64,000 nucleotides of DNA from assembly GCF_963921235.1 (NCBI RefSeq), contig NC_086097.1, positions 28,150,001 through 28,214,000 of the forward strand. The letters run 5' to 3'. Below the pieces are notes generated by a model. The model was not told where the DNA came from, searched no databases, and saw nothing but the letters and a program-made list of their open reading frames with translations. Source of the stretch: Mobula hypostoma. Taxonomy: Eukaryota. Numbering within the stretch: the stretch's first letter is position 1; each line of letters starts with the position of its first letter. Positions 1-64,000 of this stretch are shown piece after piece. The translations under genes and the position numbers were made by a program.

Positions 1-1055
1 TGGCTAACTGTCAGGAGGAAAAGGGTGGGAATAATGTGAGCCTTTTCTGGTTGGCTGCCAGTGGCTAGTGGTGTTCCACAGTGGTCTGCGTTGGGACCAA
101 TTCTTTTTATGTCATATGTTAATGATTTGGATGATGAAATTGAGGGCTTTGTTGCAAAGTTTACAGACAATACGAAGATAGGTGGATGGACAGGTAGTTT
201 TGAGGAAGTAGAGAGACTACAGAAGTACTTATACAGATTAGGAGAGTGGGTAAAGAAATGCTAGATGGAAATACAGTGTCGGGAAGTATATGGTTATGCA
301 TTTTGGTAGAAGAAGTGAAAGGGTTGTCTATTTTCTGAATGGAGAGAAAGTACAAAACTCTAAGGTGCAAAGGGGCCTTGTGCAGGATTCCCTAAAGGTT
401 AATTTGCAGGTTGAGTCTGTGGTGAGGAAGGAAAATACAATGCTAGCATTCATTCCAAGAGGAGTAGAATATAAAAGCAAGAACGTAATGTTGAACCTTT
501 TTAAAGCACTGGTGAAGCCTCACTTGTGTGCAGGTTTGAGCCCTTTATCTTAGAAAGGATGTGCTGAAACTGGAGAAGGTTTAGAGGAGGTTTTCTGAAA
601 ATGTTTCCAGGATTGAACGACTTGTCATATGAAGAGCGTTTGATGGCTCTTGGGCCTGTGTTCACTAGAATTCAGAGGAATGAGGGGTGACCTCATTGAA
701 AACTATCGCATGGTGAAAGGCCTTGACAGAGTGGATGTGAAGAGGATGTTTCCTTATGGTGGGAGAGTCTAAGACCAGAGGATACAGCTTCAGAATAGAG
801 AACTGTTTTTTAGAACACAGATGAGGAGGAATTTCTTGAGCCAGGGAGAGGTGAATCTGTGGAATTTGTTGCCACAGGCCAAGTCTGTATGTAAATTTAA
901 GGCACTGGTTGATAGATTCTTGATTGGTCAGGGCATGAAGGGATACAGGGAGAAGGCAGGATATTGGGGCTGAGAGGGAAATTGGATCAGCCATGATGAA
1001 ATGGCAGAGCAGACTCAATGGGCCAAATGGCCTAATTCTGCCCCTATATTTTATG
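1..1055 (+). mobile_element. CR1 LINE 3' fragment, degenerate
   Basis: SGVPQ.S.LGP.LF..Y.ND, KF(A)D(D)TK, LVKPHL and RGDLIE.Y motifs across frameshifts, followed by a CR1-type 3' UTR. Confidence 0.85.
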
Positions 1056-1391
1056 GACACTTGTGGAATGTCCTAACAGATATTCAGACTGTGTTGGACG
1101 TTGACACAAATTACTCCCTTCACTGTATGCTTTGAAATACATGTGACAGATAAAGCTTATCTTTATCCTTCTATTTCATATGTAAAGGACTAGAAAGGTG
1201 GCCAAAACACAATAACCTGCATTTACAGCAAAACAAAAACAAACTGCTCAGTGGGTCACAAAGCAACTGTGGAGGCAGAGTCATGGTCGGTATTTTGGAC
1301 CAAGATCCTATAATGAGCATGAGTTGCCGTACCAGACCATGATGCAGTCAAGATACTTCAATCTGTAGAAATTCATTAGAGCATCTGATGC

Positions 1392-2737
1392 TGTCATGGT
1401 CCGGTCCGTGAAGTCCGCATTCCAATTCATGGTCCGGTCCATCGATCTGTATTCCAGGTTTTCTGGTTTTCCCTTGTCCTGTTGTATGCCTTAATTGAGG
1501 CACATGATTCTGATCTTGGGCTGGCTACATAAACAACTCCTGGGTTCAGCTTCAGTTGCTGGACTGTTCCCTTCCCTCCCCTTCACCTCACCTTCCTCAG
1601 CTCGCCTGGCCAGGCCGTAGGGCCTGGACTCGTACACAGAACACGGAGAGATGGTTCCCAACACAAGGTAGCGGCAAACTGCCGGACCTACCCGGCCCGG
1701 CCCCCTCGCACTGCTGTCAAGTTCAACTGCTGGAGCAAGATAAGGAACTGTCTATCATTGTTTTGAACTGTCTCTGTGTCCATGTCTTCACTAGGTAGGT
1801 CCAGCCGTTTGCTGCTACCTAGTATTGGGAACTGTCTCTCTGTGTCCATGCCTTCACTAGGTAGGTCCGGCCACTTGCCGCTACCTTGCGTTGGAAACTG
1901 TCTCTCTGTGTTCTGTGTACGAGTCCCGGCCCTATGTCCTGCTCCCTAGGAGGAGTCCTGACTCTGTGTAGAGCCCCGGCCCCAAGTCCTGTTCCCAAGG
2001 AGGGATCCCAGCTCTGTGTTCCATGTCCCTGTGTTCCTGTCTCTCCCAAGACCAAGGCTCTGTGTTCCATGTTCCTGTTCTGCCAAGACCAAGGCTCTGT
2101 GCTTCCTGTTCTCCCAAGACCAAGTCAAGGCTTCGGGGTCTCGTCCTGTTCTTGTGCCTCGCCCAGCCCAGGAGTACCTCGTCCTGCCCAGGAAAGCCTT
2201 GAAGAATCCAAGCTTCATCCAGTCCTGTGGCTACGTCATGTCTTCGACTAGTTCTGGAGTCTGAGCCCGAGTCAAGACCCAGGTTCTGGGTCCTTGCCCA
2301 GTCTCTGGCTCGGAGTCCATACCCAAGCCTCGAAGGAACCCAAGCCTCGTCATGTCGTCGCCTCGAGGAACCCAAGTCTCGTCATGTCATCGCCTCGAGG
2401 AACCCAAGCCATGTCTAGTCCTGTAGCCACATCATGTCCTTGCCTAGTTTCGGAGTCCGAGCCCGAGTCAAGACCCAGGTTCTGGGTCCTTGTCCAGTCT
2501 CCGACTCGGAGTCCATGCCCAGGCTCCTAGTTCCCAGTTTCTTGTCCTGGTCCCACTTGCCTAGCCCATGTCCCAGCCCAGGCCCTGCATCCTAGTCTCG
2601 TCCAGGGCCTGTGTCAATGTCCAGTGTCCTTTCCTCCCCACTTCCCTTGCTTTCTTGACACTCCGAGTCCTGTTCCTAGTACTTCAGTGTCTGTGGCTTG
2701 CATTTGGGTCTGCCACCAGCACCCCCCTCGTTTGAAA
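1392..2737 (+). mobile_element. Solo LTR (Gypsy-like) with internal tandem duplications
   Basis: Starts TGTCA, ends TGAAA (decayed TGACA). 5-bp TSD GATGC at 1387-1391 and 2738-2742. Contains repeated blocks such as AACTGTCTCTGTGTCCATG..CACTAGGTAGGTCC and GAGCCCGAGTCAAGACCCAGGTTCTGGGTCC. Orientation tentative. Confidence 0.7.
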
Positions 2738-3559
2738 GATGCCATGCTGAAGGACCAGGCCAGAGATGATATAGTCTTAGCATGTCACTTTTGACCCTCA
2801 CCAATTGTTATCGATGCAACATGGAAAGCATCCTGTTCGCATCCTTCATGGCTTCATATGGCAAGTGCTCTGACGCGACAAGAAACTAAACAAAGCAAGT
2901 TCAAAGACATTGTGGGTTAGTAGGTTAACTGGTCACGTGGGTGTAATTGGGAAGCATGGGCTCATTGAGCCAGAAGGGCCTGTTACCGGCTCTAAATAGA
3001 TAAAATAAAATTGATACTTCTACCCCACTTTTATAAGATATTGAATAATCCCCTAGTACGATAAGATGGACTCTTAACATCACAGTTTACTTCGTTGTGA
3101 CCTTGCGACTAATTAGTTAATACAAGCGGGCATAATTTTAAGGTGATTGGAAGAAGCTATAGCAGGGATGACAGAGGTAAGTTTTTTTACACAGAGAGTT
3201 GTGGGGGTGTGGAATGATTTGCCCAGGACAGTGGTAGAGGCAGATATATTTGGGACATTTAAGGAACTCTTACACATATGGATGATAGAAATATGGAGGG
3301 TTTAATGTGGGATAGAAGGGTGAGAGTGATTTAGAGCTGGTTGAAAGGTCAACACAACATTATGGCTTGTACTATGTGTACTGCACTGTACTTTTCTGGA
3401 GCTGTTGCACTTTGTTATCGTTCTTAGCTTGCACTACCTCAATGCACTGTGTAATAAATTGATCTGAATGGACAAAATGCAAGACAGATTTTTCACTGAA
3501 CCTTGGTGCATGGGACAATAATAAACCAATTTAATTTAAGCACTGCTTAAACAGGATCC

Positions 3560-3710
3560 GATCCAACTGAGAACACAGGTGACGGTGTCCTGGATGAAAT
3601 CCAATTAATAGTGGTAGATCCTGGCAAATCTGCCAGCAGTATATTGCAGCCATCAAGTCCAGAAGCAGCGAAGGTAGACATGAGGATTTCAGTTGCAGTC
3701 GAGCTGAGCC
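3560..3710 (-). mobile_element. Old L2-like LINE RT C-terminal relic
   Basis: SGLDGCNILLADLP resembles the L2 motif SRLDYCNSLLAGLP. Confidence 0.5.
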
Positions 3711-3804
3711 AGAAGCAGAGTTGAAGACAGAAAAGGTACCAGAGAATCACACAAAAATATCAGAAACAGAGTTAACATTAGAGGTTTATGACCCTTCTTC
3801 AAGG

Positions 3805-4305
3805 ACCTTAAGACTTAGGAGCAACGTGAGGCCATTTTAGCCCGTTGAATCTGTTCCACCATTTCATTATGGCTGATTTATTATTCCTTTCAATCCCATT
3901 CTGCTACCTTCTCCCTGTAACCTTAGGTGACCTTACTAATCAAGAACCTATCAACCTCTGTTTTAAATATACCCAGTGACCTGGCCACCACAGCCAGCCA
4001 TGGCAATCAATTCCACAGATTCACCACCCTCTGGTTAAAGAAATTCCTCCTCATCTGTTCTAAAGAGACATCCTTCTAATCTGAGTTTGTGTCTTCCGGT
4101 CCTAGACTCCTCCAGTATAGGAAACATCCTCTCCATGTCCACTCTATCGAGTCCTTTCAATTTACAAAAGGTTCCAATTAGATCCCCCTCATTCTTCTAA
4201 ACTCCACGATCATCAAATGCTCCTGATTCGTTAACTCTTTCATTCCCAGGATCATTCTCTTGAATTCTGTGGACCCTTTCCAATGTTGGCGCTTTGATAA
4301 GTGAT
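3805..4305 (-). mobile_element. CR1 3' fragment
   Basis: Reverse complement of the CR1 3' end seen at 670-1050. Confidence 0.8.
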
Positions 4306-4309
4306 CCAA

Positions 4310-6050
4310 AGAGCTTACTATTGACTACAGGAGGAGGAAACCGAAGTCCATGAGCCAGTCCTGATCAAGGGATCAGAGGTGGAGAGGGTCAGCAACATTA
4401 AATTCCTCAGTGTTATCATTTCAGAGGATCTGTCCTGGGTCCAGCCTTCTTTGTAAATGCCATCACAAAGAAGGCCCAACAGCACCTGTATTTGTTTTTT
4501 CAGAAGTTTGTGAAGCTTCGCATGTCATCTAAAACTTTGATGGACTTTTATAGATGCACGGTGGTGAGTATACTGACTGGTTGTGTCACAGTCTGGTATT
4601 GAAACACCAATGATCTTGAACAGAAAAGCCTATAAAAAGCAGTAAATACAGCCCAGTCCATCGTGCATAAAACTGTTCCCGCTCATATCTGTAAGGAGCA
4701 TTGTTGCAGAAAAGCAGCATCCATCATCAAGGCCATGTTCTCTTCTCACTGCTGCCATCAGAAAAGTGGTACAGGAGCCTCAGGACGCACACCAACAGGT
4801 TCAGGAATAGTTATTACCCCTCAGCCATCAGACTGGTGAACCAGAGGGAATAATTTTACTCATGTTACATGCTCAGGGAGATGTGTTTTTTTTGTGTGAG
4901 AGTGATGTAATGGTCTTTTGGAGGTCACCTGATGTGATATTCCCGCCGATGTGAGGTCACGTGATGGCATGTGACCCATGACTCTATAAGGGTCGACCCA
5001 GGTGATGCAGTGGGTTTTTTTTTAGTTTGTAGATTTCCAGGTAGAACGTGCTGTATCTCCGTTTCTGTTGCGTGTTTGTTTTTGGTGACGCAGTTTCATT
5101 TTTAAAACGGTTGTGCGTTCTGTTGCAAGATACCATTATTATTTGGACTGGAAATTTTTGCCAGATGTGTTGACTTACCCAATTCCAACATTAGAAGGGA
5201 GAGTGAAGAAGTTATCGAAGTACAGGATCGAGGGATCGCGAGGAGTCGGCATCAGATGGCAGTTTAATAAAGGATCGACCTTATTGAGTTTTCGTTGGAG
5301 TAGCAACCTGCATCGGAGATAAGTCTTGCCAAACAGAGCAAGGAGTTCATGCAAAAAGGTGCTCTCTCTCTCTTAAAAGGAATTTAAGGTCAGTTGATTT
5401 AAACTGTTTACTTTCGGCATCATGAATCCTGTGGACAAAACCAGCAGTAAAGTTGCGTCTGTGAAGAAATCCTTCTCCAGAGAAGTCTCTCCCAATTGAA
5501 CGTGTAAATCTGTTAGACTTTTGAAGTTATCGCTTTAAGAACTATATCTGACTGTATCGCTTTAAGAACTGTTTTCGCATTTAACGCTTTAAGAACCAGA
5601 GCCGAGTGACGAGTTGGTGAACGGCTGCATATCTGTTAACTTCCAGTTAAAGTCTTCGTTTGTTTTTTTCCTTATTGTTTATCTGTGTTTAATAAATGTT
5701 TGGTTGTTTTTATATAACCTGTCTCGATTGATATTCATTGTTGCCGGTTACGTAACACTCAATTCACTCACCAATACACTGAACTAACTGTTCCCACAAC
5801 TCACTTTCAAGGACTCTTCATCTCATGTTCTCAATATTTAATGCATATTTATTTATTAATAGTATTTTGTTTTTCTTTTTGCACAGTCTGTTGTATTTTG
5901 TGCGTTATTTGTTCGTCTTGTGTTCAGATTTTCATTGTTTCTATTGTATTTCTTTGTATTTACTGTTAATGCCTGCAAGAAAATGAATTCCAGGTTAGTA
6001 TATGGTGACATAAATGTATTTTAATAATATATTTACTTTTAAACTTTGAA
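4310..6050 (+). mobile_element. Rex/Babar-type LINE 3' fragment, interrupted by a solo LTR
   Basis: Matches the VERVS..KFL..ISEDLSW region of ORF 10283-10921 and ends in a ...TTTACTTT.AACTTTGA tail. Confidence 0.75.
4863..5757 (+). mobile_element. Solo LTR of the Gmr1-like Gypsy family
   Basis: TGTTAC...GTAACA inverted termini and 4-bp TSD CTCA (4859-62, 5758-61). TATA-like CTATAAG at ~4984 and AATAAA at 5691. The 3' part closely resembles the reverse complement of LTR 27200-28069. Confidence 0.88.
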
Positions 6051-7164
6051 CAAAACTGCTCACAATAATCCAAGTGTGGTCTGACCAATACAACATGGGC
6101 ACATCCCTCCCCACCCCTTGTAATACCAACCAGAAGTAAAAACAGGAGATAAATATCTACAGGAGGTAAATTCTACAAAAAGGCAACATCCATTATCATA
6201 AACAGCCCCCCCCCCCCCTATCCAGCGCATGCTGTCTTCTCACAGCTACCATCAAGCAGGAGGTAAAGATGGAAGTCCCATACCACCAGGTTCAAGAATA
6301 GTCACTTCCCTTCAACCATTGGGTTCTTGGCACAACCCTAATCACATACTATGTATAGCAACATGATGATCACTTTTCAAGGCAACAAATTTTGCTTTTG
6401 GTTCTAATTGTGTTATTTCTCACAAAGATTATGTATAACTTGTGTTTAAGTTGTGTTTTTCTCATTAATTTTATGCCTCTGATGCTCTGTGTCTGTGTAA
6501 TGCTGCTGCAAGTAAGTTTTTCATGTATTTAGGCACCAGTGCATACATGTGCTTGTGCATAGGACAACAAACTCAACTTTGACAAAGGTATCTGCTATGG
6601 ATGCAGTAGTGCTATACAATTCAACCTTATTTACGTCTCTGTTTTCTTTTACATATTTACAGAGTTCCTTTCTGTTATCTAAACTTTGACTTTTCTGGAA
6701 TTTATCTCTGTTTATGATTCGGAGGTCTTCTAGATCAACAAATAGTGCAAGCCACCCCAAACTTTCAGCTGGGATAATTACTCACAGGGAAGCCTCTTTA
6801 AAGTGACTAACAGATGTGAACCTTTAGTCAAAGAGGATCAGCAGACTTCACGATGGGGCTGTTTAGCTGTGGCCAAGCAGAATGTGGGGGTGGTCTCCCT
6901 GGCTGCCTGCCTCTCTTCCGTACTAGTCTTTGGTGGTCCTGGCAGAGGAGTCTGAAGAGTTCCTGTTTGTATGTGGCCTCCTCTCACCAGCTGTCATCAC
7001 CAAGTGCAGAACTTTTATTTACACTGGACACTTGCCACAATGGCAATCTGCCACTCAGCTCATGGTATCCAGCATACAACACAGAAGAAGGCCATTAAGC
7101 CCAACCTGTCTGTGCTAGCTCTTTTGTTGGTGATTTCCCTTTAGACACTTTCTATCTGAACATG

Positions 7165-7690
7165 AAACACTAAAGCACACTTTAGGTAATTCAGCCCATG
7201 ATGCTGTGGGATCTTTTGACCTACTCTTAAGATCAATCTAACCCATCCCTTCTACATAGCTCTCCATTTTTCCATCACCCATCTGCCTGTCTAAGAGTTT
7301 CTTAAATTCTTCCAATGTATCTGCCTCCAGCAATGTTTTCCTTGCACCCACCACTCCTGTGTAAAAACCTTACCTTTGACTTCCCCCCCCCCATACTTTC
7401 CTCCAATCACCTTAAATTTTTGCCCCCTTGTATTAGCCATCTCAGCCCTGGAAAAAGGAATCTGGGTATTCACTCGATCTATGTCTCTTATCAACTTGTA
7501 CACCTCTATCTAGTCACCTCTCATCCTCCTTCACTTCAGAGAGAAAAGCCCTAGCTCGTTCAACCTGTCCTCATAAGACATGCTGTCTAATCCAGGCAGC
7601 ACCCTGGTAAATCTCCTTTGCACCCTTTTTAAAGCGTCCACATTTTTCCTATAATGAGGCAACCAAAACTGAACACAGTACTCCAAGTGC
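7165..7690 (-). mobile_element. CR1 3' fragment
   Basis: HLEYCVQFWLPHYRK...RVQRRFTR...SYEDRL.ELGLFSL. Confidence 0.85.
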
Positions 7691-8384
7691 CTGTTTGCTG
7701 TGTAGACCCCTAAATTATCCAATTCCCTTTTGGAAGTTGCTGCAGAATGAGTTCTTACCACTCTTTCCGGTAGTGCATAAAAATAACCAGACTGAAGTCG
7801 TTGGTTAACACATAGTGAGTTTCTCAATGACTCAGCTGTAGTTTTAGATGTATATAAAGCTGAAACAGGGCCACCAGAAAGGAAACCCTTGCAGTCATTA
7901 AAGCATCTCAGGCCACTGTTAATCAAGCTTCGTCCTGATGCATCTGTGAGCATCCCCCTGCGGGCTTACTGCATGGTAGCAGAATGACCTGAATAAATAT
8001 ACACGTCATTGGGCATACTTAAAGCAGAGGTTGATTGGTTCTTGATTAGTAAGGGTGTCAAAGGCAGGAGAATGCGGCTGAGAGGGGTAATAAATCAGTC
8101 ATGATGGAATAGTGGAGCAGACTCGATAGGCCAAATGGTCCTAGTTCTGCTCCTGTGATTATGGCCTTGACAGTGAACCCACTGAAACAGTAGTTCGATG
8201 GCCTCAGTGGCCCAGGGATCCAGGTTCAATTCTCCCCTTGCATGCTACCTGTGTGGAGGTTCAGGTGCTCCCCGACATTACATGGCTTCCCACCCCCTGG
8301 GTCCTCAAATTCCCAAAGACATGCTGATGCATAAAACATGGGACAGTGCTGCATGGGAACAGGCCCTCCAGCTCACATTGTTGT

Positions 8385-9250
8385 CAAAATCACAATGACT
8401 TTATTATCAACGTTCCTGTATGTCTCCATATACAACCCTGAGATTTATTTTCTTGTGGGCGTACTCAATAAATCCATAAGTGTAGCAGAATCAATGAAAG
8501 ACCACACCAGCTTGGGCATTCAACCTGTGTAAAAGACACAAACAAACTGCCTATAGAAAGGGAAATAATTAATAATAATAATAAATAAATTAGCAATAAA
8601 TAGCAAGAATTGAGATGAAGAGTCCTTGAAAGTGAGTCCATAGGTTGTGGAATGATAGGGCTAGTGAAGTTAGATTCAAGAGCCTGATGGCCGAGTGGTA
8701 ATAACTGTTCCTGAATCTGGGGGTGTGAGTCCTGAGGCTCCTGTACCTTCTTCCTGATGGCAGCAGTGAGAAGAGAGCATGTCCTAGGTGGTGGGGGTCT
8801 CTGATGATGGACGTTGTTTTCCAGAGACATTATTTTGTGTAGATTTGCTCAATGGTGGGAGGGCTTTCCCATGATTGACTGGCAGTATCCATTACTTTTT
8901 GTAGGATTTTCCTTTCAAGGGTGTTTCTACACTAGGGTGTGATGCAGCCAGTCAATATACTCTCCACTACACTTCTATAGAAGTTTGTTAAAGTTTTAGA
9001 TGTCATGCTGAATCTTCATAAACTCCCAAGGACGTAGAAGCACTGCCATGCTTTCTTCATAATTGCACTTACATGCTGGGCACAGGACGGGTTCTCAAAA
9101 ATAATAACACTGAGGAATTTAAAATTGCTGACCCTCTCCACCTCTGATTCTCCAAAGAGGACTGGCTCATGGACCTGTGGTTTCCTCCTCCTGAAGTCAA
9201 TAATCAGTCCCTTGCTGTTGCTGACATTGAGTGAGAGGTTGTTGTTATGG
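8385..9250 (-). mobile_element. Rex/Babar-type LINE 3' fragment
   Basis: Reverse complement of the Rex-like RT end and 3' UTR seen at 4310-6050 and 10255-11060. Confidence 0.75.
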
Positions 9251-9502
9251 TTGTGCTGAACTAATTAGAGTCATGGAGCACTACGTCACAGAAATAGGCC
9301 ATCTGGCCCATCCAGTCCCTGCCAAACTTATCTTGTCTGGTCCCGCACCTAGACCGTAGCCCTCCATGTAGTTATCTAAACTTCTCTTCAATGTTGCAAT
9401 TAAACTAGTAAATGCCTAACAGAACTAATCCATTCTCCATACCCAATATCCATATTCCTCCATTCTCTGCATATTCATGTGCCTATTTATGACCTTCTAA
9501 AA

Positions 9503-9845
9503 CAGTTGTCCCCAACCTCCAGGCCGCGGACCGATACATTGCCGCGAAGAGTGCAGCGGTAGTTGGACCATACCCAGCACATCTTTAAGAAAAAAAGCTG
9601 AAATAAACAAGCTAATTAATTAGGTGCCACCCGGCACGTAAATGTCGGCCCAGATCAGAGGCAACGCAATCGGCAATCGCCTCTGATCTGGGCCGACATT
9701 TACATGCCGGGTGGCACCTAATTAATTAGCTTGTTTATTTTGGCTTTTTTCTTAAAGATGTGCTGGGTTCGTTCTGGCTACTGCTGTACCACTGCATTCT
9801 CCACGGCAATGTATCGGTCCACCGCCCGGAGGTTGGGGACCACCG
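9503..9845. mobile_element. Palindromic hAT (Charlie-like) MITE
   Basis: Near-whole-length inverted repeat centred at ~9670. Termini CAGTTGTCCCCAAC / GTTGGGGACCACCG and perfect 8-bp TSD TTCTAAAA (9495-9502, 9846-9853). Confidence 0.9.
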
Positions 9846-10254
9846 TTCTAAAACATTTCTGTCATATTTGGTTCCACCACCACCCCTGGCAGTGTATTCC
9901 AGGCAGCTGTAAGAAAAAACTTGCCCAGTATATCTCCTTTCAGCTTGGTTCCTCTCACTTAAATGCATGCCCTCTAGTATTAGACAGGGCAGGAAGGTGA
10001 ATTCGTTGCTGTAAATTGTCCCTATTGTGCAAATGTCCAAGTCGACGGGTGTGTAAGAAAATAGATTGTAGAGTTATGCAAGAAATGGACTGATGGTATT
10101 ACCCTATCTATAGCCACAGGGACTTAAGATTCAAATTCAGGTTCAGGTTTATTTATTTATCACATGTACATTGAAGTATACAGTGAAATGACTATAGCTC
10201 AGCATGTAACACCATCAGTACTGATCGAAAAGCTACAGAACCTGGGCCTCTGAC

Positions 10255-11060
10255 GATCAACATTGGCACACCTCAGGGACGTGTGTTGAGCCCACTGCTC
10301 TACTCTCTCTATAGCCATGACTGTGTGGCTAGATACCGCTCTAATGGAGAGGAGAGGGCATACAGGAGCAAGATGTACCAGCTAGTTGAGTGGTGTAGCA
10401 GCAACAACGTTACCCTCAAGGTCAATAAGACGAAAGAGATGATTGTGTACTTCAGAAAAAGGAAGACGAGGGAACACGAACCAATCCTGATGGAGGGATC
10501 AGAAGTGGAGAGAGTGAGCAATTTCAAGTTCCTGGGTGTCAAAATCTCTGAGGATCTAACCTGGTCCCAACATATCGATGCAGCTATAAAGGAGGCAAGA
10601 CAGCATTTATATATTATTAGGAATTTGAGAACACTTGGTTTGTCACCTAAAACACTCAAAAACTTCTACTGCTGTACCATGGAGAGCATTCTGGTAGGCT
10701 ACATCACCATCTGGTATGGGAGGACCACTGCGCAGGATCAAAAGAAGCTACAGAAAGTTGTAAAATTAGTGAGCTCCATCATGGGTGCTAGCCTCTGTAG
10801 TATCCAAGATGTCTTCAAGGAGCAGTGCCTCAGAAAGATGGTGTCAATTATGAAGGACCCCATCACCCAGGACATGCCCTCTTCTCATTGGTACTGTCAG
10901 GGCAGAGGAACAGAAGCCTGAAGGCACACACTCAGCGATTCAGGACCAGCTTCTTCCCCTCTGCCATCTGATTCCTAAATGGACTTTGAACTCATGAACA
11001 CTACCTCACTTCTTAAAAATTATTTTTGTTTTTGCATTATTTTTAACTTAAGTACTTAGT
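10255..11060 (+). mobile_element. Rex/Babar-type LINE RT C-terminal fragment; 3' UTR resumes at ~13605-13712
   Basis: LSPLLYSLYSHDC, L.VNKTKEMIV.FR and VERVSNFKFLGV.ISEDLTW in ORF 10283-10921. Tail (GATTCT)n at ~13700. Confidence 0.85.
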
Positions 11061-11088
11061 GTATACACACACACACACACACAGAGAC

Positions 11089-11534
11089 AGTGATTGATAA
11101 GTTCGTGGCCTAAGGTAGAAGGAGATGAGTTATTGACTTCAAACTTTCTGCATTATCACTCAAAGAGTTGAACTGCACATGCATGTAATGAGAGCGTCTT
11201 GGAACTCCAAGTGGTCCATGGCAGGGGTGATTGATCAATTCGTGGCCTAAGGTAAAAGGAGATGAGTTATACAGCTCCCGTTACATACATGTGCAGTTTA
11301 ACTCTGGGTGAAAATCCAGAAAGTTTGAAGTTAATAACTCATCTCTTTCCAATTAAGGCCACAAACTTATCAATCACCCCTGCTGTGGACCACTTTCTGG
11401 AGGTCCAGGACGCTGACTTCTACAAAGAAGGGATCCGTATGCTCCACGACCGCTGGACTAAGTATGTAAATGTAGGAAAAATAAATGTGCTAGGTTTTCT
11501 AAAATTGACTCCTTCTCTCTTAGGCCATGAACTT
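11089..11534 (+). mobile_element. Mariner-derived non-autonomous element
   Basis: TIR GTGATTGATAAGTTCGTGGCCTAAGGTAGAAGGAG, repeated internally and inverted at 11340-11380 and 11509-11534. Carries the mariner C-terminal peptide FYKEGIRMLHDRWTKYVNV. Confidence 0.75.
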
Positions 11535-13550
11535 TACATACACCTTAGCCAAATACATTTAAACTCAGTTTTTCACAATTCCTGACATTTAATCCTAGAA
11601 AACATTCCCTGTCTTAGGTCAGTTAGGATCACTACTTTATTTTAAGAATGTGAAATGTCAGAATAATAGTAGAGAGAATGATTTAATTCAGCTTTTATTT
11701 CTTTCATCACTTTCCCAGTGGGTCAGAAGTTTACATACACTTTGTTAGTGTTTGGTAGCATTGCCTTTAAATTGTTTAACTTGGGTCAAACGTTTTGGGT
11801 AGCCTTTCACAAGCTTCTCACAGTAAGTTGCTGGAATTTTGTTCCATTCCTCCAGACAGAACTGGTGTAGCTGAGTCAGGTTTGTAGGCCTCCTTGCTTG
11901 CACATGCTTTTTCAGTTCTGCCCACAAACTTTCTAACGGATTGAGGTCAGGGCTTTGTGATGGCCACTCCAATACCTTGACCTTGTTGTCCTTAAGCAAT
12001 TTTGCCACAACTTTGGAGGTATGCTTGGGGTCATTGTCCATTTGGAAGACCCATTTGCGACCGAGCTTTAACTTCCTGACTGATGTCTTGAGATGTTGTT
12101 TCAATATATCCACGTAATTTCCTTCCTCATGATGCCATCTATTTTGTGAAGTGCACCAGTCCCTCCCGCAGCAAAGCAGCCCCCACAACATGATGCTGCC
12201 ACCCCCATGCTTCACGGTTGGGATGGTGTTCTTTGGCTTGCAAGCCTCACCCTTTTTCCTCTAAACATAACGATGGTCGTTATTGCAAAACAGTTCAATT
12301 TTTGTTTCATCAGACCAGAGGACATTTCTCCAAAAAGTAAGACCTTTGTCCCCATGTGCACTTGCAAACTGTAGCCTGGCTTTTTTCATGGTGGTTTTGG
12401 AGCAGTGGCTTCTTCCTTTCAGGTTATGTCGATATAGGACTCATTTTTACTGTGGATATAGATACTTGTCTACCTGTTTCCTCCAGCATCTTCACAAGGA
12501 CCTTTCCTGTTGTTCTGGGACTGATTTGCACTTTTCATGCCGAAGAACGTTCATCTCTAGGAGACAGAATGCGTCTCCTTCCTGAGTGGTATGATGGTCC
12601 CATGTTGTTTATACTTGCGTACTATTGTTCATACAGATGAATGTGGTACCTTCAGGCGTTTGGAAATTGCTCCCAAGGATGAACCAGACTTGACATCATA
12701 TTCTGACCTCAATCCGATAGAAAATCTGTGGGCAGAACTGAAAAAGCATGTGCGAGCAAGGAAGCCTACAAACCTGACTCAGCTACACCAGTTCTGTCTG
12801 GAGGATTGGAACAAAATTCCAGCGACTTACTGTGAGAAGCTTGTGAAAGGCTACCCAAAACGTTTGACCCAAGTTAAACAATTTAAAGGCAATGCTACCA
12901 AATACTAACAAAGTGTATGTAAACTTCTGACCCACTGGGAAAGTGATGAAAGAAATAAAAGCTGAAATAAATCATTCTCTCTACTATTATTCTGATATTT
13001 CACATTCTTAAAATAAAGTAGTGATCCTAACTGACCTAAGACAGGGAATGTTTTAATAGAACATAGAACATAGAATAGTACAGCACAGTACAGGCCCTTT
13101 GACCCACAATGTTGTGCCGACCCTCAAACCCTGCCTCCCATATAACCCCCTACCTTAAATTCCTCCATATGCCTGTCTAGTAGTCTCTTAAATTTCACTA
13201 GTGTATCCGCCTCCACCACTGACTCAGGCAGTGTATTCCACGCACCAACCATTCTCTAAGTTAAAAACCTTCCTCTAATATCCCCCTTGAACTTCCCACC
13301 CCTTACCTTAAAGCCATGTCCTCTTGTATTGAGCAGTGGTGCCCTGGGGAAGAGGCACTGGCTATCCACTCTATCTATTCCTCTTATTATCTTGTACACC
13401 TCTAAAATGTCTCCTCTCATCCTCCTTCTCTCCAAAGAGTAAAGCCCTAGGATTTCTAGGGTAGTTTTCTAGGATTAATTGTCAGGTATTGTGAAAAACT
13501 GAGTTTAAATGTATTTGGCTAAGGTGTATGTAAACTTCTGACTACAACTG
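11533..13550 (-). mobile_element. Sleeping Beauty-like Tc1 IR/DR transposon, rearranged with two right ends; transposase pseudogene ~12692-11745
   Basis: Peptides KSGSSLGAISKRLKVP, KHGGGSIMLWG and FQMDNDPKHTSK..WPSQSPDLNP.E (DD34E)..FKGNATK(Y/H). DRs CAGTGGGTCAGAAGTTTACATACAC and terminal ...GTATGTAAACTTCTGACTACAACTG at 13550. Frameshifts and stops present. Confidence 0.92.
13056..13452 (-). mobile_element. CR1 3' fragment inserted in the Tc1 right IR
   Basis: (TAGAACA)n tail and CR1 3' end. The IR sequence resumes at ~13465. Confidence 0.85.
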
Positions 13551-13552
13551 TG

Positions 13553-13554
<2 letters not shown>

Positions 13555-13600
<46 letters not shown>

Positions 13601-13605
13601 CACAC
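13555..13605. repeat. (CA)n microsatellite
   Basis: Direct observation. Confidence 0.95.
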
Positions 13606-15839
13606 ATTTATTTATTTTTCTATATTTACCTTGTATTGCATTGTACTACTGCTGCTAAGCTAACAAATTTCACGACATATGCTGTTGATATTAAACCTGA
13701 TTCTGATTCTGATATGTGTTGTTTACATTGACAACCAATATAATCTAGGGATGTGCTGGGAACGGTCAGCAAATGTCAGCATACATTCCAGTGGCAACAT
13801 GGCATGCTCACAATGCTTGGCAGAACATCAAAGAAGGCAACAAAACAACAGCAAAGCAAGCTCCTTTCCTCCCCCCGACCATATTTCCCACTAACACACA
13901 TATGCGGAGAGTGCTCCAGCTCCAGAAGAGGCCTCCAGGCCTCTCGTCTCTAGTCTCCAGGCTTTAACTTCTGAACTTGTGATTAACCTTTGGCCTTCAG
14001 GTTCAGTATCAACCCGCAGACTAGCCAATGACGGGGTCCCGAACTCCAGCCTCAACGTCTGGGCACAGTGACTGACGATCCCTGGAACCCACTTGTGCTC
14101 CCTGCCTGCATGATTATCTGATTCCGGCACATACCAACTTGGACAGCCCAACATTTTAAAATGTCTTTCATCACCCATCCACGTTGCAGGGCTTTGAGGG
14201 TGGAGCAGAGGCCCAATCTCTGGAGGTTCTTCGGCCCTGTGTCCATATCACTGGACATAGTGGAGGCCTAGTCTCTAAACATTCTTCATCACCTGTCCAT
14301 GTCCATAAGACTGTAAGACGTAGAAGCAGAATTAGGCCGTATGGCCCACTGAGTCTGCTCTGCCATCCAATGTGGCTGATTTATTATCCCTCTCAGCCCC
14401 ATTCTCCTGTCTTCTCCCCGTAACCTACTTTGAATGCAGAGTACAGAGCGAGGCCTGACCTTGAGCTCCTTCACATCCCTGCCCATAGACCCTAATCTGG
14501 CCCCTTAACTTCCCTTTGTGTTCCCAAAATCGTCCCTATGACTGCAGCTCAGCACCACCTTGACTGGAACAATGTTAGCTTGTTGTCGACTTGATTGGCT
14601 GAATGGCTTCATTCTGTGTCATAAGTATATGTTACTTTTAAGAGTGCATATGCGATAGGGAATAAATGACATCTTTACCAGCATGACCACACTCAGCGAC
14701 TTAATGATAATTATATGGATGTATGTTATTTTCCTGTAAAAACATGACAGACAATTAACAGGTTATTTTAAAACTGGTTAAAATAGCAGGCAGGCAGATT
14801 TAATCTTGGTGCTATTAATACACAGCTTAACTTCCAGAATTTAAAGATTAATATCAAACGTTTGCTTAGTTAACATCCATGCCTCTCTCTGTGCAACCCA
14901 AAAAGACATTGGTTCTTGAAATTCCTGTTTTCCCCCATTTGACTCCTAACCTGTATGGATAATTACTCTCACGTCAATACTGAACTGACTATATAATCTC
15001 TCTTTCAAGGACTCTACAACTCTTGTTCCTAGTATAATTTGTTTTTCAATTTGCGCAATCTGTCTCTTTTGCACATTGATTATTGTCAGTCTTTGTTCAT
15101 GTATACATTTTTCTAAGTTCTTTCAAATTTCCTTATTTTCAGTAGTCCTATGGTTCAATTTAATATCAGAGAATGTATACAGTGTACAACCTGAAAATCT
15201 TGCTCTTCACAGGCATCCATGAAATAGAAGAAAAAAACCCAAAGAATGAAAGACAGGAAAATGTTAGAACCCCAAAGTCCCCCTCCCCTTCCCAAGCTCA
15301 AGTAGCAGCAAAAGCATTGACCTCCCCCTCCCCCTCCCCCCCCACTTGCTCCAGCAAAAACATCACCCTCCCCCTCCCCTCCCCCCACTTGCTCCAGCAG
15401 AAGCAACAATACCCCCACCACCCACCATGTAAGCAATAACAAGCCCCCCAGAGACCATGGTCCAGAGTCCATTAAAAACTACTGTCCGTCCCAACACTTA
15501 CACATCTCAGACAGGCTCTCTCTCTCACCAGTGCGGGAGAGAGATATCACTCCTGCAATTGCAAGAGGGGAGACCATCAGCTCACTGTTTCAATGTTATA
15601 ATTTTCCTGGAATGCCTGCAAGAAAATAAATTTCATAGTAGGATTTGGTGACATATTTGTACTCTGATAATAATTTGCTTCAACTTTGATTTACATTGAC
15701 TTTGATCACTTCCATTCCCTTCTCCCTTTCCAGGCTTTTGCCTGGAAGCTGCATTAGTCTCTACCCAAGACACATGTAAGTGTCTGTTTGTCAGTATATA
15801 TTAGGGTTCTTGCAGGTATGTGTCTGAGAGCAATTGTAC

Positions 15840-15881
<42 letters not shown>
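15840..15881. repeat. (GT)n microsatellite
   Basis: Direct observation. Confidence 0.95.
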
Positions 15882-15883
<2 letters not shown>

Positions 15884-15926
15884 TAGTATGTTTACGGCAG
15901 AGAAGGAACATTTGCGGAAGTATTAG

Positions 15927-16634
15927 ATTATGAGAACACTCAGTCCTCTTTTATTGTCATTTAGAAATGCATACATGCATTAAAAAATGATACAATATTT
16001 CTCCGGAGTGATATCACAGAAAACAGGACAAACCAAAGACTAACACTGACAGAACCACATAATTATAACATATAGTTACAGCAGTGCAAAGCAATACCAT
16101 AATTTGATGAAGAACAAACCATGGGCACGGTAAAAAAAAGTCTCAAAGTCCCCGAGTCGATCGACTCCCGAGTCCCCGATAGCACCGGCAAAAGGGAGAA
16201 ACTCCCTGCCATAAACCTCCAGCCATCGTCAACTCGCCGATGCCTTGGAAGCAGCCGACCACAGCCGACACTGAGTCCGTCTGTCTGAAAACTTCCCAAC
16301 CAGCCTCTCCGATACAGCCTCCCGAGCGCCGTCCTCTGCTGAGCGCCTTCAACCTCGCCCCGGCTGCTGGAACAAGCAAAGCCAAGGATTTGGGGCCTTC
16401 TGCTCCGGAGATTCCGGTTACCACACAGTAGCAGCGCCAGCGAAGCGGACATTTCAGAAGTTTTTCAGATGTTCCTCCATACTCTCACGTCCGCCTCCAT
16501 CAAATCAGAATTGTGCACGGTACCCTACTTGACAGATTACAGATATCATTCACTAGAGAGGCCATGCGCACTTCCATCGTGCTGCCATCTTCTCCTCCTT
16601 TCCTCCTTTCCTCCTTTCCCCCTTCTCCTCCTTT
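15927..16634 (-). mobile_element. Non-autonomous retroelement with AAGATGGC 5' head and LINE-like 3' end
   Basis: CpG-rich body. Minus strand has AAGATGGCAGCACG near 16591 and AATAAA near 15955. Possible TSD TATTAG (15921-26, 16635-40). Confidence 0.5.
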
Positions 16635-17139
16635 TATTAGGAACCTCTAGTTCATGGATCAGGTCCTTACAGGAGTCCTGTGTAAACGGTTAAAGGAGAG
16701 ATCAAAAAAGCTGCAGAGGATTGTGGATTCAGCCAACTCCATCACAGGTAAAAACCTCCCCGCCATCGTAGTCATCTTGAAAAGATGGTGCCTCAGGAAG
16801 CCAGCACCATCCTGGACATGCTGTCTTCTCATTTCTACCATCAGGGAGGAGGTACAAGTGCTTGCAGACCAACCCTCAATATTTTAGGAACAGCTTCTTC
16901 CACTCTGCATTAGATTTCTGAATGGACCGCAAACACATGAACACTACCTCACTCTTCCTCTTTGGCACTATTTATTGTTTTTATTGCAATTTATAGTAAC
17001 TTTTATACCTTACTCTCTACTGCTGCCACAAGACAAATTTCACAATGTACGTCAGTGATAATAAACCTGATTATGATTCTGATTCAAGAAGACAGCATCC
17101 ATCATTAAGAACTCCCACCATCGGGGGCATATCCTCTTC

Positions 17140-17930
17140 TCGTAAGTTCAAGTTCAAGTTTATTGTCATTCAGTCGTACACATGCCAAGTGAAACAACAT
17201 TCCTGTGGACCAAGGTGCACAGCACAGTACATATAACTCACACACAACACGTAAAGTAATATTATCACTAATAGATTAGCAAATAATAAAATATATTCCA
17301 CAAGATTGACCTTTAGAATAAACTGCATTTATAACACAAGTTAAAAAGTAAACAGTATAACGCTACTGGCGTTTCATATGTGCTGACAGGGTGGTGGCAG
17401 GGATTTCAGTAGTCTCACAGCCTGGGGGAGAAGCTGTTTCCCATCCTTGGCCCTAATGCTACAATACCTCCTGCTGATGATAGAGGGTGAGAGAGGTTGC
17501 AGGACAGATGAGAGGGCCCTTCTTATGCAGTGCTCCTTATTAATATCTCGGATGGGTGGAAGAGAGACCCTGATGATCCTCTCAGCAGTCCTCACAATCC
17601 TTTGTAGGATGCCTTGCAATTCGGTGATGCAGTTGATCAAGACGCTCTCAATGGTTCTCCTGTAAAATTGGTAAGAATGGGTGGGGGGGGGGGAGAAAGA
17701 GCCTCAATCTCCTCAGGATGTAGAGATGCCGCTGTGCTGTTTTGACCAAGGAGGTAGTGTTGAGCGACCAGAATAGATTGTTCGTTATGTGCACACCTAG
17801 AAACTTGGTGTTCTGAACACGTTCCATGGAGAATCCATTTATGTGCAGTGTGAAGCAGTCAGCCTGCACCGTCCTAAAGTCCACAGTCATCTCTTTGATC
17901 TTGTCCACATTGAGACTCAAGTCTGCTACC
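17140..17930 (-). mobile_element. Rex/Babar-type LINE 3' fragment
   Basis: LNVDKIKEMTVDFR...TKFLGVHITNNLFW...KTAQRHLYILRRL and a (TTGAAC)n tail. Confidence 0.8.
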
Positions 17931-18024
17931 ATCTTTTTTGCAGTACTTACTTTTTTATATATAGTATTATTATTGTGATTTATAGTATTTTTGTGTATCA
18001 CACTGTACTGCTGCCACAAAACAA

Positions 18025-18305
18025 GATGGTAGCTAGTGGTTAGCGTGACGGTGTTACAGCTTTGGGCATTCCAGAGTTCAGAGTACAAATCCAGCACCAT
18101 CTGTAAGGAGTTTGTACTTTCTCCACATAAACCACGTGGGTTTCGTCCAGGTGCTCCGGTTTTCACTCACAGGCCAAAGTTAGTAGATAATTGATCATTG
18201 CAAGTTGTCCTGTGATTAGGCTAGGGTTAATTAGGTGGGTTGCTGGGCTGTGTGGTTCATTGGACCAGAAAGGCCTGGTGTGCGTTGTGTCTCCATATAA
18301 TAAGT
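18025..18305 (+). mobile_element. tRNA-derived V-SINE/HE1-like SINE
   Basis: A-box-like AGTGGTTAGCG and core CGTGGGTTT..CCAGGTGCTCCGGTTT...CCAAAG. Related copies at 59677-59950 (+), 46430-46600 (-) and 47100-47240. Confidence 0.65.
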
Positions 18306-19029
18306 AAATATGTTAGAGATCATAAACATGATTCTGATCCTGATTTGCAAACTACCCTTCCGCCTGTTCTGTCAGGCACTTGGTGGAAAAATACACACAA
18401 CATGGTTGCAGAAGGGTTAACAATTAACCCTGTATCCTTGCTGCAGCATGACCAAATCCACCAAGAACCTAGAACCGCTTGACTAACTTGAGCCTTGTAC
18501 AGGGTGTGTCTGTTTTTTTTTGGTCATTTTCTTTACCTTCCTGCAACTGAACTTTATGTGGCCTAGCAGAGGTCAGGGACAAGCAGTCACCAAGAAGAAG
18601 CTGTTTAAGAAGGATTTGTAAGGAAGGGGGTCGGTAGAGAGCTTGATGTTTTCCCTTAACTGCTCCCTGCTAACAAGATAACAAAAGAAAGATTTTGCTG
18701 TCAACAGTGGGTGTGCTCAATTTATTCGCAACAACCTCCTGCCCTTCTGTGGAAGAGGCTTTGGGCCCCATTTATAAGAAAGGATGTGCTGGCATTAGAG
18801 AGGATCCAGAGGAGGTTCACGAGAATGATCCCAGGGATGAAAGGGTTAACTATGAAGGCCTAGATAGAGTGGACACCCACTCAGCCTGGACACTGCGCTA
18901 CACTGCTCCCAGTGGAGAGCACCAGGCTCTGACACCTCTCTCCTGGTGGCTGTAAACAGGCAACACCGTGGCTTCAAACTTAGCCTTCACCTTGACCGAG
19001 GCCACACAGCCACCCCCACCCCCGCCAAC

Positions 19030-19391
19030 CATCCCTGCTGTCCTCCAATAAATCAGTGAATTGAATGCAGCATTTGACATTAACAATATTCAAAAGGGTC
19101 TTGCGATCACAAGGAAAGTAACTAAGACTCTCACTATCAGACTGCACCCCTCCTTCATGCAATGACTCTTCCAAAACCTCTCTGACACAAGCAGCAGAAT
19201 GATCTGCACCAAATCCAGCTTCTTCAGTTTCTCTACCAACGAGCAACTTGCCGACGGGGCAGACCTACAGTATTTTAAGTTCTTAATATCTAGTAGGACC
19301 TTGCAATCATAAAAAAATCTATTTAAGAAGGACAGCAGCACCCTCTGTTGACCCCGTAGAAGCTGCTGCGATCGAACGTGCTGCCATCTTT
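19030..19391 (-). mobile_element. Unclassified interspersed repeat, same family as 49296-50083
   Basis: Minus strand begins AAGATGGCAGCACG and aligns by eye with 49300-49620 (+). Confidence 0.65.
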
Positions 19392-20107
19392 CTGGAAGAT
19401 CTTACAAGGAATTCATTACCACAGATGGCTGTGGAGGCCAAGTCACTGGATGTACTTAAAGTGGAGTCTGATTGATACTGAATTAGTAAAGACATCATAG
19501 GTTATGGGAGAAAGCAGAAGTATAGGGTTGTGAGGGAAAATAAATCAGCCATAATTGAACGGTGGAGCCAACTCAATGGGCCAAATGGCCTAATTCTGCT
19601 TCAATGGTATATTGCCAGAACACGCCACTCAGTAGTGTAAGCAAGTTATCCATGATCATCAGGGTGCCTAAAAGCAGAAGAGTACTTGAATACGGCAGAG
19701 CATATCTATATACAAGTGTGTGTATAATTTCTTGAGTGCCTCTTTGCAATGTTTAAGTATATGACTGTGTGGACTTGTGTGTGTGTGTGTACCATGCAGT
19801 AGAAATGCAAAAATAAGAGCTAAAAATATCATTATGTTTCTCATCAGATTAAGACTCTGTGTGTCAGAAATGCTGAGGTGGTTACTGTTACCCATCAGAT
19901 ATGGAGCATCACCTTTGAACCATAGTTTTGAAATTTCTATAATTTGCCATTTTTTCTTCATAATAGTACACACCACAGCATAAAGCTGCAGTTGCTACAA
20001 GCCATATCTCAGATGAGGTGATTAAACACAAGAGATTATGCAGATGCTAGAAGTCTTGAGCAACTCACACAAAATGCCGCTATTTTCTTAAAAGTTGATG
20101 CAGGTTC

Positions 20108-21788
20108 ACGAAGGGGGACATAAATAATCTTCCGGAAATAGTAGGGGATCGAGGGTCTAGTGAGATGGAGGAACTGAGGGAAATACATGTTAGTAGGGAA
20201 TGGTGTTAGGTAAATTGAAGGAATTAACGGCAGATAAATCCCCAGGGCCAGATGGTCTGCATCCCAGAGTGCTTAAGGAAGTAGCCCAAGAAATAGTGGA
20301 TGCATTAGTGATAATTTTTCAAAGCTCTTTGGATTCTGGATTAGTTCCTGAGGATTGGAGGGTGGCTAATGTAACCCCACTTTTTAAAAAAGGAGGGAGA
20401 GAGAAACCGGGGAATTATAGACTGGTAAGCCTAACGTCGGTGGTGGGGAAACTGCTGGAGTCAGTTATCAAAGATGTGATAACAGCACATTTGGAAAGCG
20501 GTGAAATCATCGGACAAAGTCAGCATGGATTTGTGAAAGGAAAATCATGTCTGATGAATCTTATAGAATTTTTTGAGGATGTAGCTAGTAGAGTGGATAG
20601 GGGAGAACCAGTGGATGTGGTATATTTGGATTTTCAAAAGGGCTTTGACAAGGTCCCACACAGGAGATTAGTGTGCAAACTTAAAGCACCCTGTATTGGG
20701 GGTATGGTATTGATGTGGATAGAGAATTGGTTGGCAGACAGAAAGCAAAGAGTGGGAATAAATGGGACCTTTTCAGAATGGCAGGCAGTGACTAGTGGGG
20801 TACCACAAGGCTCAGTGCTGGGATCCCAGTTGTTTACAATATATATTAATGATTTAGACGAGGGAATTAAATGCAGCATCTCCAAGTTTGCGGATGACAC
20901 GAAGCTGGGCGGCAGTGTTAGCTGTGAGGAGGATGCTAAGAGGATGCAGGGTGACTTGGATAGGTTAGGTGAGTGGGCAAATTCATGGCAGATGCAATTT
21001 AATGTGGATAAATGTGAAGTTATCCACTTTGGTGGCAAGAACAGGAAAACAGATTATTATCTGAATGGTGGTGGATTGGGAAAAGAGGAGGTGCAATGAG
21101 ACCTGGGTACACCAGTCATTGAAAGTGGGCATGCAGGTACAGCAGGCGGTGAAAAAGGCGAATGGTATGTTGACATTCATAGCAAGAGGATTTGAGTACA
21201 GGAGCAGGGAGGTTCTACTGCAGTTGTACAAGGCCTTGGTGAGACCACACCTGGAGTATTGTGTGCAGTTTTGGTCCCCTAATCTGAGGAAAGACATTCT
21301 TGCCGTAGAGAGAGTACAAAGAAGGTTACTTTCAAATGAAGAAAGACTGGATCGACTAGGCTTATACTCGCTGGAATTTAGAAGATTGAGGGGGAATCTT
21401 ATTGAAACGTATAAAATTTTAAAGGAATTGGACGGGCTAGATGCAGGAAGATTGTTCCCGATGTTGGGGAAATCCAGAATGAGGGGTCACAGTTTGAGGA
21501 TAAAGGGAAAGCCTTTTAGGACTGAGATGAGGAAAAACTTCTTCATACAGAGAGTGGTGAATCTGTGAAATTCTCTGCCACAGGAAACAGTTGAGGCCAG
21601 TTCATTGGCTATATTAAGAGGGAGTTAGATATGGCCCTTGTGACTAAAGGGATTAGCGGGTATGAAGAGAAGGCAGGTACAGGGTTCTGAGTTGGATGAT
21701 CAGCCATGATCATACTGAATGGCGGTGCAGGCTCAAAGGGCCGAATGGCCTACTCCTGCACCTATTTTCTATGTTTCTATGTTTCTAT
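20108..21788 (+). mobile_element. Young 5'-truncated CR1 LINE (RT domain)
   Basis: 299-aa ORF 20200-21099 with KSPGPDGLHPRVLKE, YLDFQKGFDKV, GVPQGSVLG and FADDTK. (TTCTATGT)n 3' tail. Confidence 0.95.
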
Positions 21789-22394
21789 TCAACATGTCAT
21801 CTAAAACTTTGTCAAACCTCGATAGATGCATAGTATATTGGCTGGTTGTACTACATCCTGCTATGGAATCACCAATGCCCAAGAATGGAAATCCCTACAA
21901 AAGTAGTGGATACAGCCTAGTCCATCACAGGAAAAGCTTTCTCCACAATTGAGCACACTTTCAAGGAGCACCACGACAAAAAAGCAGCACCCATCATCGA
22001 GGAGCCCCACTTTCCAGACCTTGCTCTCTTCTTGCTTCTGCCATTGGGAAAGGGGTACAGGAGCAGGTCCTACACAAACAAGTTCAGAAACAGTTATTAC
22101 CCTGCAACCACCAGGCTCTTGAACCAAACTTCACTAACCTCAACTCTGAACACAAACTATGGACTCACTGCTAAGGTCTTTACAACTCATGCTCTCAAAT
22201 TGATTGTTCATTTATTGTATTTGCACTGTTTGTCTTTTGCACACTGGTTGTTTGTCCTTTTCCATCTTTGTGTATCATTTTTAATTGATTCTATTGCATT
22301 TCTTTGTTTACTGTGAATGCGTGAAGAAAACGAATCTCAATATATGGAGACATATACAGTACGTATTTTGATAATAAATTTACTTTGAACTTTG
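21789..22394 (+). mobile_element. Rex/Babar-type LINE 3' fragment
   Basis: T.KFRNSYYP.T.RLLN and tail AATAAATTTACTTTGAACTTTGA. It splits a Penelope terminal repeat (20025-20077 / 22395-22482). Confidence 0.75.
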
Positions 22395-22445
22395 AAATGC
22401 TGGAGGGACTCAGCAGGTCAGGCAGCACCTATGGAAGGGAGTAAA

Positions 22446-22482
22446 CAGTCGACATTTCAGGCTGAGTCCCTTCATCAGGACT
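22446..22482 (-). ncRNA. Minimal type I hammerhead ribozyme motif in a Penelope terminal repeat
   Basis: Minus strand AGTC-CTGATGA-AGGGACTCAGCCT-GAAA-T-GTC-GACTG. Stem I is AGUC/GACU, both catalytic boxes are present, the GUC cleavage triplet is intact and stem III has no loop. Confidence 0.7.
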
Positions 22483-22955
22483 TCACCTCTTCATCATTTG
22501 AGACGATTGCCCATTTTACTTGGCTGACACCATAACCGCAGTTTATTTACTTTCTCCTTAATTGTCTTGCATACTTTTATGGTCATGGGCATGTGCCTCA
22601 GTAGATGCACCAAAGAGCTAACAATGGCTGACAATCTTTAATTTACAGAAAGGTTAAATAGGTAATAGAAGAGGTGTAGGGAAACTCAGGACCGAAATAG
22701 ATACTGTCACATGACCGCTAACAATGAATTATCAACGGAGTCAGGTTTTATAAAAAACAAACAAACATTTATTAGACTCTGCTCAACAATAGACAACAGT
22801 ATTCCAACGACTAACTTAACCAGAAGTTAACTGCTATACGCCAACTCTGGAACAGTTCTTAAAAGGGTAAATTCGAAAACAGTTCTTAAAGTGGTAAATA
22901 CAAAAGTCCAAGTGATTTACACAGTCAATAAGGAAAGACTTCTCTGGAAATGGAT

Positions 22956-24037
22956 TTACCTCCTGACAAGGCTCTGTCCAAACAATCTTTTCACTTTTTT
23001 TCCCAAGAGATTGGTTAATGGAAGGGCAATGTCAGCAAAATTCTTACAAAATTTACGGTAATATCCTACCATTCCTAAGAATGTTCTTAGAGTCTTTTCA
23101 CCAGTTGGAGTGGGTACCTCTAAAATTGCCTGAACTTTTGCCTGCACAGGAGCTAACTTACCTTGACCCACAACATAACCAAGGTAAGTCACAGTGGCAT
23201 GACCAAATTCACTTTTAGCTAAGTTAATAGTTAAGTTAGCTTTTGAAAGCCTTTCAAATTGTTTCTCCACCGCAGTAATATGTGCTTTCCAAGTATCATT
23301 TCCTGTAACTAAATCATCAATATAGGCATCGGTATCTTTTAACCCATGAATCACATAATTAATCATCCGCTGGAAAGTACCTGGTGCATTCTTCATCCCA
23401 AATGGAAGAACATTATATTCATATAACCCAGATGGGGTTACAAACGCAGAAATCTCTCTACCTCTATCCATCAACGGAACACACCAATACCCTTTTAACA
23501 AATCAATCTTTGTAAGGAGCTTTGCTTTTCCAACTTTGTCCACACAATCATTTACCCTAGGGATTGGATATGCATCAGCTTTTGTCACAGCATTCACTTT
23601 CCTGTAATCAGTACAAAACGGACTACTATTGTCTGGCTTAGGCACCATAACACACGGTGAACTCCAATTCGAATTAGAAGGTCTAATACAGTAATATTGT
23701 TCTCTAACATATATTTAATTCCTTGTTCAGCAAGTTCACATTTTTCCCTGTTCATCTGATACAGATGTTGTTTTATGGGTTTGGCATCTCCAACCTCTAC
23801 ATTATGTGAAGCTACTGTGGTTCTTTTAGGAACGTCTGGAAATAAATCCCTATACTTAAAAATTAGCTGCTTCATCTGCTCTGGCTTTAAATAAGCTAAT
23901 TTCTCATCAGTATTTTCCAGAATTGTTGAGTTTGGTAACCTGGCAGAAATAATGTTGGGTTTAAAATGAGTTTCAGATGAATCATCCATTAAGTTCCTAG
24001 TGGGATCAGGCTCATTATTATTGACCACAACAATCAT
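22956..24037 (-). pseudogene. Reverse transcriptase of the Gmr1-like element; RNase H deleted
   Basis: FCTDYRKVN, YIDD and FLGMVGYYRKFC. The sequence jumps into LTR sequence at ~22957. Confidence 0.9.
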
Positions 24038-24058
24038 AGTAGCAGACTGTTTCTCATA

Positions 24059-25057
24059 TTATGGTTGTATCATATTTATATGGCAAAGCTGTGTTGACTT
24101 TCTTCGATCTGGTCTTTTTATCACATAGTTCAAATCATTAATTTTAGGTATAATTTCATAAGGACCATGAAATTTAGCTTGTAATGGGTTCGTTTGCACT
24201 GGGAAAAGAACCAACACCTTATCTCCAGGTTTAAATGACCTCATTCTAGCTTCCTTATCATACCAAGTTTTCATTTTTACCTGAGCAGATTTAAAATTTT
24301 CCCTAGCTACGCTACAAGCTTTATGCAATCTTTCCTTAAATTTTAAAACATAATCCAGCAAATTAGTGTGTACCTCTTTATTCATCCACTGTTCTTTTAA
24401 CAAAGTCAAAGGTCCTCTAACTCTATGCTCAAACACAAGTTTAAAAGGACTAAATCCTAGAGATTCCTGCACTGATTCCTATACTGCAAATAGAAGTAAA
24501 TGAACTCCGTCATCCCAATCCTTTTCATTTTCCACACAATACATCCTAATCATGGTTTTGAGGGTAGAATGGAGGCTCCTTGTGATTCTGGATGGTATGC
24601 AGATGAGGTAATCCAATTTATAAACTATCTGCTGAAACAATCCAGACATAAAATTACTGCCTTGATCAGATTGTATTTCCTTAGGTAATCCAAAATAAGT
24701 AAAGAATTTTATGAGAGCCTTTGTCACAGTTTTGGCTGTTATATGCCTAAGAGGTATTGCCTCTGGAAACCTAGACGCTATGCACATGATGGTCAACAAA
24801 TATTGATGTCTAGTTTTAGTTTTAGGTAATGGGCCTACACAATCTACAGTAATTTTTGAAAACGGCTCACCAAATGCTGGAATAGGTTGCAGTGGGGCCA
24901 CTGGAGTAACTTGATTAGGTTTACCCACAATTTGACAAGTATGACACGTTCTGCAAAAAGTTGTCACATCTTTTCTAAAGCTAGGCCAGTAAAAATGTTT
25001 AAAAACCTTATTCACAGTTTTCTTCACACCTTGATGGCCACCCAAAGGCAAAGGCAT
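24059..25057 (-). pseudogene. Integrase of the Gmr1-like element
   Basis: HHCC remnant, DDE core and GPY module (FHGPYEI); frameshifted. Confidence 0.9.
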
Positions 25058-25900
25058 AGTTAAAATCTTATTCCGATAAACTTTAGGAACAACTACCTGG
25101 TGATTAAATTCCCATTCTTCACGCAGGAATTGTAGGTGATCTCCACTTCCTCATTAATACTCCCTTTTCAAAATAATATCCTACTGGCACTTCTGAATTT
25201 CACTACCTGGAAGAGCTTGTTCCTTTAATTTGATTATCTCAGGATCTCTACTCTGCTCTGCTCTCATCTCCTTCTGAGATTGAGACAAATCTTCATCAGA
25301 CTTAGCACAATAATCTTGATCAAATAATGTAGGTAAGAAAGTTTCTGACACTTCCTCAAAATTTGAATCCCGAGTTGAACAGTCATGGGTAACAACCTCA
25401 TCCTGCACATCAAATTTTTTAGCCATAGCTCGGGTTACAACACAGGAAGAATCCATCTTTGGTTCCTCAGAAATGGGCTTAATTGTCAAATGTCCTTCAG
25501 GAAAAACTTGTCCATCTGCTAAGTCATTCCCTAACAATAGAGAAACATCATTCACAGGTAAACTGGGTTGTAGTCCTACTTTCACAGGTCCTGTAACTAA
25601 CCCTGACCTTAAATTTACTCTATGCAAATATACTGGCATAAGGGGACTCTCAACACCTTGTATATAGTTTACCTCACCACTGTCAGACTCATCATTAAAC
25701 TTTAGAACACTGTCTAATGAAAGTGATTGAGAAACTCCAGTATCCCTAAGGATTTTTATTGGCACCAGAGTGGATCCCTCTTTCAAGGATATAAATCCTT
25801 CGGTTATAAAATGATCATATCCCCTCTTAACTTGATCAGTCTCTGACAAAGCTTCATTGGTATTTATTGAACCCCGTGGATTTACAGGTGTTTCAATATG

Positions 25901-27097
25901 TTACACACAAGCATCTGGGACGGCCTCTTTCTCCTTCTTCAATTGAAAACAGTTAACTATTACATGTCCAGGTTTCTTACAATAATTACAAATAGGACCA
26001 AAATGTCTTTCCTTCACATGTTTCCCTTCATCCTTACCTTTCTCACTAACTTCAGATTTAATTTCTGGTTTACCTTGGCTCTCTGTGCTATTTTTCATTT
26101 TAAAAGTTCTACCTGGAGAAAATTTACTCTTATGAACTAAAGCATACTCATCAGCTAATATAGCAGACTCCTGCAGTGTAGCAGTATCCCTCTCATTTAA
26201 GTATGTCCTTACTTCAACAGGAATGCTCCTTTTAAATTCCTCCAATAAAATCAACTCTTTTAATTTATTATACTCCTCATTCACATTTTTAGAGGAAACC
26301 CATTTCTCAAAACACACAGATTTATCGTAGGCAAATTCCACCTAAGATTTTTCCACGGATTTCTTCAAATTTCTGAATCTTTCTCTATAAGCTTCTGGAA
26401 CCAGTTCATATGCTTTCAGTATATGCTGCTTCACAATATCATAATCAAGTGCTTAGTCAGCACTTAAAGCTGTATAAACTTGTTGTGCTTTACCTCTAAT
26501 TATACTTTGTAACATCACTGGCCATTTATCTTTCGGCCACCCTGAATTCAAAGCAACAATTTCAAAATGTTGGAAACATTTGTCCACTTCTGTTTCATTA
26601 AATGGAGGAGCCAAAATAACTTCTCGACTAGCAACAAACTGTTTCCTAGAACCAGGGGACTGATTCTCGGACTTTAATTTCTCCATCTCTAGCTCAAACT
26701 CCCTGTTTTTATTTGCTTCTCTTTCTTCAAATTCCCTCTGTTTATTTGCAGCTTCTAACCAACATCGTTCCAAGTCAGCTTCCAATTGTTTCTGTTTTAA
26801 CTCAGCTTCTACTCTAAGCTTTTCTAACAATACCTGTTCCAGGTGTAACTGGATCGCTGCTTTACTTACAGGGAACCTATATAACTCCACTTCATTAAAA
26901 ACTCCCGCATTTATATAGTGTTCCATGATTCTCCTCTGAATTACTGGCTTTGTCGTAGCCTTCAAAATACCTTGAAGGTCCAACCTTCTAGCAATCTCAG
27001 ATACATCACCCTTTGTCACCTTCACTAATACTGTTGGGTCAGGCGATTCCATTAACTCGTCAATATTCATTGCTGCCGAATGCCACCCACAGACCAA
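25901..27097 (-). pseudogene. gag of the Gmr1-like element (SCAN-like capsid region + CCHC knuckle)
   Basis: Split ORFs 26453-27097 and 25901-26341. Motifs FE.VA...GWPKDKW...L...GKAQ, LKELILLEEFK, A..LADEY and CX2CX4HX4C. Confidence 0.85.
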
Positions 27098-27177
27098 TCA
27101 AACAAAAGAATCGGGTGTCTCCCTTTTCCAAATCAGATTGTTAATTAAACAAACACTTAAGCTCAAAATTGGAACAA

Positions 27178-27194
27178 ATCAGGACGAGCCCCCG
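27178..27194 (-). promoter_or_regulatory. tRNA-Pro primer binding site
   Basis: Minus strand CGGGGGCTCGTCCTGAT, just inside the 5' LTR, resembles the tRNA-Pro PBS TGGGGGCTCGTCCGGGAT. Confidence 0.8.
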
Positions 27195-28337
27195 ATATCT
27201 GTCATGTGACCGGCAATAATGAATTATCAACTGAGTCAGGTTTTATAAAAAAACAAACAAACATTTATTGAACTCTGCTCAGCAATAGAGAAAAGTATTC
27301 CAACAACTAACTTACTGGAAGTTAACTGCTATACGCCAACTCTGGAACAGTTCTTAAAAGGGTAAATTCGAAAACAGTTCTTAAAGTGGTAAATTCGAAA
27401 GTCCAAGTGATTTACACAGTCAATAAGGAGAGACTTCTCTGGAAACGGATTTCTTCGAAGATGTGACATTACTGCTGATTCTCCAAAAGATTCACAACGA
27501 AGGAAATAAAACGGCTTAAAAGAACTGACCTTTTCCTGACGAGTGAACACTGCACAACCTTCCCTGCTCTTGCAGGAGTTATCTCAGATACAGGTCACCA
27601 TATGCTGAACAAATCCTCAATGAGGTCGATCCTTCATTAAACTGCCGAACGACTCCAACTTTATTCTGATCCTTAGGGTTCCCGTCCTTTATTAAGGTCT
27701 TCACTCTCCAATACTACTGTAAAGGAAAAATTATAGATGCAACACACAAACCTGGCAGCAATTGGTGAAATTGCCAGCACCAATCTTTGCACCTTAAAAT
27801 AGAAAAGAAAACTCCGTTTTAAAACGAAACTGCATCATGAGACAAGTACACAGCATAACTGAGTAGTTGACGAACTACTACAAAACTAAACTGAAACTAA
27901 CTGCGTCACCACAGGGTGCCCCTTTATATACCTGTTGAGAACAGGTCATCATGTGACCTCACACTGGCAGGAAAATTACATCATGTGACCACAAACTGGC
28001 AGGAAAATTACGTCACCCCACCATCACAAAACTATTACATCATGGTCATAAGACAGTCACAAGATAACAATACTTACTCATAAAAACAGAGGGCTGAGAT
28101 ACAAAGGGAGTACTCTGTACATGACTTTTTTTTATCAAGTTTCGATAATTACATAGAAGGGAGGGGCACGGAGGGCGATGGTTGAAGGTAATAGTTCAGC
28201 TTGAGGACTGCTTATCTGAAATGTTTGGGGCTGGAAGTGTTTCGGATTTTGGAATATATAATGAGAAAGCCTGGGATCGTCAATATTTCCAGCTCTGAAT
28301 TTATGTGCTACCGGTAAGCAGTCTTTGTCTTACACTT

Positions 28338-28735
28338 GTTTTTTCGGGCAGGTGGGGCTTGTCAGCCTTGGATGGCAATCTGCCTAGGAGAAGGAAAACT
28401 CTGATTTTAAACCTCCGCTGCCTTGCGGCCATACTCACCCATGGGAAAGACTTTGGGAGTAAACGCCGAGGAAGAAATCTGGTGCTGGGGTCCCTGAGGC
28501 AGTTTGATGTTGTTTACAACTTCACTCTGGCAACCTCTGCGGCGACACTAGTGCCAAGCTGTATCAGCGCTTGCCCTTCCCTTGGACTACATCAGTGAGG
28601 TGGAGAGGGGGAACCCACTGCATGGGCAACAGCCGGTCCTTCAAATCTTCCTGCCCAGGCTTGTGCCCTGGAGAGGACACAGTCCACCAGAAGTGCAAAC
28701 CCATGATCCCCTGGGATCGGCGGCTGCCTACTATA
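28338..28735 (+). mobile_element. RTE-5'UTR-like short interspersed repeat
   Basis: GGAGAAGGAAAACTCTGA..AAACCTC motif. A second copy lies at 28962-29002 + 29660-30170. Confidence 0.55.
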
Positions 28736-29002
28736 CTTGTTTATCACACATATCTACTTAACAGTAAAAATAATTACATATCATTAATATAATGAAAATA
28801 TAATGTGTGCATGATAACAAAAGCAACACAGCAGCAGCGAGAGAATATCTGAATCAGTTGTTGAACAACAACGAACAATGTCAGGCTTTCGGCCCCCACC
28901 TATACTGCTATGTTTTGAGTAAAACATTCCAGTATACTGTACTGGTTCTTTAAGGTTGTTATAGGTGGGGGTGGTATTGTGGACAAACTCTCACTACCTA
29001 CT

Positions 29003-29660
29003 ATAGAACCATAGAACACCACAGCACAGAAAACAGGCCATTCGGCCCTTCTAGTCTGTGCTGAAACTTTATTCCACTAGTCCCATTGACCTGCACCCAG
29101 TCCATAACTCCTGAGACCTCTCCCATCCATGTATCTGTCCAATTTATTCTTAAAACTTAAGAGTGGCCCTGCATTTATCACATCAGATAGCAGCTCGTTC
29201 CACACTCTCAACACTCTCTGAGTGAACAAGTTCCCCCTAATGTTCCCCCAATCCTTTCCCCTTTCACCCTAAAACCATGTCCTCTCGTATTTATCCCTCC
29301 TAATCTAAGTGGAAAGAGCCTATTCACATTTACTCTGTCTATACACCTCATAATTTTGTAAACCTCTATCAAATCTCCCCTCATTCTTTTACGCTCCAAG
29401 GAATAAAGTCCTAACCTGTTCAATCTTTCCCTGTAACTCAACTCCTGAAGACCCAGCAACATCCCAATAAATCTTCTCTGCACTCTTTCAATCTTATTGA
29501 TATCCTTCCTATAGTTAGGTCACCAGAACTGCCCACAATTCTCCAAATTTGGTCTCGCCAACGTCTTATACAACCTCACCATAACATCCCAACTCTTATA
29601 CTCAATACCTCGATTTATGAATGCCAGGATGCCAAAAGCCTTCTTTACAATCCTGTCTAC
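29003..29660 (-). mobile_element. CR1 3' fragment nested in the RTE-like repeat
   Basis: LSYRERLNRLGLYSLE...RGDLIEVYK, flanked by duplicated CTACCTACT. Confidence 0.85.
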
Positions 29661-32104
29661 CTACTAAATGCTCCCAATGGCATGTGCCTCAACCAAGTCC
29701 AGCTCCTGACCTTCACGTGTGGCTTAGTTACTAAGCCCAGTGGAACCATTTCTACTGAGAGGAGAAGGGACAAAGGCGAGTTACTGGCACCTTAAAACCA
29801 GTCGCTTCGGGCAGATGGGGCTCATCAGCGGTGGTTAGTAACTTGTCTAGGAGAAGGAAAACTCTGACCTCAAACCTCTGCTGCCTTGCGGCTAAACCCA
29901 CTCATGAGAAAGACTTCAGGAATAAACCACGAGGGAAAAATCTGGAGCTGGAGTCCCTAAGGCAGTCCTACATTGAGTTCAGTGTTGACTGGCACCCCTG
30001 CGACACTGCTGGCCCCAAACTGTATCGGTCTCATCAGATATGTGGAGAGGGGGAGCTTGCTACTTGGACGACAGCTTGTTCTCCGTTTTGTACTGCCTGA
30101 GCTCGCATATCTAGACAGCAAGGAAGCAATATCTGTGGTCAGCTCTGATCAATGGAGGCCTCCGACTCAGACACTATACTTGCATTTTATATTTTTTTTA
30201 GGTTTTATGTAAGATATAAAAATAATCAGCATGAAAGACTTGTTCTGGTGTTAGAATTTCATCAGCGATGATCTTCACAAACACATAATGCATTTTGCTT
30301 CTTGTGATTAGCAGACACTTTATCATTAAAATTCTTAAATCTTTAAAAATTTAATGTGCTTTTTCTTAAATTTCTGCAACCATCCTGCTAAATATTAATC
30401 TTTAGCTTCAATTTTCAGTTTGTCCTGATAGATCTTTGCTTGTTTCACAATCAGCATACTGTTAAGCAGCAGACATTCACTCCAACACTGTCAAATCCAT
30501 TCTTTCAATACGCGATCGAGAACTTCATTTTTTGCTTAATGCTGAGCTTTTCTATTTTTCATTAACTCCTGTTCATTCCACATGTGAGGGCACTTCACAG
30601 AACTGTCTGTGATGCACAGAGACATGCGCATCGCCTGGGAACTTTTCCAGTGCCTTGTGGAATTTTCCAATTATGATGTCATGGCAGTGCCCAAAAAATT
30701 TTTTGGATTTTGGAGGTATTAATATTTTAAAATTTTGGTGTAAGGGGTATTCAATCAGTATATGACATATACAGTCTCACCATTAACAGTATACTGGCCG
30801 TTTACATTTGTTCCAAAGTACCATACTCCACATTTATCAGGATTAAACTTCTTCAGACTTTTCTCTACCCATATCTGCAACTGATGGGACCCAAAGTATT
30901 AAAATTTCAGATTCAAGATTCAAGTTTATTTATCACGAGTACATTGAAACGTGCAGTGAAATTTGTCATTTGCATTAACAATCATCACACTTGGTGTGCT
31001 GAGGGCAGCCTACAAGTGTTGCCACTTATTCTGGTGCCAACAGAGCATGCCCACAATACTGGGCAGAATAATACAGAACACAAAAAGCAACAAAACAACA
31101 ACAGCAAGACAAGTCCTATTCCTCCCTCCCACCCATGCACATACACATTCCTCTAACGCGCCCCCCCACCCCAAAGACAGGCCATCTTCTTCGGTCTCCA
31201 GCCTCCAGCAGACTCTGATTCAAAGACTTGGGCTTTCAACTATCCCAGTGGACTCAGATTCGGAGACAGGCTTTCGACTACCCCGGAGGACTTTCAGAGA
31301 TTCGCAGACCCGAGAGTCTGGCCAACAGGCCTTGAAGTTCGGACTTCTGATTCGATCCTTGCATCGACCCCAGGACCCACTGATCACGAAAATACCAGTT
31401 TCTCTTTTTTTTTCGTTTTCCACACTTGCTATCTGACCTGCTGGATTCTTCCACTATTTTCATTCCATTATGAGCTTACTTGTAATGTGCCAATCTCTAA
31501 AGGTTGGGATGGATTCATGGAAAAGCACCCAAAACCATAAGACCAGAAGACATAGGAGCAAAAGTGTACTGACCTCCAAACAGTGGGAATGACGTAGTCT
31601 ACAAATTACAATGAGAGGCAGAAAATGCATTTCACAAAGGGCAATGTTACAATAGTCATGGGGGATTTCAATATGCAGGTAGATTGGGAATATCAGGTTG
31701 TTGCTGAATTCCAAGAGGGGGAGCTTCTACAATGCCTACGAGTTGGCTTTTTAGAACAGCTCATGGTTGAGCCCACGAGGGGATTAGCTATCCTGGATTG
31801 GGTGTTGTGTAATGAACTGGAATTGATTAGAGAGCTTTTTTTAAAATATAATTTTTATTGAGTTTTCAAAGTGAATACATGAAAAGATAATGTCTACCCT
31901 CCCCCCTCCCCCTCCCCCCTCCCCTTAACCCTTCCCCCCCGATATATACTCCTACCTGAAAAAAAAAGAAAGAAAGAAGAAAAAAAAAGGAAGAACTGCC
32001 TGGATATTGGAAGGTTTCCACATGCTCCATGGGATTCAAAATAAATTTAGTATATTTATTTATTACTTTCCCCAAGGGACCGACATCTTCTATCGTCGGA
32101 GCAA

Positions 32105-35100
32105 CTAAATATGCCATCCTATCTTTTGTAAATAAGGGCGCCAAATATTCAAAAATGTTTCATATTTATCTCTTAAATTATAAGTAATTTTTTCGAGTGG
32201 AATAGAACTAGCCATTTCATTGTTCCGACGATTCGTACTTAAACATGAATCAGATTTCCAAATAACTGCTATAGCCTTCTTAGCTACTGCCAATGCAATT
32301 TTTATATATTTTTTCTGATATTTATTCAACTTAAGTTTCGGTTTTATCCCTTCAATATCACCTAATAGAAATAATACAGGGTTATGTGGAAGTTGAGTTC
32401 CAGTAATTTGTTCCAATAAGACTCTTAAATTTATCCAAAAAGGTTGAATTTTAGAACAAGACCAAGTAGAATGTAAGAAAGTACCAATTTCCTGATTACA
32501 CCGAAAGCATTGATCAGATAAATTTGAATTTAATCTACTTATTTTTTGTGGTGTAATATATAATTGGTGTAAAAAATGACATTGTACTAATCTAAGACGT
32601 TTATTGTATTTGTCATATTGTCAAGACACAGTCTTGACCAATTTGTTTCATCAATATTAATATTCAGATCCGTTTCCCATTTTTGTTTTGACGTGTGGAT
32701 TCCTTGTTTAATTGACTGTTTTTGAATCAAATTATACATACAAGAAATAAATTTTTAAATTTTTCCTTTTTGAATTAAAATTTCAATTTCATTGGGTTTT
32801 GGCAAAAACATTGTTTGACCCAGTTTGCCTTTTAAGTAAGCCCTTAATTGAAGGTAACAAAAGAAAGTGTTATTTGATATTTTATATTTATTCTTTAGTT
32901 GTTCAAATGACATCAATATACCTCATTCATAACAGTCTCCTATAGATCTAATCCCTTTTTGGTACCAATTATATAAAAGTTGATTATCCATTGTAAAAGG
33001 AATAAGTCTGTTTTGGAACAAAGGTCTCCTTGCTAATAAAGATTTCTTTATTTCAATATCAACGTTTATCTTATTCCATAGATCAATCAAATGTTTTAAT
33101 ATAGGAGATTCTTTCTTTTCCCGTATCCATTTGAATTCCCATTTATATATAAAATCTTCAGGTATATTTTCTCCTATCTTATCTAATTCTATTCTAATCC
33201 ATGCCAGTTTTCGATCATCAAAGAAAGATGCAATAAATCTAAATTGATTTGCTTTATAATAATTCTTAAAGTTTGGAAGTTGTAACCCTCCTAACTCAAA
33301 TTTACATGTCAATTTTTCCAATGATATTCTTGACATCTTACCTTTCCAAAGAAATTTTCTCACACATTTATTTAACTCTTGAAAAAATTTCTGTGGCAAT
33401 TGTATTGGTAATGTTTGAAACAAATACTGTAATCTAGGAAATATATTCATTTTTACAACATTGACTCGACCCACTAATGTTAATGGTAGTATCATCCGTT
33501 TGTCAAGATCTTGAATTTTTTCAATAGTGGTAAATAATTAAATTTATATAAATTCTTTACATCATTATCAAGTATACCTAAATACTTTATACCATTTACC
33601 GGCTATCTAAATTGGGTTGCTAATCGACATTGGCTATAGTCTCCTTTAGTAAGAGGTCAAATTTCACTTTTATCCCAATTTATTTTATACTCTGATACTT
33701 TCCCATATTCATCCAATCCAGAAGATAGTTTATGTAACGAATGCTGTGGGTTTGTTAAGTAAATCAAAACATCATCAGCAAAAACATTAATTTTATATTC
33801 CTCCTGATTAACTCTAAAACCCATAATATCTGGATCAATTCTAATTAGTTCTACTAATGGCTCTATTGCCAGTACAAATAAAGCAGGTGATAATGGACAA
33901 CCTTGTCTAGTTGACCTTTTTAACTGGAATGGTGTTGAAATTTGAGTATTTGTCACTACTTTAGCATTAGGGTTAGTATTTAAAGTTTTAATCCAGTTTA
34001 TAAAAGATATTCCTAACCCATATTTTTCTAATACTTTAAATAAAAAATCCCATTCCGATCTATCAAATGCTTTTTCTGCATCCAAGGCTACTACTATACT
34101 CATCTCCTCCCTTTTTTGTTCCAAATGAATTATACTGAGTAGCCGAATTAAACATTATCTGCCAATTGTCTATTTTTAATAAATCCTGTTTGATCCATAT
34201 GTATTAATTTTGGTAAATATTTAGATAATCTATTTGATAAAATTTTTGCTATTATTTTATATTGTATTATATTATTTTATATTATTTGCTATATTTAAGA
34301 GGGAGTTAGATATGGCCCTTGTGGCTAAAGGGATCGGGGGTATGGAGGGAAGGCAGGTACAGGGTTCTGAGTTGGATGTTCAGCCATGATCATACTGAAT
34401 GGGGGTGCAGGCTCGAAGGGCCGAATGGCCTACTCTTGACCTATTTTCTATGTTTCTATGTTTCTATTTTATAATCCGCGTTCAACAAAGAAATAGGCCT
34501 GTATGATGCTGGTTTTAAAGGATCTCTGTCTTTTTTTGGCAATACTATTACAATCGCTGTTGAAAAAGATTCTGGGAGTTTATGTATTTTTTCTGCTTGA
34601 CGTATTAACTCCATAAAGGGAGGAAATAATAAATCTTTAAACTTTTTATAAAATTCAGGTGGAAAACCATCTTCTCCTGGAGATTTATTACTTTGGAGTG
34701 ATCCTAAAGCTTCTTCAACCTCTTTTAATGTAAAAGGCATATCTAATCCCTTCTGTTCTTCCAAATTCAATTTTGGAAGAGTTACTTGTGATAAAAACCT
34801 TTCTATCTCATTAACATCATTTTGTGATTCTGATTGATATAATTCAGAACAGAAACTTTTGAAGGTTTCATTAACTTCTAAAGGTTTATAAGTAATTTTA
34901 TTTGCACTTGTTCTAATTGCATTTATCGTTTTGGAAGCTTGTTCTGTTTTCAATTGCCAAGCAAGAATTTTATGTGCTCTCTCACCTAACTCATAATACC
35001 TTTGCTTAGTTCTTATGATTGCTCTTTCCATTCTGTATGTCTGAAGCGTATTATATTGTAACTTCTTATTAACAAGTTGCCTTCATTTTTCTTCTGTCAT

Positions 35101-36093
35101 ATGTCTTTGAGATTCTTTTTCTAATTTTGTAATCTCTTTTTCCAATTGATCTAGTTCTGCCATATATTCTTTCTTAATTTTAGACGTATAACTTATTATC
35201 TGACCCCTCAAATATGCTTTCATCGCATCCCATAGTATAAATTTATCATCCACTGAATGAGAGATTGTATCCAAAAAAAAATTGGATCTGCTTTTTCATA
35301 AAATCACAAAAATCTTGACGTTTTAATAATGTTGAATTAAATCTCCATCTATAAGCCTCTTCTTCCTTATCAGTTATTATTATTGTCATTAATAGAGGAG
35401 AATGATCTGACAATATTCTTGCTATATATTCCATATTTTTCACTCTGTGTTGAATATGCATTGATAATAGGAAAAGATCTATCCTTGAATAAGATCTATT
35501 AGAATAGAACGAATAGTCTCTTTCTTTAGGATTAATTCTTCTCCATATATCAATCAAATTTAAATCTTTCATCAATGATAAAGTTAGTTTTACTACCTTC
35601 GATTTTGTGACAGCCTTATAGTTGATCTATCTAAGACTGGGTCTAGGCAAAAATTAAAATCTCCTCCTATTAATATTTTTTCATGTGCATCAGCCAAATT
35701 CAAAAAAGCTTCTTGTATGAGTTTTGCATCATTTTCATTTGGTGCATAAATATTCATGAAAGTCCATAATTCAGAAAAAAGTTGACAGTGTATAATCATG
35801 TATCTCCCCGCAGAATCGGTTATTACATTTTGTATTCTAATTGGTAATGTTTTATTGATCAAAATTGCTACTCCCCTCGCTTTTGAATTAAATGAAGCTG
35901 CAACAGCACTACCCACCCAATCTCTCTTTAATTTCTGATGTTCTGTTTCTGTTAAATGTGTTTCCTGTAAGAAGGCTAAATCTACCTTCATTTTCTTAAT
36001 ATGTGTTAAGATTCTTTTTCTTTTCACCGGCCCATTAAGCCCATTAACATTAAAACTCAAAAAATTCAATAAATTAGTCATTATTCTTAACAA
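32105..36093 (-). pseudogene. L1 ORF2 (APE endonuclease-RT-Cys domain), frameshifted
   Basis: NVNGLN, LQETH, GGDFN, SRID, SDHSP; SPGEDGF, LDAEKAFD, RQGCPLSP, FADD. Several frameshifts and a CR1 insertion. Confidence 0.92.
34288..34466 (+). mobile_element. Short young CR1 3' end inserted in L1 ORF2
   Basis: Near-identical to 21608-21788, with (TTCTATGT)n tail. Confidence 0.9.
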
Positions 36094-36739
36094 AGTTACT
36101 CCAATCTAAAACATTACTTAGCTTCTCAACTCTCATAGTTCCTTGGAGAATCTCTTTGAACTTCACTATGTTGCTATGTGTTACCCTCCCAATCATCCAG
36201 GCAAAAAGAAAGAAATAAAAGATAGATATGATACAAAAAGAGAAATAACAAAATACCCGCCCCCACTAATGTTGTGAATGAAAAGATACACAACACTACC
36301 CCCCTCTATTTTGCGGGTTGTGACTATTGCCACGCTTGCACACATGAATAATGTAGTGATTGGTCGGTATTTCTTCCAGCTCCCCGTAACAAAAAAATTG
36401 TGTGTGTGTGTATATATATATGTATATATAAATAAAATTAATGTCACTATTCCCAGCTAATATTCCTCAAATTTTAACCTTTCTTCCCCTACCTCATATA
36501 ATTAATAATATATTTATATATTCATCCGCCTTTAAAAATCCAGCAGGTGTATTCCTTGACCCAGTCTTCATCTTCAATCCATCTCGCTCCCCTGGGTTTG
36601 TTCTTGTATCTGGTGAATATTCAAAGAATCTCGCACAAACTCCTCCGCTTTCCGGTAATCGTCAAATCTTTTTTCTCCGCCAGCCAAAGAAATCTTCAAG
36701 GTTGCAGGATAACGCAATTATAAATTGATAACCGTGATC

Positions 36740-37720
36740 CTACAGGACTTTTTTCACTGGATTAAATTTCTTCCTTCTCTTCAAAAGCTCATAACTTATG
36801 TCAGGGTAGAAAAAAATTTTCTTCCCTTCTATCATCAGTGGCCCTTTTCTATTCTTGGCAGCTTGGGCAGCCGCCTGTAGAATCCTTTCTTTGTCTTGAA
36901 ATCTTAAGAATTTTATTAAAATTGATCGTATATATTGGTCATCTTGTGGTTTTGGTCTTAGAGCTCTATGTGCCCGCTCAATTTCAATTGATCGGTCTTC
37001 CTCTTTCATTTGCAAAGTTTCTGGGATCCATCTTTGAAAAAATTCTATTGGATTGTCTCCCTCTATACCTTCTTTAAGACCAACAATCTTAATATTATTT
37101 CGTCTACTAAAATTTTCCAACACGTCCACTTTCTCTAACAGTCGATTTCTTTCCGTTTTCCAGACAAGCATATCATTTTCTGTTTTTTCCACTCTATCAT
37201 TAATATGCTCTGCTGTTCTTTCCAACTTTTGAAGTTTCTTATCCATTTTGTCCTGTCTTTTCATAGCTTTATCATAGCACATCTTCATGTCTTTAATCTC
37301 TGTTCTTAATTTTCTTAGTTCAGCCGTTACTTGCAATAAAGCCTCTCTTATGTCTCCATCGCATCCTTTACTTCCAGTCTCTTCCAGTTCTTCCTCCTCT
37401 TCTTCATCTGTATTCTCTGCGGAATCCAATTCTGACTCTGAGTCACTTTCACTTGCAGTGGCCGTCGGTTCTTGTAGTTTGAGTTGTATCGATTTGTGCA
37501 TGCCAACATCTTTGCGCATGCGCAATTCCGGCATCTTCTTCCCAGGGACTGCTACCGCTGCCTTTGCTCCCTGTTCTTCTACGCCAGAGATAAAATGCGT
37601 CTCCTCCGAAGGAGATCCAACCTGAATCCAAGGCTCCATTGCTGCAGTAGGCCCTTTTTTCTTCCCATTTCGCGGCGACTTCGCAACAACAGATTTCTTC
37701 TGTTGCGGTTTATAAAGCAT
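36740..37720 (-). CDS. L1 ORF1p (coiled coil + RRM + part of CTD), probably C-terminally truncated
   Basis: 326-aa ORF with RRNNIKIVGLKEG, IERAHR, FLRFQDKERIL and IFFYPDIS. Confidence 0.85.
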   Translation of the reverse strand: MLYKPQQKKSVVAKSPRNGKKKGPTAAMEPWIQVGSPSEETHFISGVEEQGAKAAVAVPGKKMPELRMRKDVGMHKSIQLKLQEPTATASESDSESELDSAENTDEEEEEELEETGSKGCDGDIREALLQVTAELRKLRTEIKDMKMCYDKAMKRQDKMDKKLQKLERTAEHINDRVEKTENDMLVWKTERNRLLEKVDVLENFSRRNNIKIVGLKEGIEGDNPIEFFQRWIPETLQMKEEDRSIEIERAHRALRPKPQDDQYIRSILIKFLRFQDKERILQAAAQAAKNRKGPLMIEGKKIFFYPDISYELLKRRKKFNPVKKVL

Positions 37721-37864
37721 ATCATAAAATAGTCTTGAGAAGCTTATAAGTAATTTTCGGAAAGTATTTATTAACTTTGCTTTGTTTAAATGGTACTTTG
37801 CTGGTTTTTTACAGGAGAGCTGGATTTACATGTCTCAATCCCATGTCATCATGTGACGTCCCCC

Positions 37865-39035
37865 ATTGATTAGAGAGCTTAAGGTAAAGGAACCTTTGGA
37901 GGCTAGTGATCATAATATGATAGGATTCACCTTGCAATTTGGGAAGGAGAAGGTGAAGTCAGATGTATCAGTATTACAGTGGAGTAAAGGGAATTACAGA
38001 TGCATGAGAGAGGAATTGGTCAGAATTGATTTGAAAAGAACACTAGCAGGGATGGCAACAGAGCAGCAATGGCTGGAAATTTGGGGAACAATTCGGAAGG
38101 CACTGGATATATACATCCCAAAGAGAAAAAAGTATTCTAAAGGCAAGATGACACAACTGTGGCTGACAAGAGAAGTCAAAGCCACCTTAAAAGCCAAAGA
38201 GAGATCAAAAATTAGTGGGAAGTTAGAGGATTGGGAAGCTTTTAAAAAATACACAGAAGGCAACTAAAAGAGTCATAAAGAAGGAGAAGATGGAATACGA
38301 AGGTAAGTTAGCCAACAATATTAAAGAGGATACCAAAAGTTTCTTCAGATACATAAAGTGTAAAAGAGAGGTGGGAGTGGATATCAGACTGCTGTAAATC
38401 TATGCTGGAGAGGTGGTAATGAGGACAATGAAATGAACTGAATAAGTATTTAGCATCAGCCTTCACTGTGGAAGACACTAGGAGTATGCCGGAAGTTCAA
38501 GAGTGTCAGGGAACAGAAGTGTGTGAAGTAGCCATTACTAGGGGGAAGATTCTTGCGAAACAGAAAGTTCTGAAGATAGGGAGGTCACCTGGACCAGATG
38601 GTTTACACCACAGAGTTCTGAAAGAGGTGGCTGAAGAGAATATGGAGGCATTAGTAATGATCTTTCAGGAATCAATTGACTGTAAAATTGCAAATGTCAC
38701 TCCACTCTTCAAGAAGGGAGAGAGACAGAAGAAAGGAAATTATAAGCCAGGTAGTCTGACCTCAGTGGCTGGGAAAATGTTAGAGTCTATTTTTAAGGAT
38801 GTGGTTTAGGGGTACTTGGAGGCACATGATAAAACAGGCCATAGTCAACATGAATTGATGGCTTTGTTGCAAAGTTTGCAGATGATACAAAGATAGGTGG
38901 AGGGGCAGGTAGTTTTGAGGAAGTAGGCTACAGATTAGGAAAATGGGCAAAGAAATTGCAGATGAAATGCAGTATTGGGAAGTGTATTGTCAAGCACTTT
39001 GGTAGAAGAAATAAAAAGGTAGACTATTTTCTAAG
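37865..39035 (+). mobile_element. Old CR1 body (continuation of 31620-31837); 3' part resumes at ~41317-41900
   Basis: SDHNMI, SPGPDGLHHRVLKE and FADDTK motifs, degenerate. Confidence 0.8.
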
Positions 39036-39325
39036 TCAGAATCTGAATCAATCAGTTTATTATCACCGGCATGTGACGTGAAATTTGTTAACTTAGCAGC
39101 AGCAGTTCAAAGCAATACATAATCTAGCAGAGAAAAAAATAATAAATAAAATAAAATAATAATAATAATAATAAATAAACAGGTAAAACAATTGTGTATA
39201 TTGAATAGATTTTTAAAAATGTGGAAAAACAGAAATACTGTATATTTTTTTTAAAAAGTGAGGTAATGTCCAAAGATTCAATGTCCATTTAGGAATCAGA
39301 TGGCGGAAGGGAAGAAGCTGTTCCT

Positions 39326-39727
39326 AGAAACATAGAAACATAGAAAATAGGTGCAAGAGTAGGCCATTTGGCCCTTCGAGCCTGTACCGCCATTCAGTAT
39401 GATCATGGCTGATCATCCAACTCAGAACCCTGTACCTGCCTTCTCTCCATACCCGCTGATCCCTTTAGTCACAAGGGCCATATCTAACTCCCTCTTAAAT
39501 ATAGCCAATGAACTAGTCTCAACTGTTTCCTGTGGCAGAGAATTCCACAGATTCACCACTCTCTGTGTGAAGAAGTTTTTCCTCATCTCGGTCCTAAAGG
39601 GCTTCCCCTTTATCCTCAAACTGTGACCCCTCGTTCTGGATTTCCCCAACATCGGGAACAATCTTCCTGCATCTAGCCTGTCCAATCCCTTTAGGATTTT
39701 ATACGTTTCAATAAGATCCCCCCTCAA
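39326..39727 (-). mobile_element. Young CR1 3' fragment
   Basis: Near-identical to 21390-21788, with (TAGAAACA)n tail. Confidence 0.9.
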
Positions 39728-40880
39728 GTGGTGGGATCCCGTTGGAGGTGGCAGAAGTTACAGAGAATTATATGTTGGACCCGGAGGCTGGTGGGGTGGT
39801 AGGTGAGGACCAGGGGAACCCTATTCCTAGTGGGGTGGCGGGAGGATGGGGTGAGAGCAGATGAGTGTGAAATGGGAGAGATGCGTTTGAGAGCAGAGTT
39901 GATGGTGGAGGAAGGGAATCCCCTTTCTTTAAAAAAAGGAGGACATCTCCTTCATCCTGGAATGAAAAGCCTCATCCTGAGAGCAGATGCGACGGAGACG
40001 GAGAAATTGCGAGAAGGGGATGGCATTTTTGCAAGAGACAGGGTGAGAAGAGGAATAGTCCAGATAGCTGTGAGAGTTCGTAGGCTTATAATAGACATCA
40101 GTAGATAAGCTGTCTCCAGAGATAGAGACAGAAAGATCAAGAAAGGGGAGGGAGGTGTCGGAAATGGACCAGGTAAATTTGAGGGCAGGGTGAAAGTTGG
40201 AGGCGAAGTTAATAAAGTCAACGAGCTCAGCATGTGTGCAGGAAGCAGCGCCAATGCAGTCATCGATGTAGCGAAGGAAAAGTGGGGTACAGATACCAGT
40301 ATAGGCACGGAACATGGACTGTTCCACAAAGCCAACAAAAAGGCAGGCATAGCTGGGACCCGTACGGGTGCCCATGGCTACACCTTTAGTTTGGAGGAAT
40401 TGGGAGGAGCCAAAGGAGAAATTATTAAGAGTAAGGACTAATTCCGCTAGACGGAGCAGAGTGGTGGTAGAGGGGAACTGTTTAGGTCTGGAATCCAAAA
40501 AGAAGCGGAGAGCTTTAAGACCTTCCTGGTGGGGGATGGAAGTATATAGGGACTGGACATCCATGGCGAAAATAAAGTGGTGGGAGCCAGGGAACTTAAA
40601 ATCAGCGAAAAAATTCAGAGCGTGAGAAGTGTCACGAACATAGGTAGGAAGGGATTGAACAATGGGGGATAAAACAGTGTTGAGGTATGCAGAAATGAGT
40701 TTGGTGGGGCAGGAGCAAGCTGAGACAATGGGTCTACCTGCACAGGCAGGTTTGTGGATCTCGGGTAGGAGGTAGAAACGGGAAGTGCAGGGTGTGGGAA
40801 CTATAAGGTTGGTAGCAGTGGATGGGAGATCCCCAGAGCTGATAAAGTTGGTGATGGTGTGGGATACAAATGGTCCGGTG
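39728..40880 (-). mobile_element. Penelope-like element RT fragment
   Basis: FYLLPEIHKP..GRPIVS, MDVQSLYTSIPH, GVAMG..GPSYA, LRYIDD, LPFLD and YYKPT in ORF 39929-41191. Confidence 0.92.
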
Positions 40881-40904
40881 CTCCTTACTGGGATGTTGCC
40901 TGGA

Positions 40905-41316
40905 TCGACCTTTTTTCCTTGGAGCGATGGAGGATGAGAGGTGACCTGATAGAGGTGTACAAGATGATGAGAGGCATTGATCGTGTGGGTAGTCAGAGGC
41001 TTTTTCCCAGGGCTGAGATGGCTAGCACAAGAGGGCACAGTTTTAAGGTGCTTGGAAGCAGGTACAGAGGAGATGTCAGGGGTAAGTTTTTTACGCAGAG
41101 AGTGGTGAGTGCATGGAATGGGCTGCCGGCGACGGAGGTGGATATGATAGGGTCTTTTAAGAGACTCCTGGATAGATACATGGAGCTTCAAAAAATAGAG
41201 GGCTATGGATAACCCTAGGTAATTTCTAAGGTAAGGACATGTTCAGCACAGCTTTGTGGGCCGAAGGGCCTGTATTGTGCTGTAGGTTTTCTGTGTTTCT
41301 ATGTTCTATGTTTCTA
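40905..41316 (+). mobile_element. CR1 3' fragment (second subfamily)
   Basis: LFSLERWRMRGDLIEVYKMM...FFTQRVVSAWNGLP and (TTCTATG)n tail. Confidence 0.88.
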
Positions 41317-41949
41317 GAACTATCATATAAAATTAAGGATGTAATGCTAAGGCTTTATAAGGCACTGATGAGGCCTCACTTGGAGTATTGTGAGCATTTT
41401 TGTGCCCCTCATCTAAGGATGTGCTGACATTGAAGAGGATTCAAAGGAAGTTCACGAAAATGATTCTGGGATCAAAAGACTTGTCAGATGGGGAGTGTTT
41501 GGTGGCTCTGGGCCTCTACTCATGGAAATGCAGAAGAATGAGGGGCGACCTCATTGAAACCTATCGAATGTTCAAAGACCTCAATAGAGTGGACGTGGAG
41601 AGGATGTTTTCTCTGGTGGAGGTGTCTTAGATCAGGGAACATAGCCTCAGAATAAAGGACTGTCCTTTTAGAACAGAGATGAGGAAGAATTTCTTTAGCC
41701 AGAGAGTGGTGAATCTGCAGAATTCATTGCAGCTGTAGAGGCCAAGTCATTGGGTATATTTAAGGCAGAGGTTGATAGACTCTTGATTGGTCAGGGCATG
41801 AAGGGATACGGGAAGAAGGCAGGAGATTGAGGCTGAGAGGAAAAATGGATCAGCCATGATGCGTCAAATGGCCTAATTCTACTTCTATATCTTATGGTCT
41901 TATAAACACCACTTTGCCCACTCCTTGGGGGAGTAGCAACAGTACTGAA

Positions 41950-42473
41950 TTTCCTCCATTTGTAGACAATTTCTCTGTCTGTGGACTGATGAACACTCAG
42001 GTCTTTAGAAAATGCTTTTGTAGCCTTTTCCTGCTTCTTGCATCTCTACAGTCCTTCTTCTAAGGTCCTCTGAAAGTTATTTTGATTGAGACATGGTGCA
42101 CATAAACAGATCTTTCTTGGGAAGCACAGACTTTTGTCAGTAACCCGACTTTGTGTGTCCTTTTTAAAGGGCAGGACACCTCTCAACCCACACCTCCAAT
42201 TTCATTGCACTGATTGGAACACCTGATACCAAATAGCTTTTGTAGAAGGCATTGCCCCAGAGGATCACATACTTTATTGCACCTCGCTGTGATTGTTTAA
42301 ATGGTGTACTCAGTAATGATGAGAAGAAGTACAATCATTTGTGTATTATTAGCTTAAGCAGGTTGCGTTTGTCTATTATTGTGACTTAGATGAAAATCAG
42401 ACCTGATTTTATGAGTAGTTAATGCAGAAAACCAGGTAATTGCAAAGAGTTCACAAACTTTTTCTTGCAACTG
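41950..42473 (-). mobile_element. Tc1-like transposon 5' end fragment
   Basis: Minus-strand terminus TA-CAGTTGCAAGAAAAAGTTTGTGAAC, followed by a decayed N-terminal transposase (G..YK.IS..L.V..ST). Confidence 0.7.
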
Positions 42474-45016
42474 TACATGTACTACACCGCGCAAATAGAC
42501 CACCTTATTCTCCTCTCCATCCTATTCAAATCCTATCAGCAATTCTTTTACCCATCTTTAAACTTTTCCTTAAGTGAGTTATTTACTATCAGATTGAATC
42601 TCCCTTATATCTACAAGTTCCACATTATAAATGCCTCTTGCTTAAAAGTTGATTCTTCAGTATTCATAAGCTTTCTGATAAGTGAATCTTGCATGGTCAA
42701 CAATTCTTGCCAGATTAACATTAACCATTAACAAGGTGGTAACTTTAAACCAAGCAAGTGACCTTTAGTTTTTGACTGGTTTAGCTGTGTTGAGAAACCT
42801 TAGTGTCAACGAGGTCTTTTTGTGGTAATGGACACTGGAAATTCATGTTCATCGACATACAATGAGGTACGAATAGTCTGGCTTGAGTTGAAAGATTTGT
42901 TTTCTTTTAGGCCTAATCGTTACCAAAAATGTAGAGAGACTTGTGTGAAAAGTTAAGGTTCAGAGTTACAAACAGTCCTAAGATAGAAAATCTGCCAAAT
43001 GTTTACAGACAGTACTGTCAGTGTAGTAGAAAATGAGGATTATTAGTAGTAAACTCCTGAGAGGGTTTAGCGGGAATAGATGTGGAGAGAATGACTGAGA
43101 ATCTGAAACGAGGGAGTGACTGCTTAAAAATAAGTTGTCACTTATTTGAGACAAGGGAGGGATAAAGTTTTTCGGGATCCTTAACCTTCAGAGCTTGACT
43201 CAAAAGGCAGTGAGACAGGGTCTTTAAATAATTCTAAGGCAAAGATAGAAAGAATACCTTTTAGATTGCATTTTAATGGAGGGCTATGTGGGAAGGAATA
43301 TTTGGACTGATCTTGCAGTAGGTTAATCAATTGGCACAATATCTTGGGCGGAAGGGCCTGTACTGTGCTGTGCTGTGCTGTGCAACATACAAAGTGCTGG
43401 AGGAATTGCAAGTGTCACCACACTTCTGGTGCCAACATAGCCTGCCCACAAGTTACTTACTGCTTTTAATATTGTGACAGCACTCTCAGTAAAGGTAGTC
43501 ATCAGTAACAAAGGTTACCATTTTTGAAGCACCAGAATACCTTTAGTTCTCTGAGAAAAGGGAGTGTTAGAAGACCTTAAACTTAGCACAAAGTCATACG
43601 GTCTCTCATGCGGCCATGGCCGCTGCCCTCGGACAAATGCTCAAAGTCTCTTCCTTTCCCTCTGCATTTTCTCAGAATCATTATTGGCTGGTTTGTCTGC
43701 CACAGCTGCAATACTTCATACTTGCCCTGAATGAATTCCTTTTGCCATTTTTCTACCCACCATCCTTCCTACAGCTAACTTACAAGCATGCAAATTAGAA
43801 CAAGGAGTATAAGTGCTTGCTTCGGGAAACCTTGTCTCTTTACTCTACAAAATGAGGGGTGATCTGATCTGACCTCATCACCACCTTCCCACCTCCCTTG
43901 GGAAACCTTTCACTCTGTTGCCTATTTAGAGTCATAGAACATTGAGCACACAGCATAAACACAAGAGATTCTGCAGATGCTGGAAATCCAGAGCAGCATG
44001 CACAAAATGCTGGAGGAACTTAGCAGGTCAGGCAGCATCTATGGAGAGGAAATAAGTAGTCAACGTTTATTGCCCTCTGCAGATGCTGGCTAACTTGATG
44101 AGTTCCTCCAGTATTTTGTGTGTGTATTAATTGGGCAGGAAAGGCCTGATAGCGTGATGTATCTCTAGAAATATTCCAACTACCCTGTTATCCATGGACT
44201 TGGTCTCACCCTTCCACAGGTATTTCTGTTGTTCAGCCCTGCTTGCCTACTGCCTTCTCTGTAAAGCTGATCTTCTCTCTCTCTCTCTCTCTTACACGCT
44301 CCTTTCCAGCTCTGCTTTAAGGCCCTGAACCTGAAAATTAATGACTACTTTCTCCACGGATGTTACCTGACCTGCTGAGGGTTTCTAGCATTTTTTCTAT
44401 TTTCAGTCAGAAACTTTAACCTTTCTCATATTCTTCTGAGCATAAGTTGAGTGGGGCTTTTCCTTTGGAGCAAAGGAGGGTGAGAAGTGACTTGATAGAG
44501 GTACTCAAGATAAGAGGTGTAGATTGAGTGGACAGCTAACACCTTTTCCCAGGGTGGAAATGGATAATATGAGGGGGCATAATTTTAAGGTGACTGGTGG
44601 AAATTATACAGAGGGGGATGTCAGAGCTAAGTTTTTTTTTAACACAGAGAGTGGTGAGTGTGTTGAATGCCTTGCCAGATGTGATGGTACAAGCAGATAC
44701 ATTAGAAGCATTTAAGAAACTATAAGATAGGCACAGGGATGATAGAAAATTGGAGGGCTATGAGGAAGGAAAGGGTTAGCTTGATCTTAAAGTAGGTTAA
44801 AAGGTCAGTATAACATTGTGGGCCAAAGGGCCTGTAATGTGCTGTACTGTCCTGTGTTCTAGGTTCATAATCATCTCTCAGCTTCTCATATTTCAACAAA
44901 TATTCAAGGTTAGGTCACCAATTATGTTATTGTTGTTACCTTTAGGTTATTTTTAAGGTTGGAATTTTTTAAAGTGGTGAAATACTCCTTCCTTTACATG
45001 TGTTCCTTCTTCTCAG

Positions 45017-45128
45017 AAACCAGCGATGCAAAGAATCCACGCCCTGGCGTCGATGGTTCCAGCCACCGCCAGGAATTTGATCCGTGCGGGACGGTTCCAT
45101 GCCTCCACAACCTCAGCAATATCTCAAG
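45017..45128 (+). CDS. DGLUCY: D-glutamate cyclase (C14orf159), first coding exon, ATG at 45026
   Basis: Polypyrimidine tract + AG at 45015-16 and GTAAGG donor at 45129. ATG..45128 encodes MQRIHALASMVPATARNLIRAGRFHASTTSAISQ plus 1 nt, which splices in frame to the next exon to give G-YKQAN. The peptide is basic with no acidic residues, like a mitochondrial presequence. Confidence 0.85.
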
Positions 45129-45189
45129 GTAAGGGAGACATTCTGCAGCGCTGGCACGGTCAGCGCCTTGCTAGCCCCGCTACTGCACA

Positions 45190-45925
45190 TTTAATACTCG
45201 AGTAATATTGTAAATATATAATTTGATTAAGCATTCTTTGTTGTTTACATAATTCATTAAAGTTTATATGTAAAAGTACGTGAATGGCACACGTCATTAC
45301 GCCACTGTGTCATATGTGCACACTTAAAGTAAAATGAACAAAGGACACGGTATCCCCGGCTCCGTGTTTTTCTTTCAATTAGTTTTATGCTTTGGAGTTA
45401 CAAAACATAAAACAGTCTTGGTCATTCCTGGAAATGAATGGAATAAGACATACTACATCAGCACCGTACCCCCAGCTACTAATGGCTTGGTAGAAAGGTT
45501 TGTCCAGAGTCTAAAGAATGCACTGCGAGCAATGTCAGCAGAACACACTACACTGACACTGAATCAGAAGCTCGCCAATTCCCTCCTTGCGTATCGCAGT
45601 GCAGCACCCACCACAACTAGCAACTCACCAGCTCTGCTGTTCCTGGGTCATCCCATGCACTCACTCTCGGATCTCCTCAAGCCCAGATTCAGGAGTGTGC
45701 AGGACAGAGAGCTGAAACAAACTGAGAGCTTCCCAAACAAGGAGGCTCGATGTTTCACTCCTGGACAAGCAGTCCTGGCGAGGGACTACAGAGGTGATCA
45801 AAAAGTGGGCACTCGGAAAGATTAAGGAGTGAACTGGACCACTGTCCGACACAGTGGAGACTGCATCTGTTGTCATCTGGACATGACACATCAACCAGCT
45901 GAGGAGAGCAGAGTCAATTGTTAGA
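45190..45925 (+). mobile_element. Deleted Gypsy element: LTR-like segment + integrase C-terminal fragment
   Basis: PATNGLVERFVQSLKNAL...LLAYRS..TT..SPA.LFLG in ORF 45334-45825, preceded by an AT-rich segment ending in AACA. Confidence 0.7.
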
Positions 45926-46669
45926 GGTGTCCAAAGCTGTCAGAATCAGCTCTTTTGGTTGGTTTTAGAAACATAACCTTCATGCCAGCACCACTTCCCT
46001 GGCCAGAGAACAGGGGCCTACTCTGCAAAGGCATACAGCATTTCGGAAAAGACTCCCAAAGCTGTTCAACACTGATTAAAAAACGCCAGCGTCTGTGAAG
46101 ACAAGGCTCACGTGCACTGCGGTAGAGCGAATAAAACCCCTTACTGCCACAGTTGGCCTTGTACAGGACATGTTCTGTCCCGGGAAAGGACATCAGTGTT
46201 CTTGAAGCTCGCTCGCACTCCAAAGGCAGGAATACCTGGGCTGTCAATAGTCTGTGTTAGATATAGATTACTGCTTTACTTTCTTTGCTATTTCCCCACT
46301 CCCCAATACAATTTCTTCTGCAAATTCATTCACTGCATCAATCTTAGCCAATCAATTCCATGTTCCATAGCTATGGAATTTCTTGTTTTTTTATATCTTG
46401 CTGTCCTATTTTATTTACTAATTTTTTAAAGGTACAGAGTGGTAACGGGTGTAATGAGTCCCCTCTGCCCAATTACACCCATGAGACCGATTAACCTATT
46501 AACTGGTACATTTTGGGCATATGGAAGGAAACTGGAGCACCTGGAGGAAACCTGCACGGTCACAGGGAGAAGGTACAAGCTCCTTACAGTCAGCAGGTGT
46601 ATAAGGTTATGAGCCTTTCCATATGATCGAATACACGTTTTAGCTTTTGCTGTTCGGGGTGAGACAGAG

Positions 46670-46970
46670 CAAGGTAGGTGAAACATCTGCCTAAGAGCAC
46701 TCGATGCGGCCCCCTTTACAGCAGTGACACCAAGCACCGACTGGGCGAGCACTCTGAGCACCCGCATGTTGTTTGCTGCAGCCTTCTGGAATTCCCGCTT
46801 GCCAACCATTTTAATTCCCTTCCCCATCCCCACACCAACCAGTATGTCCTTGGCTTCCTCCACTGCCAGGGTGAGGCCAAACACAAACTAGAAGAGCAGC
46901 ACCTTATTTTTCGACAGGGTAGTGGCCTGATGTAATGGCAGGAGCATTGAATTCTCCAATTTCTGGTAAC
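46670..46970 (+). mobile_element. Penelope GIY-YIG endonuclease relic
   Basis: RCGPLY..DTKHRLGEH...LANHFNSLPH...KLEEQHLIFR. Confidence 0.75.
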
Positions 46971-49295
46971 CTGCTCTCCCGCTGTCTCTTTCTCTCTCCT
47001 TCCAATCTACCCGAGCTCTTTGTCTCTGTCTCTTTCTCTCACATTGTGTCTTTCCTTCCTTGCAGACCACCCACCCAGCATCTCCCCCCCAACATCAGCA
47101 TAATAGTCTAACGGTTAGCACACTCATCACCATTTGAGCTTCGATACCCACTGCTGTCGTAAAGAGTTTGTATGTTTTTCTCGTGACCATGTGGGGTTCT
47201 TCCAAAGGCGTATGAGTATAGTTAGTGAGTTGTGGGCATGCTATGTTAGCACCAGAAGCATGGTGATACTTGCAGGCTGCTCCCAGCAAAATCCTCGGAC
47301 TGCATTAGTTGTTGACGTAACTGGACAAAGTTCATTGTTTTTTTCAGTGTTTATATGACAAAGCTAATCTTAATCTAAGTCTGCCATACGCCCACGTAAT
47401 CCTCACACTGTTCCCTTCTGCCCAGGACACTTCCCTTAATTGATTCCTCATCACCTTCCTTTCTTATCAGATCCCACCACCTGCAGTTCTTATGTTCCCT
47501 CCACTGATACCCCTCCCAGCCACTGCCGCTATCTCCATTCTTCCCTCCGCCTTCTGACTTCTTCTGCCAGTCAGAGATTGGCAGCTACGTCGTTGTGGGC
47601 AATGCTGTGTTGTGGCTGAAAGAAGATCATAGTTGGAAGCTTACACATTGTATCAAAAAGATAGGCGAGTAGACGGAGGGGGTGGAGTGGAGTGGTTCTG
47701 GTGGTAAAAGGTGGAATAAAATTCTTAGAAAGAGATGACATAGGATTGGAAGAATCCTTGTGGGTAGAGTTAAAAAACTGCAAGGGTAAAAAGGCCCTGA
47801 TGGGCGTTGTATACAGTCCTCTGAACAGTAGCAAGGATGGGGGCTACAAATTACAATGGGAGATGGAAAAGTCATGTACAAAGGGCAATGTTATGACAGC
47901 CATGGGGGATTCCAATATGCAGGTAGATTGGGAAAATCAGGTTGGTGCTGGACTCCAAGAGAATGCCTATAAGAAGGCTTTTTAGAGCAGCTTGTGGTTG
48001 AGCCCACTAGGAGAATGGCAATTCTGGATTGGGTGTTATGTAATGAACCAGATATGATTCAGAAGCTTAAGGTAAAGGAACCCATAGGAAGCAGTGATCA
48101 CAATATGACAGAATTCACCCTGTAATTGAGAGGAAGAAGATAAAGTCAGATGTCAGGTGCCACGGCTGCTGTGCTCCATGCCTGCTAATATGATGAACTG
48201 ATAAGCAAGGCTTTGAGTAGTGAGCTTAAGGTAAAGGAACCCTCAGGAGGCAGTGATCATAATACAATATCATTGAGAAGGAGAAACTAAAGTCAGATGT
48301 ATCAGTATAACAGTGGAGCAAAGGGAATTACAGGGGCATGAGAGAGAAGCTGGCCAAAGTTGATTGGAAGGGAATGCTAACAGAGAAGATGACAGAACAG
48401 CAATGGCTCGAGTTTCTGGGTGCAATTCAGAAGGTGCAGGAAAGATACATCCCAAAGATGAAAAGATATTCTCAAGGGAAGATGCGGCAACCATGGGCGA
48501 TAAGGGAAGTCAAAGACAGCAGAAATGCAAAAGAAGGGGCATATAATATGGCAAAAATTAGAGGAAAGGTAAAGGATTGGAAAATCTTTTAAAAGCAAAG
48601 AGAGGCATCTAAAAAAGCCATAAAGCCGGAAAAGATTAAATATGAAGGTAAGCAAGCCAATAATATAAAAGGGGATACTAGAAGTTTTTTTCAGATATAG
48701 AAAGACTGAAAGAGACAAGAGTGGATATTGGACGGCTGAAAAATGATGCCTGAGAGGTAGTAATGGGGGGGGGGGGAACAAGGAAATGGCGAACGGAACT
48801 AATAATTGTTTTGCATCAGTCTTCACTGTAGAAGACACTAACAGAAATGTGAGTGTGTCGGGGCAGATTTGAGTGTCATTGCCAACACGAAGGAGAAGCT
48901 GAAAAACCTGGAGGTAGGTAAGTCACCTGGAGCAAATGGACTACACCCCAGGGGTCTGAGGAGGTAGCTGAAAAGATTATGGAGGCATTATTAATCATCT
49001 TACAAGAATCACTAGATACTGGAATGGTTCCTGAGTACTGGAAAATTACAAATCTCACTCCATTCTTTAAGAAGGAAGGGAGACAGAAGAAGGGAAATTA
49101 TTGGTCAGTTAGCTTGATTTCAATGGTTGGAAAGATATTGGAGTCTATTACTAAGGATGAGGTTTCATGGTACTTGGAGGCACATGACAAAACAGAAAAA
49201 AGTCAGCATAGTTTCCTTCAGGGGAAGTCTTGCCTGACTAATCTGTAGGAATTCTTTGAGGAAATAACAGCAAGATAGACAAAGGATTTACGGTA

Positions 49296-50083
49296 ATCTG
49301 GCAGCACGCTCAGAATTAGTGGCCTCTCCAGAGCCAAGCAAAGGTGTTTTTGTTGTTTTTAAATGTCTTTTTGACGATTGCAAGACGGTGCTGGTCTTTA
49401 AGAAGTTCGGGTACTGCAGGTCTACCCGATCAGTGAGTTGCTCGTTGGTGGAGGAACTGGAGGAGTTGGTCTTGGTGCGGACTGTGTTGCTGTGTGTTTC
49501 AGGAAGGCATCAAGGGCATCAGAGCTGGTGTGCGAAGACACCATGCAGTGTAATGGTGGGTGACTGCCTTGGATGTTTCTCTTGCAATTGCATCACCCTG
49601 TTGGACATTGATAACATAAGATGCCACAGGCCATTTCCCTTGTTTGTCAGAGTGACAGACAGCGGGAGAATTGTGTGGCCTTACTTGTAGTGAAATTAGG
49701 CTTCAAGCCACAGGCTTGCCTGTTGTTGCAGTCCAGGAGAGGAGATGCTGGAGGTGGTGTAGCACGGTGTCCATGCCTGGTTTGAGGCTGGTCTCTCCCA
49801 TCGGTGCTGCCCTCCAGTGTTTGATCTGTGGAATGATAAGTCGGATTGCATGCGTGCGTCGTTTGACTTGGACTGCTGGGAACTGCACTATCAAATTGCC
49901 AGACTTGTCATTCAGAAACATGAGCTCTATATCTATTTTTTTGCATGACTGCATGTTTGCTTGCTGTCTTGAATGTGCTGTGTGTGCCTTGTGCTGTCTA
50001 TGTTTTGGACCTTGGCCCCAGAGGAACACTGTTTCATTTGGCTGCATTTGTTTATGGTTGAATGATAACCAAAATTGAACTTG
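49296..50083 (+). mobile_element. Unclassified non-autonomous retroelement with LINE-like 3' tail
   Basis: Homologous to 19030-19391 and ends in (TTGAAC)n. Confidence 0.6.
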
Positions 50084-50420
50084 AAGGAGAGTTAGTGCAT
50101 GTTGTTTATTTGGATTTTCAGAAGGCGTGTGACAAGGTGCTGCACATGAGGCTGCTTAACAAGATGAGAGCCCATGGTATGACAGGAAAGATACTGGCAC
50201 AGATAGAGCATTGGCTGACTGCCGGGAGGCAAAGAGTGGGAATAAAGGGAGCACTTTCTGATTGACTGCTATTGACTAGTGATGTTCTGCGGGAGTAAGT
50301 GTTGAGATCACTTCTTTTGACGTTGTATATCAGTGATTTGGAGGCAGAATTGTTGGCTTTGTGGCCAAGTTTGTACATGATATGAAGATGGGAGGAGGAG
50401 CAGGTAGTGATAAGGAAACA

Positions 50421-51189
50421 TAAACACAAAGTACTCTGCAGATGCTGGGGTCAAAGCAACACTCACAACACGCTGGAGGAACTCAGCAGGTCGGGCAGCA
50501 TCCGTGGAAACGATGAGGCGACGTTTCGGGCCGGAACCCTTCGTCAGGACTGAAGAGGGAAGGGGCAGAGGCCCTATAAAGAAGGTGCGGGGAGGGTGGG
50601 AAGGAGAGGGCTGGTAGGTTCCAGGTGAAAAACCAGTAAGGGGAAAGATAAAGGGGTTGGGGAGGGGAAGCAGGGAGGTGATAGGCAGGAAAGGTGAAGA
50701 AAGAATAGGGGAAAGCACAATGGGTAGTAGAAGGAGGCGGAACCAAGAGGGAGGTGGTAGGCAGCTGGGGGAGGGCAGAGTGACATAGGGATAGGGGAAG
50801 GGAGGGGGAGGGAATTACCGGAAGTTGGAGAATTCTATGTTCATACCAAGGGGCTGGAGACTACCTAGACGGTATATGAAGTGTTATTCCTCCGTCCTGA
50901 GTTTAGCCTCATCATGACAGTAGAGGAGGCCATGTATGGACATATCTGAATGGGAGTGGGAAGCAGAGTTGAAGTGGGTGGCTACCAGGAGATCCTGTCT
51001 GTTGTGGCGGACAGAGCGGAGGTGCTCAACGAAGCTGTCCCCCAATCTGCGTCGGGTTTCACCGATGTAGAGGAGGCCGCACCGGGAGCACCGGATGCAA
51101 CAGATGACCCCAACAGACTCACAAGTGAAGTGTTGCCTTACTTGGAAGTACTGTTTGGGGCCCTGAATGGTGGCAAGAGAGGAGGAAGA
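50421..51189 (-). mobile_element. Young Penelope-like element 3' end (GIY-YIG + terminal repeat)
   Basis: VICCIRCSRCGLLYIGETRRRLG..F.EHL and 12-bp TSD GATAAGGAAACA (50409-20, 51190-201). CpG-rich. Confidence 0.92.
50516..50552 (-). ncRNA. Minimal type I hammerhead ribozyme motif
   Basis: Minus strand CAGTC-CTGACGA-AGGGTTCCGGCCC-GAAAC-GTC-GCCT. Stem II is GGGU/GCCC, stem III is palindromic ACGU, and stem I has one mismatch. Confidence 0.75.
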
Positions 51190-51454
51190 GATAAGGAAAC
51201 AACAAGGAGGCTGCAAAAGGACTGAGACGGATTAGGGAGTGGGCAAAGAAGTGGCAAATGGAATGCAGTACATGATCATGCACTTTTGTAGAAGGAATAA
51301 AAGCATTGGCTATTTTTTAAACGGGGAGAAAATTCAAAAATCAGAGATGCAAGGGGACTTGGGAAACCTCGTGCAGGATTCCCTGAAGGTTAATTTGGAG
51401 GTGAGGAAGGCAAATGCAATGTTAGCATTCATTTCAAGAGGACTAGAATATAGT

Positions 51455-53430
51455 CCTTGATCCCTGCTACTCTCCCTTCTGCAATGCCTACAAAGCACTT
51501 CTCCGCCTTCCATTTGGAAAGTCTGACCATTCATCCATTTTGCTTCTGCCTGCCCATAGGCGTAAATTGAAGCAGGAAGTGGCCATAGTGAAAACTATGC
51601 ACTGCTGGTCCAATCAATCAGACTCAATGTTACAAGACTGCTTTGGTAGATTCACCTGGGAGGTATTTTGAGCTGAGAACATCTCCGAATACACAGAGGT
51701 GGTCACCAGCTTCATTCGGAAGTGCATTGAAGATATTGTTCCCTAAAAATTGGTCCGGGTCTGCCCAAACCAGAAGCCTTTGATAAATAGTTCAGTGCGT
51801 GTTGCTCTCAGTGCAAGGAATAAAGCCTTTGCCTGTGGAGTCCAACAGGAGCTGAAGAAATGCCACTGTGATTTCCGTGAAGCTATCAAGGTGGAAAAAT
51901 GGCAAAACAGGGACAAAATCCAGTCACGACTCTGCAACAATGACACAAGGACTGCACACCATCGCAGACTTCGAGAGGAAACGCAGCAGTACAGCCAACA
52001 TTGCCGCCTGGCTCCTGGATGTTCTAATTGTTTTTTACGCTCGATTCAAGGTTGATAGGACTGAACCCCCGAGGTGAGCTGCCGGCAAGACCTGCACCGT
52101 GGTCATCTCTGAGGCCGAGGTACGTAGAACATTCCAATGTGTCAACAGCCGCAAGGCAGCGTGGCCGGACGGCATCCCAGGGTGCGTCCTTAAAGTGTGT
52201 GCTGAACCGCTGGCTGGTGTGTTTATGGACACTTTTAATCTCTCCCTCTCCCAGTGTGTAGTGCCCTCCTGGTTCAAATTGTCCGTCATTGTCCCAGTAC
52301 CTAAGAAAACCAAGGAAACATGCCTGCACGATTGGCGCCCTGTCACACTCACCTCAATTATAAGCAAATGCTTTGAGGGGCTGGTTAAAGACGACATCTG
52401 CAGCATGCTACCATCCACACTGCACCCCCTTCAATTTGCCTACCAACAGAACTGGTCTACCAATGGCGCCATAGCCACAGCACTACACACTGTCCTCACC
52501 CACTTGGAAAGAGGGATGCGTACATTAGAATGCTGTTCCTGGACTACAGTTCAGCATTCAACACCATAATTCCCTCCAGACTTGACAGGAAGCTCAGAGA
52601 CCTCGACCTGCATCCCACATTGTGCAGCTGGATCCTAGACTTCCTATTGATCGCCGACATATGGTAAGGATGAGCTCCCTCACCTCTGCCCCTCTTTCCC
52701 TCAACACAGGTGCCCCCCAGGGTTGTGTCCTGAGTCCCCTTCTCTACTCCCTCTACACCCACGACTATACTGCCACACACAGCTCCAGATGACACGACTT
52801 TGATCAGCCTTATTTCTACGGTAATGAGACAGCCTACAGAGGAGAGGTTGACACCCTGACACAGTGGTACCAGGATAACAATCTCTCCCTCAATGTCCAA
52901 AAAACAAAAGAGGAACGGAGACAGGCTCTGCCCGACCAACATCGACGGGTCTGCAGTTGAGAGGGTGAGCAGTTTCAAGTTCCTGAGTATACACATCACC
53001 GATGATCTCACCTGGACTGTACACACCAGCTTTGTGGAAAAAAATAGCACAGCAGCGTCCCTTCCACCTCAGGCAACTGCAGAAGTTCGGCATGGCCCCC
53101 AAATCCTCAAGACCTTCTACAGGGGCACCATTGAGGCATACTGACTGGCTGTATCACTGCCTGGTACAGGAACTGCACCAACCTTAATCACTGGGCAATG
53201 CAGAGAGTGGTACAGACAGCCCAGTGCGTCTGGGATGAGAACTGAACTCCAGTGAGAACACTTACAGCAGCAGGTACAGAAAGAAGGCCTAGAAGATCAT
53301 TGGGGACACCAGTCATCCCGGCCATACACTGTTTCAGCTGCTTCCGTCTGGCAAACGCTACCACAGCTCTAAAGCCAGGACCAACAGGCTACGGGACAGC
53401 TTCTTTCTACAAGCCATTAGACTTTTAAAT
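51455..53430 (+). mobile_element. Rex/Babar-type LINE RT fragment
   Basis: [42 protein letters not shown] and VERVSSFKFL. Confidence 0.88.
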
Positions 53431-54164
53431 TTCAGTTGGCTCTTCTTGTGTAGTGGGACCACACATGATGTTTACCACACAGTTGTGACCCTTTCCAGGC
53501 CGAGACGCAGAAAGGCTTATCATATGAAGAGTAATTAATGGCTCTGTGCCTCTACTCACTGGAATACAGAAGAATGAGGTGTGCCCTCATTGAACCATAT
53601 CCAATTTTGAAAGGCCTGGATAGAGTGGATGCAGAGAGCATGTTTCTTATGCTGGGGGAGTCCAGGACTGGGGGCACAACCTCATAATAGAGGGACATCC
53701 TTTTAGAACGGAAATGAGGAGGAATTTCTTTATCCAGAGGGTGGCGAATCTGTGGAATTCATCGCCACGGGCTGCTAAGGAGGCCAAGTCATTGGGTATA
53801 TTTAAGGCAGAGGTTGATAGATTCCAGATTAGTCAGGGTGTGAAAGGTTTAATGGCGAGGAGGCAGGAGAATGGGGTTGAGAGGGAAATGGATCTGTCAT
53901 GATGAAAGGGTGGAGCAGATTTGATGGGCTAAATGGCCCATTTCTGTTCATATATCTCATGGCCGTATGGTCTTATAATCCACTCAGAGACCTGCAAAGT
54001 TGAAATTCATACAGTTATACAGCAGAGAAACAGATCCTTAGGCCAACCATGTCCAACTTCTGCATCATCTCCAAGCTTGCTAATTATATCTCCTATGCTC
54101 ACATCAAAGCTGTTAATATACAGTATTTGTCAGACAGCAAAGATCCCAACACACCACCAGTCAC

Positions 54165-54525
54165 GGACTATAAGGCATTGGAGCAGAATTAGGCCATTCA
54201 GCCCATCGAGTCTGCTCCGCCATTCAGTCATGGCTGATTTAATTTGCTTCTCAATCCCGTTCTCTTGGCTTCTTTCCATAACCTTGATACCCTTTCTAAT
54301 TAAGAACCTTTCAACCTCTGCTTTTAATATACCCAGTGATTTGCTTTCCACAATGACTTCCACAGATTTACCACCCTCTTGCTAAAGGAATTTCTCCTCA
54401 TCTCTGTTCTAAAGGGACATTTTTGTATTCTGAGGCTGTGGCCTCTGGTCCTAGACTCCCCCACTATACAAAACATCCTCTCCATGTCCAATCTATCTAG
54501 GCTTTTCAATATTCGATAGATCACA
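54165..54525 (-). mobile_element. CR1 3' fragment
   Basis: ESRTRGHSLRI...FRTEMRRN.F..RVVNLW. Confidence 0.8.
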
Positions 54526-55386
54526 GACTTCCAATCAGAGAGAAAAAAAAATCATCATTTCACTGCAGTCCTCTAACTCCTAACAGCAAGATAAACATTT
54601 GATCCTCTTCATTCCAGTTTAAGATGGCTCTGCTGAAACCCGCAACTACTAATTGGTGGCAAACAAAAACAAAGAAAACTACTAAATACCTTATTAATAA
54701 CACTTTTTCTAGTAAAATTATGGTAAACGATCACTGCAAACATTGGAGAGGTGGGCGGAGGTGAGAAAGAGTTGAGGGTCAATGCGAGTGAAGAGGAGGC
54801 TGAGTCAAGGGTCGAAGTAAGCGGGTGCAGGGCGAAATTGAGGCAAGGCAAAGTCGGAGCAGGTGGAGGCAAACAAGGCTCCAGAGTATATCAAAATGAC
54901 AGGGCCCACGTCCTAAGGCGAGGATCAGCCGGACGTTTGGACAATTTAGTCGCCACGCCAGATTGAAAAAGCAGGATGTCGGGGCCAGAGGTGAGGCTCC
55001 GGCTGGTTCTGCTCACTGCTCCACAATGTTTACTCAACTGAGGCTGGGGCTGTGACCTGCGCCGGCTGCTCCAGGCTTCGTACCTACGGACTCACTTTCT
55101 TCTGAAAGCAATTTGCTTACTTCTGTTTGCGCAGTTTGTTTTTTCTTCTCTGCATATTGGGTGTTTGACGATCTTCTTTTTAAAATGGATTCTATTGGGT
55201 TTCTTTGTTTAGTGTTTGCCTGTAGGGACATAAATTTCAGGGTTGTCTAATGTATACATATTTTAAATACAATGAACTTTGAACTTTGATCCTATTTGCC
55301 AGATTGCTTTGTGCCTTACCCTTTTCAACCAACCTGCCATGCAGACCTCAAGATAATTATTCTCCCTTGTGTTTTTATCTCAAAAG

Positions 55387-55540
55387 GTTACAAGCAAGCC
55401 AACATTGTGATAGTGAACAAGAAATTTGCCAATGACTTTGAGAAGTTCTGCTTGGCAAATAGTGGACCATTGCCCTTGCTGTACAGGAGCAAGCCTGGTG
55501 AATGGGGAGCTCCACCTCTCAGCTCCAATTCAGACATAAG
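55387..55540 (+). CDS. DGLUCY: D-glutamate cyclase, second coding exon
   Basis: AG/GT-bounded 154-nt exon (phase 1 to 2) encoding (G)YKQANIVIVNKKFANDFEKFCLANSGPLPLLYRSKPGEWGAPPLSSNSDI(R). The QAN..FC..N.GPLPLL motif is typical of DUF1445/DGLUCY. Confidence 0.93.
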
Positions 55541-56114
55541 GTACAAACCTTTGCAATACGTGTGCCATCTCTTAATGAAGTCCTGATGAACGGTCTCAGC
55601 CTGAAACATCAATTGTCCATTTCCCTCCATAGATGCTGCCTGACCTGCTGAGTTCCTCCAGCATTTTGTGTGCGTTGCTCAAAATTTCCAGCATCGGCAG
55701 AATCTCTTGTGTCTCTGTCTCTTAATGTTTCTTACTTAGAAATGACACCATTGTATCTGTCAATCATCTTTTGACTAAAGAAAAGGAAATTTATCACTGG
55801 TAAGGTGAATATAATAGAGTGCAACAGAGACTTTCAACCCGAAATGTCGACAGTTCCTTTCCTCCCACAGATGTTTCTTGATCCACTGAGTTCCTCCAGC
55901 AAGTTGTTTTAATAACAGAGTACACTGTGTACTCAACATCGTCTGTGCTGTCTTCAAGCCACATTTTGTCTAAATGCACGTTTAACTTTAATAACACACA
56001 AAGGTACTGGAGAAATTCAGGAGGTCAGGCAACATCTTTGAAGGGAAACGGACAGTGGACATTTCTGGTCGAGACCCTTCTTCCGGACTGGAGAGGACAG
56101 AAGCCAGATTAAGG

Positions 56115-56720
56115 AGGTAGAGGGAGGGGAAGGAATACAAGCTGGCAGGTGATAGGTGAGACCAGGTGAGGGGGGGAGAGGAAGTACAGCTGGCAGGTGA
56201 TAGGTGAGACCAGGTGATGGGGAAGGTGGGGGAGGGGAAGGAGAACAGGCTGATAGGTGATGGGTGAAACCAGGTGAGGGGAAAGGTGGGGGAAGGGAAG
56301 GAGTACAGGCTGATAGGTGATGGGTGAGACCAGGTGTTGGAGAAGGTGGGGGAGGGGAAGGAGTACAGGCTGATAGGTGATAGGTGAGACCAGGTGATGG
56401 GGAAGGTGGGGGAAGGGAAGGAGTACAGGCTGATAGGTGATGGGTGAAACCAGGTGAGGGGAAAGGTGGGGGAGGGGAAGGAGTACAGGCTGATAGGTGA
56501 TAGGTGAGACCAGGTGATGGGGAAGGTGGGGGAAGGGAAGGAGTACAGGCTGATAGGTGATGGGTGAAAACAAGTGAGGGGAAAGGTGGGGGAAGGGAAG
56601 GAGTACAGGCTGATAGGTGATAGGTGAGACCAGGTGATGGGGAAGGTGGGGGAAGGGAAGGAGTACAGGCTGATAGGTGATGGGTGAAACCAGGTGAGGG
56701 GGAAGGCGGGGTGGAGTACA
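56115..56720. repeat. ~60-bp purine-rich minisatellite expanded inside a Penelope 3' UTR-like segment
   Basis: Unit ~GGAAGGTGGGGGAAGGGAAGGAGTACAGGCTGATAGGTGATAGGTGAGACCAGGTGATGG, about 10 copies, two alternating variants. Confidence 0.92.
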
Positions 56721-57359
56721 AACCGAAAGGTGAAAGCAGATGACAAATAAGGAGATGGGGGAGAGTTAGAAGTACGAGCTGATAGGTGATGGGTGGGGGG
56801 GAGAGGGATGAAATGGAAAATGGGAGGTGACAGGTGCAAAACGGTAAAGGGCTGATGACGAAGTAATCTGATAGGAGAGGAGAGTGGACCGTGGGAGAAA
56901 GAGGAGGAGGAGGGGAACCAGAGGGAGGAGATGAGCAGATGAGAAGGGGTAAACACTTCTTCCCCCTTGCTTGTGTTTTTTCACCCTTCTTTTTTTTTCT
57001 TTTTTTAAAGTCAGGGAGTTACGTTGCAGCTTTATAAAACGCTAGTTAGGCTGCAACTGCAGTATGGCGTACAGCTCTGGTCGCCCCATTGAAAGAAGGG
57101 TGTCGAGGGTTTGGAAGGGTGCAGAAGTGGTTTACCAGGATGCACCTGGTCTAAAGGGCATGTGCTATAATGAGAGGATGGACAAACTTTGTTTGTTTTC
57201 TCTGGAGCGGTGGAACTGAGGGGAGATCTAATAGAGGTTTATAAGATTGTGAGAGGCATACAAAGACAGACTGTATCTTTTCCCCAGGGTTGAAATGTCT
57301 CATACCAGAGAGCATGCAATTAAGGTGAGATGGGGTATTTTCAAAGTAATGCAAAAAGA

Positions 57360-58150
57360 GAGACAAAATACTGAGGTAGTGTTCATATTTCATTGTCCAT
57401 TCAGAAATCTGACGGCAGAGGGGAAGATGTTTTTCCTGAAACATTGTGTGTGTGTTTTCAGGCTGCTGTGCCTTCTCCTGGATGGTAGCTTAGAGAAGAG
57501 GGCATGTCATGAGTGATTGGGGTCCTTAATGTTGGATGCCGCCTTTCTGAGGCACTGCCTTTTGAAGGAGTCTTGGTGCTGGGGAGGCCAGTGCCCATGA
57601 TGAAGCTGTCTGAGTATCATTTTCTGTAGCTTTTTGCGATTCTATGCAGTGGCCTCTCCATACCAGACAGTGACACAACCAGTCAGAATTCTCTCCACAG
57701 CACATCTTTAGAAATTTTCAAGTATCTTTGGTGACATACCAATTCTTCTCAAAGTCCCAATGAAATATTGCCGCTGTCATGCCTTCTTTGTGATTGCATC
57801 GATCTGCTGGGCCCAGGATAGACCCTCGGAGACGTTGACACCCAGGAACTTGAAACTGCTCACCCTTTCCACTCCTTATCCCTCAATGAGGACTGGTGTG
57901 TGCTCCCTCAACTTTGCCTTCCTGAACTCCACCATCAATTCCTTGGTCTTACTGACACTGAGAGCAAGGTTGTTGCTATGACAGCCGATCTATCTTGCTC
58001 CTGGACACCTCCTTATCACCATTTGAAATTCTGCCAATTGTGTCATCAGCAGATTTATAGATGATGTTTGAGCCGTGATTAGCCACATAATCATGGGTGT
58101 AGAGTGTAGGGCAGTGTACTAAGCACGCAACCTTGAGGTGCACCTGTGTT
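57360..58150 (-). mobile_element. Rex/Babar-type LINE 3' fragment
   Basis: Reverse complement of the Rex RT end (YTHDYVA.HGSN.IYK.ADDT). Confidence 0.75.
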
Positions 58151-59282
58151 GTCTCCTGGTGAGGATCCGGTTGCAGGGGGAGACACAAGGGCCCAGATGG
58201 TGTTGCAACCAGTCAGAATGCTTTCCACCACATACCTGTAGAAATTTGCAAAACACTTTGGTAACATCCCGAACCTCCTCAATGTTATATAAAACAAAGC
58301 TAGCGTATCGAAGGAATGCATGAAACAGTACTGTATATGGCTGAATGCATTCTTTATCAGGAGATTAAATTGGGTCTCAGTTTTGACTCTTTTCACCCGT
58401 AGTCCTGTCGGTGAAGGTCCTACCTCATGGTTGGTACATTGACATTATCAGGTACTTTCTTATTTTTTTACCTGAGAGTTCAGCATCACTGGCATGGTCA
58501 ACATTTACTGTACATTAGCCTCCCTTTCTGCCCTAAATAAGGTGTTGTTGTGACACTGGGCTGAAAATTGCATCACTTGCTGTTCCAACTCAGACTGAGC
58601 CAGAATACTAGAGCTTATGAAATCATCTTGAGGTCAGCCTGGGTAATAGAACCATTATCAGATATTGGTGAAGTTTATCTGAGCCATGACCTTTCAGTCT
58701 TAAGGGATGGGAAGGTACCTAACAAAGGAGAAAAATTATCAATACAAGAGATTCTGCAGATGCTGGATATCCAGAGCAACACACATAAAATGCTGGAGGT
58801 CAGGCAGCATTGATAGAGGGGAATAAAGAGTCAACTTTTTAGGTTGAGACCTGACGAGGTGATGAACTGTCTGTTTCTTACCCACCATCGCTGCTGCCTG
58901 ACCTGCTGAGTTCCTCCAGCACTTTGCATGTGTTGCAGAGGGAAAAGTATAATGCTGAAACAATAATCTCTAACCCTTAGGTTAATGTTTAATCTTGTTG
59001 GATATTGGATCCAATCACTAATCGTTTTAAATTACATTTGATAGTTAATATACATTCGATTATAGGATAAGGTCTAACAGCTTCATAGCTGAAGTTAACA
59101 TATCAACTGACTCATGTTAGTGAGGCTTAACTTGGAGTATTGTGTGCAGTTCTGATCAATATATCAATAAGCTTGAAAGAGTACAGAGAAATTTTCCACC
59201 TATCATCTCCCAGCTTCCAATTTCATCCCCCTTCGCACACCCACCTACCTTCCCCACCTCACCTGGTCTCACTTATCACCTG

Positions 59283-59542
59283 CAACACACACAAAATGCT
59301 GGAGGAACTCAGCAAGCCAGGCAGCATCTAGAGAAAAGAGTGCAAGTCAACGTTTTGTGCCAAGACCCTTCATCAGAAGTAAATTGTCGCCATTTCGGGC
59401 TAGGACCCTTCATCAGGTCCTGATGAAGCGTCTCGGCCCAAAACGCCGCCTGCACTCTTTTCCATTGATGCTGCCCAGCTTCCTGAGTTCCTCCAGCATT
59501 TTGTGAGTGTGCTTGGACTTCCAGCATCTGCAGATTTTCTCA
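59283..59542. mobile_element. Inverted pair of Penelope terminal repeats containing three hammerhead-core remnants
   Basis: Arms CACAAAATGCTGGAGGAACTCAG / CTGAGTTCCTCCAGCATTTTGTG, centred on CTTCATCAGGTCCTGATGAAG (59408-59428). Confidence 0.8.
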
Positions 59543-62081
59543 TCTCCTCCTGCTCCCCCACCTTTCCCGTCACCTGGTCTCACCCATCGCCTGCCAGCGT
59601 GTACCCCTTTCCCTCCCCCTACCTTCTTATTCTGGCTTCTGCCCTCTCCAGTCCTGATCTCTGTCTCAGCCTGAAATGGTTAGCACAGTGCTATTACAAC
59701 TTGGAATGTTCCGGACTTCGGAGTTCAATTACAGCACCGTTCTGTAAGGAGTGTCTGTTCCCATGGAACGTGTGGGTCTTCAGCGGGCGCTCCAGTTTCT
59801 TCCCACAGTCCAAAGACATACCGGGTAGGTTAACTGGTCAGTGTAAATTGGCCCGTGATTAGGTCGGGGTTGTGGGACTGCTGTGATGGTGTTGCTCGAA
59901 AGGCCAGACGGGCCTACTCCACACTGTATTGCTAAATACATAAAATAAATAACTAATATTTACAAGGATGTTGCAGGACTTGAGGACCTGAGTTAAAGGG
60001 AAAGGTTGGATAGGTTAGTTATTCTCAGGAGCATAGGAGAAAGAGAGAGATTTCATAGAGCTATAGAATTATGAGGGTTACGGATAGGGAAAATACAAGC
60101 AGGCTTTTTCCACTGGGGTTGCGTGAGATTAGAACAAGAGGTCATATGTTAAGGGTGAAAGGTGAAATATTTAAGGGGAACCTCTTCACTCATAGGCTGG
60201 TGTGACTGTGGAACGAGCTGCCCATGGAAGTGGTAGATTAGGTTTCGATCTCAACATTTAAGAGTAATTTGATTAAGTATGGGGATGGGAAGGGTATTTA
60301 GGGCTGTGGTCCGGGTGCAGATTGATGGGACTGAGCAGAATAACAGTTTGGCATGGACTAGATGGGTTGGAGACCCTGTTTCTATGCTGTATTGTTCTGT
60401 GACTCTATTTCAGCATCAATTGAATGTGAATCATGAAAAAGTTCCAATACTTCTCTCCCATCAAGGTTGCTGAAAACCTTCTGATGGCTGTAGTCGAGAA
60501 GGTTGTCTGTTAAGTCAAAATCTGATACTGATAGCAAAGAATTCGTTGAGATATGGGTATGTTTAAAACTCACAGACAGTGAAAGGCAGGGGATTAGTTA
60601 AGATTGTGGCATTATATTTGAAGCAGATAGATAAATCGGACCAGGACAATAACACCAAGTCTGCCAAGAAGGCGCTAATGGGATATGATATGTGAAACAA
60701 GTAAATTAGCGGCAGAGAGAGAGAGAGAGAGACAGGGAAAGAACAAAAGAGAGGTTAAACACTTGGCTGGACCTTTCCACTGAAGCAAGTGACATTTGTA
60801 ATGTTGCAAGCCAGTTAATATGACAAGGAGAAGCCTTGTGTCTGTTAGAGAAAAAGCTAGCATTAGGAATAGCCCAATTGACAGAATTGCAGACAGTGAG
60901 GAAGACTGTCAAGGGATACAGCAAGATTTAGATCTGTTTGAAAGTTGGGTGGAGATTTGGAAAATGGAGTTTAATCCAGACAAATTTGAGATGGTGCACT
61001 TGGGGGTTAAATGCACGAAGAAATCACCCATTACTGTCTGGTTTGGTGCTGCATCCTCTCACAATGTACAAGAACTACAGCGAACTATCAGGTCAGCAGA
61101 GAAGATCATTGGCTGCAGTCTATCATCACTGCAGGACATGTGTGTCCAGGACGAAGAAATGAGCAGGAAAAGTCAAAGTGGCACTACCCACCTGAGGTTC
61201 AACCAGTCTTAGAAGACCCAAAATACATCATCTTACTCTTGTATGGATTAACTTCCATCTGCCACTGCGCCGTCCAGTTTTCCAACTGATCTAAGTGCAT
61301 CTGTATCCTTAGACACAGCAGATGAGCTTCTTTATCCAGAGGGTGGTGAATTCATTGTCACAGACAGTGTGGAGGTCAAGGCATTGGGTATATTGATAGA
61401 TTCTTGATTAGTAAGGGTGTCAAAGATTACGGGAAGAAGGCAGGAGAAAGGGGTTAAAAGGAACATAAATCAGTCATGATTGAATAGCGAAGCAGATTTG
61501 AAGGGCCAAATAGCCTAATTCTGTTCCTATGACTTGGAATCTTATGGTTATCCATCTTTGCTATCTACAACTCGAGCAATTAAAGTTCAAAGTAAATTTA
61601 TAATCAAAGTACATATATACTAGCTCGAGATTCATTGTTTTTGCAGGCATTTGCAGTGGAACAAGGGAATACAATACAATCAACGTCAAAGTCCACACAA
61701 GCAGAGACTAACAAATAACCAATGTGCAAAAGCAGATAAACTGCAAATTTTAAAATAATAAATAAATAAACAAACCAACAACTGGATAGATAGATACTGA
61801 AGATAGATATATAAATTAATAAACAAAAAGTTCTGAGAACATGAATTGTAGAGTCCTTGAAAGTGAGTCCATTATTTGTGGAGTCAGTTCAGAGTTGTGG
61901 TGAGTGAAGTTATCCACACCAGCTCAGGAGCCTGACGGTTGTAAGATAGTAACTGTTCCTGAAACTGGTTTACCAATCTTTATGTCATCAGCAAACTTAC
62001 TTAATCCCATTCTGATCATTCATATATTTGACAAACAACAAAGGTGCCAGACTGATCCCTGTGATCCACCGCTGGATACAA

Positions 62082-62480
62082 GCAACCCTCCAGCACCACG
62101 TTCTGCCAACCCTCCAGCACCACGTTCTGCCAACCCTCCAGCACCATGTTCTGCCAACCCTCCAGCACCACGCTCTGCCAACCCTCCAGCACCACATTCT
62201 GCCAACCCTCTACCACCACGTTCTGCCAACCCTCCAGCACCACGTTCTGCCAACCCTCCAGTACCACATTCTGCCAACCCTCCAGCACCACGTTCTGCCA
62301 ACCCTCTACCACCACGTTCTGCCAACTCTCCAGCACCACGTTCTGCCAACCCTCCAGTACCACATTCTGCCAACCCTCCAGCACCACGTTCTGCCAACCC
62401 TCCAGCACCACATTCTGCCAACCCTCCAGCACCACATTCTGCCAACCCTCCAGCACCACGTCCTGCCAACCCTCCACCAC
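62082..62480. repeat. 24-bp minisatellite, ~16-17 copies
   Basis: Unit CAACCCTCCAGCACCACGTTCTGC. It produces the 8-aa-periodic ORFs in several frames. Confidence 0.95.
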
Positions 62481-63667
62481 AGCGCTCAGCCTCCCGTCAC
62501 CTAGACAATTTTGGATCCTATTTGCCTATATGCCTTGAATCACATGTTACCTAATGTTATGCAACCTTGTCGAAAGCCTTGCAAATATCTGTATATACCA
62601 CTTCACCCAGCTTGCCCTCATCAATTTTCTTACTAACCTTGGCAAACAACACAATCAAGTTTGTAAGGCAGGATTCCTATGAACAAGATCATCCTGACAC
62701 CCCTAATAGAACATAGAACATTACAGCCAAGGCAGGCCTTTCAGCCCATGATGTTTTGCTGACCTTTTAACCTACTCTCAGGCCAACCTAACCCTTCCCT
62801 CCCACATAGCCCTCCAGTTTTCTTTTATACATGTGCCTATCTCAGAGTTTCTTAAATCACTCTATCACTTTCACAAATCCTATCCCTTAGATCTTTTTAC
62901 TAATAGTTTTCCTACTACTGTGGCAAGAATCAGCAGCCAAGAGTTTTCTGGCTTCCCCCTGCCAACTTTTTCAGTCTGAGAACAACATGAGCTACCTTTG
63001 GGTCTCCTGGTACATCTGAAGATGATGAATTGTCCTTGTCCTGTGGGGTGAATGCACACAGCACTATTCCCAGGGAGGACAGAGGTTTATGGTGAGAAGG
63101 GCAACTGTTTCATTCAGGGGGTGGTCAGTATGTGGAACGAGAGGCCAGAGGAAGTGTTTGCGAGAGGTATTTGACATTTAAAAGGGTCATGGATAGGAAA
63201 TATCGTGGATGGGAATCTTGGTTAGTAGGGATTAGAGGGGCTGAATGTCTCTATCACTGTATGCTAAAAGATTCAGGAGCTCATTGGTAAATCTGGGTTA
63301 AAGCAGTATGCCCACCGTGGTCAATGTAAATTGTGTAATGGTTCTAATTGAATTAGAATCTAGTTTATTAATACTGACATGTAACTTGACATTTGGTGTT
63401 TCGTGTGAACAGTACAGTGCAATATACTATAAATTGCAAGAAATATACAAAAAAAATGAGAATTGAGAATCAAGGGCCAACTTGATGTGTATTAAGAATT
63501 TGCTGTGGTGTGTTGGCGAGACATGCAAGCAAAAAAAAAACAACTTTCAATAATTATAATTGATGCAAAAAGATTGTGAGGTGGTGTTCGTGAAATCTGC
63601 TGGGAGAGGGGAAGAAGTTGTTCCTATTGTTCTGGATATTAACAAATTTAAATGTGATTTGCATCAG

Positions 63668-63866
63668 GACTGATTGTCTACGATACAGGAAGTATGAGAA
63701 TGGAATCTTCACTGGTTATCTGCAGAACCTCATGCAATACACTGAGCAGCTAAAGGATATGGTCACCTTTTACGTGGGATGCAGCTATTCCTTTGAGAGT
63801 GCAGTGCTGGAGGCCGGCGTTCCAATCCGGAATGTTGAACAAGGGTGCAGCGTCAGCATGTACAGG
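63668..63866 (+). CDS. DGLUCY: D-glutamate cyclase, third coding exon; gene continues beyond window
   Basis: AG/GT-bounded 199-nt exon (phase 2 to 0) encoding (R)TDCLRYRKYENGIFTGYLQNLMQYTEQLKDMVTFYVGCSYSFESAVLEAGVPIRNVEQGCSVSMYR. Contains the EQLKDMV.F..GCS.S.E motif. Not listed in the ORF track. Confidence 0.93.
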
Positions 63867-64000
63867 GTAGGACATTATACAACAGTCTGCACAAGTTGTC
63901 CCATTATGTTCACCGATGATGTTTCTCCATCGCTGAGTGCAGCAATTTACAGTGCCAGCAAGTGGGGTTCAATTCCCACAAGGTGTTTGTACCTTCTCTC

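Follow-up and report, generated by a model that had tools for sequence, protein, structure and literature searches.

A Sleeping Beauty-clade Tc1 element with two right ends in a devil ray: a very probable case of horizontal transfer

The closest described relatives of the element reported here are Sleeping Beauty (SB) and its natural kin among the Tc1 transposons, for which the available part of the survey by Jia et al. 2022 (PMC9777934) names 107 ray-finned species and one mollusc as hosts. That part, which covers assemblies up to 2022, lists no chondrichthyan for the SB or SB-like branches and one for the ZB-like branch, and gives a coding identity of 61% between SB and SB-like elements. According to the accessible portions of PMC5224488, PMC8151067, and PMC7827188, a dispensable half-DR enhancer resides in the left end of SB, and constructs with a doubled left end gain two- to threefold in efficiency. 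For cartilaginous fishes, the accessible portion of PMC12361510 gives Tc1/mariner DNA contents of 2.3–3.3% for rays and skates versus 0.14% for sharks. The word "horizontal" is absent from the main text of that paper, as is "Tc1" from the main text of a 2026 mobulid genome preprint, and the chondrichthyan terms looked for are absent from the main texts of PMC7070016 and PMC12400950. A search of the openly available literature did not turn up any ray known to carry an SB-clade element.

Here, we describe such an element from a 64-kb stretch of DNA (64,000 nucleotides, hereafter the window). The features on which the following description draws are:

10187–11065 (+): left half of an older LINE, in whose tail microsatellite the composite element is inserted; the right half lies at 13600–13713
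11090–11535 (no strand assigned): mariner-like foldback of nested inverted repeats, fused to the left outer DR and replacing the SB terminus
11529–11744 (−): right IR/DR of arm 1 with an intact inner DR and an outer DR lacking its terminal 12 nt; 207 of 216 nt equal to the intact relative L001
11745–12692 (−): coding part of arm 1, an SB-clade transposase pseudogene that begins with the third base of codon 19 and extends through the stop codon
12693–12702 (+): junction filler of 10 nt
12703–13054 (+): inner part of arm 2, comprising transposase codons 273–340, the inner DR, and the larger part of another right IR; identical to arm 1 at 342 of 352 nt
13055–13463 (−): later insertion, a 3′ fragment of a high-copy LINE, with a 5-nt duplication (13050–13054 and 13464–13468)
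13464–13550 (+): outer right IR of arm 2 with outer DR and terminus, followed by TG and then TA(CA)n
63668–63866 (+): exon of DGLUCY (D-glutamate cyclase; PF07286, E 2.1e-11), the host marker, outside the element

The host is a devil ray (Mobula) and, hence, an elasmobranch. After 36,134 repeated bases had been masked, 566 frames were compared with Pfam, namely all 552 unmasked ones of 30 aa or more and 14 chosen ones; the D-glutamate cyclase exon was found in one of them. It equals Mobula hypostoma at 66/66 residues, M. birostris at 65/66, the stingrays Hemitrygon and Hypanus at 60/66 (6 differences, 9%), the sawfish Pristis at 53/66 (13 differences, 20%), and Rhinoraja at 50/66. Eight sharks share 41–51 of the 66 residues (15–25 differences, 23–38%), and lungfish, axolotl, and platypus 44–48. 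The original prediction had let its reading of horizontal transfer depend on an elasmobranch host to be recognized from DGLUCY; the exon points to exactly such a host, not to a teleost.

The window carries a variety of other repeats. A near-perfect palindromic element of 360 nt at 9495–9853 is MITE-like, its 72-nt inner arms being 96% complementary. At 22956–27097 (−) lies the remnant of a Gypsy-like LTR element, whose gag-like, RT, and integrase frames are broken by stops, and at 32105–37825 (−) a near full-length LINE, which we take to be L1/Tx1-like, with a 361-aa ORF1 and an interrupted endonuclease–RT frame. The 437-aa RT frame at 39929–41242 (−), presumably Penelope-like from its appearance, overlaps another LINE fragment. 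The 5′ fragment of a second, distant Tc1 family at 41914–42094 (−) encodes an N-terminal HTH with 46–55% identity to Tc1 proteins. Two long tandem arrays (55988–57018 and 61904–62554) bear open frames on several strands.

The transposase gene of arm 1 is disrupted by six frame-breaking indels and three to four in-frame stops, and codons 1–19 are missing. The catalytic DD34E triad is kept (D153, D244, and E279, in register with L001), and the KKPLL interdomain linker is present as RKKPLLQN, readable in a shifted frame. The minus-strand frame 11745–12260 translates to NYVDILKQHLKTSVRK...GNATKH. The peptide quoted in the original prediction is present in this frame apart from its ending NATKY, which belongs to the second, plus-strand arm (frame 12561–12908). 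The sole match among 177,635 distinct PDB sequences is the catalytic domain of SB100X (5cr4, E 1.2e-86). Within the final 125 codons, 124 residues can be read, of which 108 equal the transposase of the cloning vector pT2/Gene-Trap (P0271), and the best natural match reaches 90%; the earlier estimate by eye of roughly 90% identity to SB over this stretch was, hence, a good one. Equally sound were the proposed resemblance to the SB right IR/DR, borne out by the 207 of 216 bases shared with the right end of L001, and the coordinates, with homology at 11529–12692 and the terminus at 13550.

Relatives were sought in a scan of metagenome contigs, which returned 54 loci, three of them close (L001, L003, and L026). 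L001 is an intact, TA-flanked element of 1,639 nt, whose protein (P0263) falls into a 90% cluster with Oncorhynchus and Hucho proteins among its named members. Judged by eye, named salmonid rows in the available part of the PMC9777934 supplement are closely similar to the first 400 bases of its coding sequence. Arm 1 and L001 are identical at 889 of 945 coding and at 207 of 216 non-coding nt, with a dS of 0.092 ± 0.022 and a dN of 0.054 over 311 codons; CpG decay accounts for 12 of the 65 mismatches. When read through with X at the breaks, the copy shares 275 of 307 residues with L001 and 272 of 307 with the pT2/Gene-Trap transposase, compared with 50–63% identity to the four more distant Tc1 proteins among the 14 aligned. 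This is well above the level of a generic Tc1 element, the case in which the original prediction would have lost its basis. The coding identity of 889/945 nt also passes the >80% threshold given for the SB branch in the accessible text of PMC9777934. In protein searches, salmonid-cluster SB proteins rank first by identity among the matches listed, and a tree of 30 rows places the ray copy in a 100/99 clade of 15, in which all named members are either teleost elements or the SB vector. On these sequence comparisons, membership of the element in the SB clade of Tc1 is confirmed.

Outside animals, the transposase has no match in plasmids, and none of nine candidate stretches in viral contigs could be confirmed. 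In prokaryote genomes, two distant Tc1 loci were found (L055 and L056; 61–62% identity with the SB-type query). Each lies in a different bacterial assembly, on a very short contig, and is probably animal DNA carried along. No protein named for a cartilaginous fish occurs among the transposase matches or cluster members listed (at least 120 in each of two sets); as most of these rows are nameless, this has no bearing on the distribution of the clade.

On the plus strand, the element reads as reverse L001 from 2739 to 1557, ten bases, and forward L001 from 2318 to 2751, the latter interrupted at 13055–13463 by the inserted LINE, which presumably belongs to the CR1/L2 group. This order creates a 352-nt pair of inverted repeats with 97% identity (11599–11950 and 12703–13054), coding sequence included, and a 75-nt pair further out (11529–11603 and 13464–13538). 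Both ends are right IR/DRs. Their inner DRs are intact in both arms, and the outer DR is complete at 13550 and 12 nt short at 11529. Apart from DR motifs common to both ends, no left IR/DR, half-DR enhancer, or 5′ UTR was found in the window by comparison with L001 1113–1500. The locus is a non-autonomous derivative: it bears a right IR/DR at both ends, lacks the left IR/DR and codons 1–19, and was later joined by a LINE and a mariner-like foldback. The original prediction of an SB-like Tc1 element with IR/DR is correct in kind; what it missed is that this is a derivative form in which both ends are right ends. The 64-kb window contains no further SB-clade copy.

The composite sits in a TA/(CA)n tract between the two halves of one older LINE tail, both of which are collinear with the same two other copies of that LINE; its left half shows an RVT_1 match at E 1.2e-5, under Pfam's cut-off. 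The TA duplication is intact at neither end: the right terminus is followed by TG and TA(CA)n, and the left terminus is replaced by the foldback. The foldback has a weak match to the C-terminus of the SETMAR transposase (E 0.038), and both of its ends are fused to their neighbors at short common words, not at TA. We infer that the element at this locus is now immobile. The arms differ at 10 of 352 sites, five private to each, and share 21 differences from L001 within these 352 nt. At least two of the shared letters are absent from the family majority in sequencing contigs (see below), which requires either conversion from arm to arm or a subfamily.

The ends of L001 and L003 are ordinary left and right ends with 69–70% identity. 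Two other Tc1 elements of the scan, L002 (115–344 and 1540–1769) and L005 (1–317 and 1534–1850), carry long terminal repeats that are 99–100% identical. Compared with L001 and L003, these show that end homogenization is recurrent in the Tc1 group.

The junction between the arms preserves a trace of the lost left part. Positions 12689–12699 are identical, in forward orientation, to the stretch of 5′ UTR that directly precedes the start codon (L001 1492–1502), with an overlap of 4 nt with arm 1; a 10-nt version of the same stretch also occurs at L001 1415. This match shows a junction apparently templated from the 5′ UTR, with 76 of 5000 random fillers matching equally well. Restoring the unit gives 1,195 + 10 + 434 = 1,639 nt, which is the length of the two intact relatives, L001 and L003, and could reflect chance, an in-register replacement, or size selection.

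Horizontal transfer between rays and bony fishes is very probable from these data. A dS of 0.092 and a non-coding end with 207 of 216 equal nt lie far under the divergence of the host exon, which makes vertical descent from the common ancestor of rays and teleosts virtually impossible and transfer very likely; the yardstick here is residue differences in the exon, not host dS, and teleost DGLUCY is absent among the at least 120 exon matches listed. The transfer proposed in the original prediction is, thus, well supported, given that the exon has already changed by 13/66 residues to the sawfish and by 15–25/66 to the eight sharks. Furthermore, the element tree conflicts with the host tree, as the ray copy falls inside a clade with teleost elements as named members. 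Its position within this clade is an open polytomy, and the tree gives no direction. Fish-to-ray would be the simpler reading, since the SB clade is widespread in ray-finned fishes. Several C-terminal residues of the ray copy follow a sister teleost subclade and not the salmonid one, and a 10-nt motif of the copy recurs in one row, Heterotis, of the portion of the PMC9777934 supplement text that was compared—with a similar state, by eye, in Pangasianodon. Both are weak hints of a non-salmonid sister and suggest that the donor was probably not a salmonid.

Two explanations would dispense with a transfer. Inheritance from the ancestor of cartilaginous and bony fishes could be imagined if a slow elasmobranch clock had preserved the element, and the shark mutation rate is indeed very low at 7e-10 per base per generation (PMC10587355, as far as its text was accessible). 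However, the host exon provides a control from the same lineage: although under selection, it differs by six residues already in stingrays and by more in sawfish and sharks, whereas the unselected element shows a dS of 0.09 and a 96% identical non-coding end. A slow clock can, hence, not rescue vertical descent, which we consider extremely improbable. On the teleost side, we know of no slow clock either. Contamination of the assembly by salmonid DNA or an SB vector would explain why the copy is so similar to proteins of the salmonid cluster and to the transposase of the vector; there is next to no chance of it, as the copy is broken and nested with host repeats on both sides and inside, bears the natural and not the vector residues at 243 and 253–255, and shares its 21 differences from L001 between both arms. 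The family is also deep in four sequencing runs with four organism labels from four studies.

These runs (X1, X5, X9, and X11 of 24 listed; one each for organisms A–D) allow for a view beyond the single locus, with which their contigs were compared. None of the contigs listed spans the locus. Joints that skip 11008–13692 were considered as empty orthologous sites and rejected, as they fit other copies of the flanking LINE. The LINE inserted at 13055–13463 has a depth in the millions in X1 and X5, and the depth of the foldback at 11090–11535 is high as well. The median summed depth of the element core is 64,287 in X1 and 129,368 in X5, whereas a single unique contig from the flank, one per run, has a depth of 15.3 and 46.6, respectively; the resulting ratios of roughly 4,200 and 2,800 are to be read as orders of magnitude only, as summed contig depth does not equal copy number. 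In X9 and X11, the core is about six times rarer relative to the neighboring LINE. Contigs bearing the junction occur in all four runs—63 in X1, 51 in X5, and three each in X9 and X11—and the junction reaches 0.93, 0.67, 0.04, and 0.08 of the core depth in X1, X5, X9, and X11, respectively. Relative to one unique flank contig, junction depth is ~3,900-fold in X1 and ~1,900-fold in X5. At 12700, inside the filler, the 63 and 51 contigs of X1 and X5 carry a T, a letter not obtained when either arm of a normal element is extended without gaps. Almost all junction depth in these two runs bears this letter, which is absent from the studied copy, and the contigs, hence, stem from other loci. As junction and body depth are similar in two runs of the host or its close kin, the two-right-end form has probably spread by transposition; it appears to predominate in organisms A and B and to be in the minority in C and D.

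Among the 40 of 245 variant places listed for the four runs, the majority letter equals L001 at 23 of the 24 that fall in arm 1, which places the ray family closer to the fish element than the studied copy is. The family differs from L001 by at most about 43 of 1,161 columns, and the copy from the family majority at 24 or more of 1,161 sites. Because of conversion and an uncertain clock, an age drawn from differences between the arms or to the majority would be unreliable.

With regard to the rearrangement, the transfer might be right and the two-right-end structure nonetheless a local one-off, with ordinary left/right elements making up most genomic copies. The similarity of the arms (342/352), their two or more common letters off the family majority, and the lack of a second complete copy in the 64-kb window would fit such a view. 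We find it quite unlikely, considering that the junction contigs of X1 and X5, at core-like depth, bear the 12700 letter of other loci and that junction contigs recur in X9 and X11 under other organism labels. The two-right-end form might also have arisen in a fish and have been transferred together with a helper, which would make it no innovation of rays; SB TIRs of 44–415 bp, the 3′ one partly overlapping the ORF, are described in the accessible part of PMC9777934 and point to right-end duplications in fish SB. This origin appears rather unlikely to us: the elements in that part are described with ORFs of at least 300 aa, whereas the ray form has lost codons 1–19, L001 and L003 bear ordinary ends of 69–70% identity, and the minor share of the junction in X9 and X11 fits amplification within rays. 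Re-insertion of an autointegration product is hardly credible. SB does yield inversion products in this manner, but according to the available text of PMC3952818, these retain the two ends of the parent element, with one end tip linked to a TA in the interior, whereas the ray locus has no left end, carries the right end twice, and shows no end tip at its junction.

The reading we prefer, transfer followed by rearrangement and mobilization in trans, has as a whole a probability of about 0.8 in our estimate. Horizontal transfer, for which a ray-finned fish or a shared vector is the simplest source, would have brought an autonomous SB-clade Tc1 transposon into an ancestor of the devil rays. In the ray lineage, one copy would then have exchanged its left 444 nt—left IR/DR, 5′ UTR, and codons 1–19—for its right 434 nt in inverted orientation and a patch of 10 nt for which the 5′ UTR served as template. 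The exchange may have come about through a template switch in the course of repair or, starting from a head-to-head pair, through two microhomology deletions; the sequence does not discriminate between the two. The product would have possessed four transposase-binding DRs and unit length, but neither a promoter nor an intact ORF. Cut-and-paste mobilization in trans through the four DRs would have raised it to thousands of copies, a level derived from summed contig depth. The studied copy would have landed in the TA/(CA)n tract of a LINE tail and decayed, one IR receiving a later LINE insertion and the other losing its tip to a mariner-like element. It is possible, albeit somewhat doubtful, that this derivative, without a left-end enhancer and trimmed to exactly the length of its parent, has in the lineage of devil rays reached several times the abundance of that autonomous parent.

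Tc1 transfer among fishes is already known to be frequent and is expected, and the studied locus itself is dead. What appears to be new is an SB-clade element in a host class not listed for SB and an apparently dominant, non-autonomous form with two right ends. The clade behind a major gene-therapy vector would thereby extend to the cartilaginous fishes, across one of the deepest splits of jawed vertebrates, and might explain in concrete terms part of the Tc1/mariner DNA by which rays and skates surpass sharks according to the accessible part of PMC12361510. The two-right-end form further represents a natural substrate for testing the asymmetry of the SB ends. SB donors with right ends on both sides work poorly, a point for which we found no published passage. 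If the derivative did out-multiply its parent, it would be a natural, genome-scale counter-example to the laboratory picture of a left-end enhancer whose doubling raises activity, and unit length or end symmetry might be what the SB transpososome selects in the germ line.

Among known systems, Sleeping Beauty (SB100X, PDB 5cr4; vector AFR53956) and the natural salmonid-type elements share with the ray element the DD34E triad, a 96% identical right IR/DR, and the unit of 1,639 nt. In contrast to these, the ray element resides in a ray, its ORF is broken and without codons 1–19, the left IR/DR and half-DR enhancer are absent, and the right end is duplicated together with 68 codons. By identity (94% coding) and tree, it belongs to the SB branch of PMC9777934, whose members have likewise spread by horizontal transfer. 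As far as the accessible text goes, some TIRs of this branch, up to 415 bp long, overlap the ORF—which makes a right-end duplication less novel—whereas no promoter-less family with two right ends is described there. The Tc1 transfers between teleosts and lampreys (Kuraku et al. 2012, PMC3516227, available in part) similarly combine high identity across an ancient vertebrate split with neutral decay in the host; however, they concern another Tc1 group, which was not amplified from the cartilaginous fishes tested there, and have a host–parasite route, whereas no such route is known for the ray. Zebrafish Tdr1 and other non-autonomous IR/DR derivatives (Wang et al. 2017, PMC5224488, in its accessible portion) keep long internal sequence and do not shrink to MITEs, and the ray derivative resembles them in retaining the full unit length. 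Those derivatives, however, are described in that portion as internal deletions, whereas in the ray derivative the left end is replaced by the right.
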